A stretch of DNA of 64,000 bases from Octopus sinensis. Taxonomy: Eukaryota. Both the position numbers and the translations under genes were made by a program. The DNA lies in NCBI RefSeq assembly GCF_006345805.1, contig NC_043003.1, positions 72,664,001-72,728,000 on the forward strand, given 5' to 3'. Under the pieces are notes generated by a model, which saw nothing but the letters and a program-made list of their open reading frames with translations, was not told where the DNA came from and ran no database searches. This document shows positions 1 through 64,000 of the stretch, one piece after another (within the stretch, counting starts at the first letter, position 1; each line of letters begins with the position of its first letter).

Positions 1-1
1 C

Positions 2-34
<33 letters not shown>

Positions 35-187
35 CCTATATATACATATGTATATATATACATATATATACATACATATATACATGCATATATATATTAG
101 TTAAGATATTTCCTATTTTACAAGATCATATAAATATATTTTTATATTTATATATATATATGACTCATGCATGTATACATATATATG

Positions 188-221
<34 letters not shown>

Positions 222-480
222 CTACACACACACACATGTATCTATGTATCTTTTACTTGTTTTATTCACTTAACTGTAGACATGCTGGGGCACTGTACTG
301 TCCCGAAATTTTAGCCAAATGTATCAACCCCAATACTTAAAGTTTTTTTAAACCCTGGTACTTACTTTACCACGTTCTTTTATCAAATCACTAGGCTATG
401 AGGGTTAAACACACCGCCACCAGTTGTTAAGTGGTGGTGGTGGGCAAACACAGACACAAAGATATATATACATACGGGCT

Positions 481-1728
481 GAAGCTAGCATCATAGCATC
501 ATAATTTTGAAATATCTATAAAACCATCAAAAGCTTGTTTGTTTTTATGCTTTTTTTATTTATTATTAGTGTTGCTTAATATGCTTTGCTAAAATTGCTG
601 TTTCTTTGCAGATATCCTCAGAAAAGGGGAATTAAAATTCATTAAAATGACAGATCTATCGGACTTTCAAAGAGGTCAAATTGTTGGTGCTCGTATGGCA
701 GGTGCTAACCTAACGAAAACAGCTGAAATGTTTGGTGTATCAAAAAGTATTGTCTCGAAAGTAATTACAGCCTTTGAGAAACAGGGAAAACCCTCCTCGT
801 CGAAACAAAAGCCTGGAAGAAAACCCAAACTTTCAGATAGGGACCGTCGGACTCTTACGCGAATTTGTAGAAAGGATCACAAAAGTACAGCTCCCAAAAT
901 TACTGCAGAGTTTAATGACCACCTCGAGAATCCAGTTTCCACAAAAACTGTTTGCCGGGAGCTGCACAAAGTTGGATTTCAAGAGAGGGCTGCAATCAGA
1001 AAACCACTACTTTCAAAAACAAACATTGTAAAGCGTTTGGAGTGGAGTAAAAACCTACAGAATTGGTCCCTAGAGCAGTGGGAGAAAGTTATTTTCTCAA
1101 ACAAGTCCTCCTTTACCTTATTTCTGACAACCGGCTGAGTATACCTGTGGAGACAGCCAAAAGAAGCATTTGACCCACACTGCCTTCTTCCAACTGTTAA
1201 ACATGGAGGAGGATCTGTAATGATCTGGGGGAGCTATATCTTGGAAATCCACAGGCCCAATGGTTTCCCTTCATGGCAGAATGAATAGTCAAGAATATTT
1301 AAGCATTTTATCAGATCAAATTCATCCTATGATTGCAGAACTGTTTCCAGTGGGAAACAATCTTTCAGGATGATAGTGTACCAATTTACACAGCTAAATT
1401 TGTTACTGAATAGCATGAGGAACATTCTAGTGAAGTTGAACATCTTATCTAGCCACCACAGTCCTCAGATCTCAATGTAATTGAACATTTCTGGTGTATT
1501 TTAGAAAACAAGTAAGGAGTCGATATCCCCCACCATCATCACTATAGGAACTGGAGACTGTTTTAGCTGAAGAATGGACAAAAATTCCTTTGGAAACAAT
1601 CCTAACTTTGTACATGTCCTTACCTCGTAGAATTTAAACTGTAATTACAGCCAAAGGCGGTCCTATCCCATATTAAAATAAATTTGTTTGAAATTTTAAG
1701 GTGTTTCCATTATTTTGTCCAACCCCTA
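481..1728 (+). mobile_element. Tc1-family DD34E DNA transposon, decayed (left TIR not recognisable)
   Basis: ORF 647-1138 encodes a paired-like HTH (LSDFQRGQIVGAR...GRKPKLSDRDRR). Downstream broken frames give TVKHGGGSVMIWG, FQDDSVP and PPQSSDLNVIEHFW. Right TIR ...GTGTTTCCATTATTTTGTCCAACCCCT ends near 1727. In-frame stops and frameshifts are present. Confidence 0.93.
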
Positions 1729-1759
1729 TGTATGTGTGTATGTATATATATATATATAT

Positions 1760-1890
1760 ATAAATCCACTCACAAGGCTTTGGTCAACTTGAGGCTATCG
1801 TCGAAGGCACTTGCCCAAGGTGCCACAAACTGGGACTGAACCGAAAAACAGTGTTGTTGGGAAGCAAGCTTCTTACTGCACAGCCTATGC
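1760..1890 (-). mobile_element. tRNA-derived SINE, partial (same family as 15067-15480)
   Basis: Reverse complement of the head GGCTGTG..GTAAGAAGCTTGCTTCCCAAC..GGTTCAGTCCCA..GGCACCTTGGGCAAGTG..CCAAAGCCTTGTGAGTGGATT, which recurs across the window. Confidence 0.8.
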
Positions 1891-2385
1891 GTGTGTGTGT
1901 ATTTATATATATTATGAGCAGGCTGAGTTGAGTCTCACTGCATGGCACCTGTGGGAAGTGTGCCAGAGAGACCAAAGGTTTGTGAGTGGATTTGGACGAT
2001 AGAAACTGAAAGAAGCCTGTCGTATACGTGATAGTGTGTGTGTGTGTGTAGTTGTTTGTCTTGACATCGCGTGAGAGTTGATTTGTAAATGACTGTCACT
2101 ATCGTGCAAGCAGTGTTATTTATTTCCAATTTTCTGCGCAAACATGTCTGGCAATGGGGTTATAATACTCTGTTTAGAAATAAGACAGATCTTCTGATCA
2201 TTGTAAATCTGCCTCAATAAATTCCATCCGACCCATAAAGATGTGGAAAAGGTAGACAGTGGTGTATACATACATATGTGTGTGTATGTTTCTATGTGTA
2301 TGTATACATATATGCTTTATATTCATGCATATATTCATATATATATGCACAAACACACACACATATATATATATATAATATATAT

Positions 2386-2425
<40 letters not shown>

Positions 2426-3924
2426 AACATATACATGATTATATAGACACAAAGCAAGCATATATTTACGTATATCTATATATAGACAGGCAGATAGATA
2501 GAGCGAAACAAAAAGAGAGAGAGCAGAGAAAAAGTGAGAGAGAGAGAGAGAGACAACAAACACACCCACAAATACGCATAGCCACGTAGATTGGACTATA
2601 TACGTCCTTACGTGTACTGTGTCTACTTCCACGTACATTGACAGCCGATATACAGTTACATGTACATAATACATAGGCCACTAGTCCCTGTACACCCTAA
2701 CTGATATAAAATTAAACATACCATAGTGCGTTCGCCAAAAGAACTTCTTCAAACTTCACCCACATTGTTTGTTTTTCATAATCAAATCAACACTTGTGAC
2801 CTCACGTAATGTCTTGTTTCTGCTTCTCAGCCCGGATGCGAACCCTTGTCCTAGTTGTTTCAATATGGGTTCATGTATGTCTCTGTATTTGTATCTATAT
2901 ATATAAATTGTGTGTATGTACGTATACATATATATATATATATATACGTGTAAGTAAGTGCCTGTATGTATATATGTATCGTGTGTCAGTAATTTATTCT
3001 ACATTTACTATGCCCGAAGGCAAACCAAATAGAAATGCAGCTTCATCACGTTTTAATTCTCGTCCAAACGTGAGCGAACCCTCCTACTTCACTAATGTAA
3101 TTCTAAATATTTTAGATTATTATTTCATAAAAGTAGGATCGAACCTTAATTTTTCTTTTAAAGTGATATTAGACCAGATCAGACGATGATATTTTATGAT
3201 ATTTGCCAAAAGTATATCTATCCTGAGCGAAAAAAAAAAAAAATTGATAAATTTCAAGTCTCGTGTGAGCAGACGTGATATTGCAAATGTCAACAGTTTG
3301 ACCAAGATACACGTGGTAGTGATAGAAGGCAACTGGATGCTCTCAAATCCTCTATCTCTTTCAAATTAATTACCTGCGTATGTGAGATATATATTTATTG
3401 AATCCTATTATTATGCATGATGTATTTGTTATTGATCTTTACGTGAAGTATTCTATATTAATATTTACTCGTTGCTTTTCTTTTCAGCTGCTCTCCTTAA
3501 CGTTATACTCTCTTACACTCAGATACACATATTATATAAGGCAGATATAGAAAAGAAAACTTGGTTAAACTGAGCTCATTCATACAATTAGTAGCCGAAA
3601 CCCTCCTCTGGGTGTATTATCATTAATCGTTGCTTTATTCTCTGTGACTGTGACCTTTGTCAGGGTCTCACTTCCTGCAAACACTGATGATATCGATAAC
3701 ACACAACAGCACTATAATCCCAGGAATTCCTTTTGCGACTTGTAAACTATTCCCAGGCTAGGAATGGTCGAGCACGCCTACCATCAAAGATGTTTACGCC
3801 GTAACCTCAACAGCGTCTTACTTTATAGACCAGTGTCCTTGCGAGGTCCATAAGATTTTATTGTTAAAGTTTATGTCGAATAAATTGGTTTCACTTCTAC
3901 AATACACAATATTTTAACAATATT

Positions 3925-4620
3925 CTTATTCCTGGTAAATTCTGATCCTTTCACCCGCACGATTTTCACTAAGAAAAAAAAAAAAAAAAAAAAAAAGAAA
4001 AACTCGGATTTTTTGCGTGGAATCAAGTACCCTGACCAAATATGCTGCAAACTCCACCACTATCCCGAAATCATTGGAAATTGGCGAACCTTCGGTATAG
4101 GTACACACGTGACTTTGTTTACATTTCTGAAGATAACAGAAACCCTTTTCTCCCACCTCTAACCCTAACAGAAACCCTAACCCCCCATATATAAAAAAAA
4201 AAGCGCTTTCTTGAAATGTATCCGGTACTTACACCGGTACATATACCGAAGTTACGCCTGGAAAATTTTTTTTCCGTTGAATGAATTCCGGTGACCTCCT
4301 AATATGCTACACAGCCCTTTTTGGGGGTCCGGCAAACGGGGTGAGGTGAGGTGGAATCCTCGGAAATTTCACCCCTTATTGATCTTTTCACCTGCACGAT
4401 TTTCACTAAGATAGAAAAAACTCGGATTGTTTGCATGCAATAAGTACCCTGACCTCCTAATATGCTGCAAACCCCTTATTTTTGTTCGGAAAAAAAGTGG
4501 GGTGGGACCGGACTGCCCCCACCACCACCACCACCAATATCCCGGAATCATTAGAATTTTTTTTTTTCGTGGACTGATTTCCGGTGACTTAATATGCTAC
4601 AAAACCCTTTTTTGGTTCCT
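3925..4620. repeat. Locally duplicated ~60-110 bp modules with a CTAACCCTAAC tract
   Basis: GATC.TTTCACC.GCACGATTTTCACTAAGA..AAAACTCGGATT..AAGTACCCTGACC..AATATGCTGCAAAC occurs at ~3944 and ~4381. TTCCGGTGAC..TAATATGCTAC occurs at ~4286 and ~4579. CTAACCCTAAC occurs at ~4159-4182. Confidence 0.6.
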
Positions 4621-4899
4621 GAGTAAAAGTATAATATTAACAAAATATCTTTTTCCTACCTCTTAAAATCACTGGATATAATTTATATAATAATCCCGAA
4701 TAGATTTTCCTGGCTTGCCAGTCCTCAGTCAAACCATCCAACCCATGCCTGAATGGAAAGCAGACATTAAACGATGATGGTGATGATGATGTATAATGAT
4801 ATATGATAGATTGTTATCCATTCAATGTTTAGGTAAACTTGGGCCCATCTGCCAAGCAGCAACACTGCTTAAGTGCCAACCAGCCTCACCTAGTGATGC

Positions 4900-5755
4900 T
4901 ATTTCCCTGTCAGCACATTATGGCTTTCGAGCCATTTCAGGTCTTCTCATTTCAGCCATATATAGAAGCTGGCTTTGTCAACTGCCTTCTGTATCCTCCT
5001 TATTACTTTTCTCAGCTCTAAGCTCGAAAATGCAAACCTTTTAAATAACATTGCCATTTTCCTTTCAATTAAACCTCTAGCCCCCACTGTCAGCTGGTAA
5101 TACTCAACAGTCCAACCCTGTTCCCTGCATTCTTCAATTAATCTCTCATATCTCTTCTTCCATTGCTTTGCATTTGGGATGTTCTCTTCCCATGGCACTG
5201 TCAGGTCTAGCAAAATTCCACTTTTTTTGTTCTGGGATCCATAGGATTAAGTCTGGTCTTTTGAGCGGAAATATTAAGTCTTTCCAAATCTGTGGCCAGC
5301 TCTCAGTATCCCTTCCATCTTTCATCTGTCTTGTATACTTTTTTGAAGGCCTGATCTTATGTCCTTTACCCTCCTTCTGGAAGTATATCCTTCCACACTT
5401 TTCCACTTTTGGGTACTCTCCCTTATTATATCCCTTGATCTCCTTGAGTGATGTACTTATGACACTGAGGACTTGACTGTGATGCCATGTATATCTGTCT
5501 AGTGCTAGCCTGCAGTTTGACAGAACATGTCTCTCTGTTGTTTTCTTTCCGCATTTACATTCATCAGTCATTTGTATGTTCCACCAGACTAAACTGCCTT
5601 GTGAAGGCAAAACATTGAATGCAGACTTCATCAAGAAGGATGTTCTTGCTTATTCCCAAGCCTAAAGTTCCTTCTATGAGATTCTGTGACTGACCACGTA
5701 TTCCTCCCATCTCAGGTACTGTCCCTGTTGACTACATTGCACCAAATCTACATTT
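4900..5755 (-). mobile_element. Non-LTR retrotransposon 3' fragment with restriction-like endonuclease (HERO-clade-like)
   Basis: ORFs 5146-5634 and 4947-5213 give LPSQGSLVWW..CKCG..HVLSNC..RYTWHHSQVL (CCHC knuckle, RH motif), RPDLILW, DLTVPWE and VGARG, the PD-(D/E)xK RLE arrangement. Its 5' side abuts a Tc1 copy. Confidence 0.85.
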
Positions 5756-5787
5756 CACCCATTTATTTCTAATTATATATATATATA

Positions 5788-6950
5788 CTGGGGTTGGACA
5801 AAATAATGAAAATACCTTAAGATTTCAAGCAAATTTATTTTAATATGGGATAGGACTGCCTTTGGCTGTAATTACAGCTTGGATTCTACGAGGTATGGTC
5901 TTGTACAAAGTTTGAATTGTTTCCAAAGGAATTTTTGTCCATTCTTCAGCTAAAAGTTCTTGTAGTCATGATGGTGGAGGATAGCGACTCCTTACATGTT
6001 TTTCTAAAATGCACCATAAATGTTCAATAATATTGAGATCTGGGGACTGTGGTGGCCAGATAAGATGTTCAACTTCACTAAAATGTTCCTTTTTGCCATT
6101 CAGTAACAACTTTAGCTGTGTGAATTGGTGCATTATCATCCTGAAAGATTGCATTTCCCTCCAGAAACAGTTCTGCAACCATAGGATGAATTTGATCAGA
6201 TAAAATACTTAAATAGTCTTGACTGTTCATTTTGCCATGAAGGGGAACCATAGGGCCTGCAGATTTCCAAGATATAACCCTCCAGGTCATAACAGATCCT
6301 CCTCCATGTTTAACAGTTGGAAGAAGGCAGTCTAGGTCCAAAAGCTTCTTTTGGCTGTCTCCACAAATATACTCGGCTGGTGGTCAGAAATAAGGTAAAG
6401 GGTGACTCGTCCAAGAAAGTAACATTCTCCCACTGCTCTAGGGACGAATTCTGTTGGTTTTTACTCCACTCTGAACATTCGTTTTTGAAAATTGTGGTTT
6501 TTATGATTGCAGCCCTCCCAAGAAATCCAACTTTGTGCAACTCTTGGCAAACAGTTTTTGTGGAAACTGGGTTCTTGAGATGGTCATTAAACTCGGCAGT
6601 AATTTTGGGAGCTGTACTCTTTTGATCCTTTTTAACAATTCTTGTAAGAGTCCGACAGTCCCTATCTGGAAGTTTTTGTTTTCTTCCAGAGTTTTGTTTC
6701 AGCGAGGAGGATTTTCCCTCTTTCTCAAAGGCTGTCATTTTGAGACAGTACTTCTTGATATACTAAACATTTCGGCTGTTTTTGTTACACTAGTGCCTGC
6801 CATACGAGCACCAACAATTTGACCTCTTTGAAAGTCTGATAGATCTGTCATTTTAATAAATTTTAAGTCTCCTTTTCTGATGATATCTGAAAAGAAACAG
6901 CAGTTTTAGCAAAGCATATTATGCAACACTAATAATCAAAATAAAAAAAA
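5788..6950 (-). mobile_element. Tc1-family DD34E transposon, second copy, inverted relative to 481-1728
   Basis: TA followed by CTGGGGTTGGACAAAATAATG (TIR) at 5788. ORFs give FLDESPF, FQDDNAPIH and WPPQSPDLNIIEHLW (DD34E). Frameshifted. Confidence 0.93.
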
Positions 6951-7169
6951 CAGGTTTATCATACCCCTCCACCAACAAAGTGTGACTGTCTACCTGTGTT
7001 AAAAATTATGATTGTCTTATAAGTTCACATATTCATATACTGTGTATGTTATGGGAACTGATGTGGATGCTGATACTTTAACCAAAGTTCATTGGAGTAA
7101 AACCATATATTCATTTAGTACAGCACTGAGCAGATATTTCTCTTTAAAGATTTTTAGATTGAAATAAAC

Positions 7170-7310
7170 ATCATCATCATCATTGTTCGACCGTGGTCGA
7201 GACAATGGAATTTACCATGCCACGCCAGACTTCACGATCCATCATGGCATTACGGAGGTCCCGTTGCTGGATGCCCGCATCCCTGGAGATCACATCAGGG
7301 CAGGAGAGTA
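7170..7310 (-). mobile_element. Short 3' fragment of an RTE-like LINE (family of 30833-31235)
   Basis: Near-identical to the reverse complement of 31100-31235, including the (ATG)n tail. Confidence 0.85.
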
Positions 7311-7489
7311 CTCACATCTCCCTACATTATACAAACTCCAAAACATTTCAGAGCTTTAGTACATTAGTTTTGCAACCACAAACCAGCACTTGTTCCTCAC
7401 ACTCTAATATTTAAGTATTGCTTGCATTCTTGTTTCTGTTTGTACCAGGTTTTTTAACAATATCCTTCTCAATTTCATCTAGTTCTTTA

Positions 7490-8160
7490 TTTAACAGCTG
7501 TTAGTCTACACAACTGTCTAATCCAAACAAAAGTCTGCATAGCTGCTAAGTCTACATGGGTATTTAGTCCACACAATGGTTTAGTTCATATAGCTGTCTA
7601 ATCCATGCAGCTATCAAGTCCACAGAACTGTCAATTCTGTCCATATGTCAAGTTCACACACTTTTCAAGTCTATTATTTGTTCAGTTCACTGAGCTGTCA
7701 AATTCACTAAGCTGTTTTTCTTCACAGCATTTTTGTGAAATACATGCAGCTCTCTAGTCCACACAGTTGTCCATGTTTACACTCCTGCCATAGTCTACAC
7801 AGCTATCTAGTTCAAAGCAGCCTACACACTTGTCTGTTCCACAAAGTTCTCTCATCTATACAGCTGTTTAGTCCACACTGCTGTCTTGCTCACATAGCAC
7901 TTAAGTCCACACATCTGTCAAGGTAGACAGATGATGAGGTCCATTCACCTGTCTAGCCTATGCAGCTGTGTAGTCCACACTGCTGTCAGTGCCACACAGC
8001 TGTTTACTCCATGCTTCTGTTAATTCTCCACATGTCAAATCCAGTGCTGTGTCATCCACACTGCTATTTAGACACTTTCATCCACACAGCTGTTTACTCT
8101 GTAAAGTCTTGTAGTCCACCTTGCTACCTAATCCATACCAATGTCTAGTTCACTCTTATA
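7490..8160. repeat. Degenerate ~19-20 bp minisatellite (AGTCCACACAGCTGTCT-like), left part
   Basis: Recurrent units such as AGTCCACACAGTTGTCC, AGTCTACACAGCTATCT and AGTCCACACTGCTGTC. The array resumes at ~9930-10200. Confidence 0.7.
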
Positions 8161-8166
8161 GCAAAA

Positions 8167-9590
8167 CTAGCACTATGACCCGACGTTGCCGGGTCTAGTA
8201 CTAGTGCTTGTTGTTCATTGCTGGGTTGCAGTAAAAATTTCTCACTAAATCAAGAGCTAAGTTTCTTATTACATTTCAGCCTTGGCCAGTTTTGTTGTTT
8301 ATGAGCTAGTTGGAGCTTTTTATGAGAGTAACTGATATTCATCGGACTTCGGTTTTCACACCTGGCATAATCATGGAAAATTAGCAGGACTGTGCACATG
8401 CCATTAGTTGGATAAAAAAGGATGCAGAAGAAAGCGAAATACTCAAATTTGGCCGCAAAATAGCATGATTTTGAAAATACACATAAATCTCGTTTATTGA
8501 GTTTTGGTTTCACACCCAACCTAGTTCTGCGCAATCAGTGTCACGACCGGAATGCATGGATTGGGAGTTTGACTGGCAGAGGTGATCAAGTTGCACATGC
8601 CAGCCCTTTTGAAACTCTCACCTCACCTAACCCTGTCATCCTACGAGTGAATAGCAATGGTGGGAAGAAAAGTGCGGATTCCAGCAAAAAGGCAGAGAAA
8701 TTAGAGCACAAAAAACAGCATTCAAAGTGATTTTTATGAATATGACGCATTGAAGCAAGTAACGCAGTAAGGTCAATAGTTCATGATGCATAGAAGCACG
8801 TAAGACATCAAGGTTAACTAAGGTATAAATAATAGTTATGCCTTTTCATCGGAAGGCTAATTGGGCTCCCAATCCACTGAAACGGAGGAGGTTAGGTTCG
8901 GAACACAACTAAGCCTTCAACTAAAACCTAGACTAACCTTACAGAAAAGGGCTCAGGAACCTCTAATAGGCAGCTTCTAATCCTGATCTATCACTAACCC
9001 ATCCTAGGGGTTCTAAATGATGTGGCTCTGAAGATGTGCATGGCGGGTTTGTTTCGGAGGAGGACAGCTGCATTGGATTAAGAACCATTGAAGAATGTTA
9101 GCTTTGGAGATCCGCATTGACAAAACTTGCCAAAACTTACCGGCAGCCTTCACTAAAAGGAACCTAGCCTTTTAACCTAACATCTGACTAAGTGAGAATC
9201 ATTTTCGTTGAGGATAGCATTGGTATACCAATGCATTTATAAATGCTTATCCAAAATCTCGTTGTAAACAATATTGCAGGTTTTACCCTCAGGGGCATAT
9301 ACAAACAGGGCATTCCTACTTCCAACACAGGAGCAGGCAACATAAAGTTGCCCATGTGAAAAGCAGGGCTCGCCCAGATGTATTCCTGCAACTGAGAGTG
9401 TCTGTCCCTGCGATTTGTTAATTGACATCTCTTAATGGCTTTCTGGGGTGACTGGGGAAATGAAAAGATTTTCACGGCCACCCTCTGACAGTTTTGAAAG
9501 ACCATAGAAAATGCGAGCCTTCTACGGGAAAATCTGTGGATTTGTATAAAGGACACACAGACATTTTGCTGTTTATAGATGATATAGAGA
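8167..9590 (-). mobile_element. Non-autonomous Helitron with a PIF1-helicase C-terminal remnant
   Basis: On the minus strand: A|TC 5' end at 9590, 3' hairpin GACCCGGCAACGTCGGGTC, then CTAG|T at 8167. ORF 9237-9428 MSINKSQGQTL..CFSHGQLYVACS matches Helitron/PIF1 motifs V-VI. Confidence 0.88.
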
Positions 9591-9596
9591 TTACTC

Positions 9597-9932
9597 TCTT
9601 TACTCTTACTCTTTTACATGTTTCAGTCATTTGACTGCGGCCATGCTGGAGCACCGCCTTTAGTCAAGCAAATCGACCCTGGGACTTATTCTTTGTAAGC
9701 CCAGTACTTATTCTATTGGTCTCTTTTGCCGAACTGCTAAGTGACGGAGGCGTAAACACACCAGCATCGGTTGTCATGCAATGCTAGGGGGACAAACACA
9801 GACACACAAACACATACACACACATACATATATATATACATATATACGACAGGCTTCTTTCAGTTTCCGTCTACCAAATCCGGGGCTATATCAGAAGACT
9901 CTTGCCCAAGATGCCACGCAGTGGGACTGAAC
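9597..9932 (-). mobile_element. tRNA-derived SINE (family of 15067-15480)
   Basis: Reverse complement of the SINE body and its tail (CTCCAGCATGGCCGCAGTCAAATGACTGAAAC..GTAAAAGAGTAAGAGTAAAAGAG). Confidence 0.85.
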
Positions 9933-10200
9933 TGCTAAATCTACACAACTGTTGCATTTTCTCATTCCTCTGTAATCCATGCAGCTAAATATTCCAATGA
10001 GTGTTAAGTCCACATAGTATTTCATCCACATTGATGTTTAGTCCTCATAGCAGTTTAAGTATGAACAGCTGTTGAGTTCACACAGCTACCAAGTCTACAC
10101 ACCTGTTCAATTTACATATCTCTGTATTCCACATTAATATATATATTCTACACAGCTGTCTTGTACACATTGTTGTCTAATTCACATTCTGATTAAAGTC
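9933..10200. repeat. Degenerate minisatellite, right part
   Basis: Same unit as 7490-8160 (AGTTCACACAGCTACC, AGTCTACACACCTGTT, TCTACACAGCTGTCT). Confidence 0.6.
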
Positions 10201-10959
10201 TGTTAGTCTTATCAATTCAATACAATGACCTCATAGATTATTTATATTTTGTGCTCCTACTAGAATTGCCCAGATTTCTATTACAAAATATTTGCAAAAT
10301 AACTAAATATAACTTCTTGCTAATAAATACCTAGGCAATTCTTGAATGGCACATCTAGCCACATTTTTATTGGCTGCTAGATGAAAAAGGGTGCCTCAGT
10401 TTTAAAAACAAAGAGTACAGGTAGTTTGGGTACACACCCAAACCATTAAACATCTATTTTCTTTATGAAATGAATGTCAATATTAATTTGAAATAACTTT
10501 AAAGTATATATTTACATTAATTCTATATTTATAGATAATTTTATCTAATTATCAACATTGTCTTTTTTCTGAACACCGCTGATAATATTGTCACAAGTCA
10601 ACCCTTAATTATCTACACTGTCATCGAACTCTTACAGTACTGTGTTTATCATAGAATATATTTCATAAACAAATAATAATAATAATAATAATAATAATTC
10701 TTTCTACCTATAGGCATAAAGTCTGAAATTTTGTAGGGGAGAGGACTAGTCAGTTACATCAATTCCCATGCTGAACTGGCACATATTTCATTGACCCCAA
10801 ATGGATGAAAGGTGAAATCAGAACATAAAGATGGGTGAAATGTTGTTAAGCATTTTGTGAAATGTGCTAATGATTCTACTGTCTCAGTAACAATGTTTTC
10901 TTTATTAACCACAAAAATATTGGAGCAATGTAATGTGAGGCTACATAAAGGAGTGTGTA

Positions 10960-12525
10960 AAAAAGATTAAAAAATCAACAATAAAAAATTCCAACAATGA
11001 ATAATTTCCCAAAAGAGAGAGCTTTCCTAGGGCTGCTTATGGAAACTGCACAAACCCCAGTTGCCTTCACCACTAGACCTCTCCTCATTCTCTTCCTTCT
11101 AGCTACAGGTACCTGCTTAGAGTAGACCCATTCACTCAGACCAGTCTTGCCATAATCACTCACTTTTCAAAACATTGTTGGAAGGCAGCAGTACCCTCCC
11201 TCACTTTCCTTTTCAAGTTGATGAGGGACTGGAAAAAATGGTCAGTGTCTGTCTTCAGCTCTTTCAATATGGTCCTCCATACAGCCTCTTTGCTCAGGCT
11301 GCTAGACACATAAATGCTGCCTGCCCTTCCCAGCCAAAGGAAGGTGGTGGACCAATCTTCACGATGGACTCAATTAATGGCTGGAGCTGCTCTACAGGTG
11401 ACAGCAGGTGTTTGACATACACCCACAAGTCAGTAATGTTTCGACATTGGATGAGAGCATACAGAACAGTTTCGTCACTCTGCATGCAACCCTGGGTGAC
11501 GGCACTTCCATGCTTGTAGAGTTCGTCCCAAACTGGCAATGCTCCCCTGTAGCATGCAGAAGTTTTGACACTTTGCACACATCTCAGTCAGGTTTGACTG
11601 ATGGCACATCCATGCCTGTAGAGTTTTTCTCAGACCATTAATTCTATCCAGCCAGGCCAAGGATTTCTGGAAATTATCTATGGGCTCTAGCACAAAAGTC
11701 CTCCAGCATAGATCACCAGTTGATTCTAATTGATGCCCAGATTCTCCACAAGAATGTTGTACTTGCCCACCACTTAATCCCAATAGAACATCTAAGTAGA
11801 ACTTCCAGTGACCACATTGCCCAACTGGCAGAGGAGCATAAGCACTCTAGGTGCCGAGTGCCCTGCCTCAGTCTATGTTTGAGCCAGGGCTGCAGCAAAT
11901 TCACTTCCATAATTCCTAATTTAATTCCTTGGCTATGTATGTTTTGTTCTCCAGATTAGTCTCAGGCATTTTTCAATCTGCTGGTGTGTTGTCTGTTCTA
12001 GCCATTATAGTTATATATACATTTTAGCTCTTTTAAGTCAATAAAAATGTCCTCATTCATTTGACATATTGCATCAGTGAAACCACTAAATCTAGATTTG
12101 AAAGATTTATTTTTTATGTTATTTTTTTTATTAGCGTTACTGGTGTTGTTGATGGTGGAGGGTGAGATTGCTGATGTGTTGAATGGAGAACTATTTTTTT
12201 TGTCCTGTGACCTAATTTTTGTTGTTTTCACTTTCATTGTTGCTGCTGTGTTTTCATCTGCCTTGTTATTATTTTGGATAGTTTTGTTATAATGTAAAGT
12301 GTGGTGGTAGTGATGGTTTTATTTTCGCATTCTTTTATTTTGTTCCCATTATTATATCTACATTGTCTGTTAACTATCCATGTAAGTAGTGGAAAGAAGA
12401 TATTTTCATTGATTTGAGAAGCCATGTTGTGTTTTCTTTCTTTAAAAGATATGAAATCTACAATTATAAATTTTAAAATTTGTCCTTAAAGAGTGAATTG
12501 TTCACAAACCAACTTGCTGACTTAT
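10960..12525 (-). mobile_element. L1/Tx1-like LINE remnant (ORF2 C-terminal zinc knuckle; probable 5' UTR/ORF1 start)
   Basis: Minus frames give FQKSLAW..CYRGALPVWDEL..CMQSDETVLYALIQC..LW, a degenerate C-x2-C..ET..H..C knuckle typical of L1/Tx1 ORF2. The Asn/Lys-rich frames at 11998-12425 may be a decayed ORF1 start. Confidence 0.65.
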
Positions 12526-13019
12526 TTAGTAAACAGTCCAACAAAAATGCAAATACCAAACTGAAGTAACAAAACTTATGAACTGTGAACAAGCCACCTC
12601 TCCTTCCAAACACCAATAATAATAATAATAATAATAATAACGGACTCTCTCGTCAAAGATGATGTATGAGTGTTTAGCTCTTGTCAAGGAACTTGCACAA
12701 ATGATATGTTTATAGTGATCAAATGTATGCATTGTACATTAGCACACTTCCTATATTTCCTGAACAGGTGTACAGTGTGCCATGCATCAAGTGTCAAAGT
12801 GATCATGGAACAACATGAGATGAAGTGATTTGTTCAAGAACAAAACACACCACCTGGTTTAGGAATTGAAACCAAAATCATATGATCATAAGTGCAACAT
12901 TCTAACCACTTGGTCATGTGTCCCCACTATAATAATAGTAATAACCCTTTCTACTGAAGGCACAAGTCCTGAAATTTTTGGGGAGAGGACTAGTCAATTA
13001 CATCAATTTGATGGTCTGG

Positions 13020-13365
13020 TCTGTATGCACTGGAAAGTCCCAAAGACCATCAAAGCTAATAAACCAAATATTGTTGTGAAAGACCAAACTAATAAAATCT
13101 GTTTATTGATTGACTTGAGCATGCCTTGTGATCATAATATCTGAGCAAAAAAAATTTGATAAGCTCAGAAAATATAAAGATTTTCAAATCAAAATCAAAA
13201 AGATGTGGCATCTCAAGATGGTTACAATGTAATTGATTGTAGGAGTGCTTGGAATGATCAAAAAAGGAACCGAAAATTATTTGAAGATGATCCTTGGTTT
13301 ACCATCCATGAAAGAAGTGAAACAAATTGTCTTAAATGGTATGTCACATGTATTGAGAAATATAT
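13020..13365 (+). mobile_element. R4/Dong-like non-LTR retrotransposon 3' RLE fragment
   Basis: IKANKPNIVVKD..CLLIDLSMPCDHNI..KLRKYKD..KMWHLK..IVGVLGMI..KQIVLNGMSHVLRNIL resembles R4-clade RLE C-termini (N.PDI, ID..P.D, KY.DL, IVGALG). Confidence 0.75.
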
Positions 13366-15066
13366 TGTTGGCGATAGGAAGTGCATCCAGCTGTAGAAAC
13401 TGCCAAATCAAGATTGGAGCCTGGTGCAGCCATCTGGTTCGCCAGCCCTCAGACAAACTCGTCCAACCCATGCTAGCATGGAAAGCGGACATTAAACGAT
13501 GATGATGATGATTGTCACTGTGAACTCTCTTTCCTTTTATTTTCTTTAGTTTCTTTTTTTTTCCGTTATTTTCTTTTTCTTTTCCTCTGTCTATCTTCCC
13601 CTTTTTCTCTCTCACATGACATTGTAAATGAACAATCTGTTGTCTTTATTTTAATGGCCTACCAATATATACAGTGAGTTTCTTTGCCTTAGGTGTTCGG
13701 AAAACACTCAGCAAGAAATGAAAACAAAATTGAAAGAAGAAGATAATGATGATGATTTCAAATTTTGGCACAAGGCCAGCAGTTTGGGGAAGGGGTTAAG
13801 TCAATTGTACCATCATACCACCATGAAAAAACAGAAAGAGAAATTTTTCTGCGTGATTTAAGGGGTATTTAGGTGTTATTTTTAGCACATCTCACAACCA
13901 CCTGATACCCTCCTCATTTGTTTGTCATTCTGACGTATTGATGTTTTTTTAATATCTTTTGCCCCATAAACACTTTTAATGGTCTATTGCTAGGATTTAA
14001 ACCAAAAATTTGAACTGAAGTAGTGTTCTGAATATGTTGTAGTGTTTTCAATGGATTTAGAGGTATTATTTTGTTGACTAAGAAAGGATGAAAGGCAAAG
14101 ACAACTGTGGCAGAATTTGAACTCAGAACATGAAGGTGGATGAAATGCCACTAAGCATTTCGCCTGGTGTGCTAACAATTCTACCAGCTCACCACCTTCA
14201 TAATGATAATAATAATAATAATGGCTTCAAATTTTGGCACAAGGCCTGCAGTTTCAGGGGTGGTGGTAAGTTGATTGCATCAACCCTGGTGATCAACTGG
14301 TACTTATTTTACTGACCCTCGAAAAGATGAAAGGCAAGTTGACCTTACCAGCATGTAAACTCAGAACATAAAGACAGGCAAAATGCCATTAAGCATTTTA
14401 CCTGGCATACAGGGCTGGATTGATAGGTGGTGGATGAAGAGGGCAATTGCCCTGAGCCACCCTCGATATCAGGGTTGCTATGAAGGGTATGGTACACCCA
14501 ATACAGGGATGCCCCACCTCCCAGCATTCTTGCATGCAGAAACTGTCTTTCAATATACAAACATATCTTTAAAAATGAGATGGATCCTCATTTTTGATAA
14601 ATAACCATAGATTTTTTTCAGATTATTGACACCAATTCATTCAATTAAAAAACAGTTTGCTAACCTTGTCCCAAAAGTTGCTACAATTCCCTTGGGAATT
14701 AATTGTTGCTGCTTTTGGGACAAGGACAGAGAAAAAGTATGTATCTGTGAGTGTGTCTGCATTTGTATGTGAGAGAAAAAGTATGAATGTATGTAAGGAT
14801 AGATAAAGAGATAATTACATTTATGTTTACATGTTTTTCATTAAATCAAATCTTTTTTTTTCCTTTCTTTTTTTTTCTCAGGATTTTTCATCATTTTCTC
14901 AAATACTTGAAATTACTTCTAGGAGAGTGGGTCAAATTGATAACTGGAACAAAATGAGTAATTAACAATTTCTTGTTATTTTCACACCACTTGTTTGAAA
15001 CCATTGCATTGCAAGTGCTGCACCATCTTTGGAAGTAAACATTGATCACCATAGTTGTTGCAGTTG

Positions 15067-15480
15067 AGAGTGGCTGTGTGGTAAGTAGCTTGCTTACCAA
15101 CCACTTGGTTCTGGGTTCAGTCCCACTGCGTGGCCCCTTGGCCAAGTGTCTTCTACTATAGCCTCAGGCCAACCAAAGCCCTTGTAAGTGGATTTGATAG
15201 ATGGAAACTGAAAGGTGCCCGTCATATTTACATATATATATGTATGTATATATGTATGTGTATTTGTGTGTCTGTGTTCGTTCCCCTCCCCCCATCATTT
15301 CTTGACAACCGATGCTGTTGTGTTTATGTTCTCGTAACTTAGCAGCGATTCGGCAAAATAGACCGAAAGGATAAGTACTAGGCTTACAAAGAATAAGTCT
15401 TTGGGGTGATTTGTTTGACTAAAAGCAATGCTCCAGCATGGCCACAGTCAAATGACTGAAACAAGTAAAAGAATAAAAGA
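15067..15480 (+). mobile_element. Full-length tRNA-derived SINE
   Basis: Pol III A/B-box-like head (TGGCTGTGTGGTAAG..GGTTCAGTCCC), body CCTTGG.CAAGTGTCTTCTACTATAGCC, an internal (TA/TG)n tract and a GTAAAAGAATAAAAGAA tail. Many further copies are in the window. Confidence 0.85.
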
Positions 15481-16487
15481 ATAGTCAAGTAACAGGTACT
15501 TTTTTTTTCAAGAAAGTTTCCTTCGACTTTAACTCAGTTGTAATTGAGGTAGTTAATAAAATATCTAGCTAATTTTTAGTGTTTTTCTGTTGGACTGCAC
15601 ATAAATTTTTTTCCCACATTAATGTCCAATTTGATAATTTTCAATTTTCAAAAAAATGTCTAAATCGGGGCAAAATGAGTAATGACTAATTTTGATAATT
15701 TTTTTTCTCTTTAATTGCATATGTATCAGAAAGAGAGCCAGGTAGAATTCTGCTTTTAGCACCCCGTATAACCCTTCATAACTTTTTTATTTTTTGGAAT
15801 TTTCAGAAAATTTTTACAAATTTGTATTCTACACACAGAAATTCATACCACTATGAAAAAACAAAAAGAGAAATTTTTCTGTGTGATTTAAGGGGTATTT
15901 AGCTGTTGTTTTTAACACATCTCACGACCACTTGATACTCGCCTGGTGTATTATTTTATCAACATCGAAGGATAAACATTGTAAATAATTTATAGTTATT
16001 GGGAAAAGAAGCGTTGTCTCTCTCTAAAGAAAAAGACCAGTCAGTATTGAGAGAGTTCCTCTATGATGGTAGGGCCAGACATTTACAAGGGTTCTAGTTG
16101 CATGCTGTTCATGTTTAGGGGTGGAGTTCAGTATTGTTTTCTTAAAACAGCTTGATTGTGTGTTTGTACTGTTGAAGAAGACAAAATTGGTATGATCCCA
16201 TTGAAAGATATTTTCAATATCTCTGTTCATGGAGTTATTGTAGATTTGGTGTGAAGTATTTAGGTTGTGTGTTTGGTTATGGAAGGTTAGAGACAAAATA
16301 AATACTTCATCATATTGTGTTAGATAAACCCTTCAGTGCTGATCTAACACCACATTTAGAACCACACCCCATCCTGCTTAACATTTTATGTGTATGGACA
16401 GTATAGTTAATTCTATATTTCTAAAAGAAATAGGGTGAGATCTAAGAATGATTTAAAATTCTATCCAGTGGTAGGATTATCTCTTAA

Positions 16488-16707
16488 CCCTTTAACATTC
16501 AGTTTATCATGTCAAATATAATGTTTATTTATTCATATTGTTTTGGATTAATCATGTATTATCTCATAGCTATGAGGTTTTGATCATGTAATTGTTTATT
16601 TTTAGATTGACATTGTAGGGTAGGTGTGAGAGGCTTGATCTATTTGGTTTGAACATACAACAGATAGAATATTTTGGCCAGATGTGGCTGGTTTAAATGC
16701 TAACAGG
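16488..16707. mobile_element. piggyBac-type MITE (TTAA TSD)
   Basis: TTAA|CCCTTTAACATT...AATGCTAACAGG|TTAA. It is an inverted copy of the family at 30498-30718. Confidence 0.75.
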
Positions 16708-17327
16708 TTAATCTATTTAATGCCACCAAACCATTGCCCTTTACCATTAATCTGAGTTTTAGAGCTCTTTTTAAAAGATTTTTTAGACACTTGATTTTTA
16801 AATTTCATTATCTATTTGTCCTTACTTTAGAAGGAAAGAATTAACAGCAATATCACCAAGACTAATATTATTTTTTCTTTAATAGAAATTATTGACATGC
16901 TGTGTTTTGGATGCTTAAGCATTGAAACTTCTGGTCTGAACACTGAAGACAGACCTGTTAGTGTTGTTGCTATTATCGTTACTTTTATTGTCATGTGTGC
17001 TTATTTCATTTTATTATTGAGACTTTATGACCAATTTTGAGACAATGAAAGAACCTCCACTTGGTTATACAATGTGCTACAAATGACCACCAAATTTCCC
17101 TTAAATCACACCCTAGTGTCTTCAAAAAAAGATACATTGCAAATGTGGTCCTAGATATCCCTAAAATTAGGTAATAACAACATTATCAAATTATTTTCAG
17201 TATTGTTTTATTATTCTTAATTTGTAAAAACTTATTAATAAAAATTGTCATTGAGCTTCAGTAAAACACTCAATATTCTCTTTTCTCTCTTTTTTAAAGG
17301 TCTTCACTTCATTTTTAATTCTTAGCA

Positions 17328-17567
17328 ATGGGTAATTTTTTCACGAAAGCACCAATTGCAAGTAGCCCGGAGTTTGCTAAGTTTGTTGAAAAAACTATTC
17401 ATGAAAACTGTATTGTGGTTTTCTCCAAGACCTACTGCCCCCATTGTAACACTGTGAAAACAATATTTGATAATCTTAGTGTAAATTACAAAACTATTGA
17501 ATTGAACAAACGAGAAGATGGTGAGCAGATCATGTCTGTACTGCAAGAAATTTCCCATAGGAGAACG
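17328..17567 (+). CDS. GLRX2: Glutaredoxin-2-like, coding exon 1 (aa 1-80)
   Basis: MGNFFTK..ENCIVVFSKTYCPHC..YKTIELNKREDGEQIMSVLQEISHRRT contains a dithiol CxxC in Grx context. Phase-0 donor ACG|GTAAAT at 17567/68. Candidate upstream acceptors at 17299 and 17325. Confidence 0.92.
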
Positions 17568-18314
17568 GTAAATTCATGAGATTTTTATTATTCATTTCTT
17601 TTTGCATACACATCTACATAAAAAGATGTTTTCCTATAATTATCTATATATCTTCTCTGCCCATTAATCCTGGGAATTACATGGGGCTACTTAGGAAACT
17701 CCTCCATTGGATCCTCTCAGAAGCAACTGTCATTACACTTTGCATATGGATTCCCAAACATAAACAAATGAGTCTGTGGATATAGTAATGGGTTTCATAA
17801 ACTGAAATTTGAAAGTAGGACACAATGAAGGCCAAATCAAAACATCATCACTGTTGCTTTTTTACCTCTGCTATATCCTTTGTTTCTTTGATCTAGATAG
17901 TTGCATTTCACCTCTACCTGTCTCCCTTCTCATCACACCTACTGTGCCTCTACACATACTATTATATCCAATCCTTTCATTGTAAAGCATCATTCCACCT
18001 CAATTTCATCAATTTACAGATGGTCATTGAACATGAAATGAATCAGTCTCACCATTATAGGGGCAAATGGGGTCTGTCATAAGCACTGTCCCCATTGTTT
18101 TGATTTCATGGGGTGGAGGCTGTCATTAAGCTTCTGTTTTTTGTTTTTTTTCCTCCTGGGACAATCATAAACAAAACATTTACAGTTAGCTAGCCTTAGC
18201 TACTATTTTCTAAATCAGGGTCTATCTTCCATGCTGTTTACATGACTGTATATGTTTCCTATAATAATACAAACTATGAATTATAACTAGTTTATATATT
18301 TACTTTTATTTCAG

Positions 18315-18437
18315 GTTCCTCGTGTATTTGTGAATGGTAACTGTATTGGTGGCTGTGATGATACAAAAGCTCTCTATCAATCAGGGAAACTTCAAGAGAA
18401 GATAAATGAGTGTTCTGAAACGAAAGAAACATCCTAA
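18315..18437 (+). CDS. GLRX2: Glutaredoxin-2-like, coding exon 2 (aa 81-120, stop)
   Basis: Acceptor TTTTATTTCAG|GTT. VPRVFVNGNCIGGCDDTKALYQSGKLQEKINECSETKETS* completes the TVP and GGxDD glutathione-binding motifs. The extra Cys pair (NCIVV / NEC) is characteristic of Grx2. Confidence 0.93.
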   Translation, partial: VPRVFVNGNCIGGCDDTKALYQSGKLQEKINECSETKETS

Positions 18438-20463
18438 TGTTATTGTTCCCACTCCATTTCATCATGCATTTGGATTTCTGCTGGTTAGCCAGTATTTCTA
18501 TTGGAATGTTCTCCTTGTAGAACTACTGTAAAAAAAATTGTATTAGAATTTAAGACTAATTTATCATGAAATGAGAAAATTGAATTGAAAATAATATCAA
18601 ACTAGTTAAAAAATTTGGACATAAAAAGACACAATTTACATATGTTAAAAAAAACTAATAAATTATTTATTTTTCGCATAATTAAAAAAAATCAAGTGGA
18701 TATTAAGTGTTTTTTCATACAGTTGTTGTTCTTGTTTCATTCTGAGAAAGCCTTGTGCAAGCTCTATCATCAAAACCATGGGTTGAATGGTTCAACAGAA
18801 TTTGGTAAACCTGAAGACTGCCTCAATCTCAAGTGTTTACTTCACCATGGGTTTCTAAAGCTGGATACCTTTCCTAATACCAACCACTGTTTAAAGTGTC
18901 AATGACAAATATGAGAGATGTTGAGAATGATAACAGATATGAGGGGATATTAAAGTTGAACTATAGTAGTTATAACAGGAAGCTCAGGGAAAAGTAAAAG
19001 CTAAATGGTAGCACAGAAAAGGGTCATCAGTGGAAAAGGACTATATATGTATATAAATACACACCCACAAGCATATATAAAAATCATCCAGTCCACACTG
19101 TAAAGTGGTTGGCATTTATTTGGAAGGGCATCTGGCTGTAAAAAAAAACATGCCAAAACTGACCTCTCCTGTGATGGTGCTATGCAAAAAGCACTCGGTT
19201 CACTCTGCAGAGTGACTGGTGTTAAGAAAGGCATCCAGCTGTAAAAAGCCTGCCGAAACAGACACAGTAGCCGGAGTTAGGCTTCTGCTTAGCTGGCTCC
19301 TGTCAAAGTGTCCAACCCATTCCTGCATGGAAGACAGACATTAAATGATGATGATATATATCATCATTTAGTTTCCATGCAGGCATGGGTCACACGATTT
19401 GATACAATCCTGTGGGTTCAAAGACTTTGTGCTCCAATGTTCTCTATGGCATAATTTCTATGCCTGTGTGCCCTTCCTAAAGCCAACCACTTTACTGTGA
19501 GCACTGGATACTTTTATGCCACCAACACTAGTGAAGTCGTCATGTAGCTTGTAAGGTTAAGAACCCAGAATACGGGGTGTCGGATTTATGCTTAGAGATA
19601 AGGGGTAGGAAGAAATGTGAATTTTATAGAAAATTTATAGGCTTGTATGTTACTTGACTTAAATGTCATTATCATTACAGGAAAATATGCTAAGCTTGAT
19701 ATTATAATTAATATTAAGATTATTAAAACCAGTGAGCTGGCAGAGTCATCAAAACACCAGGCAGAATGCTTAGCAGCATTTGTTCTAGCTGAAACTGCAA
19801 AATGGAATCAAACTGCTCTCACATCAAAGATCCAAAATCACTCATAGCTCACCTCCCTAAGGAATTAACAGCTAAAATCCTCCCATTCTATTGCTGATGT
19901 ACAGCCACTTGGCTAGTCCATCACATTAAGGGATGGATGGTCAAAGTAAAGCTAAATGGACTTGACCATCACATAGTGAACCAAAATGGGTAGCTAAAAT
20001 TCAAGAGTAATCATGCTTCTGCTACAACTACCCTCTCACCAGAGAATCAATGAAAACCAGAGAAAATGTTGCCAAGAGAAAAAATATACAACAAATGTTA
20101 ACAAAAATGTACATGAAAAAAGAAAAGAATATGAGCAAACAGTGTCCAATAAAAATGAACAATACATCAAATGTGAAAATATAGCCAAAAGTTCATATTG
20201 ATGGCTGAAAATGTTAATAACAGTTCAAGATAAAGTCTTTAGAAAATTGCTGTTATTTCTAGTAACAGCAAAAATCAAAGAAGCACATAAAAAAGCAATG
20301 ACTGTAAATTGTGTGAAGCAGACAGTCAAAGGATTTTGAAATTTCAAAATGTATTGTGTTTCAAAAGTGAAACCAAACTGCTCTCACATCAAAGATCCAA
20401 AACTACTCATAGCAAAAACAGAATGCAAACTAAAACACAAGACTACAGACAAACTCCACTCAG

Positions 20464-20512
<49 letters not shown>

Positions 20513-20549
20513 GTGTATAACTCTCTTTTGTCTGTAATATTTGTCTAAA

Positions 20550-23435
20550 GGACAACCTGCTGAGAGCCACTGACCAGATCTGTGGCTGGTGCAAAGTCCC
20601 CTCCCGACCTAAAATAACATGGTGGTGGAACAATGTTGTAGACAGGGCTATTAGAGAAAAGAGATAGGCTTGGAAGGACTCGAAGAATGGGGGTAGCAGG
20701 AAATTGTATCAAACTGCCAGAAGGGAAGCTAGGAGACAGGTTTATTTAGCCAGAGGGGAAGCGGATAAGAAAAAATTTGCCAATGTTCTGCACCGTGAGG
20801 ACCAAAGACTTAACGTATTTCATGTTGCAAGACAGTGTGTGAGAGAGAATCGTGATGTGGTAGGAGAGAAATGTGTTCGCATGGATGATGGTTCACTTGC
20901 GCTAAATGAGGATGCAAAGAGAGAGGTTTGGAGACGCCACTATGAAAGATGGCTGAATAAAGAAAATGAATGGGATAAAGAGAGTCTGCCGAATGTCGAC
21001 CCAACAGAGGGACCAGCTATCCAAGTTGACAGTTCCTTGGTAGTTAAGGCAATTAGAAGCATGAAGACAGGGAAAGCCCCAGGCCCATCAGGAATTACTG
21101 CAGAGATGCTCAAAATATCTGTTAGTGTCAGCTATAGCCTAGTCACCCGTATAGTTAACCAGTGATACACGAAGGAGTCATACCCAATGACTGGTGTAGC
21201 AGCATAATAGTCAACTGCTACAAAGGTAAAGGTGACGCCCTAGATACAAATAATTACAGAGGTATCGAGCTGTTGGATCAGTTAATGAAGGTTACGGAGA
21301 GGGTCATAGCCCAACTAATTAGAGAGAGAGTTAGTTTGGATGAGATACAGTTTGGGTTTGTGCCAGGGAAAAGCACCACTGATGCCATATTTCTGGTAAA
21401 ACAGCTGCAGAGAAATATCTAGCCAAAGATAAGCCCCTGTACCTGGCTTTCGTTGACATGGAGAAAGCCTTCGACAGGGTCCCCCGATCCCTTATCTGGT
21501 GGTCAATGAGGAAACTGGGGATAGATGAATGGTTAGTGAGAGCTGTGCAAGCCATGTACAGGGACGCTGCTAGTAAGGTGAGGGTTGGCAACGAGTACAG
21601 TGAAAAATTCCGGGTAGAGGTTGGGGTCCACCAAGGTTCAGTCCTCAGCCCCCTTCTATTTATCATAGTCCTCCAGGCAATAACGGAGGAATTCAAGACA
21701 GGTTGCTCGTGGGAGCTCCTCTACGCTGATGACCTTGCTCTAATTGCTGAGTCACTATCAGAACTGGAGGAGAAGTTCCAGGTGTGGAAGCAAGGATTAG
21801 AATCGAAGGGCCTTAGAGTCAACCTAGCTAAAACCAAAGTCCTAATAAGTAGGAAGGTAGACAAGTCACAAACGCCTTCAGGTAGATGGCCCTGCACGAT
21901 CTGTAGGAAAGACGTAGGTATGTAGTGGATGTGTGTGTATGTAAACAAATACATAAACCGTTTCATGATTAAAAGGAATTTAATTACAGGGTTATAAGTA
22001 CACTACATACAAATGTAAGCAAATGCTACGAATTGCTCGTATAGAGCACATATTAAAAATGAATATGTTTGTGTGTGTGTGTTTCATTCGAAACAGTAGT
22101 CGATAGATACTGTGAGCATTTCTCTCTGTCTGTCGTCTGCCAAAACGCGGGGCGAAATAGATCTGTCTGCTGCCGTCTCCGCTGCGATTGTCCTTTCTCT
22201 GTTTTTCCCCTTGTATTTATAATATTTGTGACAGCTAGAAAAACAGACATATCGCAATAGACACAGTGCTTATTTAGGTCATCACTTGTCCAGTTGAACT
22301 TAGCCTGACATGGCTGAGGTCGCCGGTCAAAGGGAGATGATCGATCACTTTTTGACAGAACAAAGGGATTCTTACTTTTGCGCCTTTGATTGCATTGGGT
22401 TGGACGACCGATGATTCTTGGATTCGATTTCGAATCTAGGCTTAGAGAAGGAAGTGCTAATTCTTACAGGTAGAAACTCTATAAGATGCACCAAGTGCAA
22501 GCTATGGACACATAAGAAGTGCAGCAACATCAAGGGAAGGCTAACTGGGAAGATAGTTTTTGTATGTGGCAGATGCTCAGGAGCAATAAACACTGAAAAT
22601 ACGCAGAGACCAACTTCCGCCACATTCCAGGGAGAAAAACTAGAAATAGTTGATAGCTTCCGTTACCTAGGTGACCGAGTCAGTAGCGGGGGCGGGTGTG
22701 TTGAAAGTGTAACTGCTAGAGTAAGAATAGCCTGGGCAAAGTTCAGAGAGCTCTTACCTCTGCTAGGGACAAAAGGCCTCTCGCTCAGAGTAAAAGGCAG
22801 ACTGTATGACGCATGTGTACGAACAGCCATGCTACATGGCAGTGAAACATGGGCCGTGACTGCTGAGGATATGCGTAAGCTCGCAAGAAATGAAGCCAGT
22901 ATGCTCCGATGGATGTGTAATGTCAGTGTTCATACTCGACAGAGTGTAAGTACCCTGAGAGAAAAGTTGGACCTAAGAAGCATCAGTTGTGGTGTGCAAG
23001 AGAGACGTTTGCGCTGGTATGGTCATGTGGTGAGAATGGATGAAGATGGGTGTGTGAAAAAGTGCTACACCCTAGCGGTTGAGGGAACCTGTGGAAGAGG
23101 TAGACCCAGGAAAACCTGGGACGAGGTGGTGAAGCACGACCTTCGAACTTTAGGTCTCACCGAGGAAATGACCAGAGACCGAGACCTTTGGAAGTATGCT
23201 GTGAGTGAGAAGACCCGGCAGGACAAGCAAGGCCATAACCCGTGGCCTCAGTCCACTTATGCCTACCTTTCCTTCTTGGGAGACAAAACTCTACTCGTGA
23301 AGACCTGTTGAGGCAAGTGAAAAACAAAATCAAAATCAAAATCGATCAACATCAATGGAAATCGCAGCTGTGATACCAGTGCCGGTGGCACATAAGAGAA
23401 CCATCCGAGCGTAGCCATTGTCAGCGCTGCCCCGA
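20550..23435 (+). mobile_element. RTE-clade LINE, 5'-truncated and frameshifted, interrupted by a solo LTR
   Basis: RT motifs KTGKAPGPSGI, NYRGI, QFGF, KAFDRVP, GVHQGSVLSPLLF and LLYADDL, then a PHD-like Cys region, FRYLGD, LHGSETW, RLRWYGHV and GRGRPRKTW. Frameshifts near 21163 and 21410. Confidence 0.95.
21921..22468 (-). mobile_element. Solo LTR (Gypsy-like, 4-bp TSD) nested in the RTE ORF
   Basis: Termini TGTAG...TTACA. TSD GGTA at 21917-21920 and 22469-22472. Minus-strand TATAAAT (~22214-22220) and ATTAAA (~21978-21983) suggest antisense orientation. The LINE frame resumes exactly after it. Confidence 0.85.
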
Positions 23436-23454
23436 CTACCTTCTCCCTTTCACT

Positions 23455-23869
23455 TTTAAACAAAATAAATAAAAAAAATTACGGAAATTAATGAACAAAA
23501 CCAGCTGATCCAGATGACAGATTTGAGAGTCAAAGCGACAATTCTGAGAGGGAATAGCATTACAAAATTTTTTTGCGGTGCATTCAACATATCTCAGCTC
23601 CAAAGATTTGGCTGCTATTTCTAGCACGTAACAGCTATTTGTGATAAAGGACCGAAATACCTATTACGTGGTAGCAGGGCGTACAAGAAATAGCAGCCAA
23701 ATCTTTCCTTTTTCTTGGGAAAGGTACCGTTTACTCGTGATTTCGATGTCACATTCGTTGAAAGCATGCGAAATAACCTGGAAAATGTGGGGAAAAATCC
23801 TTGAAACAAAACTCCGTTACCGAGAAACTCAGACTTTCCAGGTGGCCCAACGGGTCACGGGCATTCTAG
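23455..23869 (+). mobile_element. Probable Helitron 3' end (5' boundary uncertain)
   Basis: GC-rich imperfect hairpin GCCCAACGGGTCACGGGC followed by ATTCTAG|T at 23866-23870. Confidence 0.5.
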
Positions 23870-23959
23870 TATTTAAATAAAAACATCATTAAAAATAACA
23901 TTAATTATAAAATAGAACGACGTATAAAAGTCAACAGAAATTATGGTCCTGTTTTATTT

Positions 23960-24310
23960 GCTATCACTGATGTTCTGTTACTATAGTAAACAACATTCCG
24001 ACTTCGTTTCAGAAATTCAAGTAATCCATAATATTTTTATACATTCCCTAGTTCCTCCGAGAAAGAAAAGTTCGCAATTCTCCACTTATTGGTCAAACGA
24101 TTAAAAGCAAGAAGAAGAAAAGCAGTAAAATATATGGCGTATTAAAACTAATTTAGTATTCGTTAAATTTACCAGAAATCATGTTAATTATTTCCTTAGA
24201 TTTAATATTGAATTTTTTTTTAAATGGCTATTTCGTCAAGTGCGGCTTCAGAACGGAGAACTAGCTCTATCTCTAAATCACTTCCTCGCAACGAGTAAAC
24301 AAACATGGCG
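23960..24310 (+). promoter_or_regulatory. Putative FOPNL promoter/5' UTR
   Basis: Repeat-free, relatively CpG-retaining stretch before the ATG. Contains an X-box-like GTTACTATAGTAAAC (23977-23991), forkhead-like GTAAACAA (23986, 24295), ETS-like CACTTCC and YY1-like AACATGGCG over the start codon. Confidence 0.5.
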
Positions 24311-24332
24311 CAAGTGAAAGATTTAAAAAACG
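24305..24332 (+). CDS. FOPNL: FOPNL/FOR20/CEP20 exon 1
   Basis: ATG GCG CAA GTG AAA GAT TTA AAA AAC G|GTAAAT encodes MAQVKDLKN, resembling vertebrate MATVAELKA. Phase 1 fits exon 2. Confidence 0.85.
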
Positions 24333-26082
24333 GTAAATTCCTTCTTGAACACACTTTAGTTTGCAGAACAGTTTTTTCTGTAGTTTTTACCACACCGTAA
24401 TATAACCTGTTACTCACAGTCTGAACAAACGGGTCTCTAACTGTGAACTTACTAGAAATAGCAGCCAATTCCTGCAAATCAACCAATACCAATTTTCACT
24501 TCATAGTCACGTGAACACTGTTGCTATTTAACCACAGGCCAACCTTCAGTGAATAGTGTGGCTTTAATTCTGACTGTGACTATCCTATTTTAAGACAGCA
24601 TGTTGTGATTTGTGGGAAATTTGGACATTATTTCTAACAGGCTTAGCGACCGTGTTGAAGGTAGCTTGTACCAAACTATCGTAGCACCAGTAGCACTGAG
24701 AACTTTTTTTTTTAATTACTGTAAAGAGTAACGTTTGTAATGATAATGAAAACATGCTTTCTCAGCTTTTTACTCAATTGTAGTTAATATATAAATGTCA
24801 TGGCGTTTTATATGCAATTACTTTTATAATATAGTGGCCCACACTACTTGCAGTTGGAAGTACAGAAACCCATACTATACACACCAATAGTAACATTGCA
24901 TTTTTCCTTCTTAGAAAAGAAAAATTCTAGCAGTATCAAATAGTTTTGATACATATTTGCATCTCCTAAGTTCATGGGAAGTTACTATTTCATGATTCTT
25001 CACACTGTGGTATATCTTAATAAAATGGTCCAAGTACTATTGGGATTCTTTTATTTTATTCTACAAGAGATGTGAAGGTTTTCGTGGACTTTGAAGCAAG
25101 GCATCGAGTCAGTTATGAAACTATAGATTCCTGCTCATCTAGATACCTGATGTTTGCATTTGTTGGATTGTTTAGTTCTTAGTCTACAACATGAACTACA
25201 AGTGGTTTGTTTTGTTGCTTCTTGTGAACTTCCTTAGTGCTGGTCTGGGAGTCATTAGTTATTCCACTGTCACTCTCCCCATTAAAATTCACTATCCTCT
25301 TGTGAATTTCCATGGGAAGACCAGCATTGGAATACAAAGACATGTTTATGAGTTGTATTTGTTGTTGTACGGAACAGTGATGTATGGAAATGTAGCACCT
25401 CAAAAGGCACCTGTTCTCAGTGTATCTTTGACATTACATTATTCAAAGGCAAAACAGACTGTCTTCCATATGTTCAACCTCTCTACCTGTCCATTCATTG
25501 TAGAGGTGATATGAAGTAGTGGGAGAGATATTCCTTCACTTCCTTAGACATGAAGCAAATCAGTGTATATAATATAATAGTATAATTTTGCATTAGCTGA
25601 GCAGGAAATCCAGACATCTGATCGTTGTTGGTGCATACATACTGGGACATAAAAATGCAAAATAAAAACATGAATATTCAAGAACTATTATGAGTAAATA
25701 TGAATTACACAAAACAGTTGGCAAAATTTCCTTGAAAGCCATATTAAGCTGTTCCATAGGCTTTATTGCTTTGGTAAGAGTTCCTTCTTGTGGGTGATAG
25801 AACTGAGATTTTAGTTCAGTACAAACCATATGAGAACCACAAGCTTTTCTCATGTGTAAAAACAGAAAGATTCCTAATAAAATGCAGTTGCCAAGTTACT
25901 CCTAGTTGACATAGACCATTGTGGATGTCAGCAAATATGGAAGAAATAAAACTGAATTAATGAGTAATTGTGTCAAACATCACATTCGTCTAACCAGGAC
26001 AATACTTCATTCTGAAGTTAAATGGTACAAGTTCCTGAATCTTCATATGTCTTTTCTTTTTACTATTAAACATAAAAGATAT

Positions 26083-26415
26083 GAAGGCACATTGCTCAGT
26101 GGTTAGAGTGTTGGACTCAGTATCATGAATAGTGAGTTTCATTCCTGGACTGGGTTGTGTGTTGTGTTCTTGAGCAAGACACTTTATTTCACATTGCTCC
26201 AGTTGACTCAGTTATAGAAATGAGTTGTGATGTCACTGGTGCCAAGCTGTATCAGCCTTTGCCTTTCCCTTGAATAACATTGGTGACATGGAGAGGGAAG
26301 GCTGGTATGCATGGATGACTGCTGGTCTTTCATAAACAAACTTGCCCAGACTTGTGCCTCAGAGGGAAACTATCTAGGTGCAATCCTGTGATCAGTCATG
26401 ACTGAAGGGGGTCTT
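26083..26415 (+). mobile_element. tRNA-derived SINE of another family
   Basis: tRNA-like head GGCACATTGCTCAGTGGTTAGAGTGTTGGACTC..GAGTTTCATTCC, followed by TTGAGCAAGACACTTT and a TGACTGAAGGGGGTCTT end. Confidence 0.65.
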
Positions 26416-26499
26416 TATTAAACATAACAGCCACTAACCTCTGATCAGTCACCTGACTAAAGTGGCACCATGGTAGATGATTGTTCCATTTACTCCTTA

Positions 26500-27790
26500 C
26501 TTCAGTATGTGGTAGTGTAATTCACTTCCTTGTAGCAATCTTGACTTGAATGCTACAGGTCATCCTCTTGGGATAAGGACAGCAGAAATAGCCACATAAG
26601 TTGCATCCTGTTCTACCTCAGTAAGTTTCCATCTACTGAGTGCAGAATGGTTTCCTTTAACTCTCTTTAGCAAGTTAAAGGTTTTCAAAGACTTCTCTTC
26701 TAATAGAAACTTCTTTGTGTATACCAATGGTTGAATTTTGTCAGTAAATACATGAATCCACTTGGCATAATATGCAAACATTTTGAGTATTCTTTTTAAG
26801 GATTGTAAATTTTTTGGAGGAGGAAACTTTTGTAGTGGTTGAAGCTTCTCAGGATCTTGTTTAATGATATCATTAACCACACAGAGTATCCAAGACCATT
26901 TAATACAATCAATGGTTTTTGAAGTCATTAAATGTTAGGTGTCTGCTACTGATAATCTTCAGAAATTCCTCTACAGTTCGGTCATGCTTCTATTTCTGTA
27001 TCTGTCCAGCAATAGTAACATTGTCAAGATAAGGAGTGTTGTTTTGCAACTTTTCCTCTTGCACTAGCCCATCCATCACACATTGCATGGCAGCTTCTCC
27101 ATTTATAACGCCAAATGGAATGATAAAAAAACTGAGACATGTATTGACCCCAAAAGTCATATACTCTCTGTCAGACCATCTTCATTAACTCTTAGTAGCA
27201 GGCACTTTTTAGGTTAAGGCTGAGAACATTCTATATTTTATGAGTTTATTCACCATCTTGTCTTTTATTAGTTAAGCATCCAATTTTGTATATTAATTGA
27301 CTGTGAATAACCTGTGCACATATGTTTCTTGCATTGATAGGCAGGATCACTCAGTACTACTACCTTGGCTCACCATGCTGATATATTCATTTCAATTATA
27401 CCTTCTGGGAGTAAATGGTGTATTTCCTTTGCAATGAAGTCCTGATAATCTTTGCTGAAGCATCTTGATTTGACAGCAATTAGTTTACAACATGGAGACA
27501 TGTTTGGGAAAGGGATGTCTCTTATATTTTTGTCAAGGCCAATGCATAGAAATCGACATCATCTATGGATGGTCATTAAGACCAAGGATTGGATTCATAA
27601 TAACATAGTCCTTGGAAGTAGTATTTAAGGTTTTCTGAGCCATAGTGATTCTTTACTAGATAGTAATTTTGGTTCTGTCACAGCTTTCTTATTAAGGTAA
27701 CTATCAGTGCTGCAGAAATCCAAGCACTTAACCTTTTTCTGTTGTCACTGAAGCTGCAGTGTGAATGAGTTTTTTTGGCACATTTTTCAC
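26500..27790 (-). mobile_element. Gypsy/Ty3 pol remnant (protease-RT-RNase H)
   Basis: Minus frames give LDFCSTDSYL (aspartic protease-like), PFGVING..PYLDNVTIAG (RT YxDD-like), IKQDPEKLQPL..PKNLQSLKRILKMFAYYAKWI and DATYVAISAVL (RNase H). Heavily disrupted. Confidence 0.85.
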
Positions 27791-27946
27791 TAAGCAATAG
27801 AAAATGAACATAGAGTAGAATAAGAAACATTGTTTTGTATTTAGAATATCTTCCTTTCTTTGTTTACTATTCAGTAATAAGTACATAATATGCCAAGTTA
27901 GATTTGAAACTCTATCATTGCTTGTTATTTCTGTTGATTTTACTAG

Positions 27947-28144
27947 CTATTTCTGAAAGTTTGGAAAGAAAAGGTGTCCTGAACCAGGTGAAAGCTCAGA
28001 TACGTGCTGAGATGTTCCACGTACTAGATGAACATTCAGAAGGAAAACCTCCAATATGTAATGAAAACCTCATTATCAATGAATTGATCTTAGAATATCT
28101 CCAGTATAACAAATACAAACACACTTCTTCAGTTCTTATGGCAG
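27947..28144 (+). CDS. FOPNL: FOPNL exon 2 (TOF/LisH region)
   Basis: Acceptor TTTTACTAG|CT. AISESLERKGVLNQVKAQIRAEMF..ENLIINELILEYLQYNKYKHTSSVLMA is the FOP N-terminal/LisH signature. Donor GCAG|GTGAAT. 198 nt, phase 1-1. Confidence 0.95.
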
Positions 28145-28214
28145 GTGAATGTGCATTCATTTCTATTTGTTTGTTTTTCATGATCATTATATTTGTGTGG
28201 AGGTTAACAAACCT

Positions 28215-28800
28215 CCTGGTCTTAAGGTGATAGGGCTGAGATATTTTCTGGTCTTTGGGTGGTAGGGCTTATATACTGCCTGATCCCTTCATGGAAAGGC
28301 TAGCATATCTGATCCTTTGGTCTTGTCTTGTCTTGAGACAGCATTTACCCGGGGTGGGTTGAGCTGGCTTCATTCATCCTCAATGCTGCATCTCTCACAA
28401 ACGCCGACCAGGCTTGGTGATTTGAGGCTAACAACCACATGATCCCCAACCACTCCCTATTGGAGGTCATGCGGTCGTTAGCCTCAAATCACTGTATTAA
28501 CTGTATCGTTGACTCATCATCTAGTCCTTGGGAGGTTGGGCTAACATGCCACCTGGTCTTTGGAAGGTGGGGCTAACACAGTACCAAGTAGTATTTGGAT
28601 AGTAGAGAACTTACAACATAATGGTACTTGGGTGGTAGAACTAACATACCAGCTGGTCCTTGAGTAGTCAGGTTAATACACCATCTGGACTTTAAGTTGT
28701 AAGAATGATGCACTACTTGGTCCCTTGGATAATGAAGCTAACACATCACCTGGGTTTAGGGTGGTAGGGCTAACATGCTTCCTGGTCTTTGAATGTTAAC
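28215..28800. repeat. Degenerate ~30-bp tandem repeat (CTGGTCTTTGGGTGGTAGGGCTAACA-like) in FOPNL intron 2
   Basis: The unit recurs at ~28216, 28248, 28554, 28622, 28654 and 28750. A ~180-bp segment containing a hairpin interrupts it. Confidence 0.6.
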
Positions 28801-29309
28801 ATATATCATTATCATCACATACATTTCTTCCATGCTGGCATTGGTTAAACAGTGCTTTGGCAATATTGTACTTTAGTGAGGGTCAATATGGCTACGACAA
28901 CATTATTCACTCTTGTCAAAAGTGAATTAACAATAAAATGTATTCAACTGCATCTATTGAGGGGTTTTTTGTTTTATTTTTTGGAGAATGACCCTCCCAA
29001 TATATATTTAATCCTCATCTTCATCCTTTTAACATTTGCTTTTCCATGCTTACATGGACAGAGTTTTTATGGCTAGATGCTTTTCCTGTCGTTAACCCTC
29101 ACTTGTTTCCAAGTAAGGTACTATTTCCCTTAGTCCTTTGAACAACAAACAACATTATAGCTCATCATATTTTCACTGTTATATATATGGTGTTATTGTT
29201 TTTATGCAGTATACAAACATCAAGACAGGGAGAAGACACAAACTCATACATATACATATCTCTTGTAATAAACTTTGCTTTGTGTGTCTGTGTATGTACA
29301 TATATATAT

Positions 29310-29590
29310 AACGGGAAAGTTTACGAAAATAAACAAAAGACGAAGGCAGGTGGAGTACAAACAAACAAATGTATTAGTATAGCGCTCAGGAATAGAAATA
29401 GAAAAAGTCTTTTACGTTTCGAGCCTATGCTCTTTGACAGAAAGATACACAGAAAAAAATGCGTGTAGGAGCTAACGATCTATCATGGCGTCCTGACTTC
29501 AGACAGAAGTCAGACGCAAGAAGGACAGTAGGGGAGATAACAGGGTCAAGTGACTTCCAATATGAAGGTGCCCCCAACATATATACACAT
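29310..29590 (-). mobile_element. 3' terminal (pseudo-LTR) fragment of the Neptune-like Penelope element
   Basis: Near-identical to the reverse complement of ~51340-51630. Abuts a (TA)n tract. Confidence 0.8.
29408..29445 (-). ncRNA. Variant minimal hammerhead-ribozyme-like motif
   Basis: Minus strand UCUUU-CUGUCAAA-GAGC AUAG GCUC-GAAA-CG-UA-AAAGA gives stem I, stem II, GAAA, a palindromic helix III and a GUA site. The core deviates from CUGANGA. Confidence 0.45.
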
Positions 29591-29889
29591 ACATATATTT
29601 AGTACAGAGAGATAACAGGGTAACAACATAGTAGGATGGTGAGAAGGTGTGCTATGCTAAGAGAAGTAAAGCTAAGTTAGGAGGAATGAACTGGTAGAAG
29701 GAAGTAATACTTGAGAAGTTAGCAATTAGCCGATGGGGAAACTATTAGCTAAGAATGAAAGATGACAGACTTGAACAATGAAGAGAAAAATGATGGAAAA
29801 TGTAGAAAAATGACAAAATTAAAAATTAAAAATGAAAAGATGATGAGAAGCAGAAGTAGTGTGAAAGGTTTTAATATATTTATTTCTTT

Positions 29890-30120
29890 ATTGCCCACAG
29901 GGGGCTAAACATAGAGGGGACAAACAAGGACAGACAGAAAGATTAAGTTGATTACATCAAATTCCCCCAGTGTGTAACTGGTCCTTTTTTTAATCAACCC
30001 CGAAAGGATGGAAAGCAAAGTCTACCTCAGCAGAATTTGAACTCAGAGCATGAAGACAGACAAAATATCACTAAGCATTCTGCCCAGAGTGATAATGATT
30101 CTGTCAGTTTGCTGCCTTAA
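29890..30120 (-). mobile_element. SINE with Nin/Deu-like central domain
   Basis: Reverse complement of GGCAGCAAACTGACAGAATC..GAGTTCAAATTCTGCTGAGGTAGACTTTGCTTTCCATCCTTTCGGGGTTGATTA. Related copies lie at ~10700-10880, 14060-14400, 42930-43070, 47478-47690 and 57140-57255. Confidence 0.75.
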
Positions 30121-30497
30121 CATCCCATCCAATATGGCAAGACGTATGTGCTCCATAGTTACAGATACCAATAGATGGGAGAAACAACTGGTAGAACTAA
30201 ATGTGTTCCTTTGAAAGCAGAAACATCTCAAAAAGTTAATAAATCATGTCATTACCGAAGCAAAAGAATTCCTGATTTATACCTTATATGTTTGTGAACT
30301 GATGGCATCAAAGGGCTAAGGAAATAAATAAAATATAACTTTCCATCAGGTTAGAGTAGAGTGAATTATAGCACATGTGAATGAAATGAATAAAATAATA
30401 ATGAATAATTGATACTGTAATAAATTATAGAATATAAATTAAATAAATAAAAATGTTAGGTAAAGAAATTTGGAAAGATAATATGATTTTAGTTTAA

Positions 30498-30718
30498 CCC
30501 TTTAGCATTTAAACCGGCCATATCCGGCCAGAAGTTTTCTGCCTGTTTTATGTTCAAACTGGCCAGATCTGGTCTCTCACGTCAACCCTACAATATCGTT
30601 TTAAAAATTAACAGCTACCTCATCAAAAGCTCATAGCTACAAGATAATGCATGATTAGTTCAAAACAATGTGGATAAAAAAGCATTCATTTTGGTAGAAT
30701 AATGCGAACACTAAAGGG
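30498..30718. mobile_element. piggyBac-type MITE (TTAA TSD)
   Basis: TTAA|CCCTTTAGCATT...AACACTAAAGGG|TTAA. Confidence 0.85.
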
Positions 30719-30832
30719 TTAACTAGTGTTTAATTACAACAGGTGTTAAGTAAATCGTAAGCCAGGAAATGCTTGATATTAGTTATTTAATAATTGTGCT
30801 GCAACTGAATAGGTATTACACAAGCTATACGC

Positions 30833-31235
30833 TAGGCTCAGAAACCTGGACGTTATCAAAGAAGCTTGAGAGGCAGTTGGATGGAATCTATACTCGCCTC
30901 CTTATGAGAGCTCAAAATCTCTCGTGGAAGCACCATCCAAACAAAATGCAAATATATGGGAAACTACCACCTGTGTCATCTCTTGTGAAAGGTAGGAGAG
31001 TCCAGTTTGCTGGACATTGTTGTAGAGCTGAAAAAGAGATAATTTCTACTCTTCTCCTCTGGAAGCCATCTACTCGCAGTACCAGAGGGCGCACACTCTC
31101 CTACCCTGATGTAATCTCCAGGGATACAGGCATCCAGCAACAGGACCTCCGTAATGCCATGATGGACCGTGAAGTCTGGCGTAGCATAGTAAATTCCATT
31201 GTCTCGACCACGGTCGAACAATGATGATGATGATG
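30833..31235 (+). mobile_element. 5'-truncated RTE-like LINE insertion with 24-bp TSD
   Basis: Open frame GSETWTL..LDGIYTRLLMRA..FAGHCCR..MMDREVW, then an (ATG)n tail. ATAGGTATTACACAAGCTATACGC is duplicated at 30809-30832 and 31236-31259. Confidence 0.92.
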
Positions 31236-31614
31236 ATAGGTATTACACAAGCTATACGCCAGGTGAGGTGTAGCAGTATGAACCCCAGCAACAGAGTGGC
31301 TATCACTAAACACACCTGTCAGCAATGGAGTGCTGTTAAACCAATGACAAATCGTAGCGAAAAATTTGTCTGAAAGACAAAGCAAACATAAAGTTCTGTG
31401 TAAAGTAATACTTAACAATGACTTGTCACAACAGAAAAAAAAACATCCCCCAAAAACTTGTAATGAGATACATAGTAAACTTCTTATTTAAAGAAGGTTC
31501 CCCACCCAAAACATCAAGAACTCTAATCCTCTCATAGTATACAAACTTATGTATATTCTATTAAAAGGACAATATTGTTTTCCAGAATATTCCTTTTTGA
31601 ATGTAAATATAGCC

Positions 31615-31965
31615 ACAGTCATGTTTGCTTCTCAACCACATCATTCCAGGTTGACTCCCACTGCATAGCATCTTGAGCCAGTGTCTTCTACTATAGCCCT
31701 GGGCTGACCAAAGCCTTTTGAGTGGGTTTGGTAAATGGAAACTGAAAGAAGCCTGTCATGTGTGTGTGTATGTCACCACCACTTGACAAGTGGTGTTGGT
31801 GTATTTATGTCTCATAACTTAGCGGTTTGGCAAAAGAGATCAATAGAATAAGTACCCAGCTTACAAAGAAAATAAGTACTGGGGTTGATTAGTTTGACTA
31901 AAATTCCTCAAGGCAGTACCCCAGCATGGCCACAGTTTAATGACTGAAACAAGTAAAAGATTGAG
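31615..31965 (+). mobile_element. tRNA-derived SINE (family of 15067-15480)
   Basis: GTGTCTTCTACTATAGCC..CCAAAGCCTT..GGAAACTGAAAGAAGCCTGTC..CCAGCATGGCCACAG..TGACTGAAACAAGTAAAAGA. Confidence 0.8.
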
Positions 31966-32222
31966 TAAAATAGAATTTATGAATAAGTTTTACGTTTTGA
32001 AAATAAGAAACTAAATAGAATAATTAAGATAAAAAAAAAAATCAGTATTTATTTATCACAAGTTTAGGTTAGAAATTGAAGAGACAAATGAAGGTACAAT
32101 GGTGTTTGTTTATCTCTAGTTGTTCACCTGCTTCCTCATATGATGATCTCACACCTGCTTTATTGTAATTATAATTAGTATTGATATTTCATTAATGTTA
32201 TTTGTTATAATCATTCTTACAG

Positions 32223-32307
32223 AGGCTGGTCAGTCTGAAACTCGTTTAGACAGAGAATTTATCAAGAATGAACTCAACATTGCTGAGGATTTAGAGACCA
32301 GCAGTGT
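32223..32307 (+). CDS. FOPNL: FOPNL exon 3
   Basis: Acceptor TTCTTACAG|AG. EAGQSETRLDREFIKNELNIAEDLETSSV compares with human ESGQPVVPLDRQFLIHELN. Donor GT|GTAAGT. 85 nt. Confidence 0.92.
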
Positions 32308-32669
32308 GTAAGTCTTTGTATATCCCTCCTATTTAACTATTGTTTCTGTGTTGTTAAGTTGGTGGAAGAGAATTGCTCCCTGAAGGTGACATAAATTTTG
32401 GTAATATGTTAATCTTCTAGATACAATTTAAGATGTTTATGTGTTTATGTGCATGTGATAGCATATCTATCTATGACATGTGAATTATACTCCAGTAGTA
32501 CTCAGTCCACAGGTCTGTAAGCCTGTAGTACTTCAGTGTTGGTAAAACCTGAGTTTTGTATAACCTGAAAATGATTAGGGCTGAAGTATTGGACTTAAAG
32601 AAGAAAGCTAGTGTTTGGCATGCATACACACTCCATTGCAAGTTACAATATGGTCAAGAAATGGATCGG

Positions 32670-33206
32670 TCTGGTTATGGAGAAGAAGCAATGAGCAAAT
32701 TTCATAATGTGCTCATTTTCTGATTTTCATTCAAATTGGGTGGTACCCATTTGTCGAGCTTTTTTGATTTTCCAATCACATGCAAATAGTTTCAGACAGT
32801 TTTCTAACTAACTTGAAGTTCTTTTGCAAGTTCTTGAGTGATTTTACATAGATCTTTCTCAATGATGATCTTTAATTGACCATCATCAATGACAGATGGG
32901 CGTCCACTATGCTCATAATCTTCAAGGCTCAGATCTCCACTGCAAAATCATTTAAGCCATTTTTGAGCTAACCACTCACTATATTGAACTCATAAAGCAA
33001 ATATGCTCCTTTGTCACTTCCATTATAACTTTGAAAAAAAAATAGCTGTTAAAATCGAACTACGCTCTTAAAAATTTGCAATAAGAATAAGGACAAGGCA
33101 AAATTACTACCTGCTTTTATAGCGAGTTGATGCAGGTAGTTTATCCTGTCCCCTTCTGATTTTAAGTTCATGCAATTGAAAAAAGCCACATTATTTATGG
33201 GATGAC

Positions 33207-33211
<5 letters not shown>
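32670..33211 (-). mobile_element. mariner transposase 5' remnant
   Basis: Minus frame LEDYEHSGRPSVIDD..TQELAKEL..IGKSKKLDKWVPPNL (WVPHEL-like). TIR-like TTGGGTCATCCCATAAATAATG next to (TA)n. Confidence 0.75.
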
Positions 33212-33239
<28 letters not shown>

Positions 33240-33245
<6 letters not shown>

Positions 33246-34319
33246 GAGTGTATTTTACCTTGTTAACAATTAACATGGATAAATGAATGAATAGTTACCA
33301 GGGCAGCAAAAATCTCACAAGTAAAGATGTTGTAACTCCTTGTTTATAAAGGTTGAAACTTCGTGTTTACGTTGAATATTTGAATGATATGAATAAAAAA
33401 TGGAGTTAACGCAGGTTTAAACAAGTATTTTTACTTTCTACATATGTTTCAAAAATTCCACTGATACTTATTCAAAAGAATAAAAGGTATAAACAATGCA
33501 ATCTTCTCTTCGGGAAAGTGAAAAAACGAAACTTGTCAATACAACATTTTAGCAAAAAATTATGGATTCGTATAGCGATAGACAGAACGCTATTAATATT
33601 GTTTAAAAAAACCTTATATGATATAACGTCATAAGTAGCTAACAGAAAGAGTAGGGATATTAATAGTGAATGTTAAATATAAAGGAAATTAAAGTCTAAA
33701 CTATATATAATGATAGAGACTACTTATACGCACTAAAAGTATGTTTCTGCCAATGCTTACATCTGTATGCTCATTCTATAACCGTGTTTACTAGAGTATT
33801 TTTAGAAAAAATAATGAAAAATAGCTCAGAATTGCAGAGAAGACAGAATTTCTTGCTTTTGTCATATGGTATCGAAATTGAGAGGATCAACCATTCTAAA
33901 TGAAATTGTTCATTATGGTCTTTTAAATCCCAAATCAGTTTGCTGACACCGGTACTATTCCGTTTATTTCTATCCCTAAATGTTGAGTAATGGATAGAAA
34001 TTCTCTTAGATAACTCTAACGATGTGCTTCCAATGTAAAATCGTACTTTATTACGAGTACTGATTATACACTGGTATATAGAATTTTTAATCTTAGAGTT
34101 ACTTGACATAAATTTAATTCTATTGGGATTGACTTCAGATACAATAACCTTGTTATTAATTTTTCTAGAGGGTTGGATGGTAGTAGCTAAATTAATGTTA
34201 GTATTAGGAAATGTATTAATATTTAACAGTTTGTTATTATGAGAAGATATAATTTGCAAGAGATTTTTTTGTGTTTGAAAAACCTATCCTAACCTTATGT
34301 GAATTAATTATAGAGTGAT
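33240..34319 (-). mobile_element. Penelope-like element 3' part (GIY-YIG endonuclease), left arm of palindrome
   Basis: ORF 33771-34259 gives SIYQC..FYIGST..KRISIHYSTF..NSTGVSKLIWDLKD..LEW.IL..PYD..CLLCNSE, the Penelope-type GIY-YIG C-terminus. It ends in (TA)n. Confidence 0.85.
33433..33519 (-). ncRNA. Hammerhead-ribozyme-like fold (left-arm copy)
   Basis: Reverse complement of 35116-35202. Confidence 0.5.
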
Positions 34320-35241
34320 ATTACTCTATAATTAATTCACATAAGGTTAGGATAGGTTTTTCAAACACAAAAAATCTCTTGCAAATTATATCTTCTCATA
34401 ATAACAAACTGTTAAATATTAATACATTTCCTAATACTAACATTAATTTAGCTACTACCATCCAACCCTCTAGAAATATTAATAACAAGGTTATTGTATC
34501 TGAAGTCAATCCCAATAGAATTAAATTTATGTCAAGTAACTCTAAGATTAAAAATTCTATATACCAGTGTATAATCAGTACTCATAATAAAGTACGATTT
34601 TACATTGGAAGCACATCGTTAGAGTTATCTAAGAGAATTTCTATCCATTACTCAACATTTAGGGATAGAAATAACGGAATAGTACCGGTGTCAGCAACTG
34701 ATTTGGGATTTAAAAGACCATAATGAACAATTTCATTTAGAATGGTTGATCCTCTCAATTTCGATACCATATGACAAAGGCAAGAAATTCTGTCTTCTCT
34801 GCAATTCTGAGCTATTTTTCATTATTTTTTCTAAAAATACTCTAGTAAACACGGTTATAGAATGAGCATACAGATGTAAGCATTGGCAGAAACATACTTT
34901 TAGTGCATATAAGTAGTCTCTATCATTATATATAGTTTAGACTTTAATTTCCTTTATATTTAACATTCACTATTAATATCCCTACTCTTTCTGTTAGCTA
35001 CTTATGACGTTATATCATATAAGGTTTTTTTAAACATATTAATAGCGTTCTGTCTATCGCTATACGAATCCATAATTTTTTGCTAAAATGTCGTATTGAC
35101 AAGTTTCGTTTTTTCACTTTCCCGAAGAGAAGATTGCATTGTTTATACCTTTTATTCTTTTGAATAAGTATCAGTGGAATTTTTGAAACATATGTAGAAA
35201 GTAAAAATACTTGTTTAAACCTGTGTTAACTCCATTTTTTA

Positions 35242-35248
<7 letters not shown>
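34320..35248 (+). mobile_element. Penelope-like element 3' part, right arm of palindrome
   Basis: Reverse complement of 33387-34319 with about 6 substitutions and about 4 single-base deletions. ORF 34379-34723 is frameshifted after RDRN. Confidence 0.85.
35116..35202 (+). ncRNA. Type I hammerhead-ribozyme-like fold with extended stem II
   Basis: ACUUUC-CCGAAGA-[GAAGAUU...AAUUUUU long stem II]-GAAA-CAUAUG-UA-GAAAGU. Stem I is ACUUUC/GAAAGU, helix III is palindromic, and the predicted cut is after GUA (35196). The core has C in place of U4. Confidence 0.55.
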
Positions 35249-35292
<44 letters not shown>

Positions 35293-35614
35293 TATATATA
35301 TGCAGGATCCATATATGATATATATGTAAGGTCTATATATGCTATTTATGTGAGTGTTTGTGTGTTTAATGCATATATGGTATGTAAGGCAGTGAGGGCA
35401 AGCTGGCAGAATCATTACCACAAGAATCAGATGGGTCAGAGTTTATCGAATTGTGTAAATTGACATCAGTGATTCTCTTGTACTTTCTCAACCCTAGACT
35501 GCTGTGGTGGTAATTTAGTTTCAGCTAGCATTCAGCAGATCCATAATGAAAAACATTTCAAATTTGACCAACCCATTTTTCTCATATATCTAGGAATACA
35601 TTAATTAATGTGTA

Positions 35615-36025
35615 CCTAGGCTTCCTGGGTCTACCTCTATCGCAGTTTCCCTCCACATTTAGAAATTGACACTTCTTTACATGTCCTCATCCATGACCAT
35701 ATCAGCTCAGTTGTCTCTCTTGCACACTACATCTGATACTTCTTATACCCAACTTTTCTCTCAAGATGCTTACACTCTGTTGTACATGCACACTGACATT
35801 GCACATCCAGTGAAGCATACTGGCTTCATTTCTTTCAAGCCTACATATGTCCTCAGTTGTCACAGCCCATGTTTCACTGCTGTGTGGCATTGCTGTTCAC
35901 ACACAAGCATCATACAATCTGCCTTTCACTCTAGGGAGAGGCCCTTTATTGCCAGCAGAGGTAGGAGCTATCTGAACTTTGCCCATCCTATTCTTATTCT
36001 CAGAGCATCCACCTCCGCTACTAAC
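35615..36025 (-). mobile_element. RTE LINE fragment (family of 20550-23435)
   Basis: HSSETWAVTTEDICRLERNEASMLHWMCNVSV in ORF 35702-35890. Confidence 0.85.
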
Positions 36026-36189
36026 TGTAGGTTATAGGCTTTCTGTGATTTGAATTGAGAAAATCAAGTAAAAGAACTTTTATATTATTTGTTCTGTTGT
36101 ATAATATTGTTTAACTGAGAATAGAAAAATATCATTGCAGAATTATTAAACTGTATTTTCTCCATTCTTCTTTTTTTTTTTTTTTCCAG

Positions 36190-36277
36190 CCCGTTGTTGT
36201 ATTCTCTAGTGAATTTCTTCCTGCAACAAAGTGCTGGCAGCAAAACCAAAGTCACTAAGAAAGAAACTTGGCAATAA
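36190..36277 (+). CDS. FOPNL: FOPNL exon 4 (terminal, stop)
   Basis: Long poly-T acceptor TTTTTCCAG|C. PLLYSLVNFFLQQSAGSKTKVTKKETWQ* contains the conserved PLLY motif. Exon sum 28+198+85+88 = 399 nt (132 aa plus stop). Confidence 0.92.
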
Positions 36278-37119
36278 CACTTCAGAATTGTATGTGTTTC
36301 ATGTTTAGATGTGTTTGTGCAATGACAGGATTGTCTACAGTTTGCAATGAGAACTACTATGCAGTTTTTTCATGAAAAGGATTCTACATGTGTGTGTGTC
36401 TGTGTGTGTGTGTGGTGTGTTTTATTAAAATACTGAGTCCAACAAAAACCATTCCAAAGACAAGAGGTCTAACCATGTTTCTTCAAGCATGTAATGTCAC
36501 TCACATCATCATCATCATCATCATTTTTTTACTGCTTTCTATGCTTGCATGGGTTGGACAGGAACCTTTCAAAATATATAGCAACTTGCCATTAGTTGCA
36601 TTCCTTATGTCTTGTCCTTTGTGATGTTTGCCATCCTGTAACCAGTTTTCATTACTTCTGTCCATATCTTTCCCTTCTACAGCTTCTCTCCACTTGCATC
36701 TCCTGGAAATTCTTTACCCATCTGTTACCATCCATAGACATAACATGTCCATATAAGTTCAGTGGTTTCTGTTACACACTACATCTCATTCCTCTTGAAC
36801 CTAGTTTATCTCTCAATCTATCTGTTTCACATCACTAACACTTACTAATATGACACATTTCACAGAGCATGCTTTCTACATTTCTTTCCAGCTTTTGCAT
36901 ATATTGTGTATGTATTTGTGAGAGGGAGAGATAGAGATAGATAGATAGATAGAGAGAGCGAGAGAAAGAGAGAGAGAGAGAGAGAGTGAGTGAGTGTATT
37001 TGTTTAGACAAATATTCATAGCTGAACAGACAGCCACAGTAGGTACTGCTCTGCTAATAGAAACTGAAGCAAAACTTTCTAGGTGCAGATTGGTGCCATA
37101 GAATTATGTGTGTATGTGT

Positions 37120-38400
37120 GTGTAAGAAGGGAGGGAAAGAAACTGCTGGAATTCTGGGATGCAAATGACTTGAATGACGTGAATTTTAAGATATTAGCCA
37201 TCCACTTGATTACCTATCAATATGGTAAGTACACAAGAAAGATTAACTACATTCTCTCCAGAATATGAGATGGGCAGATGCTTGTAAATGCAATCTTTCT
37301 ATAGTGAAAAATGTATAATCCAAAATAAGTTAGTGATTAGTGACTTCAAACTCAGAGCTACAAGGACTCAGAAAAGCAAACCAGTCTGGAAAAGGAAGAT
37401 ATAGATGCATAAAGACCCAGTAAGTAGTCAGAAAGTTAGAGAAATTGAGTGGACGCATTTGACATAGAGAACAATTGGAAGTTGCTACCGGACAAACTAC
37501 TGAGAGTTACAGACCAAACCTGAGGCTGATGCAAAGTTTTGGCCAGACAAAAGTTGTTGGTGTGGTGGTGCAACAGTGAAGTAGCCAGAGCTATAAAAGT
37601 GTAAAGACAGTCTTGGAAAGACTGGAAAAATAGAAATGACAGAGAATTTTATCAGGTAGCCAGAAGATTAGTGTGGGAGAAAGGTTTACACAGCTAAGGG
37701 AGAAGCAGAAAGTAGGAAATCTGTCTGTTCAACATGAGGATCAGAGACATGAGATATTTTGGTTTGCAAGACAATATATCAGAGAGAATCAGGATGTTGT
37801 GGGTGAGAAGTGTATGTGAAAAGATGATCCACTGTCCATACTCACCTTTTTTTTAACTTGAGTTTGTTCTGGTACCCCTTACAAAGATCAAGTTTCATCA
37901 CCTTATCCCATGTCTTCCTGGGTCTACCTCTATCACAGTTTCCCTCCACAGTCAGAGATTGACACTTCTTATGCCCAACTTTTCTCTCAAAATGCTTACA
38001 TTCTGTTGTACATGCACACTGACATTGCACATCCAGTGAAGCATACTGGCTTCATTTCTTTCAAGCCTACGTATGTCCTCGGTTGTCACAGCCCATGTTT
38101 CACTGCTGTGTAGCATAATTGTTCACACACAGGCATCATACAATCTGCCTTTCACTCTGAGAGAGAGGCCCTTTGTTGCCAGCAGAGGTAGGAGCTATCT
38201 GAACTTTGCCCAGCCTATTCTTATTCTCACAGCTACACTCTCAGAGCATCCACCCCAGTTACTAACTTCATCACTTAGATAATGGAAGCTATCTACTACC
38301 TCAAGCTTACCCTGCTGGCAGTTGGTAGAGTCTATTTTCTGCACATTTTCAGTGTTTATAGTACTTGTACATCTTCCACACACAAAAGCTATTTTCTCTG
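37120..38400. mobile_element. Two decayed RTE fragments in opposite orientations (+ ~37120-37830; - ~37880-38400)
   Basis: The + part matches the endonuclease end/linker upstream of the RT (LLEFWDAND, INYIL, RENQDVVGEKC). The - part gives GKLEVVDSFHYL..RIGWAKFR and RGRPRKTWD. Confidence 0.75.
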
Positions 38401-40189
38401 ATATTACTGCATCCCTTGTGTGTCCATAGCATACACCAGGTGTGTATTTTATCATTATTCTGCAGTCAGTCATTGCGACTATGATTGTTTATGGCTTTGG
38501 CATGACTTGATAAGCTTTCTCGATACTGGTTGATTTTTCACTTGGGTTTGCCATTTATTATGATCAGTTCCTTTCCACCTATGCTCATTTTTGCAAATCT
38601 CAATCTAGGTCTTCCCTGGGAGTAAAGGATTTGTATGGAGTGTTTGTTGTTGTCCATCCTGTGTATATGGCCAACCAACAAAAATTTCTATCAATGAGGA
38701 TTTCTATCATAGTAGACAAGTCTAAAAATGGAACATTTGGTGCTATTCGAGGACATTTACTTGGTAATTAAAATATAAATAAAGTGAATCAAGTACCACT
38801 TCTAGCCACTTTGGATAGGCAATTTCCACACCTCATTCCCATTTCAAGCCAGAGTGTTAGTGGTACACCAATATAAGCACTCATTGTACATACCTATTAA
38901 TATATTTCAATAGATGTATACTACTTGCATCTCCTCTATATGTGTGTGTGTGTTTGTGTGCACATACACATGCATGCACACAAGTGTGTGTGTATGTAGA
39001 CTCTTGCTATCATTGTTAAGGTGTTGGGCTGGCAGAATCATTAGAGCGTCAGAAAAATTCCTTTTTTGCAGAATCATTACAGTATCAGAAAAAATCCCTT
39101 TTGGGATTTTGGACAGCTTGATGGAACTGGTATGGTTAGGTGCACCAGGTTCTACAGTCTGTTTTGGCTTGGTTTCTACATACAGCTGGATGCCTTTCCT
39201 AACACCAACCACTTTACAGAGCACACTGTGTGCTTTTTACATGGAACCAGCACTTTTCACACCAATGCTTTTTATGTGGCACTTTGGTTTTCATTTGTTG
39301 TGGTGGGTGGGTCATGTTGAGTTCAGCAAAGCATCACATACCTTGATCCATGTCAGTCAATAAATCACAAGAATGAACAATAACAGTCACTGGATTGCAT
39401 CTTTAGGAATCCTGCTTTGCTTATGGCTTATTTTATGGAGGATACTTTGGAGTTGCAAGTCTTAGCATTTTGAGATCAGCCTTCAATACTTCATCCCATA
39501 TCTTTCTGGGTCTCCCTCTTCCACAACCTCCCACCACTTTAAGTGATCAGCATGTTTTTATGCAATCCACATCCATCTGCATCACATGACCAAACTATTA
39601 TTATTATTATTAAGGTACAGGGCTAGAAATCTTGAGGGAAGGGGATTAGTCAGTGTGTTGGCCTCAATATATAACTGGTATTTTATTATATTGACCTTGA
39701 AAATGATGAAAGGTAAAGTTGATTCTGCCAAGTTCAAATTGCTAGACTTTTGGGGGTGAGGGGGTCATTAAAATAAAGTACTAGTTAAGTACTGTGCTTT
39801 ATAGTTTTAATTGATCCCCTCCTCTCAACTACTGGCCTTGTGCTTACATTGGAAACTATTATTTGTTTTCTTCTGTCCTTTGTCTATGATATTTAAGAAT
39901 CAGATCTGAATCACATTAGTCATTAAATATTGAAAGTAAAAAAAACATAAATCACATTGATTTTTAATCTCATCTTTATTATTGTCTTTCATTTGTTTTG
40001 TGTGTGTGTGTGTGTTTCTCAGAAAATTTGAACACCTGACCTGTTGTTGCAACATATTAAGCAATGGTTTTGTATTGTGTCAGAGTAAACTTTTCTCTTT
40101 GTTTTTCTGGAGTTATTCCAATGAGTACCAGTCATATACTGGGGTTGATGTCGAATACCCATTTAAAATCTGGCATAAATTCCATTGAT

Positions 40190-40680
40190 TTCTTCTAACA
40201 AATCTGGGATTGGTGCCATTGATTACCCCCACTATAAAGAGCAATATTTTAAAACCAAAAGTATTACAGTCACCTGCATCAACTGGCAACTGTTACAAGT
40301 TCTTCCAGGAAACAGTCAAGCTTACAAATTAATAGACATTGTTGTGAATCAAGGAGAAGTAATTGATTATTCTGCAGAATTTTTGAATTTTTAGGGAACT
40401 CTACCATAACACAGGCGCCAGCTAATACAAGAAGCAAAAAAAAGCCCTCAGAATTTCAGTCATACCAAAAATATGTCCTTTTGAACACCTCAGTTTCTAG
40501 CTTACCTGAATTTTGCCATGTCAGTCAATAAATCACAAGAATAAACAATAACAGTCACTGGATTGCATCTTTAGGAATCCTGCTTTGCTTATGGCCTATT
40601 TTATGGAGAATACTTTGGAGTTGCAAACCTCAAAAATTCATTTATGCTCTATACTAGCCAAACCAAAAACGCTTGTGTAT
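40190..40680 (+). mobile_element. Helitron helicase remnant
   Basis: INWQLLQVLPGNSQAYKLID..YSAEFLN and FAMSVNKSQE.TI..GLHL..CFAYG are decayed Helitron PIF1 motifs. Confidence 0.65.
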
Positions 40681-41364
40681 CTTCAGGTATGGATATGACT
40701 GCGTTCAGAATACCCAAGGCTATGCTGGGTATAGAACTAATGTGTAAGCTGGAGTTTGCAAGGCTACATCCCCAGTGTTTCCTTAACAATGAGCAGTTGT
40801 GGTTGCTGTTTGTTAGACATGATTTTCACAGCTCATCTCTTTGACAGAGTTGCATTCTTGAATCAGGTATAGACTGAGGTAAGGTGCCTAACACATTGAG
40901 TGCCATCAGGCGTTCACAGCCCTCTGTCAGTCAAGGCAATGCTGCCAGTGAATATTCCAACATGGAATTAGTGGTAGGCATGAGTAACAATATCTGTAGG
41001 GAAATTATAGGTACCAATGAAAATCAATTGGCTGATCTTTTCCAGAGGACTTTCATTTCCACAGATAATTTCCAGAAATCCCTGACTAGTGCTACCAGGG
41101 GATACTGCCTGATCAGGACAAACACGACAGGCATGGTAGTGTTGTCAGCTGTGCCTACCTGAGATGTACACAAAGTGATGAAACCATCCTGCACATACTT
41201 CCAAAGGGCCTTCACAAAGTAGCTGGAGTATTACAATATGTGTATTGAAGTCAGAGGATCTTCCGTTGAATAAGATATAGTTTTGTACTTCTTTGAAATT
41301 AATAAGTTTCTCCTGAAAAAGCCTGAAAACTGGAATGCACCTTATATAGACATATGTATAGATG

Positions 41365-41610
41365 CAAGCATGGCTATATGGTAAGAAATTTGCTTTCCAA
41401 CCACATGGTTCTGGGTTCTCACCCATGGTGTAGAATCTTGGGCAAGTGTTTTCTACTATAGCCTCGGGTTGATGAAAGTCATGTGAGTAGATTTGGGAGA
41501 CAGAAACTGAAAGAAGCCTGTTGTGTATATATGTGTGTGTTTGTGCATGTTTTTGTGTCTATGTTTGTCCTCCACTACTGCTGGTGTGTTTACATCCCCG
41601 TAATTAAGTG
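41365..41610 (+). mobile_element. tRNA-derived SINE, partial
   Basis: GCATGGCTATATGGTAAGAAATTTGCTTTCCAACCACATGGTTCTGGGTTC..TTGGGCAAGTGTTTTCTACTATAGCC. Confidence 0.75.
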
Positions 41611-42162
41611 ATGTGTGTATTATACATGTATGCACACAAACTGAGAGAGAGAAAGATGTTTATGTTTTTACATATTTCTATACGTATACATAGACACACA
41701 CATCTACGTAACACAGCATACACATACACAGAGATACATTAAGACAGCTGCGTGTATATTTAACATAGCTATCTGATGATAACCCATTCTTACTCCTACT
41801 TACCTGAATTATATTATCTATTTATATATTTGCTGATATCTTCGCCTTCACCACCACCACCACCACCACCACCACTACTACTACTACCATCACCACCACC
41901 ACCACTGCTATAAGCAGCAGCTGCAACACCAGCACCAGTGTATATTTTTTTATCTGTCCATCTTGCAACATGATACATTTATTTCTTCCATGTGTAACAC
42001 AAAGAAGGATACATGTGGGGTTTTTTTTGTATACATACATTCACACGAACATTATATATATATATATACACACACACACATTTACATATATATATATATA
42101 TATATGTAAATGTGTGTGTATATATATATATGTAAATGTGTGTGTGTATATATATATGTAAA

Positions 42163-42193
<31 letters not shown>

Positions 42194-42201
42194 GTAAATG
42201 T

Positions 42202-42284
<83 letters not shown>

Positions 42285-44362
42285 TATATATGCTAGATAG
42301 ATAGTTATATATATGTACACACATACCCTCACACATCTTTACATTTTTACAGACTTCTATTATAAGACTAAATTTCCTTTTACTAATGAAATCCAAAGAG
42401 CTTGGCTATTGCTATTTAACCCTGAATCAGCCTTGATTCGATGGACCTATGATGAAAGTACCTTTCTTTTCACATGAAATAACAATGCAGTTTGAATAAG
42501 AATTGGCTTCAGTTTGTAGTATGTTGCGTGATCTTCTTGACCAGTGGTTCAGGAGGAGAGGTTTTAAAAGGGGCATCTAAGTGTCCTGTGAATTTTTAAA
42601 ACTATGATTTACTTCTGTAGAAAATCGATTCTAATGTTTCACTCATGAGTATGATTGGTAAAATAAGATAAATGATCGTTTCCTATATTTGTTTCTAAAT
42701 TTGTTGACTTCAAAATAGTTTTACATAACTTTCCAAACAAAGGCTGTCATAGCTGTAGGTGCTTAACAGCAAAAATCCGGTGGTTGTTGTGGTATTTGGT
42801 GGCAAAGACGAGGGCAAGTAAATTGATTATAGAAGAGAGTATAGCCAACTGAAATGATCTGACACAAGAATAATACACGTATTTTACTGAGTTCAGAGCT
42901 TCACTCTGGTAACACTGGAACCTATATCTATATCTTTATTACCCACAAGGGGCTAAACATAGAGGGGACAAACTGGTACTTAATTTATCGACCCTGAAAG
43001 GATGAAAGGTAAAGTCGACCTCAGCGGAACTTGAACTCACAACGTTACGGCAGACGAAATACCGCTGTAGAGATGGAACTAAATTATGCTGCTGTGCAAG
43101 AGAAAAGACCTGTCCAATACAAGGAAGAATACAAATGTAAAATGATGATGATAATGATGGTCAGGATAACGACGATGATGATGATGAACGGCAAATCTCA
43201 CATCAGCTCAACTTTTTGGGAAGTGTATTAAACTACCATTAAACATTACCACCTCCACTATCTGTACCATCACCCCCAATAACAATTCTATCTTGTAGTA
43301 TTAAAAGAGAGTGGTGGTGGGGAAAACATACGTCGTGGTGTTTATAGAAGATATTGGAGGATAGACTTGATAGGGGTGGGAACTACAGTTCTTGAGGTAT
43401 TTAAGAGGGTGTTGATGAAGAGAATGGGTAAAGTGGGCAACTACGTATTTACTTATGCATGTTTACGTTTGGAGATGAAATCCCATCGAAATTAACTTAG
43501 CAATCAAAGGACGAGCGGCAAAGTTGGTCTCGGAGGGAATTCAGTGTAAATCTTATTCGACTTTACTCTTCGTTTTTCTGAGCAGACGATTTAATAGGTA
43601 CCAGTCGAATACTGAGGTTTATTTAATTAATTAATCCTATCCCCTAATATTTGTGGCCTAGTGCCTATTATGAGAAATTTATATCGTTATTGTAAACAAC
43701 TACGTAATACCTGATGGTGTTAAAAACACTCCACCCTGCTTCTCTTCAAACTTACGCTAATCCCATCGCAACCTGCTCTCTTCTCCAAGACGTCTATCAA
43801 CACTTTACTCACTATCTGAACCACCCACAACTCGCTTCTCCCACACACGTTTTATAGTTCCTCTCTCTCTCTCTCTTACGGAAAGGTGCCTCCCCTTTAT
43901 GTGAATACTACCGTCCCTACTTCTTCATTAAACTGATCTACATCTATCTGTCTATCTCCGTCTGGCTGTCAGTCTGATATACTAAATTAGTAAGAGAAGT
44001 AGGTAGCGCCATTGTTGTAGTTTAGTAGGAAAGCTAAGACCACTGCTATCACAACCAACATTACTACCATTCTCTCTTTTAATGTTTACTTACAAGCTCA
44101 GTTTTGTTTCACCGGCAATGCATTCGCTCTCAGTCACCTGCACTACATCTGTTTATTAACCAATGTAATAATTTTATTGTTAAATCAAGCACAGACATAC
44201 GCAATTATACAAGAACAATAAGAGAAAATAATTATACGAACATTAGTGATCCAGTGTTCAGGATTATATTCTGTTCACTGAGAAGTGAGATCGTTGGCAA
44301 ATTTACGTCAACAACAACAAACACAAGAAGAACAAAAGTAAACATAACCTTTAAATCGAAAC

Positions 44363-44593
44363 ATGCCTCGGTTAGCTGGGACCGAACCTACAGTAGTGGC
44401 CACACCGCCACATGCCCCGTCGCAAAAGAAACTAATTGTTTTAGTTGACATGGATATGGTGTTGTGTGATTTTGAATCATACTTTTTGGAGAAATACCGT
44501 GAAAAGTATCCGACGGAACCTTATGTGCCATTAGAAGAACGTTGTCAGTTCTACATTCGGGAACAGTACGCCACTATACGACAGGATCTTTCG
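44363..44593 (+). CDS. NT5M: 5'(3')-deoxyribonucleotidase (NT5M/NT5C-like, HAD family), exon 1; gene continues beyond what was recognised
   Basis: LIVLVDMDMVLCDFESYFLEKYREKYPTEPYVPLEERCQFYIREQYATIRQDLS aligns by eye to human [54 protein letters not shown] (HAD motif I DxD). Phase-0 donor TCG|GTGAGG. NT5M versus NT5C orthology is not resolvable here. Confidence 0.88.
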
Positions 44594-44619
44594 GTGAGGA
44601 TTGAACCTATCATAGATTT

Positions 44620-44900
44620 TATTTTGTACATGTTTCAGTCATTGGAATGGGCCATGCTGGGGTACTATCTTAAAAGAATTAGTCTTTTTTTTTTTCGGGT
44701 ACATAAACAAAGCAGCACTGGTTGTCCAGCCGTGGTGGAGACAAACACAAACACTTCAGTTTCTGTCTACCAAATCCACTCACAAGTCTTTGGTCGGTCC
44801 GGGGCTATAATAGAAGACACTTGCCCAAGGTGCTACGCAGTAGGACCGAACTCAGAACTATGTGGTTGGGAACTAAACTTCTTACCACACAGCCACGCTT
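44620..44900 (-). mobile_element. tRNA-derived SINE in NT5M-like intron 1
   Basis: Reverse complement of GCGTGGCTGTGTGGTAAGAAG..GCACCTTGGGCAAGTGTCTTCTATTATAGCCCCGGACCGACCAAAG. This accounts for the tail of ORF 44363-44902. Confidence 0.8.
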
Positions 44901-45215
44901 AACTTTTCATGAACATTTTTCTTATATATTTAGGTGATCTGGTTGTATAATAGTACTGTTTACTCTTTCAGGGAGTTCGAATTTTAACCTTCAGTTTGTG
45001 TAGGACCCAAAAGTTGTCAGTTATTTTTGTGGCCCACGCGTAAAATACAGATAGGAGTCTAATGATGGTCGAGTATTAATCAGAAACATATTGTTATAAA
45101 TTAACAATATTTCTTTCAATTGTTTAAAGTTATTAATTTGGAAAACTGTTGGAATGGTATTCTTTTCGTTTTGTTAAAAAATATTTATTAGCGAAGAGAG
45201 GCAGTATTAATACGG

Positions 45216-45490
45216 AGAAGTAATATTTATCCTTACATAAACATGGATGTTCTACTAGAACAAACTATATTGTGGAAACGATCATATTGGTTTTCTGGTG
45301 CAAAATGTACTCTTGTTTATATCGCCAGCAGCGAGGTGGCGGGGAGGGGGGACTTATCTTCTTGCTAGCAATATAAACAAGAGTGCATTTTCCACCAAAA
45401 AGCCAATATGAGTTTCTCTCAGGGTATCTATTGCAGTATAGTTTGTTCTAACAGAACACCCACGTTTAAGTGGGTATAAATATTACTTCT
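45216..45490. mobile_element. Fold-back MITE-like inverted repeat
   Basis: AGAAGTAATATTTAT..TAGAACAAACTATA..CATATTGGTTTT..ACTCTTGTTTATAT pairs with ATATAAACAAGAGT..AAAAGCCAATATG..TATAGTTTGTTCTA..ATAAATATTACTTCT. Confidence 0.7.
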
Positions 45491-48177
45491 TTACAGTTTG
45501 TGATAGTTACATCAATCATAGGAAGCGACACTATTAAAAACACCGCCCTCTATAATAATTATCACGTGACTATTGGTTTAGGTCACATGACATCGTCATA
45601 AAACCACCTGTAACACTGCTGTTATATAACAAGGATATTACATCTCCCTATATTGCTTCCCTTATGTCATGCTTATGACTTTAAACTGTATCTAGTTGTG
45701 GGGCTCTGGTTGATGAGTTCCAGGGCTTAGAGACCTCAGGTCTCTGCTAACACCTGCCAGGGTCCCAGCTTAGGGTTATTTAGCATGTTATGGAAGAAAC
45801 TCCAAGCACTGCCTTGGAAAAGGAAAAAAAAGCTAGGGGAGTCAACCTTGACAGCAAATCAAAGAGTGGAGTCCCTCATATGGTCTGATGCTCTTTTGGA
45901 CATCCTTCAGACAACTCCAGGGTAACTGGAGCTCTCCACTCTTTTAAAGTCACTCTAATGTAAAACCTGTAGCTTACTGGCTACTGCAGCCTTCTTAGAC
46001 TGCTGGGCCATTGTGATCAAACCTTCAAGTCTAAAGGGCAAGATAGTATTGGGCAGACTGACTCTCACTTTAAAACTACGAAGAGCAGACAGATAGAAGA
46101 GATCTGCAGCTTTGAGAATTGGTTTATTTGCCACTTGATGGTAAGCTGCTCTTCCTCGTAATTTTCAGACAAAAAGAAACTGCTATCTTTCTTTGCCTTG
46201 TTCAACATAATTAAGAGCCATGTCATTGGTATCAACACCAACTTCATTTGGTGATGGGATATCCCCAGTCGTTAGTTGCTGGAAGCTGGCAACATACCAG
46301 GTTTAGGATCACACCATGGGGGAGCATCAGTAGCAAGAGACATTATTAAAAGGGCTTTTATCTAAAGTTCCCTCAATAGTGAAGAGCTGTGCTTTCTTCC
46401 AGTATGGGCAATCAACTAGTAACTGAGTAGAAACCTCAATAAACAGGCATCCCAAATTGTTTAGTAAAAGCTTTAATTCCCATTTTCAGATTCTTTATCA
46501 GTTTTTCAAACTGACCACTAGATACTTGATGGTATGGTGGCTTCTTAAAGAGTTTGCAACCCAAAATTCTTAAGCTATTCCTAGAATATCTCATTACAAA
46601 ACTGCAACATTATTGGCAGTCAATGTATGTGGAATCTCATTCCTGGTGAAAATAGTTCTCATAACATTCATTACTGTTTTAACAGACTGATCATTAACTC
46701 TTATAGCTCCAACCAGAAAATGTAATAATTAGTATGAGTAACTCACCAACATTAAGAACATATCCCTGATCCATATGTACATATGACCATGGCTTTTCTT
46801 CAATTGGCCAACTATTCTCAGTAACTTTATAGGGTTAATCTGACTACATTGAGGGTAATTTTGATCATAATTATTGGTGCCATTACAATATTCTGGTCAC
46901 CATGCTCCTATTCACTGACTATCTCTTGTAGCTATAGTTCCACCATGGATGTTATCATGTATAGCTTTTATGAAAATTTGTTGCAATACTACAGGAACAA
47001 TGATGTTTCCATACAAAAAAATGTCATTAATTATTAACAATGAGTTTTTGTCTAATTGCTTTATAAAGTCTTTCACTTAGTAATTATTTCTTGTATTCAT
47101 TTTGATTCAATTAACAATTTTAGACATACCTACATTATTTTTTTTGTTTCAGCTTTTATTTTCTGCACATCTGTTTCCATCAAATGAGTATATGATGTCT
47201 TCATTGCATTTTCATTTGTCTTTATTGATTCCTTGAATTTCATTCAGACAGAACATCCATGTACAGCATTATATTGCCTTTTATACATAAAATTTCAGTC
47301 AAAAGCAGCCAACTGGATTGTCCAACATTATTTTGTAGCACTTCTTTTCTGAGACTAATGAATATTAACTCTTATAGTTAGTTCTCAAGAAAACCTGTTG
47401 TCCTAATAAAAAGTTTTGGGCTCTTTTTACAGTACAAACAATCACCAAAGCCTCTCTTTCAATATTAGAGTAGTTAAAGGCAGTGAGCTGGCAGAATTGT
47501 TAGCACACTGGGCAAAATGCTTAGTGACACATTGTTCATCTTTACATTCTGAGTTCAAACTCCAACAAAGTCAACTTCGCTTTTCATCCTATCAGGGTCA
47601 ATAAAATAAGTACCAGTTGAACACTAGAGTGTGTGCATTTGACTTACCCAACCCCCAAAATTGCTAGTCTTGTGCCAAAATTTGAAATCAGTATTGGAGT
47701 AGTTACTTTCAACTTAAGATAGACATCACAATAAGTATAGGACTGCAAACCTCACTTGAGACAGTACATCAGTAGTGATTATGATCTCTTTTGTTGTGTC
47801 AAACATCTGTACACTGCAATTAACTAAATATCTTTTTCAGACAGATCAGAATGCTTCTTCTCCATAAGAATATGGAGTTCTTTTCCATAGGTTTAAAAAT
47901 TACTTATTTTTTTAGAAATAGCTAGAATAAATTGACTATAAAAATTAGTCAATCTCAAAATGACTAATTCTTTCCTGCTCTCTGGGATTTTTAGGTCTTA
48001 TATCCACTAATATCATCTTGTTGAATATCATGTTTGGAGATCTTATAACCTAGGAGTTCTAATAGCCATACCCTGGCTGGTGGGTTTTTGTAAATGTGAT
48101 CTTGATAAACTGTCATACGTGTGACATCTAATACCTTTACCATAACATAATATGACATTTGCTGTTTATATACTATA

Positions 48178-48948
48178 CTAGTGCAACCTGTGCCAGCAGA
48201 AATGATGGCATGAAAATGATACGGAAAATAAAATTAAAATAACAACATTACAATCTTTATCCCAGTAACTGCTTCAACACCATGTTTCTAGTGAAAATCC
48301 TACCAGCAACGAGTTTGCCTTCTTTTGGATGGTCGTTTACCAACATTTTAATATTATTACAACTTCTACTTCTACTCAATGCAGCATAAAGTTGTCCATG
48401 GTGGAATACTGGTGATGGTAGGGTGATACCAACATTATTGAAGCTCTGCTCTTGTGATTTGTTTATGATCATTGCAAATGCTGGGATAACAGGAAACTGT
48501 CGTCTACTCTTACTAAAGGAAAAGGTTGCCTCAATAGGCCGGAGGCATGGAATAAAGGCCTCCTCTCCTTTCTTACTTCCACTAAGTATTTTTTGGGCTC
48601 GTCTCTCTTATCTCACTTCTTGTGATTGATTTAATAACCTTAATGTATTGTTTAATCTTCTTGCATCCTGTTCTTCCTGAGTGAGACTGGCTGTCTTTTG
48701 CCTTTGTCTCTCTCTGGCTAACCGTTATCTTCTGTCTGTTTCATTCTCCATAGCAGGAGGATGAGTATATTTAATACAATGGAACACAGACTTCAAAACA
48801 AATAAGTATATTTGTGTGTGTGTGTGTGCGTGTATATACGTTAGTTTGTTTACATTTCTGTACGTAACCATTCAAAGTCCAAAATTATACAGGATTACAT
48901 TAATAGCTTACACACAGAGACTTAAAATTTTTTCCACAAACGTGTATG

Positions 48949-48986
<38 letters not shown>

Positions 48987-49596
48987 ACCGGCTGAAATGG
49001 AAAAAGATCTTGACAAATTTCACTGCCTTGGCAAAATTCTTCATTCATAAATATTTACAAACATCACTGTATTGGTAAATATTTGTAAATATTTATAATT
49101 ACCTTCCTTTATATTTAGCTTTCTTTAAACATACAATATTATCAAGCTTTCTTTCAATAGATAATATTTTAATTTTATGGCTTAAAAATTACTACTTATT
49201 TACTTATATTCTATTAAGTTTGTAACTTTTTAAAGAGAAAAATCTTCCAGAACAGTCAAACATCCATAGAGATACAGAAAAGATAATTTTTAGGTGCAAA
49301 ATTCTTATTTACTTATCTTATATACTGTTATTAATGTTTACCAGAAAAAAAAATCAGCATTCATTGAATAAAAATTAAAATGTTGTTGAGAGAGAGAGAA
49401 AGAAGAGAGAGAGGCAGCGTTCATCAATAAAGTAAAAAAAGTTTTTGTTGAGAGAGTGAGAGAGCAAGAGGTGCTGTTTGATACCACTCCCTCTTTCATT
49501 GTTATTACCATTTTGTCTTGTCCCTCTTTTTACTCTGCCATTCCCTCATTGCATGATTTTGGACAAACTTACAAACAAGCTCATTAATATAATAGA
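48178..49596 (-). mobile_element. Non-autonomous Helitron with a PIF1 C-terminal remnant
   Basis: Minus frame RRQFPVIPAFAMIINKSQEQSF..VFHHGQLYAALSR..TRNMV. CTAG|T 3' end at 48178. The probable A|TC 5' end near 49596 is less certain. Confidence 0.75.
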
Positions 49597-50269
49597 TGGC
49601 AGATGCATCCAATGCAATAATCTAAAAGCAGTACTTATTGTGGCTATTTCCTGAGTTTCATCAGAAATTCAGATTTGATGGTAGGCTCCTATCAAATCAA
49701 TCTTTGTAAGCTTGTGTTATGCTATCTCAATATTTGGTGCTGAATAAAAATCACAACATATGCTTGTATTCACTTCTATCTTGTAGTTTGTACAAATATG
49801 TAAACCACTATAGAACTTGGGCATCACAACCAACTGTGAAGTTCATTTATTTCCTTCTGATTCAACTTAATTCATTACAATGTTGTTTAGCATTTGTGAG
49901 TAAATATGCATAAGAAATTGTGTCTCAGTTCATAATCTGCTGGTTTAGTGTTACAAACATCAATCTTTCATAGGATTCTTGCATAGGGACTTTTCTGTCA
50001 ACAGTGCAAGTCTCAGTTCCAATATCTTTCAGTTTCTTAGGTAGCATTTAGGGTGTTGTGCAAGTATACTATTTACTTTTAGAATACTTGTTTTAGTCTT
50101 TTCAGTTCACTGGGTTGGTCCTGATATTTCTCAATTTTTTCAATTTGTTTGGTGTTGAATCTTTTATTACAGGAATTGCACAGTCTGTGTGTCTTCTGTT
50201 ATTACAAATGAGATTCTTGCTTTTTGTCCTTTATAGTCATATCTGTCTTCTTGTTTTACTATTATTCCT

Positions 50270-51635
50270 TTTTTTCACCCCACCACCCTACCTCTCCAAC
50301 GCACTATTCTTCAAGCTTTCTGGCATCTCCAGTCCGACCCGTCCACTTCAAACCTCTTCCCTAACTGACCCCTCCCCTCTTTCAAACGAGCTCATAACCT
50401 ACGAGACCTCTTGGTCCACAGCTTCTTCCCTGACCCTACCTCCCAACCTGGCTCGTTCTCCTGCTCCCACCCACGTTGCCGCACTTGCCCTTGCCTCTCC
50501 AACACCACCCTCCTCACCGGCACCCATCATCGACCCTATCGCATCATCGACTCCTTCACCTGCACCTCCAGCATTATCATCTATTGCATCTCTTGCTCTC
50601 TATGCCATTCCCCGTACATCAGACAAACGGAATGCCGCTTGGCTGACCAGTTCGCGGAACACCTCCGAGACATCCTCCTCGCCAATGACACTCTGGTCTC
50701 ACGCCATTTCCGCTCCACTGGTCACTCCTTGCAACACCTGTCTGTGTTCAGATTGTCCTTGCACAGAGGCCATCTGGATTCCCGCTTGCGCCGTGAACAG
50801 GGATCAATCTTCTCTCTTCGCTCTTTTATGCTATTTGGGCTCAACTCCCCCCCTTTCATCTAACCTCCCCCAGACTCCTACTTCTCTTCAGTCCTTTATC
50901 TTTTCACCCCTACTCTCTTTCCCTCCTCTTCCCTTCTTTCCCTTCTTTCCCTTTCCCCCCTTCTTCCCTCTTCTTCTCTCTTCTTCCCTCTTCCCCTTCT
51001 TTCTTTCTCTCTGCTCCCTCACTCCCCTTCTCCCCCCCTCCTCCACACCCCACCTGGGCTTTCCCCACTCTCTCCCCCTACCCCCCACAACATCACACCA
51101 CACTACACTACACCATACAACATTACACATCACATCACAACACACCTCCCACAGCACACCGCCCACACACCCATCCCCACATCTTTACACCTACACATAC
51201 ATACACATATCACATCACAACACACCACTCTCATACCCATTCCCACGTCGCTACACCCACACATGCATACACATGTCCAGACCACCAGCCCTCTTTCACA
51301 TGCACATACATACTCTCATACACACACGCACCTTTGTTTTGGGGGCACTTTCGTTTTGGAAGTCACTTGACCCTGTTATCTCCCCTACTGTCCCTCTAGT
51401 GTCTGACCTCTGACCTCTGCCTGAAGTCAGGACGCCATGATAGATCGTTAGCTCCTATACGCATTTTTTTCTCTCCTTGTTTTTTTTCTGTGTATCTTTC
51501 TGTCAAAGAGCGTAGGCTCGAAACGTATAAGACTTGTTCTATTTCTATTCCTGAGCGCCATACTAATACATTTGTTTGTTTGTACTCCACCTGCCTTCGT
51601 CTTTTGTTTATTTTCGTAAACCTTCCCATTATATA
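50270..51635 (+). mobile_element. Neptune-clade Penelope-like element, 3' part
   Basis: ORF 50411-50863 gives CSHPRCRTC (Neptune Cys linker), FTCTSSIIIYCISCSLC..YIRQT..RL..EHLRDI..VSRHF..GH..R..RE..I..L..GLN (GIY-YIG). Pyrimidine/CA-rich 3' UTR. The terminal segment is shared with 29310-29590. Confidence 0.9.
51495..51532 (+). ncRNA. Variant minimal hammerhead-ribozyme-like motif
   Basis: UCUUU-CUGUCAAA-GAGC GUAG GCUC-GAAA-CG-UA-UAAGA in the Penelope 3' terminal segment. Non-canonical core. Confidence 0.45.
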
Positions 51636-51673
51636 TCCAAGTATACATCTATTGTATGCATGTATGTAGGCAT

Positions 51674-54338
51674 CAGGGTTATGACTTTGATGTTTTTGGA
51701 AGTAAACAATTTCTTGTATCAAAATTCAATGAACAATTTCATATAAGTAGGAAAATAACCTTTATTTTAAGATTTTTTAAAGAAAACATCACCCCCAACT
51801 GAAGAAATCTAACACCCCTTTTGACCCAAATCATGCAAAATTCTAGTAAGGGGGTTCATAATGCCTACTCAAAGTTTTACCAAACTTGGTATGCTGACTT
51901 AATGCAATGCAGAACAGTACATCTCAAATTTTGGCTTTCAAGTTTAAGTAACTTAGAAGTTATAGTTTTTAATTTATTACCACTTAAGCCCTACTTTAGG
52001 AAATATCCTATTCCTCTCCTTTTTATTTCTGTGACACTAAATACTCTGACTATATTAACATTTTATTCAGAATAGTAGGTTTATCCAGCTAGTGTATCTA
52101 AGATAATGTCTCATAAGAAAAGTGCTTGTGTTATTCAAAGAAACAAGATAATCTGGATGAAGAATCTCGTGCAATTTCAAGACTCACATAGGAAAAGAAG
52201 ACCTGTTCCTCTCGAAGAGCATTCTTTGGGAAACAACTGCAGGATACCAATGAAACTTCAAATTATCCATTGCTGCCTGTTCTTTGGAGGTACAAGAAAA
52301 GGAAGGAAAGAAAGAACAAAGGAAATTTCAAAAGAAGTAAATCTTTTATGGCAAAAGAAATTAAATTTCCCATATTTATCAATTCAAAATGTACAAGTAA
52401 AAGTAGAAAAAGTGCTGAATGCCTATGTTAAATGTGTAAAACAGAAAATATGATTCATTGAAAGGAATTTTTGACATCCCAAAGGAAAACAGTGAATGGC
52501 TGTGCAGTGAAGACAGAAGATTATATTATCTTCAAATTGAAAGCAAGAGACAGGTTCAGTATGCAACTGGAAAGGCAGCAAGTTCCAAAAATAACCATCC
52601 ATCCAAAAGAAGAAAAGTGTCCTTAATGCCAACTTCAACCAGAGCAACTCCAGAGTCATCGTCAACGCCTGAAACAGAAACTGAAAGTGAATATCAAGAG
52701 TCTGAAAAATCAGATGAAGAATCCACACAAACAAGGAGAAAGTATAGTGAAACTGGAACTGCAACCAAGTTAGTAATATCTTCCAAGCTATCAACCCAAA
52801 AAGCAGCAACAGTTTGTCGACATTTATCTCAAGATGGAATCATGTCGAGACTCCTGCCCAATCTGGTATTTATAGATTGACTATCGAAGAAGCTGTTAAA
52901 CTAAAAAAGAAAATGAAGAAAATACTACGTTTAGAAAACTGGTCATTGCTTTTTCATAGTGAACATGTTGATGACCAAGAATACCAAGGGCTAGTTTTTA
53001 AAGAATGAACAGAAAGAAGTTAAGTTAGAAGCACTCCAATTACCAAAGGGAAAAGTCAATACTGTTATGAAAAGAATAACAAATGTTTTAGATGAATACA
53101 ATTTATGGAACTGTGTAAAGATGATTGTTGCTGATACAACGAGTGTTAACATTGGGAAAAGAAATGACATTGTCATTCAGTTGCATAGGCTGTTTGCTCA
53201 AAAGGGTTTGAAAGAACTGCAATTTATTGGTTATCAGCATCATATCCTTGTTAGAGTTCTTCATGTTGTAATGGATAACAAACTTGGAGAAAACAGGTCA
53301 TCTCCCAATATTGAATATGCATTCATCCCAGAGCTTCTAAGTAATTATGAGAAACTCCAGGCTAATTTCAACAATGGTGAAGAAAAGATTACTGAATCAG
53401 CTGGGTGGCAAGATGGCATGAAATTTCTATTTCATTCGACCAGTGTTTTTGTGTTTCTTTGAAGAAACCGGAAAATTTCTTACTGTAAAAGTTAAAAAAA
53501 TATCCAACTTAAGTAATGCAAGAAGGAATTCTTGAGCAATCTTAGCTCTTTTGGCATTTATTCTTCTACCAGAGAAAAAAAGTTTTACTTCTCAATATTT
53601 GTTGATTCATCTCACAGCTGGGCAGATTTTTGGTTCACTGACCAAAAGTTCAATGTACATGGTTATCAGAAATTATGTGGTAGCCTGCAAGTTCATAAAA
53701 AAGCATTGAACACTAAAAAAAAATTTTGAAGTCGAGAACCATCAAAACTGAAAATTCCCAGAACAAATCAGAGTACCATACGGGCAGTCAAGTGCCTTCA
53801 TGATCTTTATGATGTTTGTAAAAAGGAGAAACTTCAGCTTTGATTTATTTAATCTAACAAAACATATTAATTCTTTGTTATGTTTAAAAATTTAAATGCT
53901 AACATTCAGCACCCTTTTTCTTATACAGTTATTTAAAATTGGAATTAAACCCATAAAGTTATAAATATGTATTGTTTTTTAATTTTGTATGTTATCAAAT
54001 GCTTATGGTGGCCTCTGTCTTAAGATAGCCTAGTTTTGAACCATTGCATAGAGCAATTTCAATTCAGTAATCTTAAAAACGTATATATACCCTTTTATTC
54101 CACAGCCCTCTTGCGTTTACTATTTCTGCATTGCTTTGAGTCGTAAAAACTTGAGCAGGCGTTATGAACCTCACCTAGAATTTTGCATGATTTGGGTCGA
54201 AAGTGGTGATCAATTTCTTAGTTGGGGGTGATGTTTTTTTTAAATAAACCAATATAAATCTTAGTTTCCTTATTTATATCAAATTATTCATTGAATTAGA
54301 GTATAGGGTTATAAGGTTGTGAAAAAGTCATAACCCTA
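51674..54338 (+). mobile_element. hAT-superfamily (hATm/hATx-like) DNA transposon with long subterminal inverted repeats, pseudogenised transposase
   Basis: Termini (C)AGGGTTATGACTTT / AAAGTCATAACCCT(A). An imperfect inverted repeat of >150 bp spans ~51723-51880 and ~54145-54297. Broken frames give VLDEYNLW..MIVADTTSVNIG..IGYQHHIL (DTT.VNTG and CxHH-like) and IPRTNQSTIRAVK (N..ER.VK-like). Confidence 0.78.
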
Positions 54339-54436
54339 AAATGCATATATATATGTATGTGTGTATATATATGTGTATGTATATATATATATATGTATGT
54401 GTGTGTGTGAGTGTATATAGGTATATTACCTATAGA

Positions 54437-54797
54437 TGCAGGCATTGCTGTGGTAAGAAGCTTGCTTCCCAACGACATGGTTCTGGGTTCAGTCCCACTG
54501 CATGTCTTCTACTGTAGTCTCAGGCTGACCAAAGCCTTGTGAGCGGATTTGGTAGACGGAAACTCAAAGAAGCCTGTCATATATATATATGTGTGTGTGT
54601 GTGTGTATTTGTTCCCCAACCGGTGCTGGTGTGTTTATGTCGCAGTAACTTAGTGGTTTAGCAAAAGAGACTGATGGAATAAGTACTAGGCTTAAAAGGA
54701 AATAAGTCCTGGGGTTGATTTGTGTGACTAAAATCCTTCAAAGCGGTGCTCCAGCATGGTTGTAATTAAATGAATGAAACAAAGAAAAGAATAAAGA
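54437..54797 (+). mobile_element. tRNA-derived SINE (family of 15067-15480)
   Basis: GGTAAGAAGCTTGCTTCCCAAC..GGTTCAGTCCCACTG..CCAAAGCCTTGTGAG..GCTCCAGCATGG..AAAGAATAAAG. Confidence 0.8.
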
Positions 54798-54925
54798 AAT
54801 AATATACTGGAGCAGACAATGGATCTTGATGCAGTCTTTGGACACATTGGCTCTTGTCAAACCATCCAACCCATGCCAGCATGGAACATGGCTGTTAAAT
54901 GATGATGATGATGATGAATCACACG

Positions 54926-54956
<31 letters not shown>

Positions 54957-55817
54957 GCATATATTTATACTCACATATTTGTATGTGAGTGTACACATAT
55001 GTATTTATTACTCACCTTCCACCCTATCACTCATTAGTGAAACTCAAACACTCAGATATGAATGCAAAACAGATTCTAACATATTTTCCCATCACACCAT
55101 ATATTCTGAATGAAGAATAACCCCAATAACTATGCTGTCCTCCCTTTCTCCCCCAACCACACAGTCTAGGCTTCCCCCCCATTTCTCATCACCAATATAA
55201 AAAGCATTGACATTATCTTTTGTATCTTGTTATATTAATACACCTCTACTATCATCTATTCTAGCAAGTTAGCTTTATGATGCGTGGCCTAGTTCTTTAC
55301 AGTTAGAGGGTAGCCTTCATTCTATCAGGTGTACATGCACACAAACGTACATAATTATACACATGCATACTCATACAAACTCAGGCACATGACATACACA
55401 CAGATGTGAACATAGACAAACACATACACACACCATATAAGTATGTCTCGGTATATAAGTTTACAAACAAAAGGCAAAGGCACTCGATTTAGAAGCATAG
55501 TGTAATTTTTTATTGTAGTACTTGAGATTTCTCCCTGTTACTATTCAGAATGTTGAGAAAATCTGTTGCCAGTCATATCAGATTTGATTTGTGACAGACC
55601 CCCTTGGCTGCATCAGAATAACATGTCCATTACAGTATATATATATATATTATGTGTATACACACACACACACACACATCATCATCATCATTTAGCGTCC
55701 GCTTTCCATGCTAGCATGGGTTGGATCGTTCAACTGGGGTCTGGGAAGCCAGAAGGCTGCACCAGGTCCAGTCTGATCTGGCAATGTTTCTACGGCTGGA
55801 TGCCCTTCCTAACGCCA

Positions 55818-55926
<109 letters not shown>

Positions 55927-55992
55927 CATATATACAAGTGAGTGGACAAATGAAAAAAGGGCACTCAACAAATTTATTTGGAGTTACATTTA

Positions 55993-56152
55993 TGGATCAA
56001 AACAGTTTGATTCAAATTCATTGGTACTCTTGAATTTCAAGTGTGATGCTAGTCATCAGCTGAATTTGAATTTTGAATTCAAAATGGCTGGCAACTAGCA
56101 TCACGCTTGAAACTCAAAAGTACCAATGAATTTGAATCAGTGTTTTGATCCA
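55993..56152. repeat. ~160-bp hairpin (small MITE-like)
   Basis: TGGATCAAAACA..TGATTCAAATTCATTGGTACT..TTTCAAG.GTGATGCTAGT pairs with ACTAGCATCAC.CTTGAAA..AGTACCAATGAATTTGAATCA.TGTTTTGATCCA. Confidence 0.75.
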
Positions 56153-56182
56153 CACACACATATTATTCATAAGTATATATAT

Positions 56183-56687
56183 ATTACATAGAAAAATGCG
56201 GGCATGAAAAGTAATATTCTTAAGATTATAAACCTGGAAAAGTACAGGACAAGTTATTACACCTGTAAACTATTACTTCAAGTAAAGTAAAGAATAAGAA
56301 ATTTTTTACTTAAAATATTGCAGCGAAGAATGCCAGTTCTAATTTATCACTCTTTACAGTTCTCATCTTTTAAATCTATAGTACAAAACTGTTCTGCTAA
56401 TTTGTAAGTTTTTCTAAGTAGTCACTTTTTTCTGTATTTAAGGTAGTAAATTAGCCAAATTCTTCTTAAATAAGTATAGTGTTATTTGTAAACTATAATA
56501 GAATATTTTTTAATATTCAAATTGTAATTTTAGCTGCAATATTTTAAGTAAAAATTTTCTTATTCTTTACTTTACTAGAAGTAATAGTTTGTCCTATACT
56601 TTTACAGGTGTAATAACTTGTCCTGTACTTTTCCAGGTTTATAATCTTAAGAATATTACTTTTCATACTCACATTTTTCCATGTAAT
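56183..56687. mobile_element. Fold-back MITE with ~150-bp TIRs
   Basis: TACATAGAAAAATG..TAAGATTATAAACCTGGAAAAGTACAGGACAAGTTATTACACCTGTAAA..TTACTTAAAATATTGCAGC is mirrored at 56532-56687. TA flanks. Confidence 0.8.
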
Positions 56688-57808
56688 CCATGATTTTTCC
56701 AGGCATTGCTGTTATAAGATAATTAATAATGTGTCAATTAATAATTTAGGATCTTATCTTTTAAAGTACTGGGTAGCGGGATACATTGGCTGCTAATTTT
56801 AGCATATCAAGCAACCACATAGAGGCTCTTTCATTGGTTTGATTGCGTGATGAGAATTTTAAACACATATATGTATAATAGGCATATATATCATCATCAG
56901 AAGTTAGAGAGTAAGTCAAAAGCAGAGAGTTCTGTGTATTGACAATTATCAAACATGAATTTGTCCATTGTTACTCTGTAACTTGTGGCGAAATAACTTC
57001 TAAAATACAAAATTTTGTCAAAAATGATAAGAGTAACCTCTGTTGTATGTGACACATTGTACCAGTGTTGGAAGTTTGAAAGTGTTTAATTAAAAAAAAT
57101 TAATTAAATAATCTGTATATCAAATTGAATAGATCCAAAATGGATAAAAAGCAAAGTCGACCTTGGCGAAATTTGAACTCAAAATGTAAACACAGGCGAA
57201 ATACCACTAAGCATTTTAACTGGCACACTAATGTTTCTGTCAGCCAGCTACCTTAGGATGTAAACATTCATTTTAGCAATATATTCTTTATTTTTATTGC
57301 TTAAGTCTTACTTCCTTACTCTCTTACTTACTGACAAGAAAATTTGTGGCATTTCACCCCATAACTTTTTTTCTACTAATTTTTGTTCAATGCGACTAAT
57401 GACTCTAAATTCTCATACATTTTTCTGTCATTTAAGCATAAGAAAAGTATACTTTTATTTAAAAATTAAAAAGTTTATGTTAATTGAAGTTGAATAGGTG
57501 CCTTGGGGTCACTTATATTTTGATGTAACTTTTTTCTACTGAAGCAAATCTCAAACTATTAATGCCAAAGTGTAGCTGAGGAGGTGTCTTCTTTAAAACT
57601 GTTAACAGTTTGCAATTTAGTTGAGAACTGAATTAATAGTGAAGCTTGGAAGCTGCTGTGATTGACGAAATGGTGGACTTAAGAATATATTCAACCACTA
57701 CCATGGACGCCAAATGTTATATGATGATGACAATGATGTATGCGTATGTATGTATGTGTATATATATGAGTGTGTGTATGAATATATATATATGTGTGTG
57801 TATGTATG

Positions 57809-57970
57809 CAGGCATGGCTGTGTAGTAAGAAGCTTGCTTCTCAACCACATGGTTCCAGGTTCAGTCCCACTGCATGGCACCTTGGGCAAATGTTTTTTCT
57901 ACTATAGCCTTAGGCTGACCAAAGCCTTGTGAGTGGATTTGGTTGATGGAAACTTAAAGAAGCCCATCAT
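57809..57970 (+). mobile_element. tRNA-derived SINE, 5' half
   Basis: GGCATGGCTGTGTAGTAAGAAGCTTGCTTCTCAACCACATGGTTCCAGGTTCAGTCCCACTGCATGGCACCTTGGGCAAA. Confidence 0.8.
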
Positions 57971-59024
57971 ATATATTATGGGCTTCCTGTTTGTTTTCTC
58001 TGTCCTGTTTGTGTTACCAATTTATTTTATTTAATTTGCTTTGTGGAAGCAACTGTTTTATTGAAAGCGTATATTGTTGTTAAATGCTTGAAATAGGAGA
58101 CTAGTAAAACAGCCAACAACCGATGAAGGGCTGTTCTTTATGTTGTTTGGTTTGTTTTGTTTTCCATTTGTGTCTTTCATTGTTTGAAAGAATAGTTCAT
58201 GTTCCATGTACTTGTGCTTCGTATTTTTTTGTTGTACACATTTTGTGTCATTCTGTGCCCACATATGTATGTATATATATATATATATATCGAACCGTCC
58301 AACCCATGCTAGCATGGAGAACGGACGTTAAACGACGATGATGATATATAATAATAAATATTAGGAAATAAATCCAAATTTACAGGGAAAATCAGATTTA
58401 GGATTGAATCCAATTTTATAGTAAAATAATTATATATATATAATATATATATTATTTATATTATTATATGATTGAATGCCATGCATCCTCTTCGAAGTAA
58501 GTTTATAATTTTAATTAAATTCCATTTCCCTTTGATATGTTTAAATACTGTAAGTTTTTGGATAATTTTCGGTTAATAAGTTTAGCGGTTTTATTGTAGC
58601 CAACAAAGGACTGCGTCTGCACAGTAAATTTGAAAAGTTAGCTCGTATAAACACGAGACAGGTAGCCTTGTTCTGTCTCGTGTGGATATGTTTAGCACTA
58701 GGTTGGACCTGCTGAAGAAAATCAAACCTTGTGAGTTCTCCATGACTCGCTAAAAGATGATCAGAAACCAATTGTTCCAAGAAACTAGATGGTAAATGTT
58801 CTTCATTTCCAAATTTGTTCCTGTCGAATTTTGTCCCGAATTTTTTCTGGTCATAGAACTTAGCTGTTCTTTCTAGCGCGTAGAATCCCTATAAGTGGAT
58901 TCTCTATGTGTTTAAATATACTCTATATCGTATTTCTAATTTACAGTCTTTTGACTAAAATTTTTTTACGCGTAAATTTTAATTGAATGTTTTTAATTTT
59001 AATTAAATTCCATTTCCCTTTGAT

Positions 59025-60355
59025 ACCCAGTGTAAGCTATGGACGCATAAGAGGTGCAGCAACATCAAAGGGAAATTAACTGATAAGATAGCTTTCATGT
59101 GTGGCAGATGCACAGGGACAATAGACACCACAGATACTCAGAAAACAGATTCCATCACACTCCAGGCGGAGAAACTAGAAGTAGTTGATAGTTTCCGCTA
59201 CCTGGGTGACCAAATTAGTAGTGGAGGTTGATGCTCAGAGAGTGCCACCACTAGAATACGAATAGCCTGAGCAAAGTTCAGAAAGCTCCTACCCCTACTG
59301 GCGACAAAGGGTCTCTCGCTCAAAGTGAAAGGTAGATTGTATGATGCATGTGTGCGAACTGCCATGCTTCACGGTAGTGAAACATGGGCTGTGACTGCAG
59401 AGGACATGCATAGACTTGAAAGGAATGAAGCTAGCATGATCCGCTGGATGTGTAATGTTAGTGTGCGCGCACGACAGAGGGTAAGCACCCTGAGAGAAAT
59501 GCTGGACATAAGAAGCATCAGATGTGGTGTGCAAGAGCGATGCTTGCGATGGTATGGTCATTTACTGCGGATGGATGAGGAGAGATGTGTGAAGAAGTGC
59601 CACTCCCAAACAGTTGAAGGTATCAGGGGGAGAGGTAGACCCAGAAAGACATGGGATGAGGTAGTCAAGCATGACGTCAGAGCGTTGGGCCTCACTGAGG
59701 CAATGGCGAAGGACAGAGATCTCTGGAGATATGCTGTGACTGCAAAGACCCGGGCTGCTTTCTGCACCAGTTCCGCATAGCCCCTGCCCATTCAAAGTAC
59801 CTTGGATTCCAGAACATCCTGCTGTGCTTAAGGAGACCTGTTGAGTCAAGTACATGAACATCGAAATAAATATCAATGGAAATAGTAGTTGTGATACATG
59901 TGCTGGTGGCACATAAAAAGCACCATCTGAACGTGGCCGTTGCCAGCACCACCTCGACTGGCTTCTGTGCCGGTGGCACATAAAAAGCACCATCCGAATG
60001 CGGCCGATGCCAGCGCTGCCTCAACTGGCTCTAGTGCCAGTGGCACATAAAAAGCACCATCCAAATGTGGCCGATGCCAGCGCCGCCTTGGCTGGCTTCC
60101 GTGCTGGTGGCACGTTAAAAGCAACAACCAATCGTGGCCGATGCCGGACTCCCCTGGCACCTGTGCAGGTGACACGTAAAAAGCACCCACTACACTCGCG
60201 GAGTGGTTGGCGTTAGGAAGGGCATCCAACTGTAGAAACACTGCCAGATCAGACTGGAGCCTGGTGCAGCCCCTGGCTTCCCAGACCCTGGTCGAACCGT
60301 CCAACCCGTGCTAGCACGGAAAACGGACGTTAAACAATGATGATGATGATGATGA
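59025..60355 (+). mobile_element. RTE LINE 3' end with complete 3' UTR and (ATG)n tail
   Basis: CKLWTHKRC..FRYLGD..LHGSETW..RWYGH..GRGRPRKTW (ORF 59325-59780), then 67-bp tandem units and the tail CCAACCCGTGCTAGCACGGAAAACGGACGTTAAAC(A)ATGATG. Confidence 0.92.
59900..60190 (+). repeat. 67-bp tandem repeat in the RTE 3' UTR
   Basis: GTGC(C/T)(G/A)GTGGCAC-ATAAAAAGCACC units start at 59900, 59967, 60034 and 60101, with a degenerate one at 60163. Confidence 0.85.
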
Positions 60356-60879
60356 TATATAAGCGAAACATCCAGACACTGAGATTTGAAATCAGATTTC
60401 ACTACTGTTTATCTCATCTGTGGATAAATTTTAAAATTGATGATATCACCAGCAGTGACATAGGTGGATCACAGGTGCAATAGCTATGAATTATAAATTT
60501 TTACGAAGTGGTGGGATGCTTAAACAAGCATCTAGAAATAAGAGCTAAAGTCTTAAATTTATCCATCATACCACACCTAGATAACAGAGAAAAACAGTAT
60601 GTGAGGAAAACAGAAAGAATTAAAACATATAACAGCACAAATAAAAATATGCAATTAAGGATATCCACATACCAGGTTTCGGCTTCTGAATATTTAAACC
60701 CTGAGCCTCGTCAGTGTGACCTACCGGCTCATAATCCATAGCTGTCTTTAATCCAGATTCTCCATCCCATGTCAGCACAGGAATCAAACATCGGATTGAA
60801 AGAACTGAACAGTGGTATAAATATCAACACAATTATTTCTTCTTCTTCTCTTTCTTCTTTCTTCCCTTCTCCAGCGACA

Positions 60880-61810
60880 CCCCTTCCAGATACACAGGCA
60901 CCCCACACACACACACACACGCACACACACACACACACACCACACACACACAGGCGATCTCACAAAACAATGATAAAAAGAAATCCAGACAATTTTTTGA
61001 GAAGTGACATTTTAACCCCCTTGAAGTGGCCAGCTAAGTTTGCTAATTTCTAAAATCGAAAAATCATTTACTGACCAGTTGCAAAAATATAAACACGCTT
61101 TTTTTTTCTCCCCTCCTCCTTCCTTTCATTCCCCTTTCCCATTTAACACTCCTTTCAGATATGCAGACACCCACACACACACAGGCACATACACACATAC
61201 ACACACACACTCTCTCACAAGACAATGATAAAAAGGAAATCCAGACAATTTTTTGAAAAGTGATATTCTGGCCCCTCCTTGGAGTGGCCAGCTTGATTTA
61301 CCATTGCTAAAAACCAAGAATTGATTGTTATTGACAGACCAGCTGCATAGATATCAACAACAAAATTTTTTCTTCTTTCTCTCCTTCTTTTTCCTTTCCT
61401 TCTCTCTTTTTCTCTAACACACCTTTCAGATACAAAAACACACACACATGCGCACACACACACACATACACACACACAAACACACATACACACACTTTCT
61501 CTCTCTCTCTCTCTCTCTCTCACAAGAGAATGATAAAAAGGAAATACAGACAATTTATTGAAAAGTGACATTTTGCCCCCCTTGGAGTAAACAACTGATT
61601 TTGCCATTACTAGAAGCAAAGAATCAATTATTATTAACAACCTAACCAGCAGCAAAGAGACCAACAAAATTTTTTTCTTTTTTCTCTCCTTTTACTTCCT
61701 TTCCTTCTTTTTCTTAAACACTCTTTTCAGATACAAAAAAACACAGACACACATACACACACACACACACGACACACACACACACGACACACACATGCTC
61801 TCTCTCACTT
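60880..61810. repeat. Three tandem ~250-300 bp units punctuated by (CA)n/(CT)n
   Basis: CACAA.A.AATGATAAAA.G.AAAT.CAGACAATTT.TTGA.AAGTGA.ATT occurs at ~60961, 61216 and 61521. Confidence 0.8.
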
Positions 61811-62559
61811 TCTCCCCATTCATCACCCTCTTGTACTATCTTATATCTCTCCCCACCACTACACACTCAATAACACTATAAAAAGAGTCAAATTTTCACT
61901 AAGAACTTGGTTCAATTTGACAACTCCGCTAGAATGGATGAAAGCACTATATATATGATGTATGATATATGATATATGATGTATAAAAACATGTAATATA
62001 CAAATAAATATTTGTAAATATAAAACCATCCGGATTTCTGAGTATCTCATTTCTTCTAATATATAATACCTGTACATCATCTCCAAACCTTCTAATATAT
62101 ATATATATAGTCATATCTATGCTGATAACATGAAGAAGGGGCTTATTGCTTATTTTCCATTCACCAAAGTGATCGGAACTTTGGCCAGGAGGAACTGATG
62201 TCATCAGATGGTAAACAACGATCATCGAGTACTTCGATCCTGTATTGTAACACCCTATCATTGGTGGGTCAGCAGTGGTGGCCACATTACTGCTCACTTT
62301 CTCATGCTGGCCTCCAGTTTAACTCCTTTGTCTTGCTCCATGACCAGCAAGAGGCTCTTTCAGCTGCCTCGCCCATCCTGCACAAAGCTACCCATTGTTA
62401 CTTTCTTCTCATTCCTATGGTTGTAAGGCATCTTCCTTCAGACTGGGCAAGTGTTCCCTATAGCCAGCTTCAACTGGGAAGAGCCATGATGGCCATCCCT
62501 TCTCACTGCAGTTCTACAAAAGGCTCTCGTACTTGCTTTCCCCATGCCAACAAATGATA

Positions 62560-63680
62560 GGAATAGTGGTTTATTTTTAGCCAAGTATTTCTTCTACAGT
62601 TTCCTTAGTAGGAAGATTGCATCCATGGTACCTTGAGACATGAAGCCAAATTGCATTTCATCTAGGTCTACCAGTCACAAATCAGTTGTGCTATATGACT
62701 CTCTCTCTCTCTCTCTGATATTCATAACCTGATCCAGTAGCTTGCTTCCTCTATAGATCCTTCTCTTTAATGTGTCTCCTCTGCCTTTGTAGCAGTTTAT
62801 GATGATACTACTAGACATTGGATTTGATTCCTTCTTGTATAAATTGATTGTTTATCCTAGCAATAATCATGTACCCTGTCTCACCAAATATTTTGAGCAT
62901 CTTCTCAACTATCCTTAATGGGCTGGCAATTTTCCCTGTTCTCATGTCCTTCATTGCTCAATCTATCACACTGCTGTTAGTTTGAACTACTCGTCCCTCT
63001 GTAGGTTTAGCATGAGATTATAACCCTTTATCCCATGCTCTTTCCACATTCAATAATCTCCCATCAGATCAAATCCATGCTTATTTCTTGTCTTCCATAT
63101 CAGTGGTGAACATACTTTCGTCATTCTGAATACTTTTCTCACCAATGACACCGTGGTCCTTTCTCACATGCTGTCTTGCAATCTTCAACAACACATGCTC
63201 TGATCCTGATGTTACAAGACATTTTCAAGTCTCTTCCTTAGCCAAGTATAACTTCTAGCTTATACTTGTATGCCTTTCTAAGCCATTTGAAAATGCTTCC
63301 TATTACCACCTTCTTTCCAGCATTTCCAACACTGTCTCTTAACGCTTACTACTTGTCATCCACATCATTCTGCCACCATGTTACTTTTAGCTTAGCTGGA
63401 ATTTTGCTCCAACCACATATCTGAGTTGTAGCCTTAAGCAGGTTATTTTAGAGGAACACACAGTTTTCACTTAGGCTACAGGTATCAAACTCAACTTTCC
63501 TACAGTCACAAAATTAGAATTTTTAAAAATCTGTTCCCAATTTCAGGATCTTTTAGTTTCCATATCTTCTTTCTCCATGTTGTCTTTCATTTCTGTGCCT
63601 GCCAGCTTCTGACTCTGACGTAACTAGTTACTAATCTATGTTGTGTTGTGCATTCTTCACCAGGAAAGGTACATACACTC
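62560..63680 (-). mobile_element. Old RTE LINE fragment
   Basis: The minus strand matches the linker/RT start of the 20550 element (VTWWQNDV, IGEKSI, MRTGKIASP, NCYKGRGD, LDEMQFGF). Heavily degraded. Confidence 0.75.
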
Positions 63681-63758
63681 TTACACATACACATAATATA
63701 TGCATGTATGCAGTCATATCAACAGACAATTGTAAGTTTCTCTCTCTCCCCACCTCTC

Positions 63759-63813
<55 letters not shown>

Positions 63814-64000
63814 GTATATGTGCATACATGTGTATGTGGGTGGCTGTTTGTATGTGTGAATATGTGTAATATATTCCAGTATATTTTTAACCATAAGTAA
63901 ACAAAAAAAAAAAATGAAAAAAGAAGATATTAATAATATACATACAAACATATATATGTATATAAACATATATATCAAGAATCTAAAAATGTTTTAGAAG

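Follow-up and report, generated by a model that had tools for sequence, protein, structure and literature searches.

A CsRN1-type Ty3/Gypsy solo LTR nested in a dead RTE LINE of Octopus sinensis, with intron-like borders that are probably fortuitous

In this study, we examined a 64,000-nucleotide stretch of Octopus sinensis DNA (GCF_006345805.1, contig NC_043003.1, positions 72,664,001 to 72,728,000; hereafter the window, in whose numbering coordinates are given unless a genomic contig is named) and identified a solo LTR that belongs to a CsRN1-type Ty3/Gypsy family and interrupts an RTE LINE in antisense orientation. With a probability of roughly 85%, the locus is a solo LTR nested in a dead LINE copy, whose intron-like ends are a chance by-product without function. 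The element and its orientation, the target site duplication (TSD), the empty site, the broken host and the chance-level use of targets were each observed directly. As found, the locus has little import of its own, as nested insertions of this kind, a solo LTR within a dead LINE, are commonplace when a genome of 2.7 Gb is rich in repeats.

The insert measures 548 bp (21921..22468, element on the minus strand). On the + strand of the window it opens with TGTAGTGG at 21921 and closes with GTGCTAATTCTTACA at 22468, which gives TGTA..TACA ends, and it lies between two copies of GGTA (21917..21920 and 22469..22472). The RTE halves on either side share one frame (CRKDVG / GRNSIRCTKCK), and the insert read in that frame contains nine stops. 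For comparison, 30 of the 40 scored RTE matches were fetched, one of which was the window copy itself. The insert was absent at this site in all 29 other copies; a single GGTA was present in 27 of them, GATA in one and a deletion in one. The GGTA duplication is therefore a true TSD.

With regard to splicing, the GT at 21918-21919 inside the left TSD is a donor-like dinucleotide, whereas the first G of the right TSD completes a CAG at 22469, its AG occupying 22468-22469. A CTAAT motif is located at 22457-22461, with its A at 22460. The GT..AG segment 21918-22469 is 552 nt long (184 codons), and its removal rejoins the RTE frame; this neutrality is inherent in the geometry, because excision of an element together with one TSD always restores the target. 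The sequence-only reading from which we started had described the interrupted ORF with its ends and duplication, the donor, the CTAAT motif, the acceptor and the frame-restoring removal. All of these were confirmed on the sequence, to which the empty sites add independent support for the insertion.

The whole interrupted RTE copy spans 20544-23443 on the + strand. Its 5' portion (20544..21920) contains the RT domain (Pfam RVT_1) and is 95% identical to other copies, and its 3' portion (22473..23443), recognised by copy comparison, comprises the Cys-rich insert, the thumb region and the 3' UTR. The clade label RTE follows the sequence-only reading and is assumed here. The family is abundant (1752 first-look candidates), and its longer copies have an upstream endonuclease-like part. 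The host copy is 5'-truncated, since related copies extend upstream of 20544. It also bears single-base deletions near 21162 and 21410 relative to all three copies compared (L037, L045 and L054), both upstream of the LTR insertion, in agreement with an earlier remark that other frameshifts were present. Because of this truncation and the two frameshifts, even perfect splicing would yield no intact ORF. The private substitutions of the host comprise 20 non-synonymous and 10 synonymous changes, and a pN/pS of 0.57, not different from 1 (P = 0.18), neither shows nor excludes constraint. Three further, diverged RTE fragments were found in the window (59025-59966, 37965-38436 and 35621-36000), 75-78% identical to the host copy.

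A genome search with the LTR gave 597 first-look candidates. Among the 40 that were scored, the best relatives were 93% identical, and several relatives were paired, ~5.3 kb apart, on either side of gag-pol. The interior of one pair encodes, in broken frames, a DUF7041 Gag, protease (RVP), RVT_1, RNase H and integrase, which is the Gypsy order. Seven full-length family copies of ~5.8 kb were identified, whose LTR pairs are 96.9-100% identical; a primer site, TGGTGACCCC, follows the first LTR, and the second is preceded by a polypurine tract. The form TGGTGACCCCG follows the 5' LTR in five of the seven, the last base differing in two, and the primer site pairs over 11 nt with the 3' end of host tRNA-Trp(CCA). 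ARAGORN found no tRNA in the first four of four loci tried and tRNA-Trp in two loci of a cluster; this cluster, at G000:C6:69.58-70.14 Mb, contains ~20 tRNA-Trp-like sequences, two of them confirmed as tRNA-Trp(CCA). A CHCC signature, CX2HX9CX3C, lies at the end of the Gag ORF in the one copy read (L032), and 26 distinct family sites show both LTR ends together with an exact 4-bp TSD. The earlier proposal that the insert is an LTR is thus supported by paired direct repeats around gag-pol in seven full-length relatives, in addition to the TG..CA ends and the 4-bp TSD. A MITE or DNA transposon was also considered and rejected, as the repeat search gave no terminal inverted repeats beyond TGTA..TACA.

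Since the primer site and the polypurine tract are on the strand opposite to the window + strand, the LTR is antisense to the LINE, as had been suggested, and its 'acceptor' end is therefore the reverse complement of the U3 terminus. This stretch (22429..22468, + strand) holds the CTAAT motif and TTCTTACA. Read in sense (minus strand), the LTR runs TGTAAGAA...CCACTACA, and a motif scan indicated ATTAAA near 21984 as its candidate poly(A) signal. The 20-base end motif, GCTAAYTCTTACA, is family-wide, with 256 genome matches versus none in a reversed control, and one subfamily carries the canonical CTAAC. A 14-base pattern from the left end was uninformative (70 matches versus 68 in the control). 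The splice-like end is thus conserved in the family, as the sequence-only reading had anticipated. This conservation needs no splicing explanation, because this is the integrase end, the U3 terminus that adjoins the polypurine tract; the available part of a previous study describes LTR termini as conserved integrase recognition motifs (PMC3601003).

Two other properties of the LTR (21921-22468) were noticed. Its minus strand starts with T/GTAAGA (the slash marks the cut), a donor-like motif that lies within the element. When the LTR is read in sense, its 3' end also scores higher as an acceptor tract than the antisense end (2.0 versus -3.4). On paper, sense insertions at AGNN targets would be spliceable with a gain of 3 nt.

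We propose that GGTA was the integration target of a full-length element, whose interior was then deleted by recombination between its two LTRs. The GT of the left TSD followed by A-TGT gives GTATGT, and the terminal CA of the LTR together with the G that opens the right TSD gives CAG. Such GT-AG borders arise, in either orientation, whenever a TG..CA element lands on a GGTN target: an LTR ending in CA with a GGTN duplication reads G/GT..CAG/GT. More generally, a TG..CA element with a 4-bp TSD leaves GT-AG on cutting when the TSD is GGTN, NAGG or AGGT, again in either orientation. On the sense strand of the host RTE, frame-perfect GT-AG targets make up 123 of the 2199 four-base sites (5.6%), and GGTA itself is found at 12 of the 2199. 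At a few percent of their possible targets, elements of this kind thus produce perfect GT-AG borders, for which this locus is a clean example; such chance borders are raw material for LTR-derived intron gain.

Target use in the family is at this chance level. GGT follows the end motif in 4 of the 256 matches; once internal junctions are removed, ~190 sites are left (an estimate based on a share of about one quarter, judged by eye in the first 100 rows), for which P(>=4 GGT) is 0.14 at base composition. The targets lean to NATN and not to GGTN: by eye, 36 of the first 100 rows (of 183 in total) are NATN and 24 start with G. Family copies thus show no consistent splice sites, whether carried or targeted. 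The GT-AG coincidence at the insertion is no more than chance.

To evaluate the two sites, we used a small splice model that comes mostly from one gene, with 32 introns from PRP8 of this genome, defined by homologue alignment (8 of 40 candidate junctions were left out, having one supporting reference only or lacking GT), three introns from the window and one further window acceptor. The donor TAG/GTATGT is ordinary (7.8 bits, with 16 of 35 real donors scoring no higher), and only 44 of the 3621 GTs in the window score at least as high. Over -25..+1 the acceptor at 22469 reaches 0.8 bits, a value as low in only one of 36 real acceptors (median 9.5), and 745 of 3767 window AGs equal or exceed it. 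Its last 14 nt are average (18 of 36 real acceptors), and its final TTCTTACAG is shared with two real acceptors. As a whole the tract is purine-rich, with 8 pyrimidines in 22 positions versus 12-21 in real acceptors; it has three AGs in -25..-3, a stretch free of AG in all but 2 of 36 real acceptors, and its AG-free zone is 13 nt versus a real minimum of 17. Stronger AGs compete with it at 22439 (TAG, 7.1 bits) and 22293 (6.4 bits). The CTAAT adenosine is at -10, and YTRAY motifs at -8 to -10 are found in 3 of 36 real acceptors. Branch points usually lie between -18 and -35, and the lower limit in human data is ~8 nt, according to the accessible text of PMC5378181. Judging from these scores, splicing at 22469 appears possible but not favoured.

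One unlikely alternative is cryptic, functionless splicing, in which stray + strand transcription or read-through from a glutaredoxin gene would sometimes join GTATGT to 22469 or to 22439, the latter retaining 10 extra codons in frame. The normal-strength donor, the average proximal part of the acceptor, a + strand gene that ends ~2 kb upstream and an open frame from 22415 through the LTR end are consistent with this idea. On the other hand, the purine-rich -25..-14 region, the three upstream AGs and the better-scoring competitors argue against it, as does a LINE without its own 5' end, and the promoter of an antisense LTR would be expected to drive the other strand. In a stray transcript over the locus the donor could be used, and 22469 would likely be outcompeted by 22439 and 22293. 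Considering the weak acceptor, the truncated and frameshifted host and the chance-level GT-AG borders, the earlier suggestion that the LTR is spliced as an intron is not supported.

The glutaredoxin gene is located upstream of the LINE, and its last two exons (17300..18493, + strand; Pfam Glutaredoxin) were found in a spliced contig of X9, one of four runs examined as contigs, with the stop at 18435-18437. The same run gave exons 1-3 (24257..32307, + strand) of a downstream gene, so that the host LINE lies between two + strand genes. We take this second gene to be FOPNL/CEP20-like; its FOP_dimer and LisH matches are below cut-off. The 21917/22470 joint was absent among the 15 of 797 joints listed, from which repeat rows had been dropped, and empty-site RTE DNA would give the same joint. 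Because the 'spliced' joint is identical to the empty site of other RTE copies, an RNA junction test is confounded. The locus-private bases at 21896, 21912, 22498 and 22518 allow reads to be assigned to the locus, and the 23-mer left of the insertion site is near-unique (two places in the assembly).

It was also proposed that the family could act as an intron generator, and a true LTR introner family would have ends tuned for splicing and GGTN/NAGG copies kept as introns of host genes. The family-wide end motif, the CTAAC subfamily and the LTR and solo-LTR introners described elsewhere (in the available text of PMC12130899) are in line with this idea, which we nevertheless regard as highly improbable given that the targets show no GGT bias and that no host exon was found at the GGTN, NAGG or NACC sites checked. 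These sites were exact-motif copies: four GGTN, seven NAGG rows (five distinct) and four NACC (LTR-sense strand). They form a sample and not a census, as exact patterns miss diverged copies; AGGT duplications numbered zero among exact-motif copies. Around the splice-compatible copies inspected, no host exon was recognised. The flanks are LINE fragments according to Pfam in L098, the L128 group and L126, and by eye in L160 and L171. L132 is flanked by an ORF on the opposite strand that has no Pfam match, and the remaining splice-compatible flanks that were read contain short open frames. For L097, L100, L164 and L174 the right flank alone was read; in that of L164, a frame of 80 codons runs on the other strand from the candidate intron.

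Other copies of this RTE contain the same LTR family in the same orientation, with TSDs of AATT (L005) and GGGT (L106), neither of which yields a perfect intron, whereas GAGG in the L128 group does so on paper. LINEs are simply a common landing place for this LTR family. It is similarly doubtful in the extreme that the antisense U3 end acts as branch point plus acceptor, so that GGTN insertions would be born as introns and some would be seeded in host genes. There is likewise only a very slim chance that the present LINE copy is a neutral example of LTR introners in a mollusc-like animal. If both splicing and host-gene copies were true, an animal Gypsy family would join the published LTR introners.

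Several structural variants of the family were observed in the genome. Ten copies with truncated LTR ends share an identical right flank at G000:C27:12.51-13.01 Mb (L113-L122), a locally amplified segment bearing one old insertion. A tandem array with three LTRs ~5.2 kb apart is located at G000:C4:76094667-76105140. Opposed LTR ends a few hundred bases apart were seen at C2:20941433-20941774, C10:28829506-28830080 and C1:30773879-30774249. At L031:6586-7500, one full-length member interrupts the ORF of a PIF1-like helicase that probably belongs to a Helitron.

The search for PRP8 revealed a second, compact PRP8 gene at G000:C8697:259001-269000 (L157 and L136-L138), with introns of ~21-30 nt (by eye), unlike the PRP8 gene on C29, whose introns are 0.6-2.7 kb. 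Tiny introns are a dicyemid trait, and the 674-kb contig C8697 likely belongs to a symbiont sequenced along with the animal, for example a dicyemid. Within the window, a 1.87-kb near-perfect palindrome (33387-35248; 98.8% identity to its own reverse complement) overlaps ORF fragments labelled by eye as GIY-YIG/Penelope-like, and two inverted transposase copies, Tc1/mariner-like by eye, are present at 548-1765 and 5761-6952 (86% identical). An exon at 44348-44899 presumably resembles the 5'(3')-deoxyribonucleotidase NT5C/NT5M, and a Pfam search of it gave no match.

The RT domain and high copy number of the host are those of an RTE-clade LINE, from which this copy departs in being 5'-truncated, frameshifted and interrupted. 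With respect to the LTR family, the accessible description of the CsRN1 clade (CsRn1, PwRn1 and AgCR; PMC2582038) agrees in the tRNA-Trp primer site, the 4-bp TSD, the CX2HX9CX3C Gag motif, the DTG protease, the PR-RT-RH-IN order, the length of 5-6 kb and the TGT..ACA ends. The family differs from that description in its LTR, 548 bp versus 146-383 bp among the entries compared, and in its lean to NATN, no target preference being described for the clade. The assignment would accordingly be of CsRN1 type by features (primer site, Gag motif, TSD and domain order) and not by tree.

The idea of LTR introners is not new, as both LTR introners and TSD-derived splice sites have been published. Word searches of open papers (LTR/introner, octopus RTE/LTR and solo-LTR splicing) gave no report of the present family as an introner, and neither 'octopus' nor 'cephalopod' appears in the main text of two introner surveys, whose species tables sit in supplements. 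In the available text of Gozashti et al. (2025; PMC12130899), ~12% of the introners that could be classed with confidence are LTR retrotransposons, and solo LTRs of Copia elements form functional introns in Panicum virgatum. The locus described here resembles those cases in that the ends of a solo LTR plus its TSD can make GT-AG borders; the introners there are annotated introns of host genes, whereas this one is a copy in a dead LINE with chance-level targets. Other published introners derive their two splice sites from the TSD or from the site of insertion (Gozashti et al., 2022, PMC9860276; review, PMC11282704). As far as the accessible text of PMC9860276 goes, those are mostly DNA transposons that form many similar, gene-enriched introns, a set with no counterpart here, and the resemblance lies in the borders themselves: a GT from the left TSD, the G of the AG from the right TSD and an unchanged mRNA length.

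What the first reader, a model, noticed from the sequence alone, without database searches (positions are those of the whole stretch)
33387..35248. ~1.86-kb spacer-less palindrome of head-to-head Penelope GIY-YIG ends in FOPNL intron 3
Seen: two ~930-bp arms meet with no loop at 34319/34320 (TAGAGTGAT|ATTACTCTA). Both ORFs read outward, and both outer ends run into (TA)n. The left copy extends ~150 bp further. Of about 6 arm substitutions away from the centre, 4 are CpG transitions, which suggests real divergence. About 4 single-base homopolymer deletions in the right arm could be consensus errors. Known: Penelope-like elements often leave inverted, 5'-truncated structures, and long perfect palindromes are usually unstable. 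Inference: this is a snapshot of fold-back-primed second-strand synthesis at a (TA)n target. FOPNL pre-mRNA would form ~900 bp of dsRNA between exons 3 and 4, a likely ADAR hyper-editing or endo-siRNA substrate.
Basis: partly seen in the sequence, partly recalled or inferred. Interest (0 to 1): 0.75.

Follow-up and report, generated by a model that had tools for sequence, protein, structure and literature searches.

The report
Head-to-head Penelope insertion in octopus intron
Two broken tail-end copies of a very abundant Penelope-like jumping gene sit head to head inside an intron of an octopus gene, which is the already described way these elements land, so the palindrome is most likely real but ordinary.

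Summary
The palindrome is there: arms 33387-34319 and 34320-35248 differ at 11 of 933 columns, inside intron 3 of octopus FOPNL/CEP20. It is two equally 5'-truncated ends of a very high-copy Hydra-like Penelope element, with GIY-YIG, CxxC and CxH motifs, a hammerhead-like motif in each arm, (TA)n outside and a one-sided 144-bp tail. Head-to-head inverted copies with a one-sided tail are the published insertion form (PMC3846280, PMC8557442). This scan noted the same architecture before on other DNA (36 findings, at least 7 genomes). Corrections: the centre is a 4-6 nt loop or microhomology whose G34317 seems templated by the right copy, and one of the four indels is a left-arm insertion. Both arms share at least 7 rare changes, including a premature stop, so they come from one decayed template or were homogenised later. 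The junction offers no stem for simple fold-back. Priming from both target strands on one RNA fits better, but this is inference. No spanning read or RNA was tested, so an artefact (about 10%) and the ADAR claim stay open. Mild extras: a missing linker cysteine motif and a long tail.

The parts
24305..24332 (+). FOPNL/CEP20 coding exon 1
   Evidence: exact match to the first 9 residues of P0182 (named CEP20, Octopus vulgaris), followed by GT
27947..28144 (+). FOPNL/CEP20 coding exon 2 (LisH / FOP_dimer region)
   Evidence: 66 of 66 residues identical to P0182; Pfam FOP_dimer E 2.8e-5, below cut-off; donor site
32223..32307 (+). FOPNL/CEP20 coding exon 3; intron 3 runs 32308-36189 (3882 bp)
   Evidence: AG/GT-bounded in-phase exon, matches P0182
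32606..33209 (-). High-copy repeat abutting the left (TA)n; looks like a decayed mariner-type transposon (label recalled from motifs, not confirmed)
   Evidence: depth jumps from tens to 1e4-7e5; motif-like fragments; 0 of 4 fragments hit Pfam
33210..33242 (.). Left (TA)n target remnant
33243..33386 (-). One-sided 144-bp 3' extension (tail) of the element; outer edge uncertain by a few bases
   Evidence: depth about 3100-5000 times the flank in X2-X4; contigs run from it into the body at 33381, while 14 X1 contigs carry (TA)n directly before 33387 (table 7)
33387..34316 (-). Left arm: 5'-truncated Penelope-like copy (endonuclease-coding end plus 3' UTR)
33720..34283 (-). Left endonuclease-coding remnant: GIY-YIG, CxxC, CxH; premature stop at 33771-33773, present in both arms
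33433..33519 (-). Type I hammerhead-like motif, left copy
   Evidence: same sequence as the right copy
34317..34322 (+). Junction hexamer: 4-base self-complementary core with a G/T mismatch either side; appears to be the natural 5' continuation of the right copy
   Evidence: tables 7 and 8 (X2 loose ends before 34317, X2 record 16 ends at 34316, X4 record 32 ends at 34321)
34323..35248 (+). Right arm: 5'-truncated copy ending at the family's short terminus; two coding frameshifts (34675, 34698)
35116..35202 (+). Type I hammerhead-like motif, right copy: 6-bp stem I, core with C in place of U4, 56-nt stem II region, short palindromic stem III, predicted cut after 35196
   Evidence: the minimum-energy fold gives stems I and II; folding z -1.46 only; no hammerhead among 19 Rfam matches
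35245..35301 (.). Right (TA)n target remnant
36190..36277 (+). FOPNL/CEP20 last coding exon
   Evidence: acceptor; 27 of 28 residues identical to P0182

Best explanation
A genuine single insertion of a Hydra-like Penelope retroelement into a (TA)n run in FOPNL intron 3, now inert (about 0.85 for this much). Shown: identity of the parts, two family-wide 3' termini, private and shared differences of the arms. Inferred mechanism (about 0.5): an active family protein, working in trans on one 5'-truncated RNA from a decayed copy, nicked both strands of the (TA)n target and primed cDNA from each. The left flank primed at the long terminus, giving the tail; the right flank primed at the short terminus. 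Both cDNAs ran to the same RNA 5' end and were joined end to end through the 4-base self-complementary core at 34318-34321 or by a template jump, keeping the right cDNA's last six bases. Each was then copied. The arms have since drifted apart for very roughly 0.3-0.9 million years. The intron RNA will fold into a duplex of about 925 bp and is a likely passive ADAR substrate, with no sign of function.
For: Two proper 3' ends face outward into (TA)n with collinear FOPNL exons on both sides. The right end coincides with a terminus seen in 14 X1 contigs and the tail is a family feature. Private changes occur in both arms: the family base matches the right arm at 33543, 33857 and 34161 in 4 of 4 runs. 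4 of 6 arm substitutions are CpG transitions. Of 15 displayed differences shared by both arms, 7 are sites where at least 90% of contig depth differs in all 4 runs; the 5 of these in coding sequence are all non-synonymous or nonsense, as expected of a decayed template (40 of 93 rows were shown). A Penelope protein nicks and extends both strands, starts at two sites and is predicted to dimerise (PMC11167929, parts 1-2 read). Trans-mobilisation by Penelope is described (PMC3846280). Age from JC 0.09 = 25 My (PMC13282606 passage; arithmetic).
Against: Dual priming is inferred from one locus and from in vitro work on another clade (Poseidon). It needs strand displacement on a shared RNA, which was not shown. 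The family base at 34317/34322 was not among the 40 displayed rows and is inferred from where three records end; homologues allow either Tyr or His at that codon. If the family base is the other one, the junction is a natural 6-bp palindrome with one later mutation and fold-back fits equally well. No target-site duplication can be read in a microsatellite. The published proposal is self-priming. Three right-arm deletions against three substitutions is a high indel share, suggesting some consensus error. The right flank was not included in the stretch laid.
Confidence: 0.5

Rival explanations
1. Same genuine insertion, but built by self-priming or fold-back: one cDNA (or an antisense template, as Arkhipova et al. 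propose) folds at its end and is copied back. The copy ends at the short TA-rich site inside the element and joins the other (TA)n, or the endonuclease trims the tail from one side.
For: Published interpretation of head-to-head Penelope junction palindromes (PMC3846280). The tail is ascribed to endonuclease resolution (PMC8557442). Family contigs carry a short TA run at 33381-33390 that offers microhomology to the target (table 7). Explains equal truncation and shared changes with no strand displacement.
Against: No stem is available to prime on: a fold at the centre would need a 2-nt loop or a mismatched 3' end (sequence). The central hexamer is in the right copy's orientation while the tail is on the left, so an extra trimming, loop inversion or coincidental mutation is needed.
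Confidence: 0.3
2. An older single copy was later duplicated in inverted orientation by replication template switching at DNA level, or the two arms were homogenised by arm-to-arm gene conversion. The shared defects then arose in place and the locus is older than the arm divergence suggests.
For: Shared rare changes (at least 7) outnumber private substitutions per arm (3), and include a CpG-type nonsense change. The window's bases are nearly absent from family contigs at several sites, so no large sub-family carries them.
Against: The right end matches a recurrent family terminus, which points to the element's own machinery. Private differences are spread evenly along the arms rather than clustered outside converted tracts. 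Contigs drop rare variants, so a single donor would be invisible.
Confidence: 0.1
3. Assembly artefact: a fold-back long read or a collapsed larger insertion, with polishing errors giving the arm differences.
For: High share of short-run deletions in one arm. Thousands of family copies make polishing unreliable here. PMC8557442 notes assembly problems with such structures.
Against: A fold-back read would run back through the tail and left flank; here the right arm stops at a natural terminus and continues to the next FOPNL exon. Substitutions are strongly CpG-biased and fall in both arms. The junction is asymmetric and appears templated.
Confidence: 0.1

Closest known systems
Typical insertion unit of endonuclease-bearing Penelope-like elements (Arkhipova et al. 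2013, PMC3846280; Craig et al. 2021, PMC8557442)
   Same: Inverted 5'-truncated copy adjacent at the 5' end, head to head, palindrome at the junction, tail at one end only, AT-rich target.
   Different: Both copies are cut at the same point, so the whole unit is one palindrome with no reverse transcriptase part. The tail is 144 bp against the 30-40 bp described.
Hydra clade of Penelope-like elements (Craig et al. 2021), e.g. Hydra-1_Obim and Penelope-13_HM
   Same: C-terminal GIY-YIG with CxxC and CxH, no CCHH, hammerhead near the 3' end, (TA)n target. Penelope-13_HM is listed with a 5'-truncated inverted copy (nt 1-966), and a Hydra family is listed from Octopus bimaculoides.
   Different: The CxCX5C linker is missing and replaced by an Asn-rich stretch, as in close Octopus sinensis relatives P0004 and P0009. 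Hammerhead and linker differ by eye from Hydra-1_Obim, so this is another family. The hammerhead has C at U4 and a much longer stem II.
Poseidon element of Anolis (PAc), Frangieh et al. 2024, PMC11167929
   Same: Two 3' termini that define a tail; AT-rich target; both-strand nicking would give outward-facing ends.
   Different: Different clade; two start sites a few tens of bases apart; joining of two cDNAs is not described in the parts read.
Palindromic or inverted intronic repeats as ADAR hyper-editing substrates (Porath et al. 2017, PMC5625713)
   Same: Long near-perfect duplex in a pre-mRNA; octopus has one of the two strongest hyper-editing signals, and Penelope is heavily edited in lizard.
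   Different: Editing at this locus was not tested.

Membership tests
Endonuclease-bearing Penelope-like element | C-terminal GIY-YIG endonuclease related to PLE proteins | tested here: met
   motif at residues 68-85; tblastn of full-length RT-EN proteins P0001 and P0154 E 1e-18; Pfam GIY-YIG E 0.002, under cut-off
Endonuclease-bearing Penelope-like element | Telomerase-like reverse transcriptase upstream in the same ORF | tested here: inconclusive
   truncated away at this locus; no RT match in the window with 3 query proteins; the homologues carry RT; no full-length family copy was available
Endonuclease-bearing Penelope-like element | Hammerhead motif near the 3' end / pLTR | tested here: met
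   type I layout with stems I-III in both arms; one core deviation (U4 to C); not found by Rfam; activity untested
Endonuclease-bearing Penelope-like element | Inverted 5'-truncated copy and one-sided tail | tested here: met
   tail longer than the described 30-40 bp
Hydra clade | CxxC and CxH around the conserved E and N; no CCHH | tested here: met
   one CxxC at 147 and one CxH at 175 reading through the stop with X; aligned to the same motifs of P0001; only one Cys inside the GIY-YIG core
Hydra clade | Insertion into (TA)n | tested here: met
   other copies also end in (TA)n (table 7)
Hydra clade | CxCX5C linker upstream of GIY-YIG | tested here: not met
   absent from the window protein, P0004 and P0009; present in P0001 and P0059, and in 43 of 82 hits with enough upstream sequence. 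Filed therefore as Hydra-like, not as a proven member
Hydra clade | RWK and DKT motifs, divergent RT4; placement in an RT tree | not testable with these tools
   region absent at the locus and no host genome held; full-length homologues P0001 (RWK, DKT) and P0059 (RWR, DKT) have them
Naiad clade | N-terminal endonuclease with CCHH, no canonical hammerhead | tested here: not met
   the endonuclease is at the 3' end followed by a hammerhead-like motif; definition
ADAR or endo-siRNA substrate | A-to-G clusters or small RNAs over the arms | not tested
   only contigs of DNA or unlabelled runs were laid; duplex predicted only

The most novel reading that the evidence does not exclude
This octopus family shows that Penelope palindromes arise by two-strand target priming on one RNA followed by end-to-end joining of the two cDNAs, with tail and junction bases coming from opposite arms. 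It also targets (TA)n without the cysteine linker thought to mediate that bias and has an unusually long 144-bp tail. With thousands of copies, the family would let both ideas be tested genome-wide from junction statistics.
Probability: 0.3. Interest if true: 0.5.

Novelty: new member of a known kind. Interest (0 to 1): 0.22.

Why it matters
As a single locus it matters little: it is one decayed insertion of an abundant family in a known arrangement. Its value is as an entry point. The steps after first-strand synthesis in Penelope transposition are still unresolved (PMC8557442 section 15; PMC11167929), and junction-versus-tail polarity across many copies of this family could separate two-strand priming from fold-back. 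A Hydra-like lineage that keeps (TA)n targeting without the cysteine linker would weaken the proposed role of that linker. A persistent intronic duplex of about 925 bp is a ready test substrate for octopus hyper-editing.

Tried and rejected
No host genome is held, so no genome-wide survey of palindromic copies or donor search was possible; no second copy lies in the 64-kb window. No RNA holder listed. The A>G and T>C counts come from other family copies in contigs and say nothing on editing. Depth ratios are summed contig depths, indicative only; X1 was left out of the ratio because 2 of its 6 flank bins had no cover. Rfam: 19 matches up to E 10, all below gathering score; the miRNA-family matches at the centre just reflect the hairpin. 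Pfam gave 0 of 4 hits for the mariner-like flank fragments. An SRF-TF hit (E about 0.06) was rejected as chance. Naiad membership rejected. Three peptide motifs and one 12-base motif of this family were not found in the Craig et al. supplement text (long runs are cut and lines wrapped there, so this is weak). No ORF start with an RWK motif was seen in the tail. Literature searches: 'Penelope + palindrom + inverted + retrotransposon', 'Penelope + hammerhead + pLTR', 'Penelope-like + head-to-head', 'octopus + RNA editing + inverted repeat + intron', 'octopus + Penelope', 'Penelope-like + twin priming', 'palindrome + arm-to-arm gene conversion + transposable element', 'Penelope + self-priming + inverted + second-strand'. 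No listing described this locus or a two-cDNA joining model, but most subscription papers are not in the library and only listings were seen for most hits.

Full report
Observation. The inverted repeat is real in the window. Arms 33387-34319 and 34320-35248 align over 933 columns with 11 differences: six substitutions away from the centre, one mismatch at 34317/34322 and four single-base indels. It is by far the longest and most exact self-palindrome among the inverted matches of 100 bp or more in the 64 kb. Four of the six substitutions are CpG transitions, while only 32 of 930 arm positions are CpG (P about 2e-5). (TA)n runs lie at 33210-33242 and 35245-35301, with 144 extra bases between the left run and the left arm.

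Host gene. The exon at 27947-28144 is identical to a protein labelled CEP20 of Octopus vulgaris, with FOPNL-labelled relatives. All four coding exons map in order on the + strand at 24305, 27947, 32223 and 36190. The palindrome lies in intron 3 (32308-36189). The host is an octopus of that group; one residue of exon 4 differs from the labelled protein.

Identity of the element. Each arm encodes, reading outward, the last part of a Penelope-like ORF. Full-length RT-endonuclease proteins match at E 1e-18, and 1704 representative proteins match at E up to 0.001. Two of the closest carry Octopus sinensis labels. Craig et al. 2021 (PMC8557442; passages, sections 11 and 15, supplement part 2 and supplement searches seen) define the Hydra clade by a C-terminal GIY-YIG with CxxC and CxH, no CCHH, a CxCX5C linker, a hammerhead and (TA)n targets. 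The locus meets all that can be tested except the linker, which is replaced by an Asn-rich stretch here and in P0004 and P0009. The RT motifs cannot be tested. I file it as Hydra-like. By eye it differs from Hydra-1_Obim in linker and hammerhead. It has a 6-bp stem I, a core with C in place of U4, a long stem II and a short palindromic stem III. Rfam did not report it and the folding z-score is only -1.46, so the call rests on layout and position, which match Cervera and de la Pena 2014 (PMC4209133, parts 1-2 of 4 read).

What other copies show. Contigs of four public runs were laid on 32150-34420. Summed depth over arm and tail is about 3100-5000 times that of the unique flank in X2-X4 (indicative only). 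Fourteen X1 contigs carry (TA)n directly before 33387, the position where the right arm ends, while contigs in X1, X3 and X4 run from the tail into the body. The family therefore has two 3' termini 144 bp apart. The contig majority agrees with the right arm at 33543, 33857 and 34161 in all four runs, and one deep X4 contig agrees with it at the 34264 indel, so both arms have private changes. The polarity of the three other substitutions (right arm changed) is inferred from CpG context; those rows were not among the 40 of 93 shown. Fifteen displayed differences are shared by both arms. Seven of them are sites where at least 90% of depth differs in every run, and the five in coding sequence all change or stop the protein. 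The arms thus come from one already decayed template, or were homogenised later.

The junction. X2 contigs join the window at 34317 on the right arm, X2 record 16 stops at 34316 on the left arm, and X4 record 32 reaches 34321 with two differences. Together these suggest that 34317-34322 is the natural 5' continuation of the right copy. The centre is then a 6-nt asymmetric loop, or a 4-base self-complementary overlap, not a mutated perfect palindrome. This is indirect: the family base there was not displayed, and homologues allow either residue at that codon.

Mechanism. Arkhipova et al. 2013 (PMC3846280, parts 1-4 of 5 read) report abundant head-to-head inverted structures with palindromes at the junction and propose self-priming. 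[quoted passage not shown] Frangieh et al. 2024 (PMC11167929, parts 1-2 of 4 read) show a Penelope protein nicking and extending both strands from two start sites. Here the tail sits on the left copy, the junction bases belong to the right copy, and there is no stem to fold back on. The simplest reading is that both target strands primed cDNA on one truncated RNA and the two cDNA ends were joined. I give this about 0.5, fold-back with later trimming or loop inversion 0.3, DNA-level duplication or conversion 0.1, artefact 0.1. Arm divergence of 6 in 930 (2 in 898 without CpG) gives roughly 0.3-0.9 My at the rate quoted in PMC13282606 (passages seen).

Artefact question. It was not settled directly: no raw or long reads were available. 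Against an artefact: two natural 3' ends face outward, the gene is collinear across the locus, the substitutions are CpG-biased and fall in both arms, and the junction is asymmetric. For some consensus error: three short-run deletions in the right arm.

RNA consequence. The + strand transcript folds into 923 pairs at -1516 kcal/mol, with perfect segments up to 131 bp. Octopus has very high hyper-editing and Penelope is heavily edited in lizard (PMC5625713, passages seen). Editing here is likely but untested, and would be the expected fate of any such intron.

Comparison and verdict. Earlier notes of this scan describe the same architecture on other DNA (36 findings in at least 7 genomes, 8 shown; 3 more); they are unchecked and were not used as evidence. 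Look-ups by this sequence and by this genome returned nothing. The bioRxiv preprint 10.64898/2026.07.22.740005 (passages seen; supplements closed) added nothing on inverted copies. Verdict: a real-looking, ordinary insertion of a probably undescribed Hydra-like octopus family. Interest 0.22, with modest upside from the junction polarity, the missing linker and the long tail.

Noticed in passing
window 33387-34316: The 10 arm differences outside the centre are unusually evenly spaced; the longest perfect stretch is 131 bp (P about 0.006 by gap variation, 0.0017 by longest gap; post hoc). Could be chance, a polishing or read-length effect, or survival of palindromes whose perfect stretches are too short to recombine.
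   Followed up: partly
window 34088-34260 and mirror in the right arm: The linker before the GIY-YIG lacks the Hydra CxCX5C motif and is Asn-rich, like Octopus sinensis proteins P0004 and P0009, which are labelled as unrelated proteins; (TA)n targeting is kept.
   Followed up: partly
window 33243-33386: Tail of 144 bp, about four times the described length; family contigs show a short TA run between tail and body, so the tail may be captured 3' flank.
   Followed up: partly
window 32606-33209: High-copy repeat with mariner-like motif fragments (label recalled; Pfam 0 of 4) whose end abuts the (TA)n target, so the microsatellite may have grown from its TA site.
   Followed up: partly
window 32434-32441: An 8-base deletion allele in intron 3 in one contig each of runs X2 and X4, beside the undeleted form; X2 also differs at two exon 3 bases, 32233 and 32236.
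   Followed up: no
window 55993-56152 and 45216-45490: Two smaller, decayed self-palindromes (83% over 163 bp and 71% over 290 bp), and an inverted pair 56183-56327 / 56530-56687.
   Followed up: no
window 548-1765 and 5761-6952: Two inverted Tc1-type transposon copies, 86% alike; the first ORF hits HTH_Tnp_Tc3_2 at E 2e-15.
   Followed up: no
window 20668-23311, 35621-36030, 37914-38442, 59030-59780: Several pieces of one LINE-like family (RTE-like by recall), the longest with large open frames.
   Followed up: no
window 44348-44902: Frame with a weak NT5C (5' deoxyribonucleotidase) hit, E 0.028, probably an exon of a neighbouring gene.
   Followed up: no
window 50369-50863: Cys-rich frame that resembles the linker and GIY-YIG end of another Penelope-like clade (recalled resemblance; no Pfam hit).
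   Followed up: no
window 59899-60187: Tandem array of a 67-bp unit, 4.4 copies.
   Followed up: no
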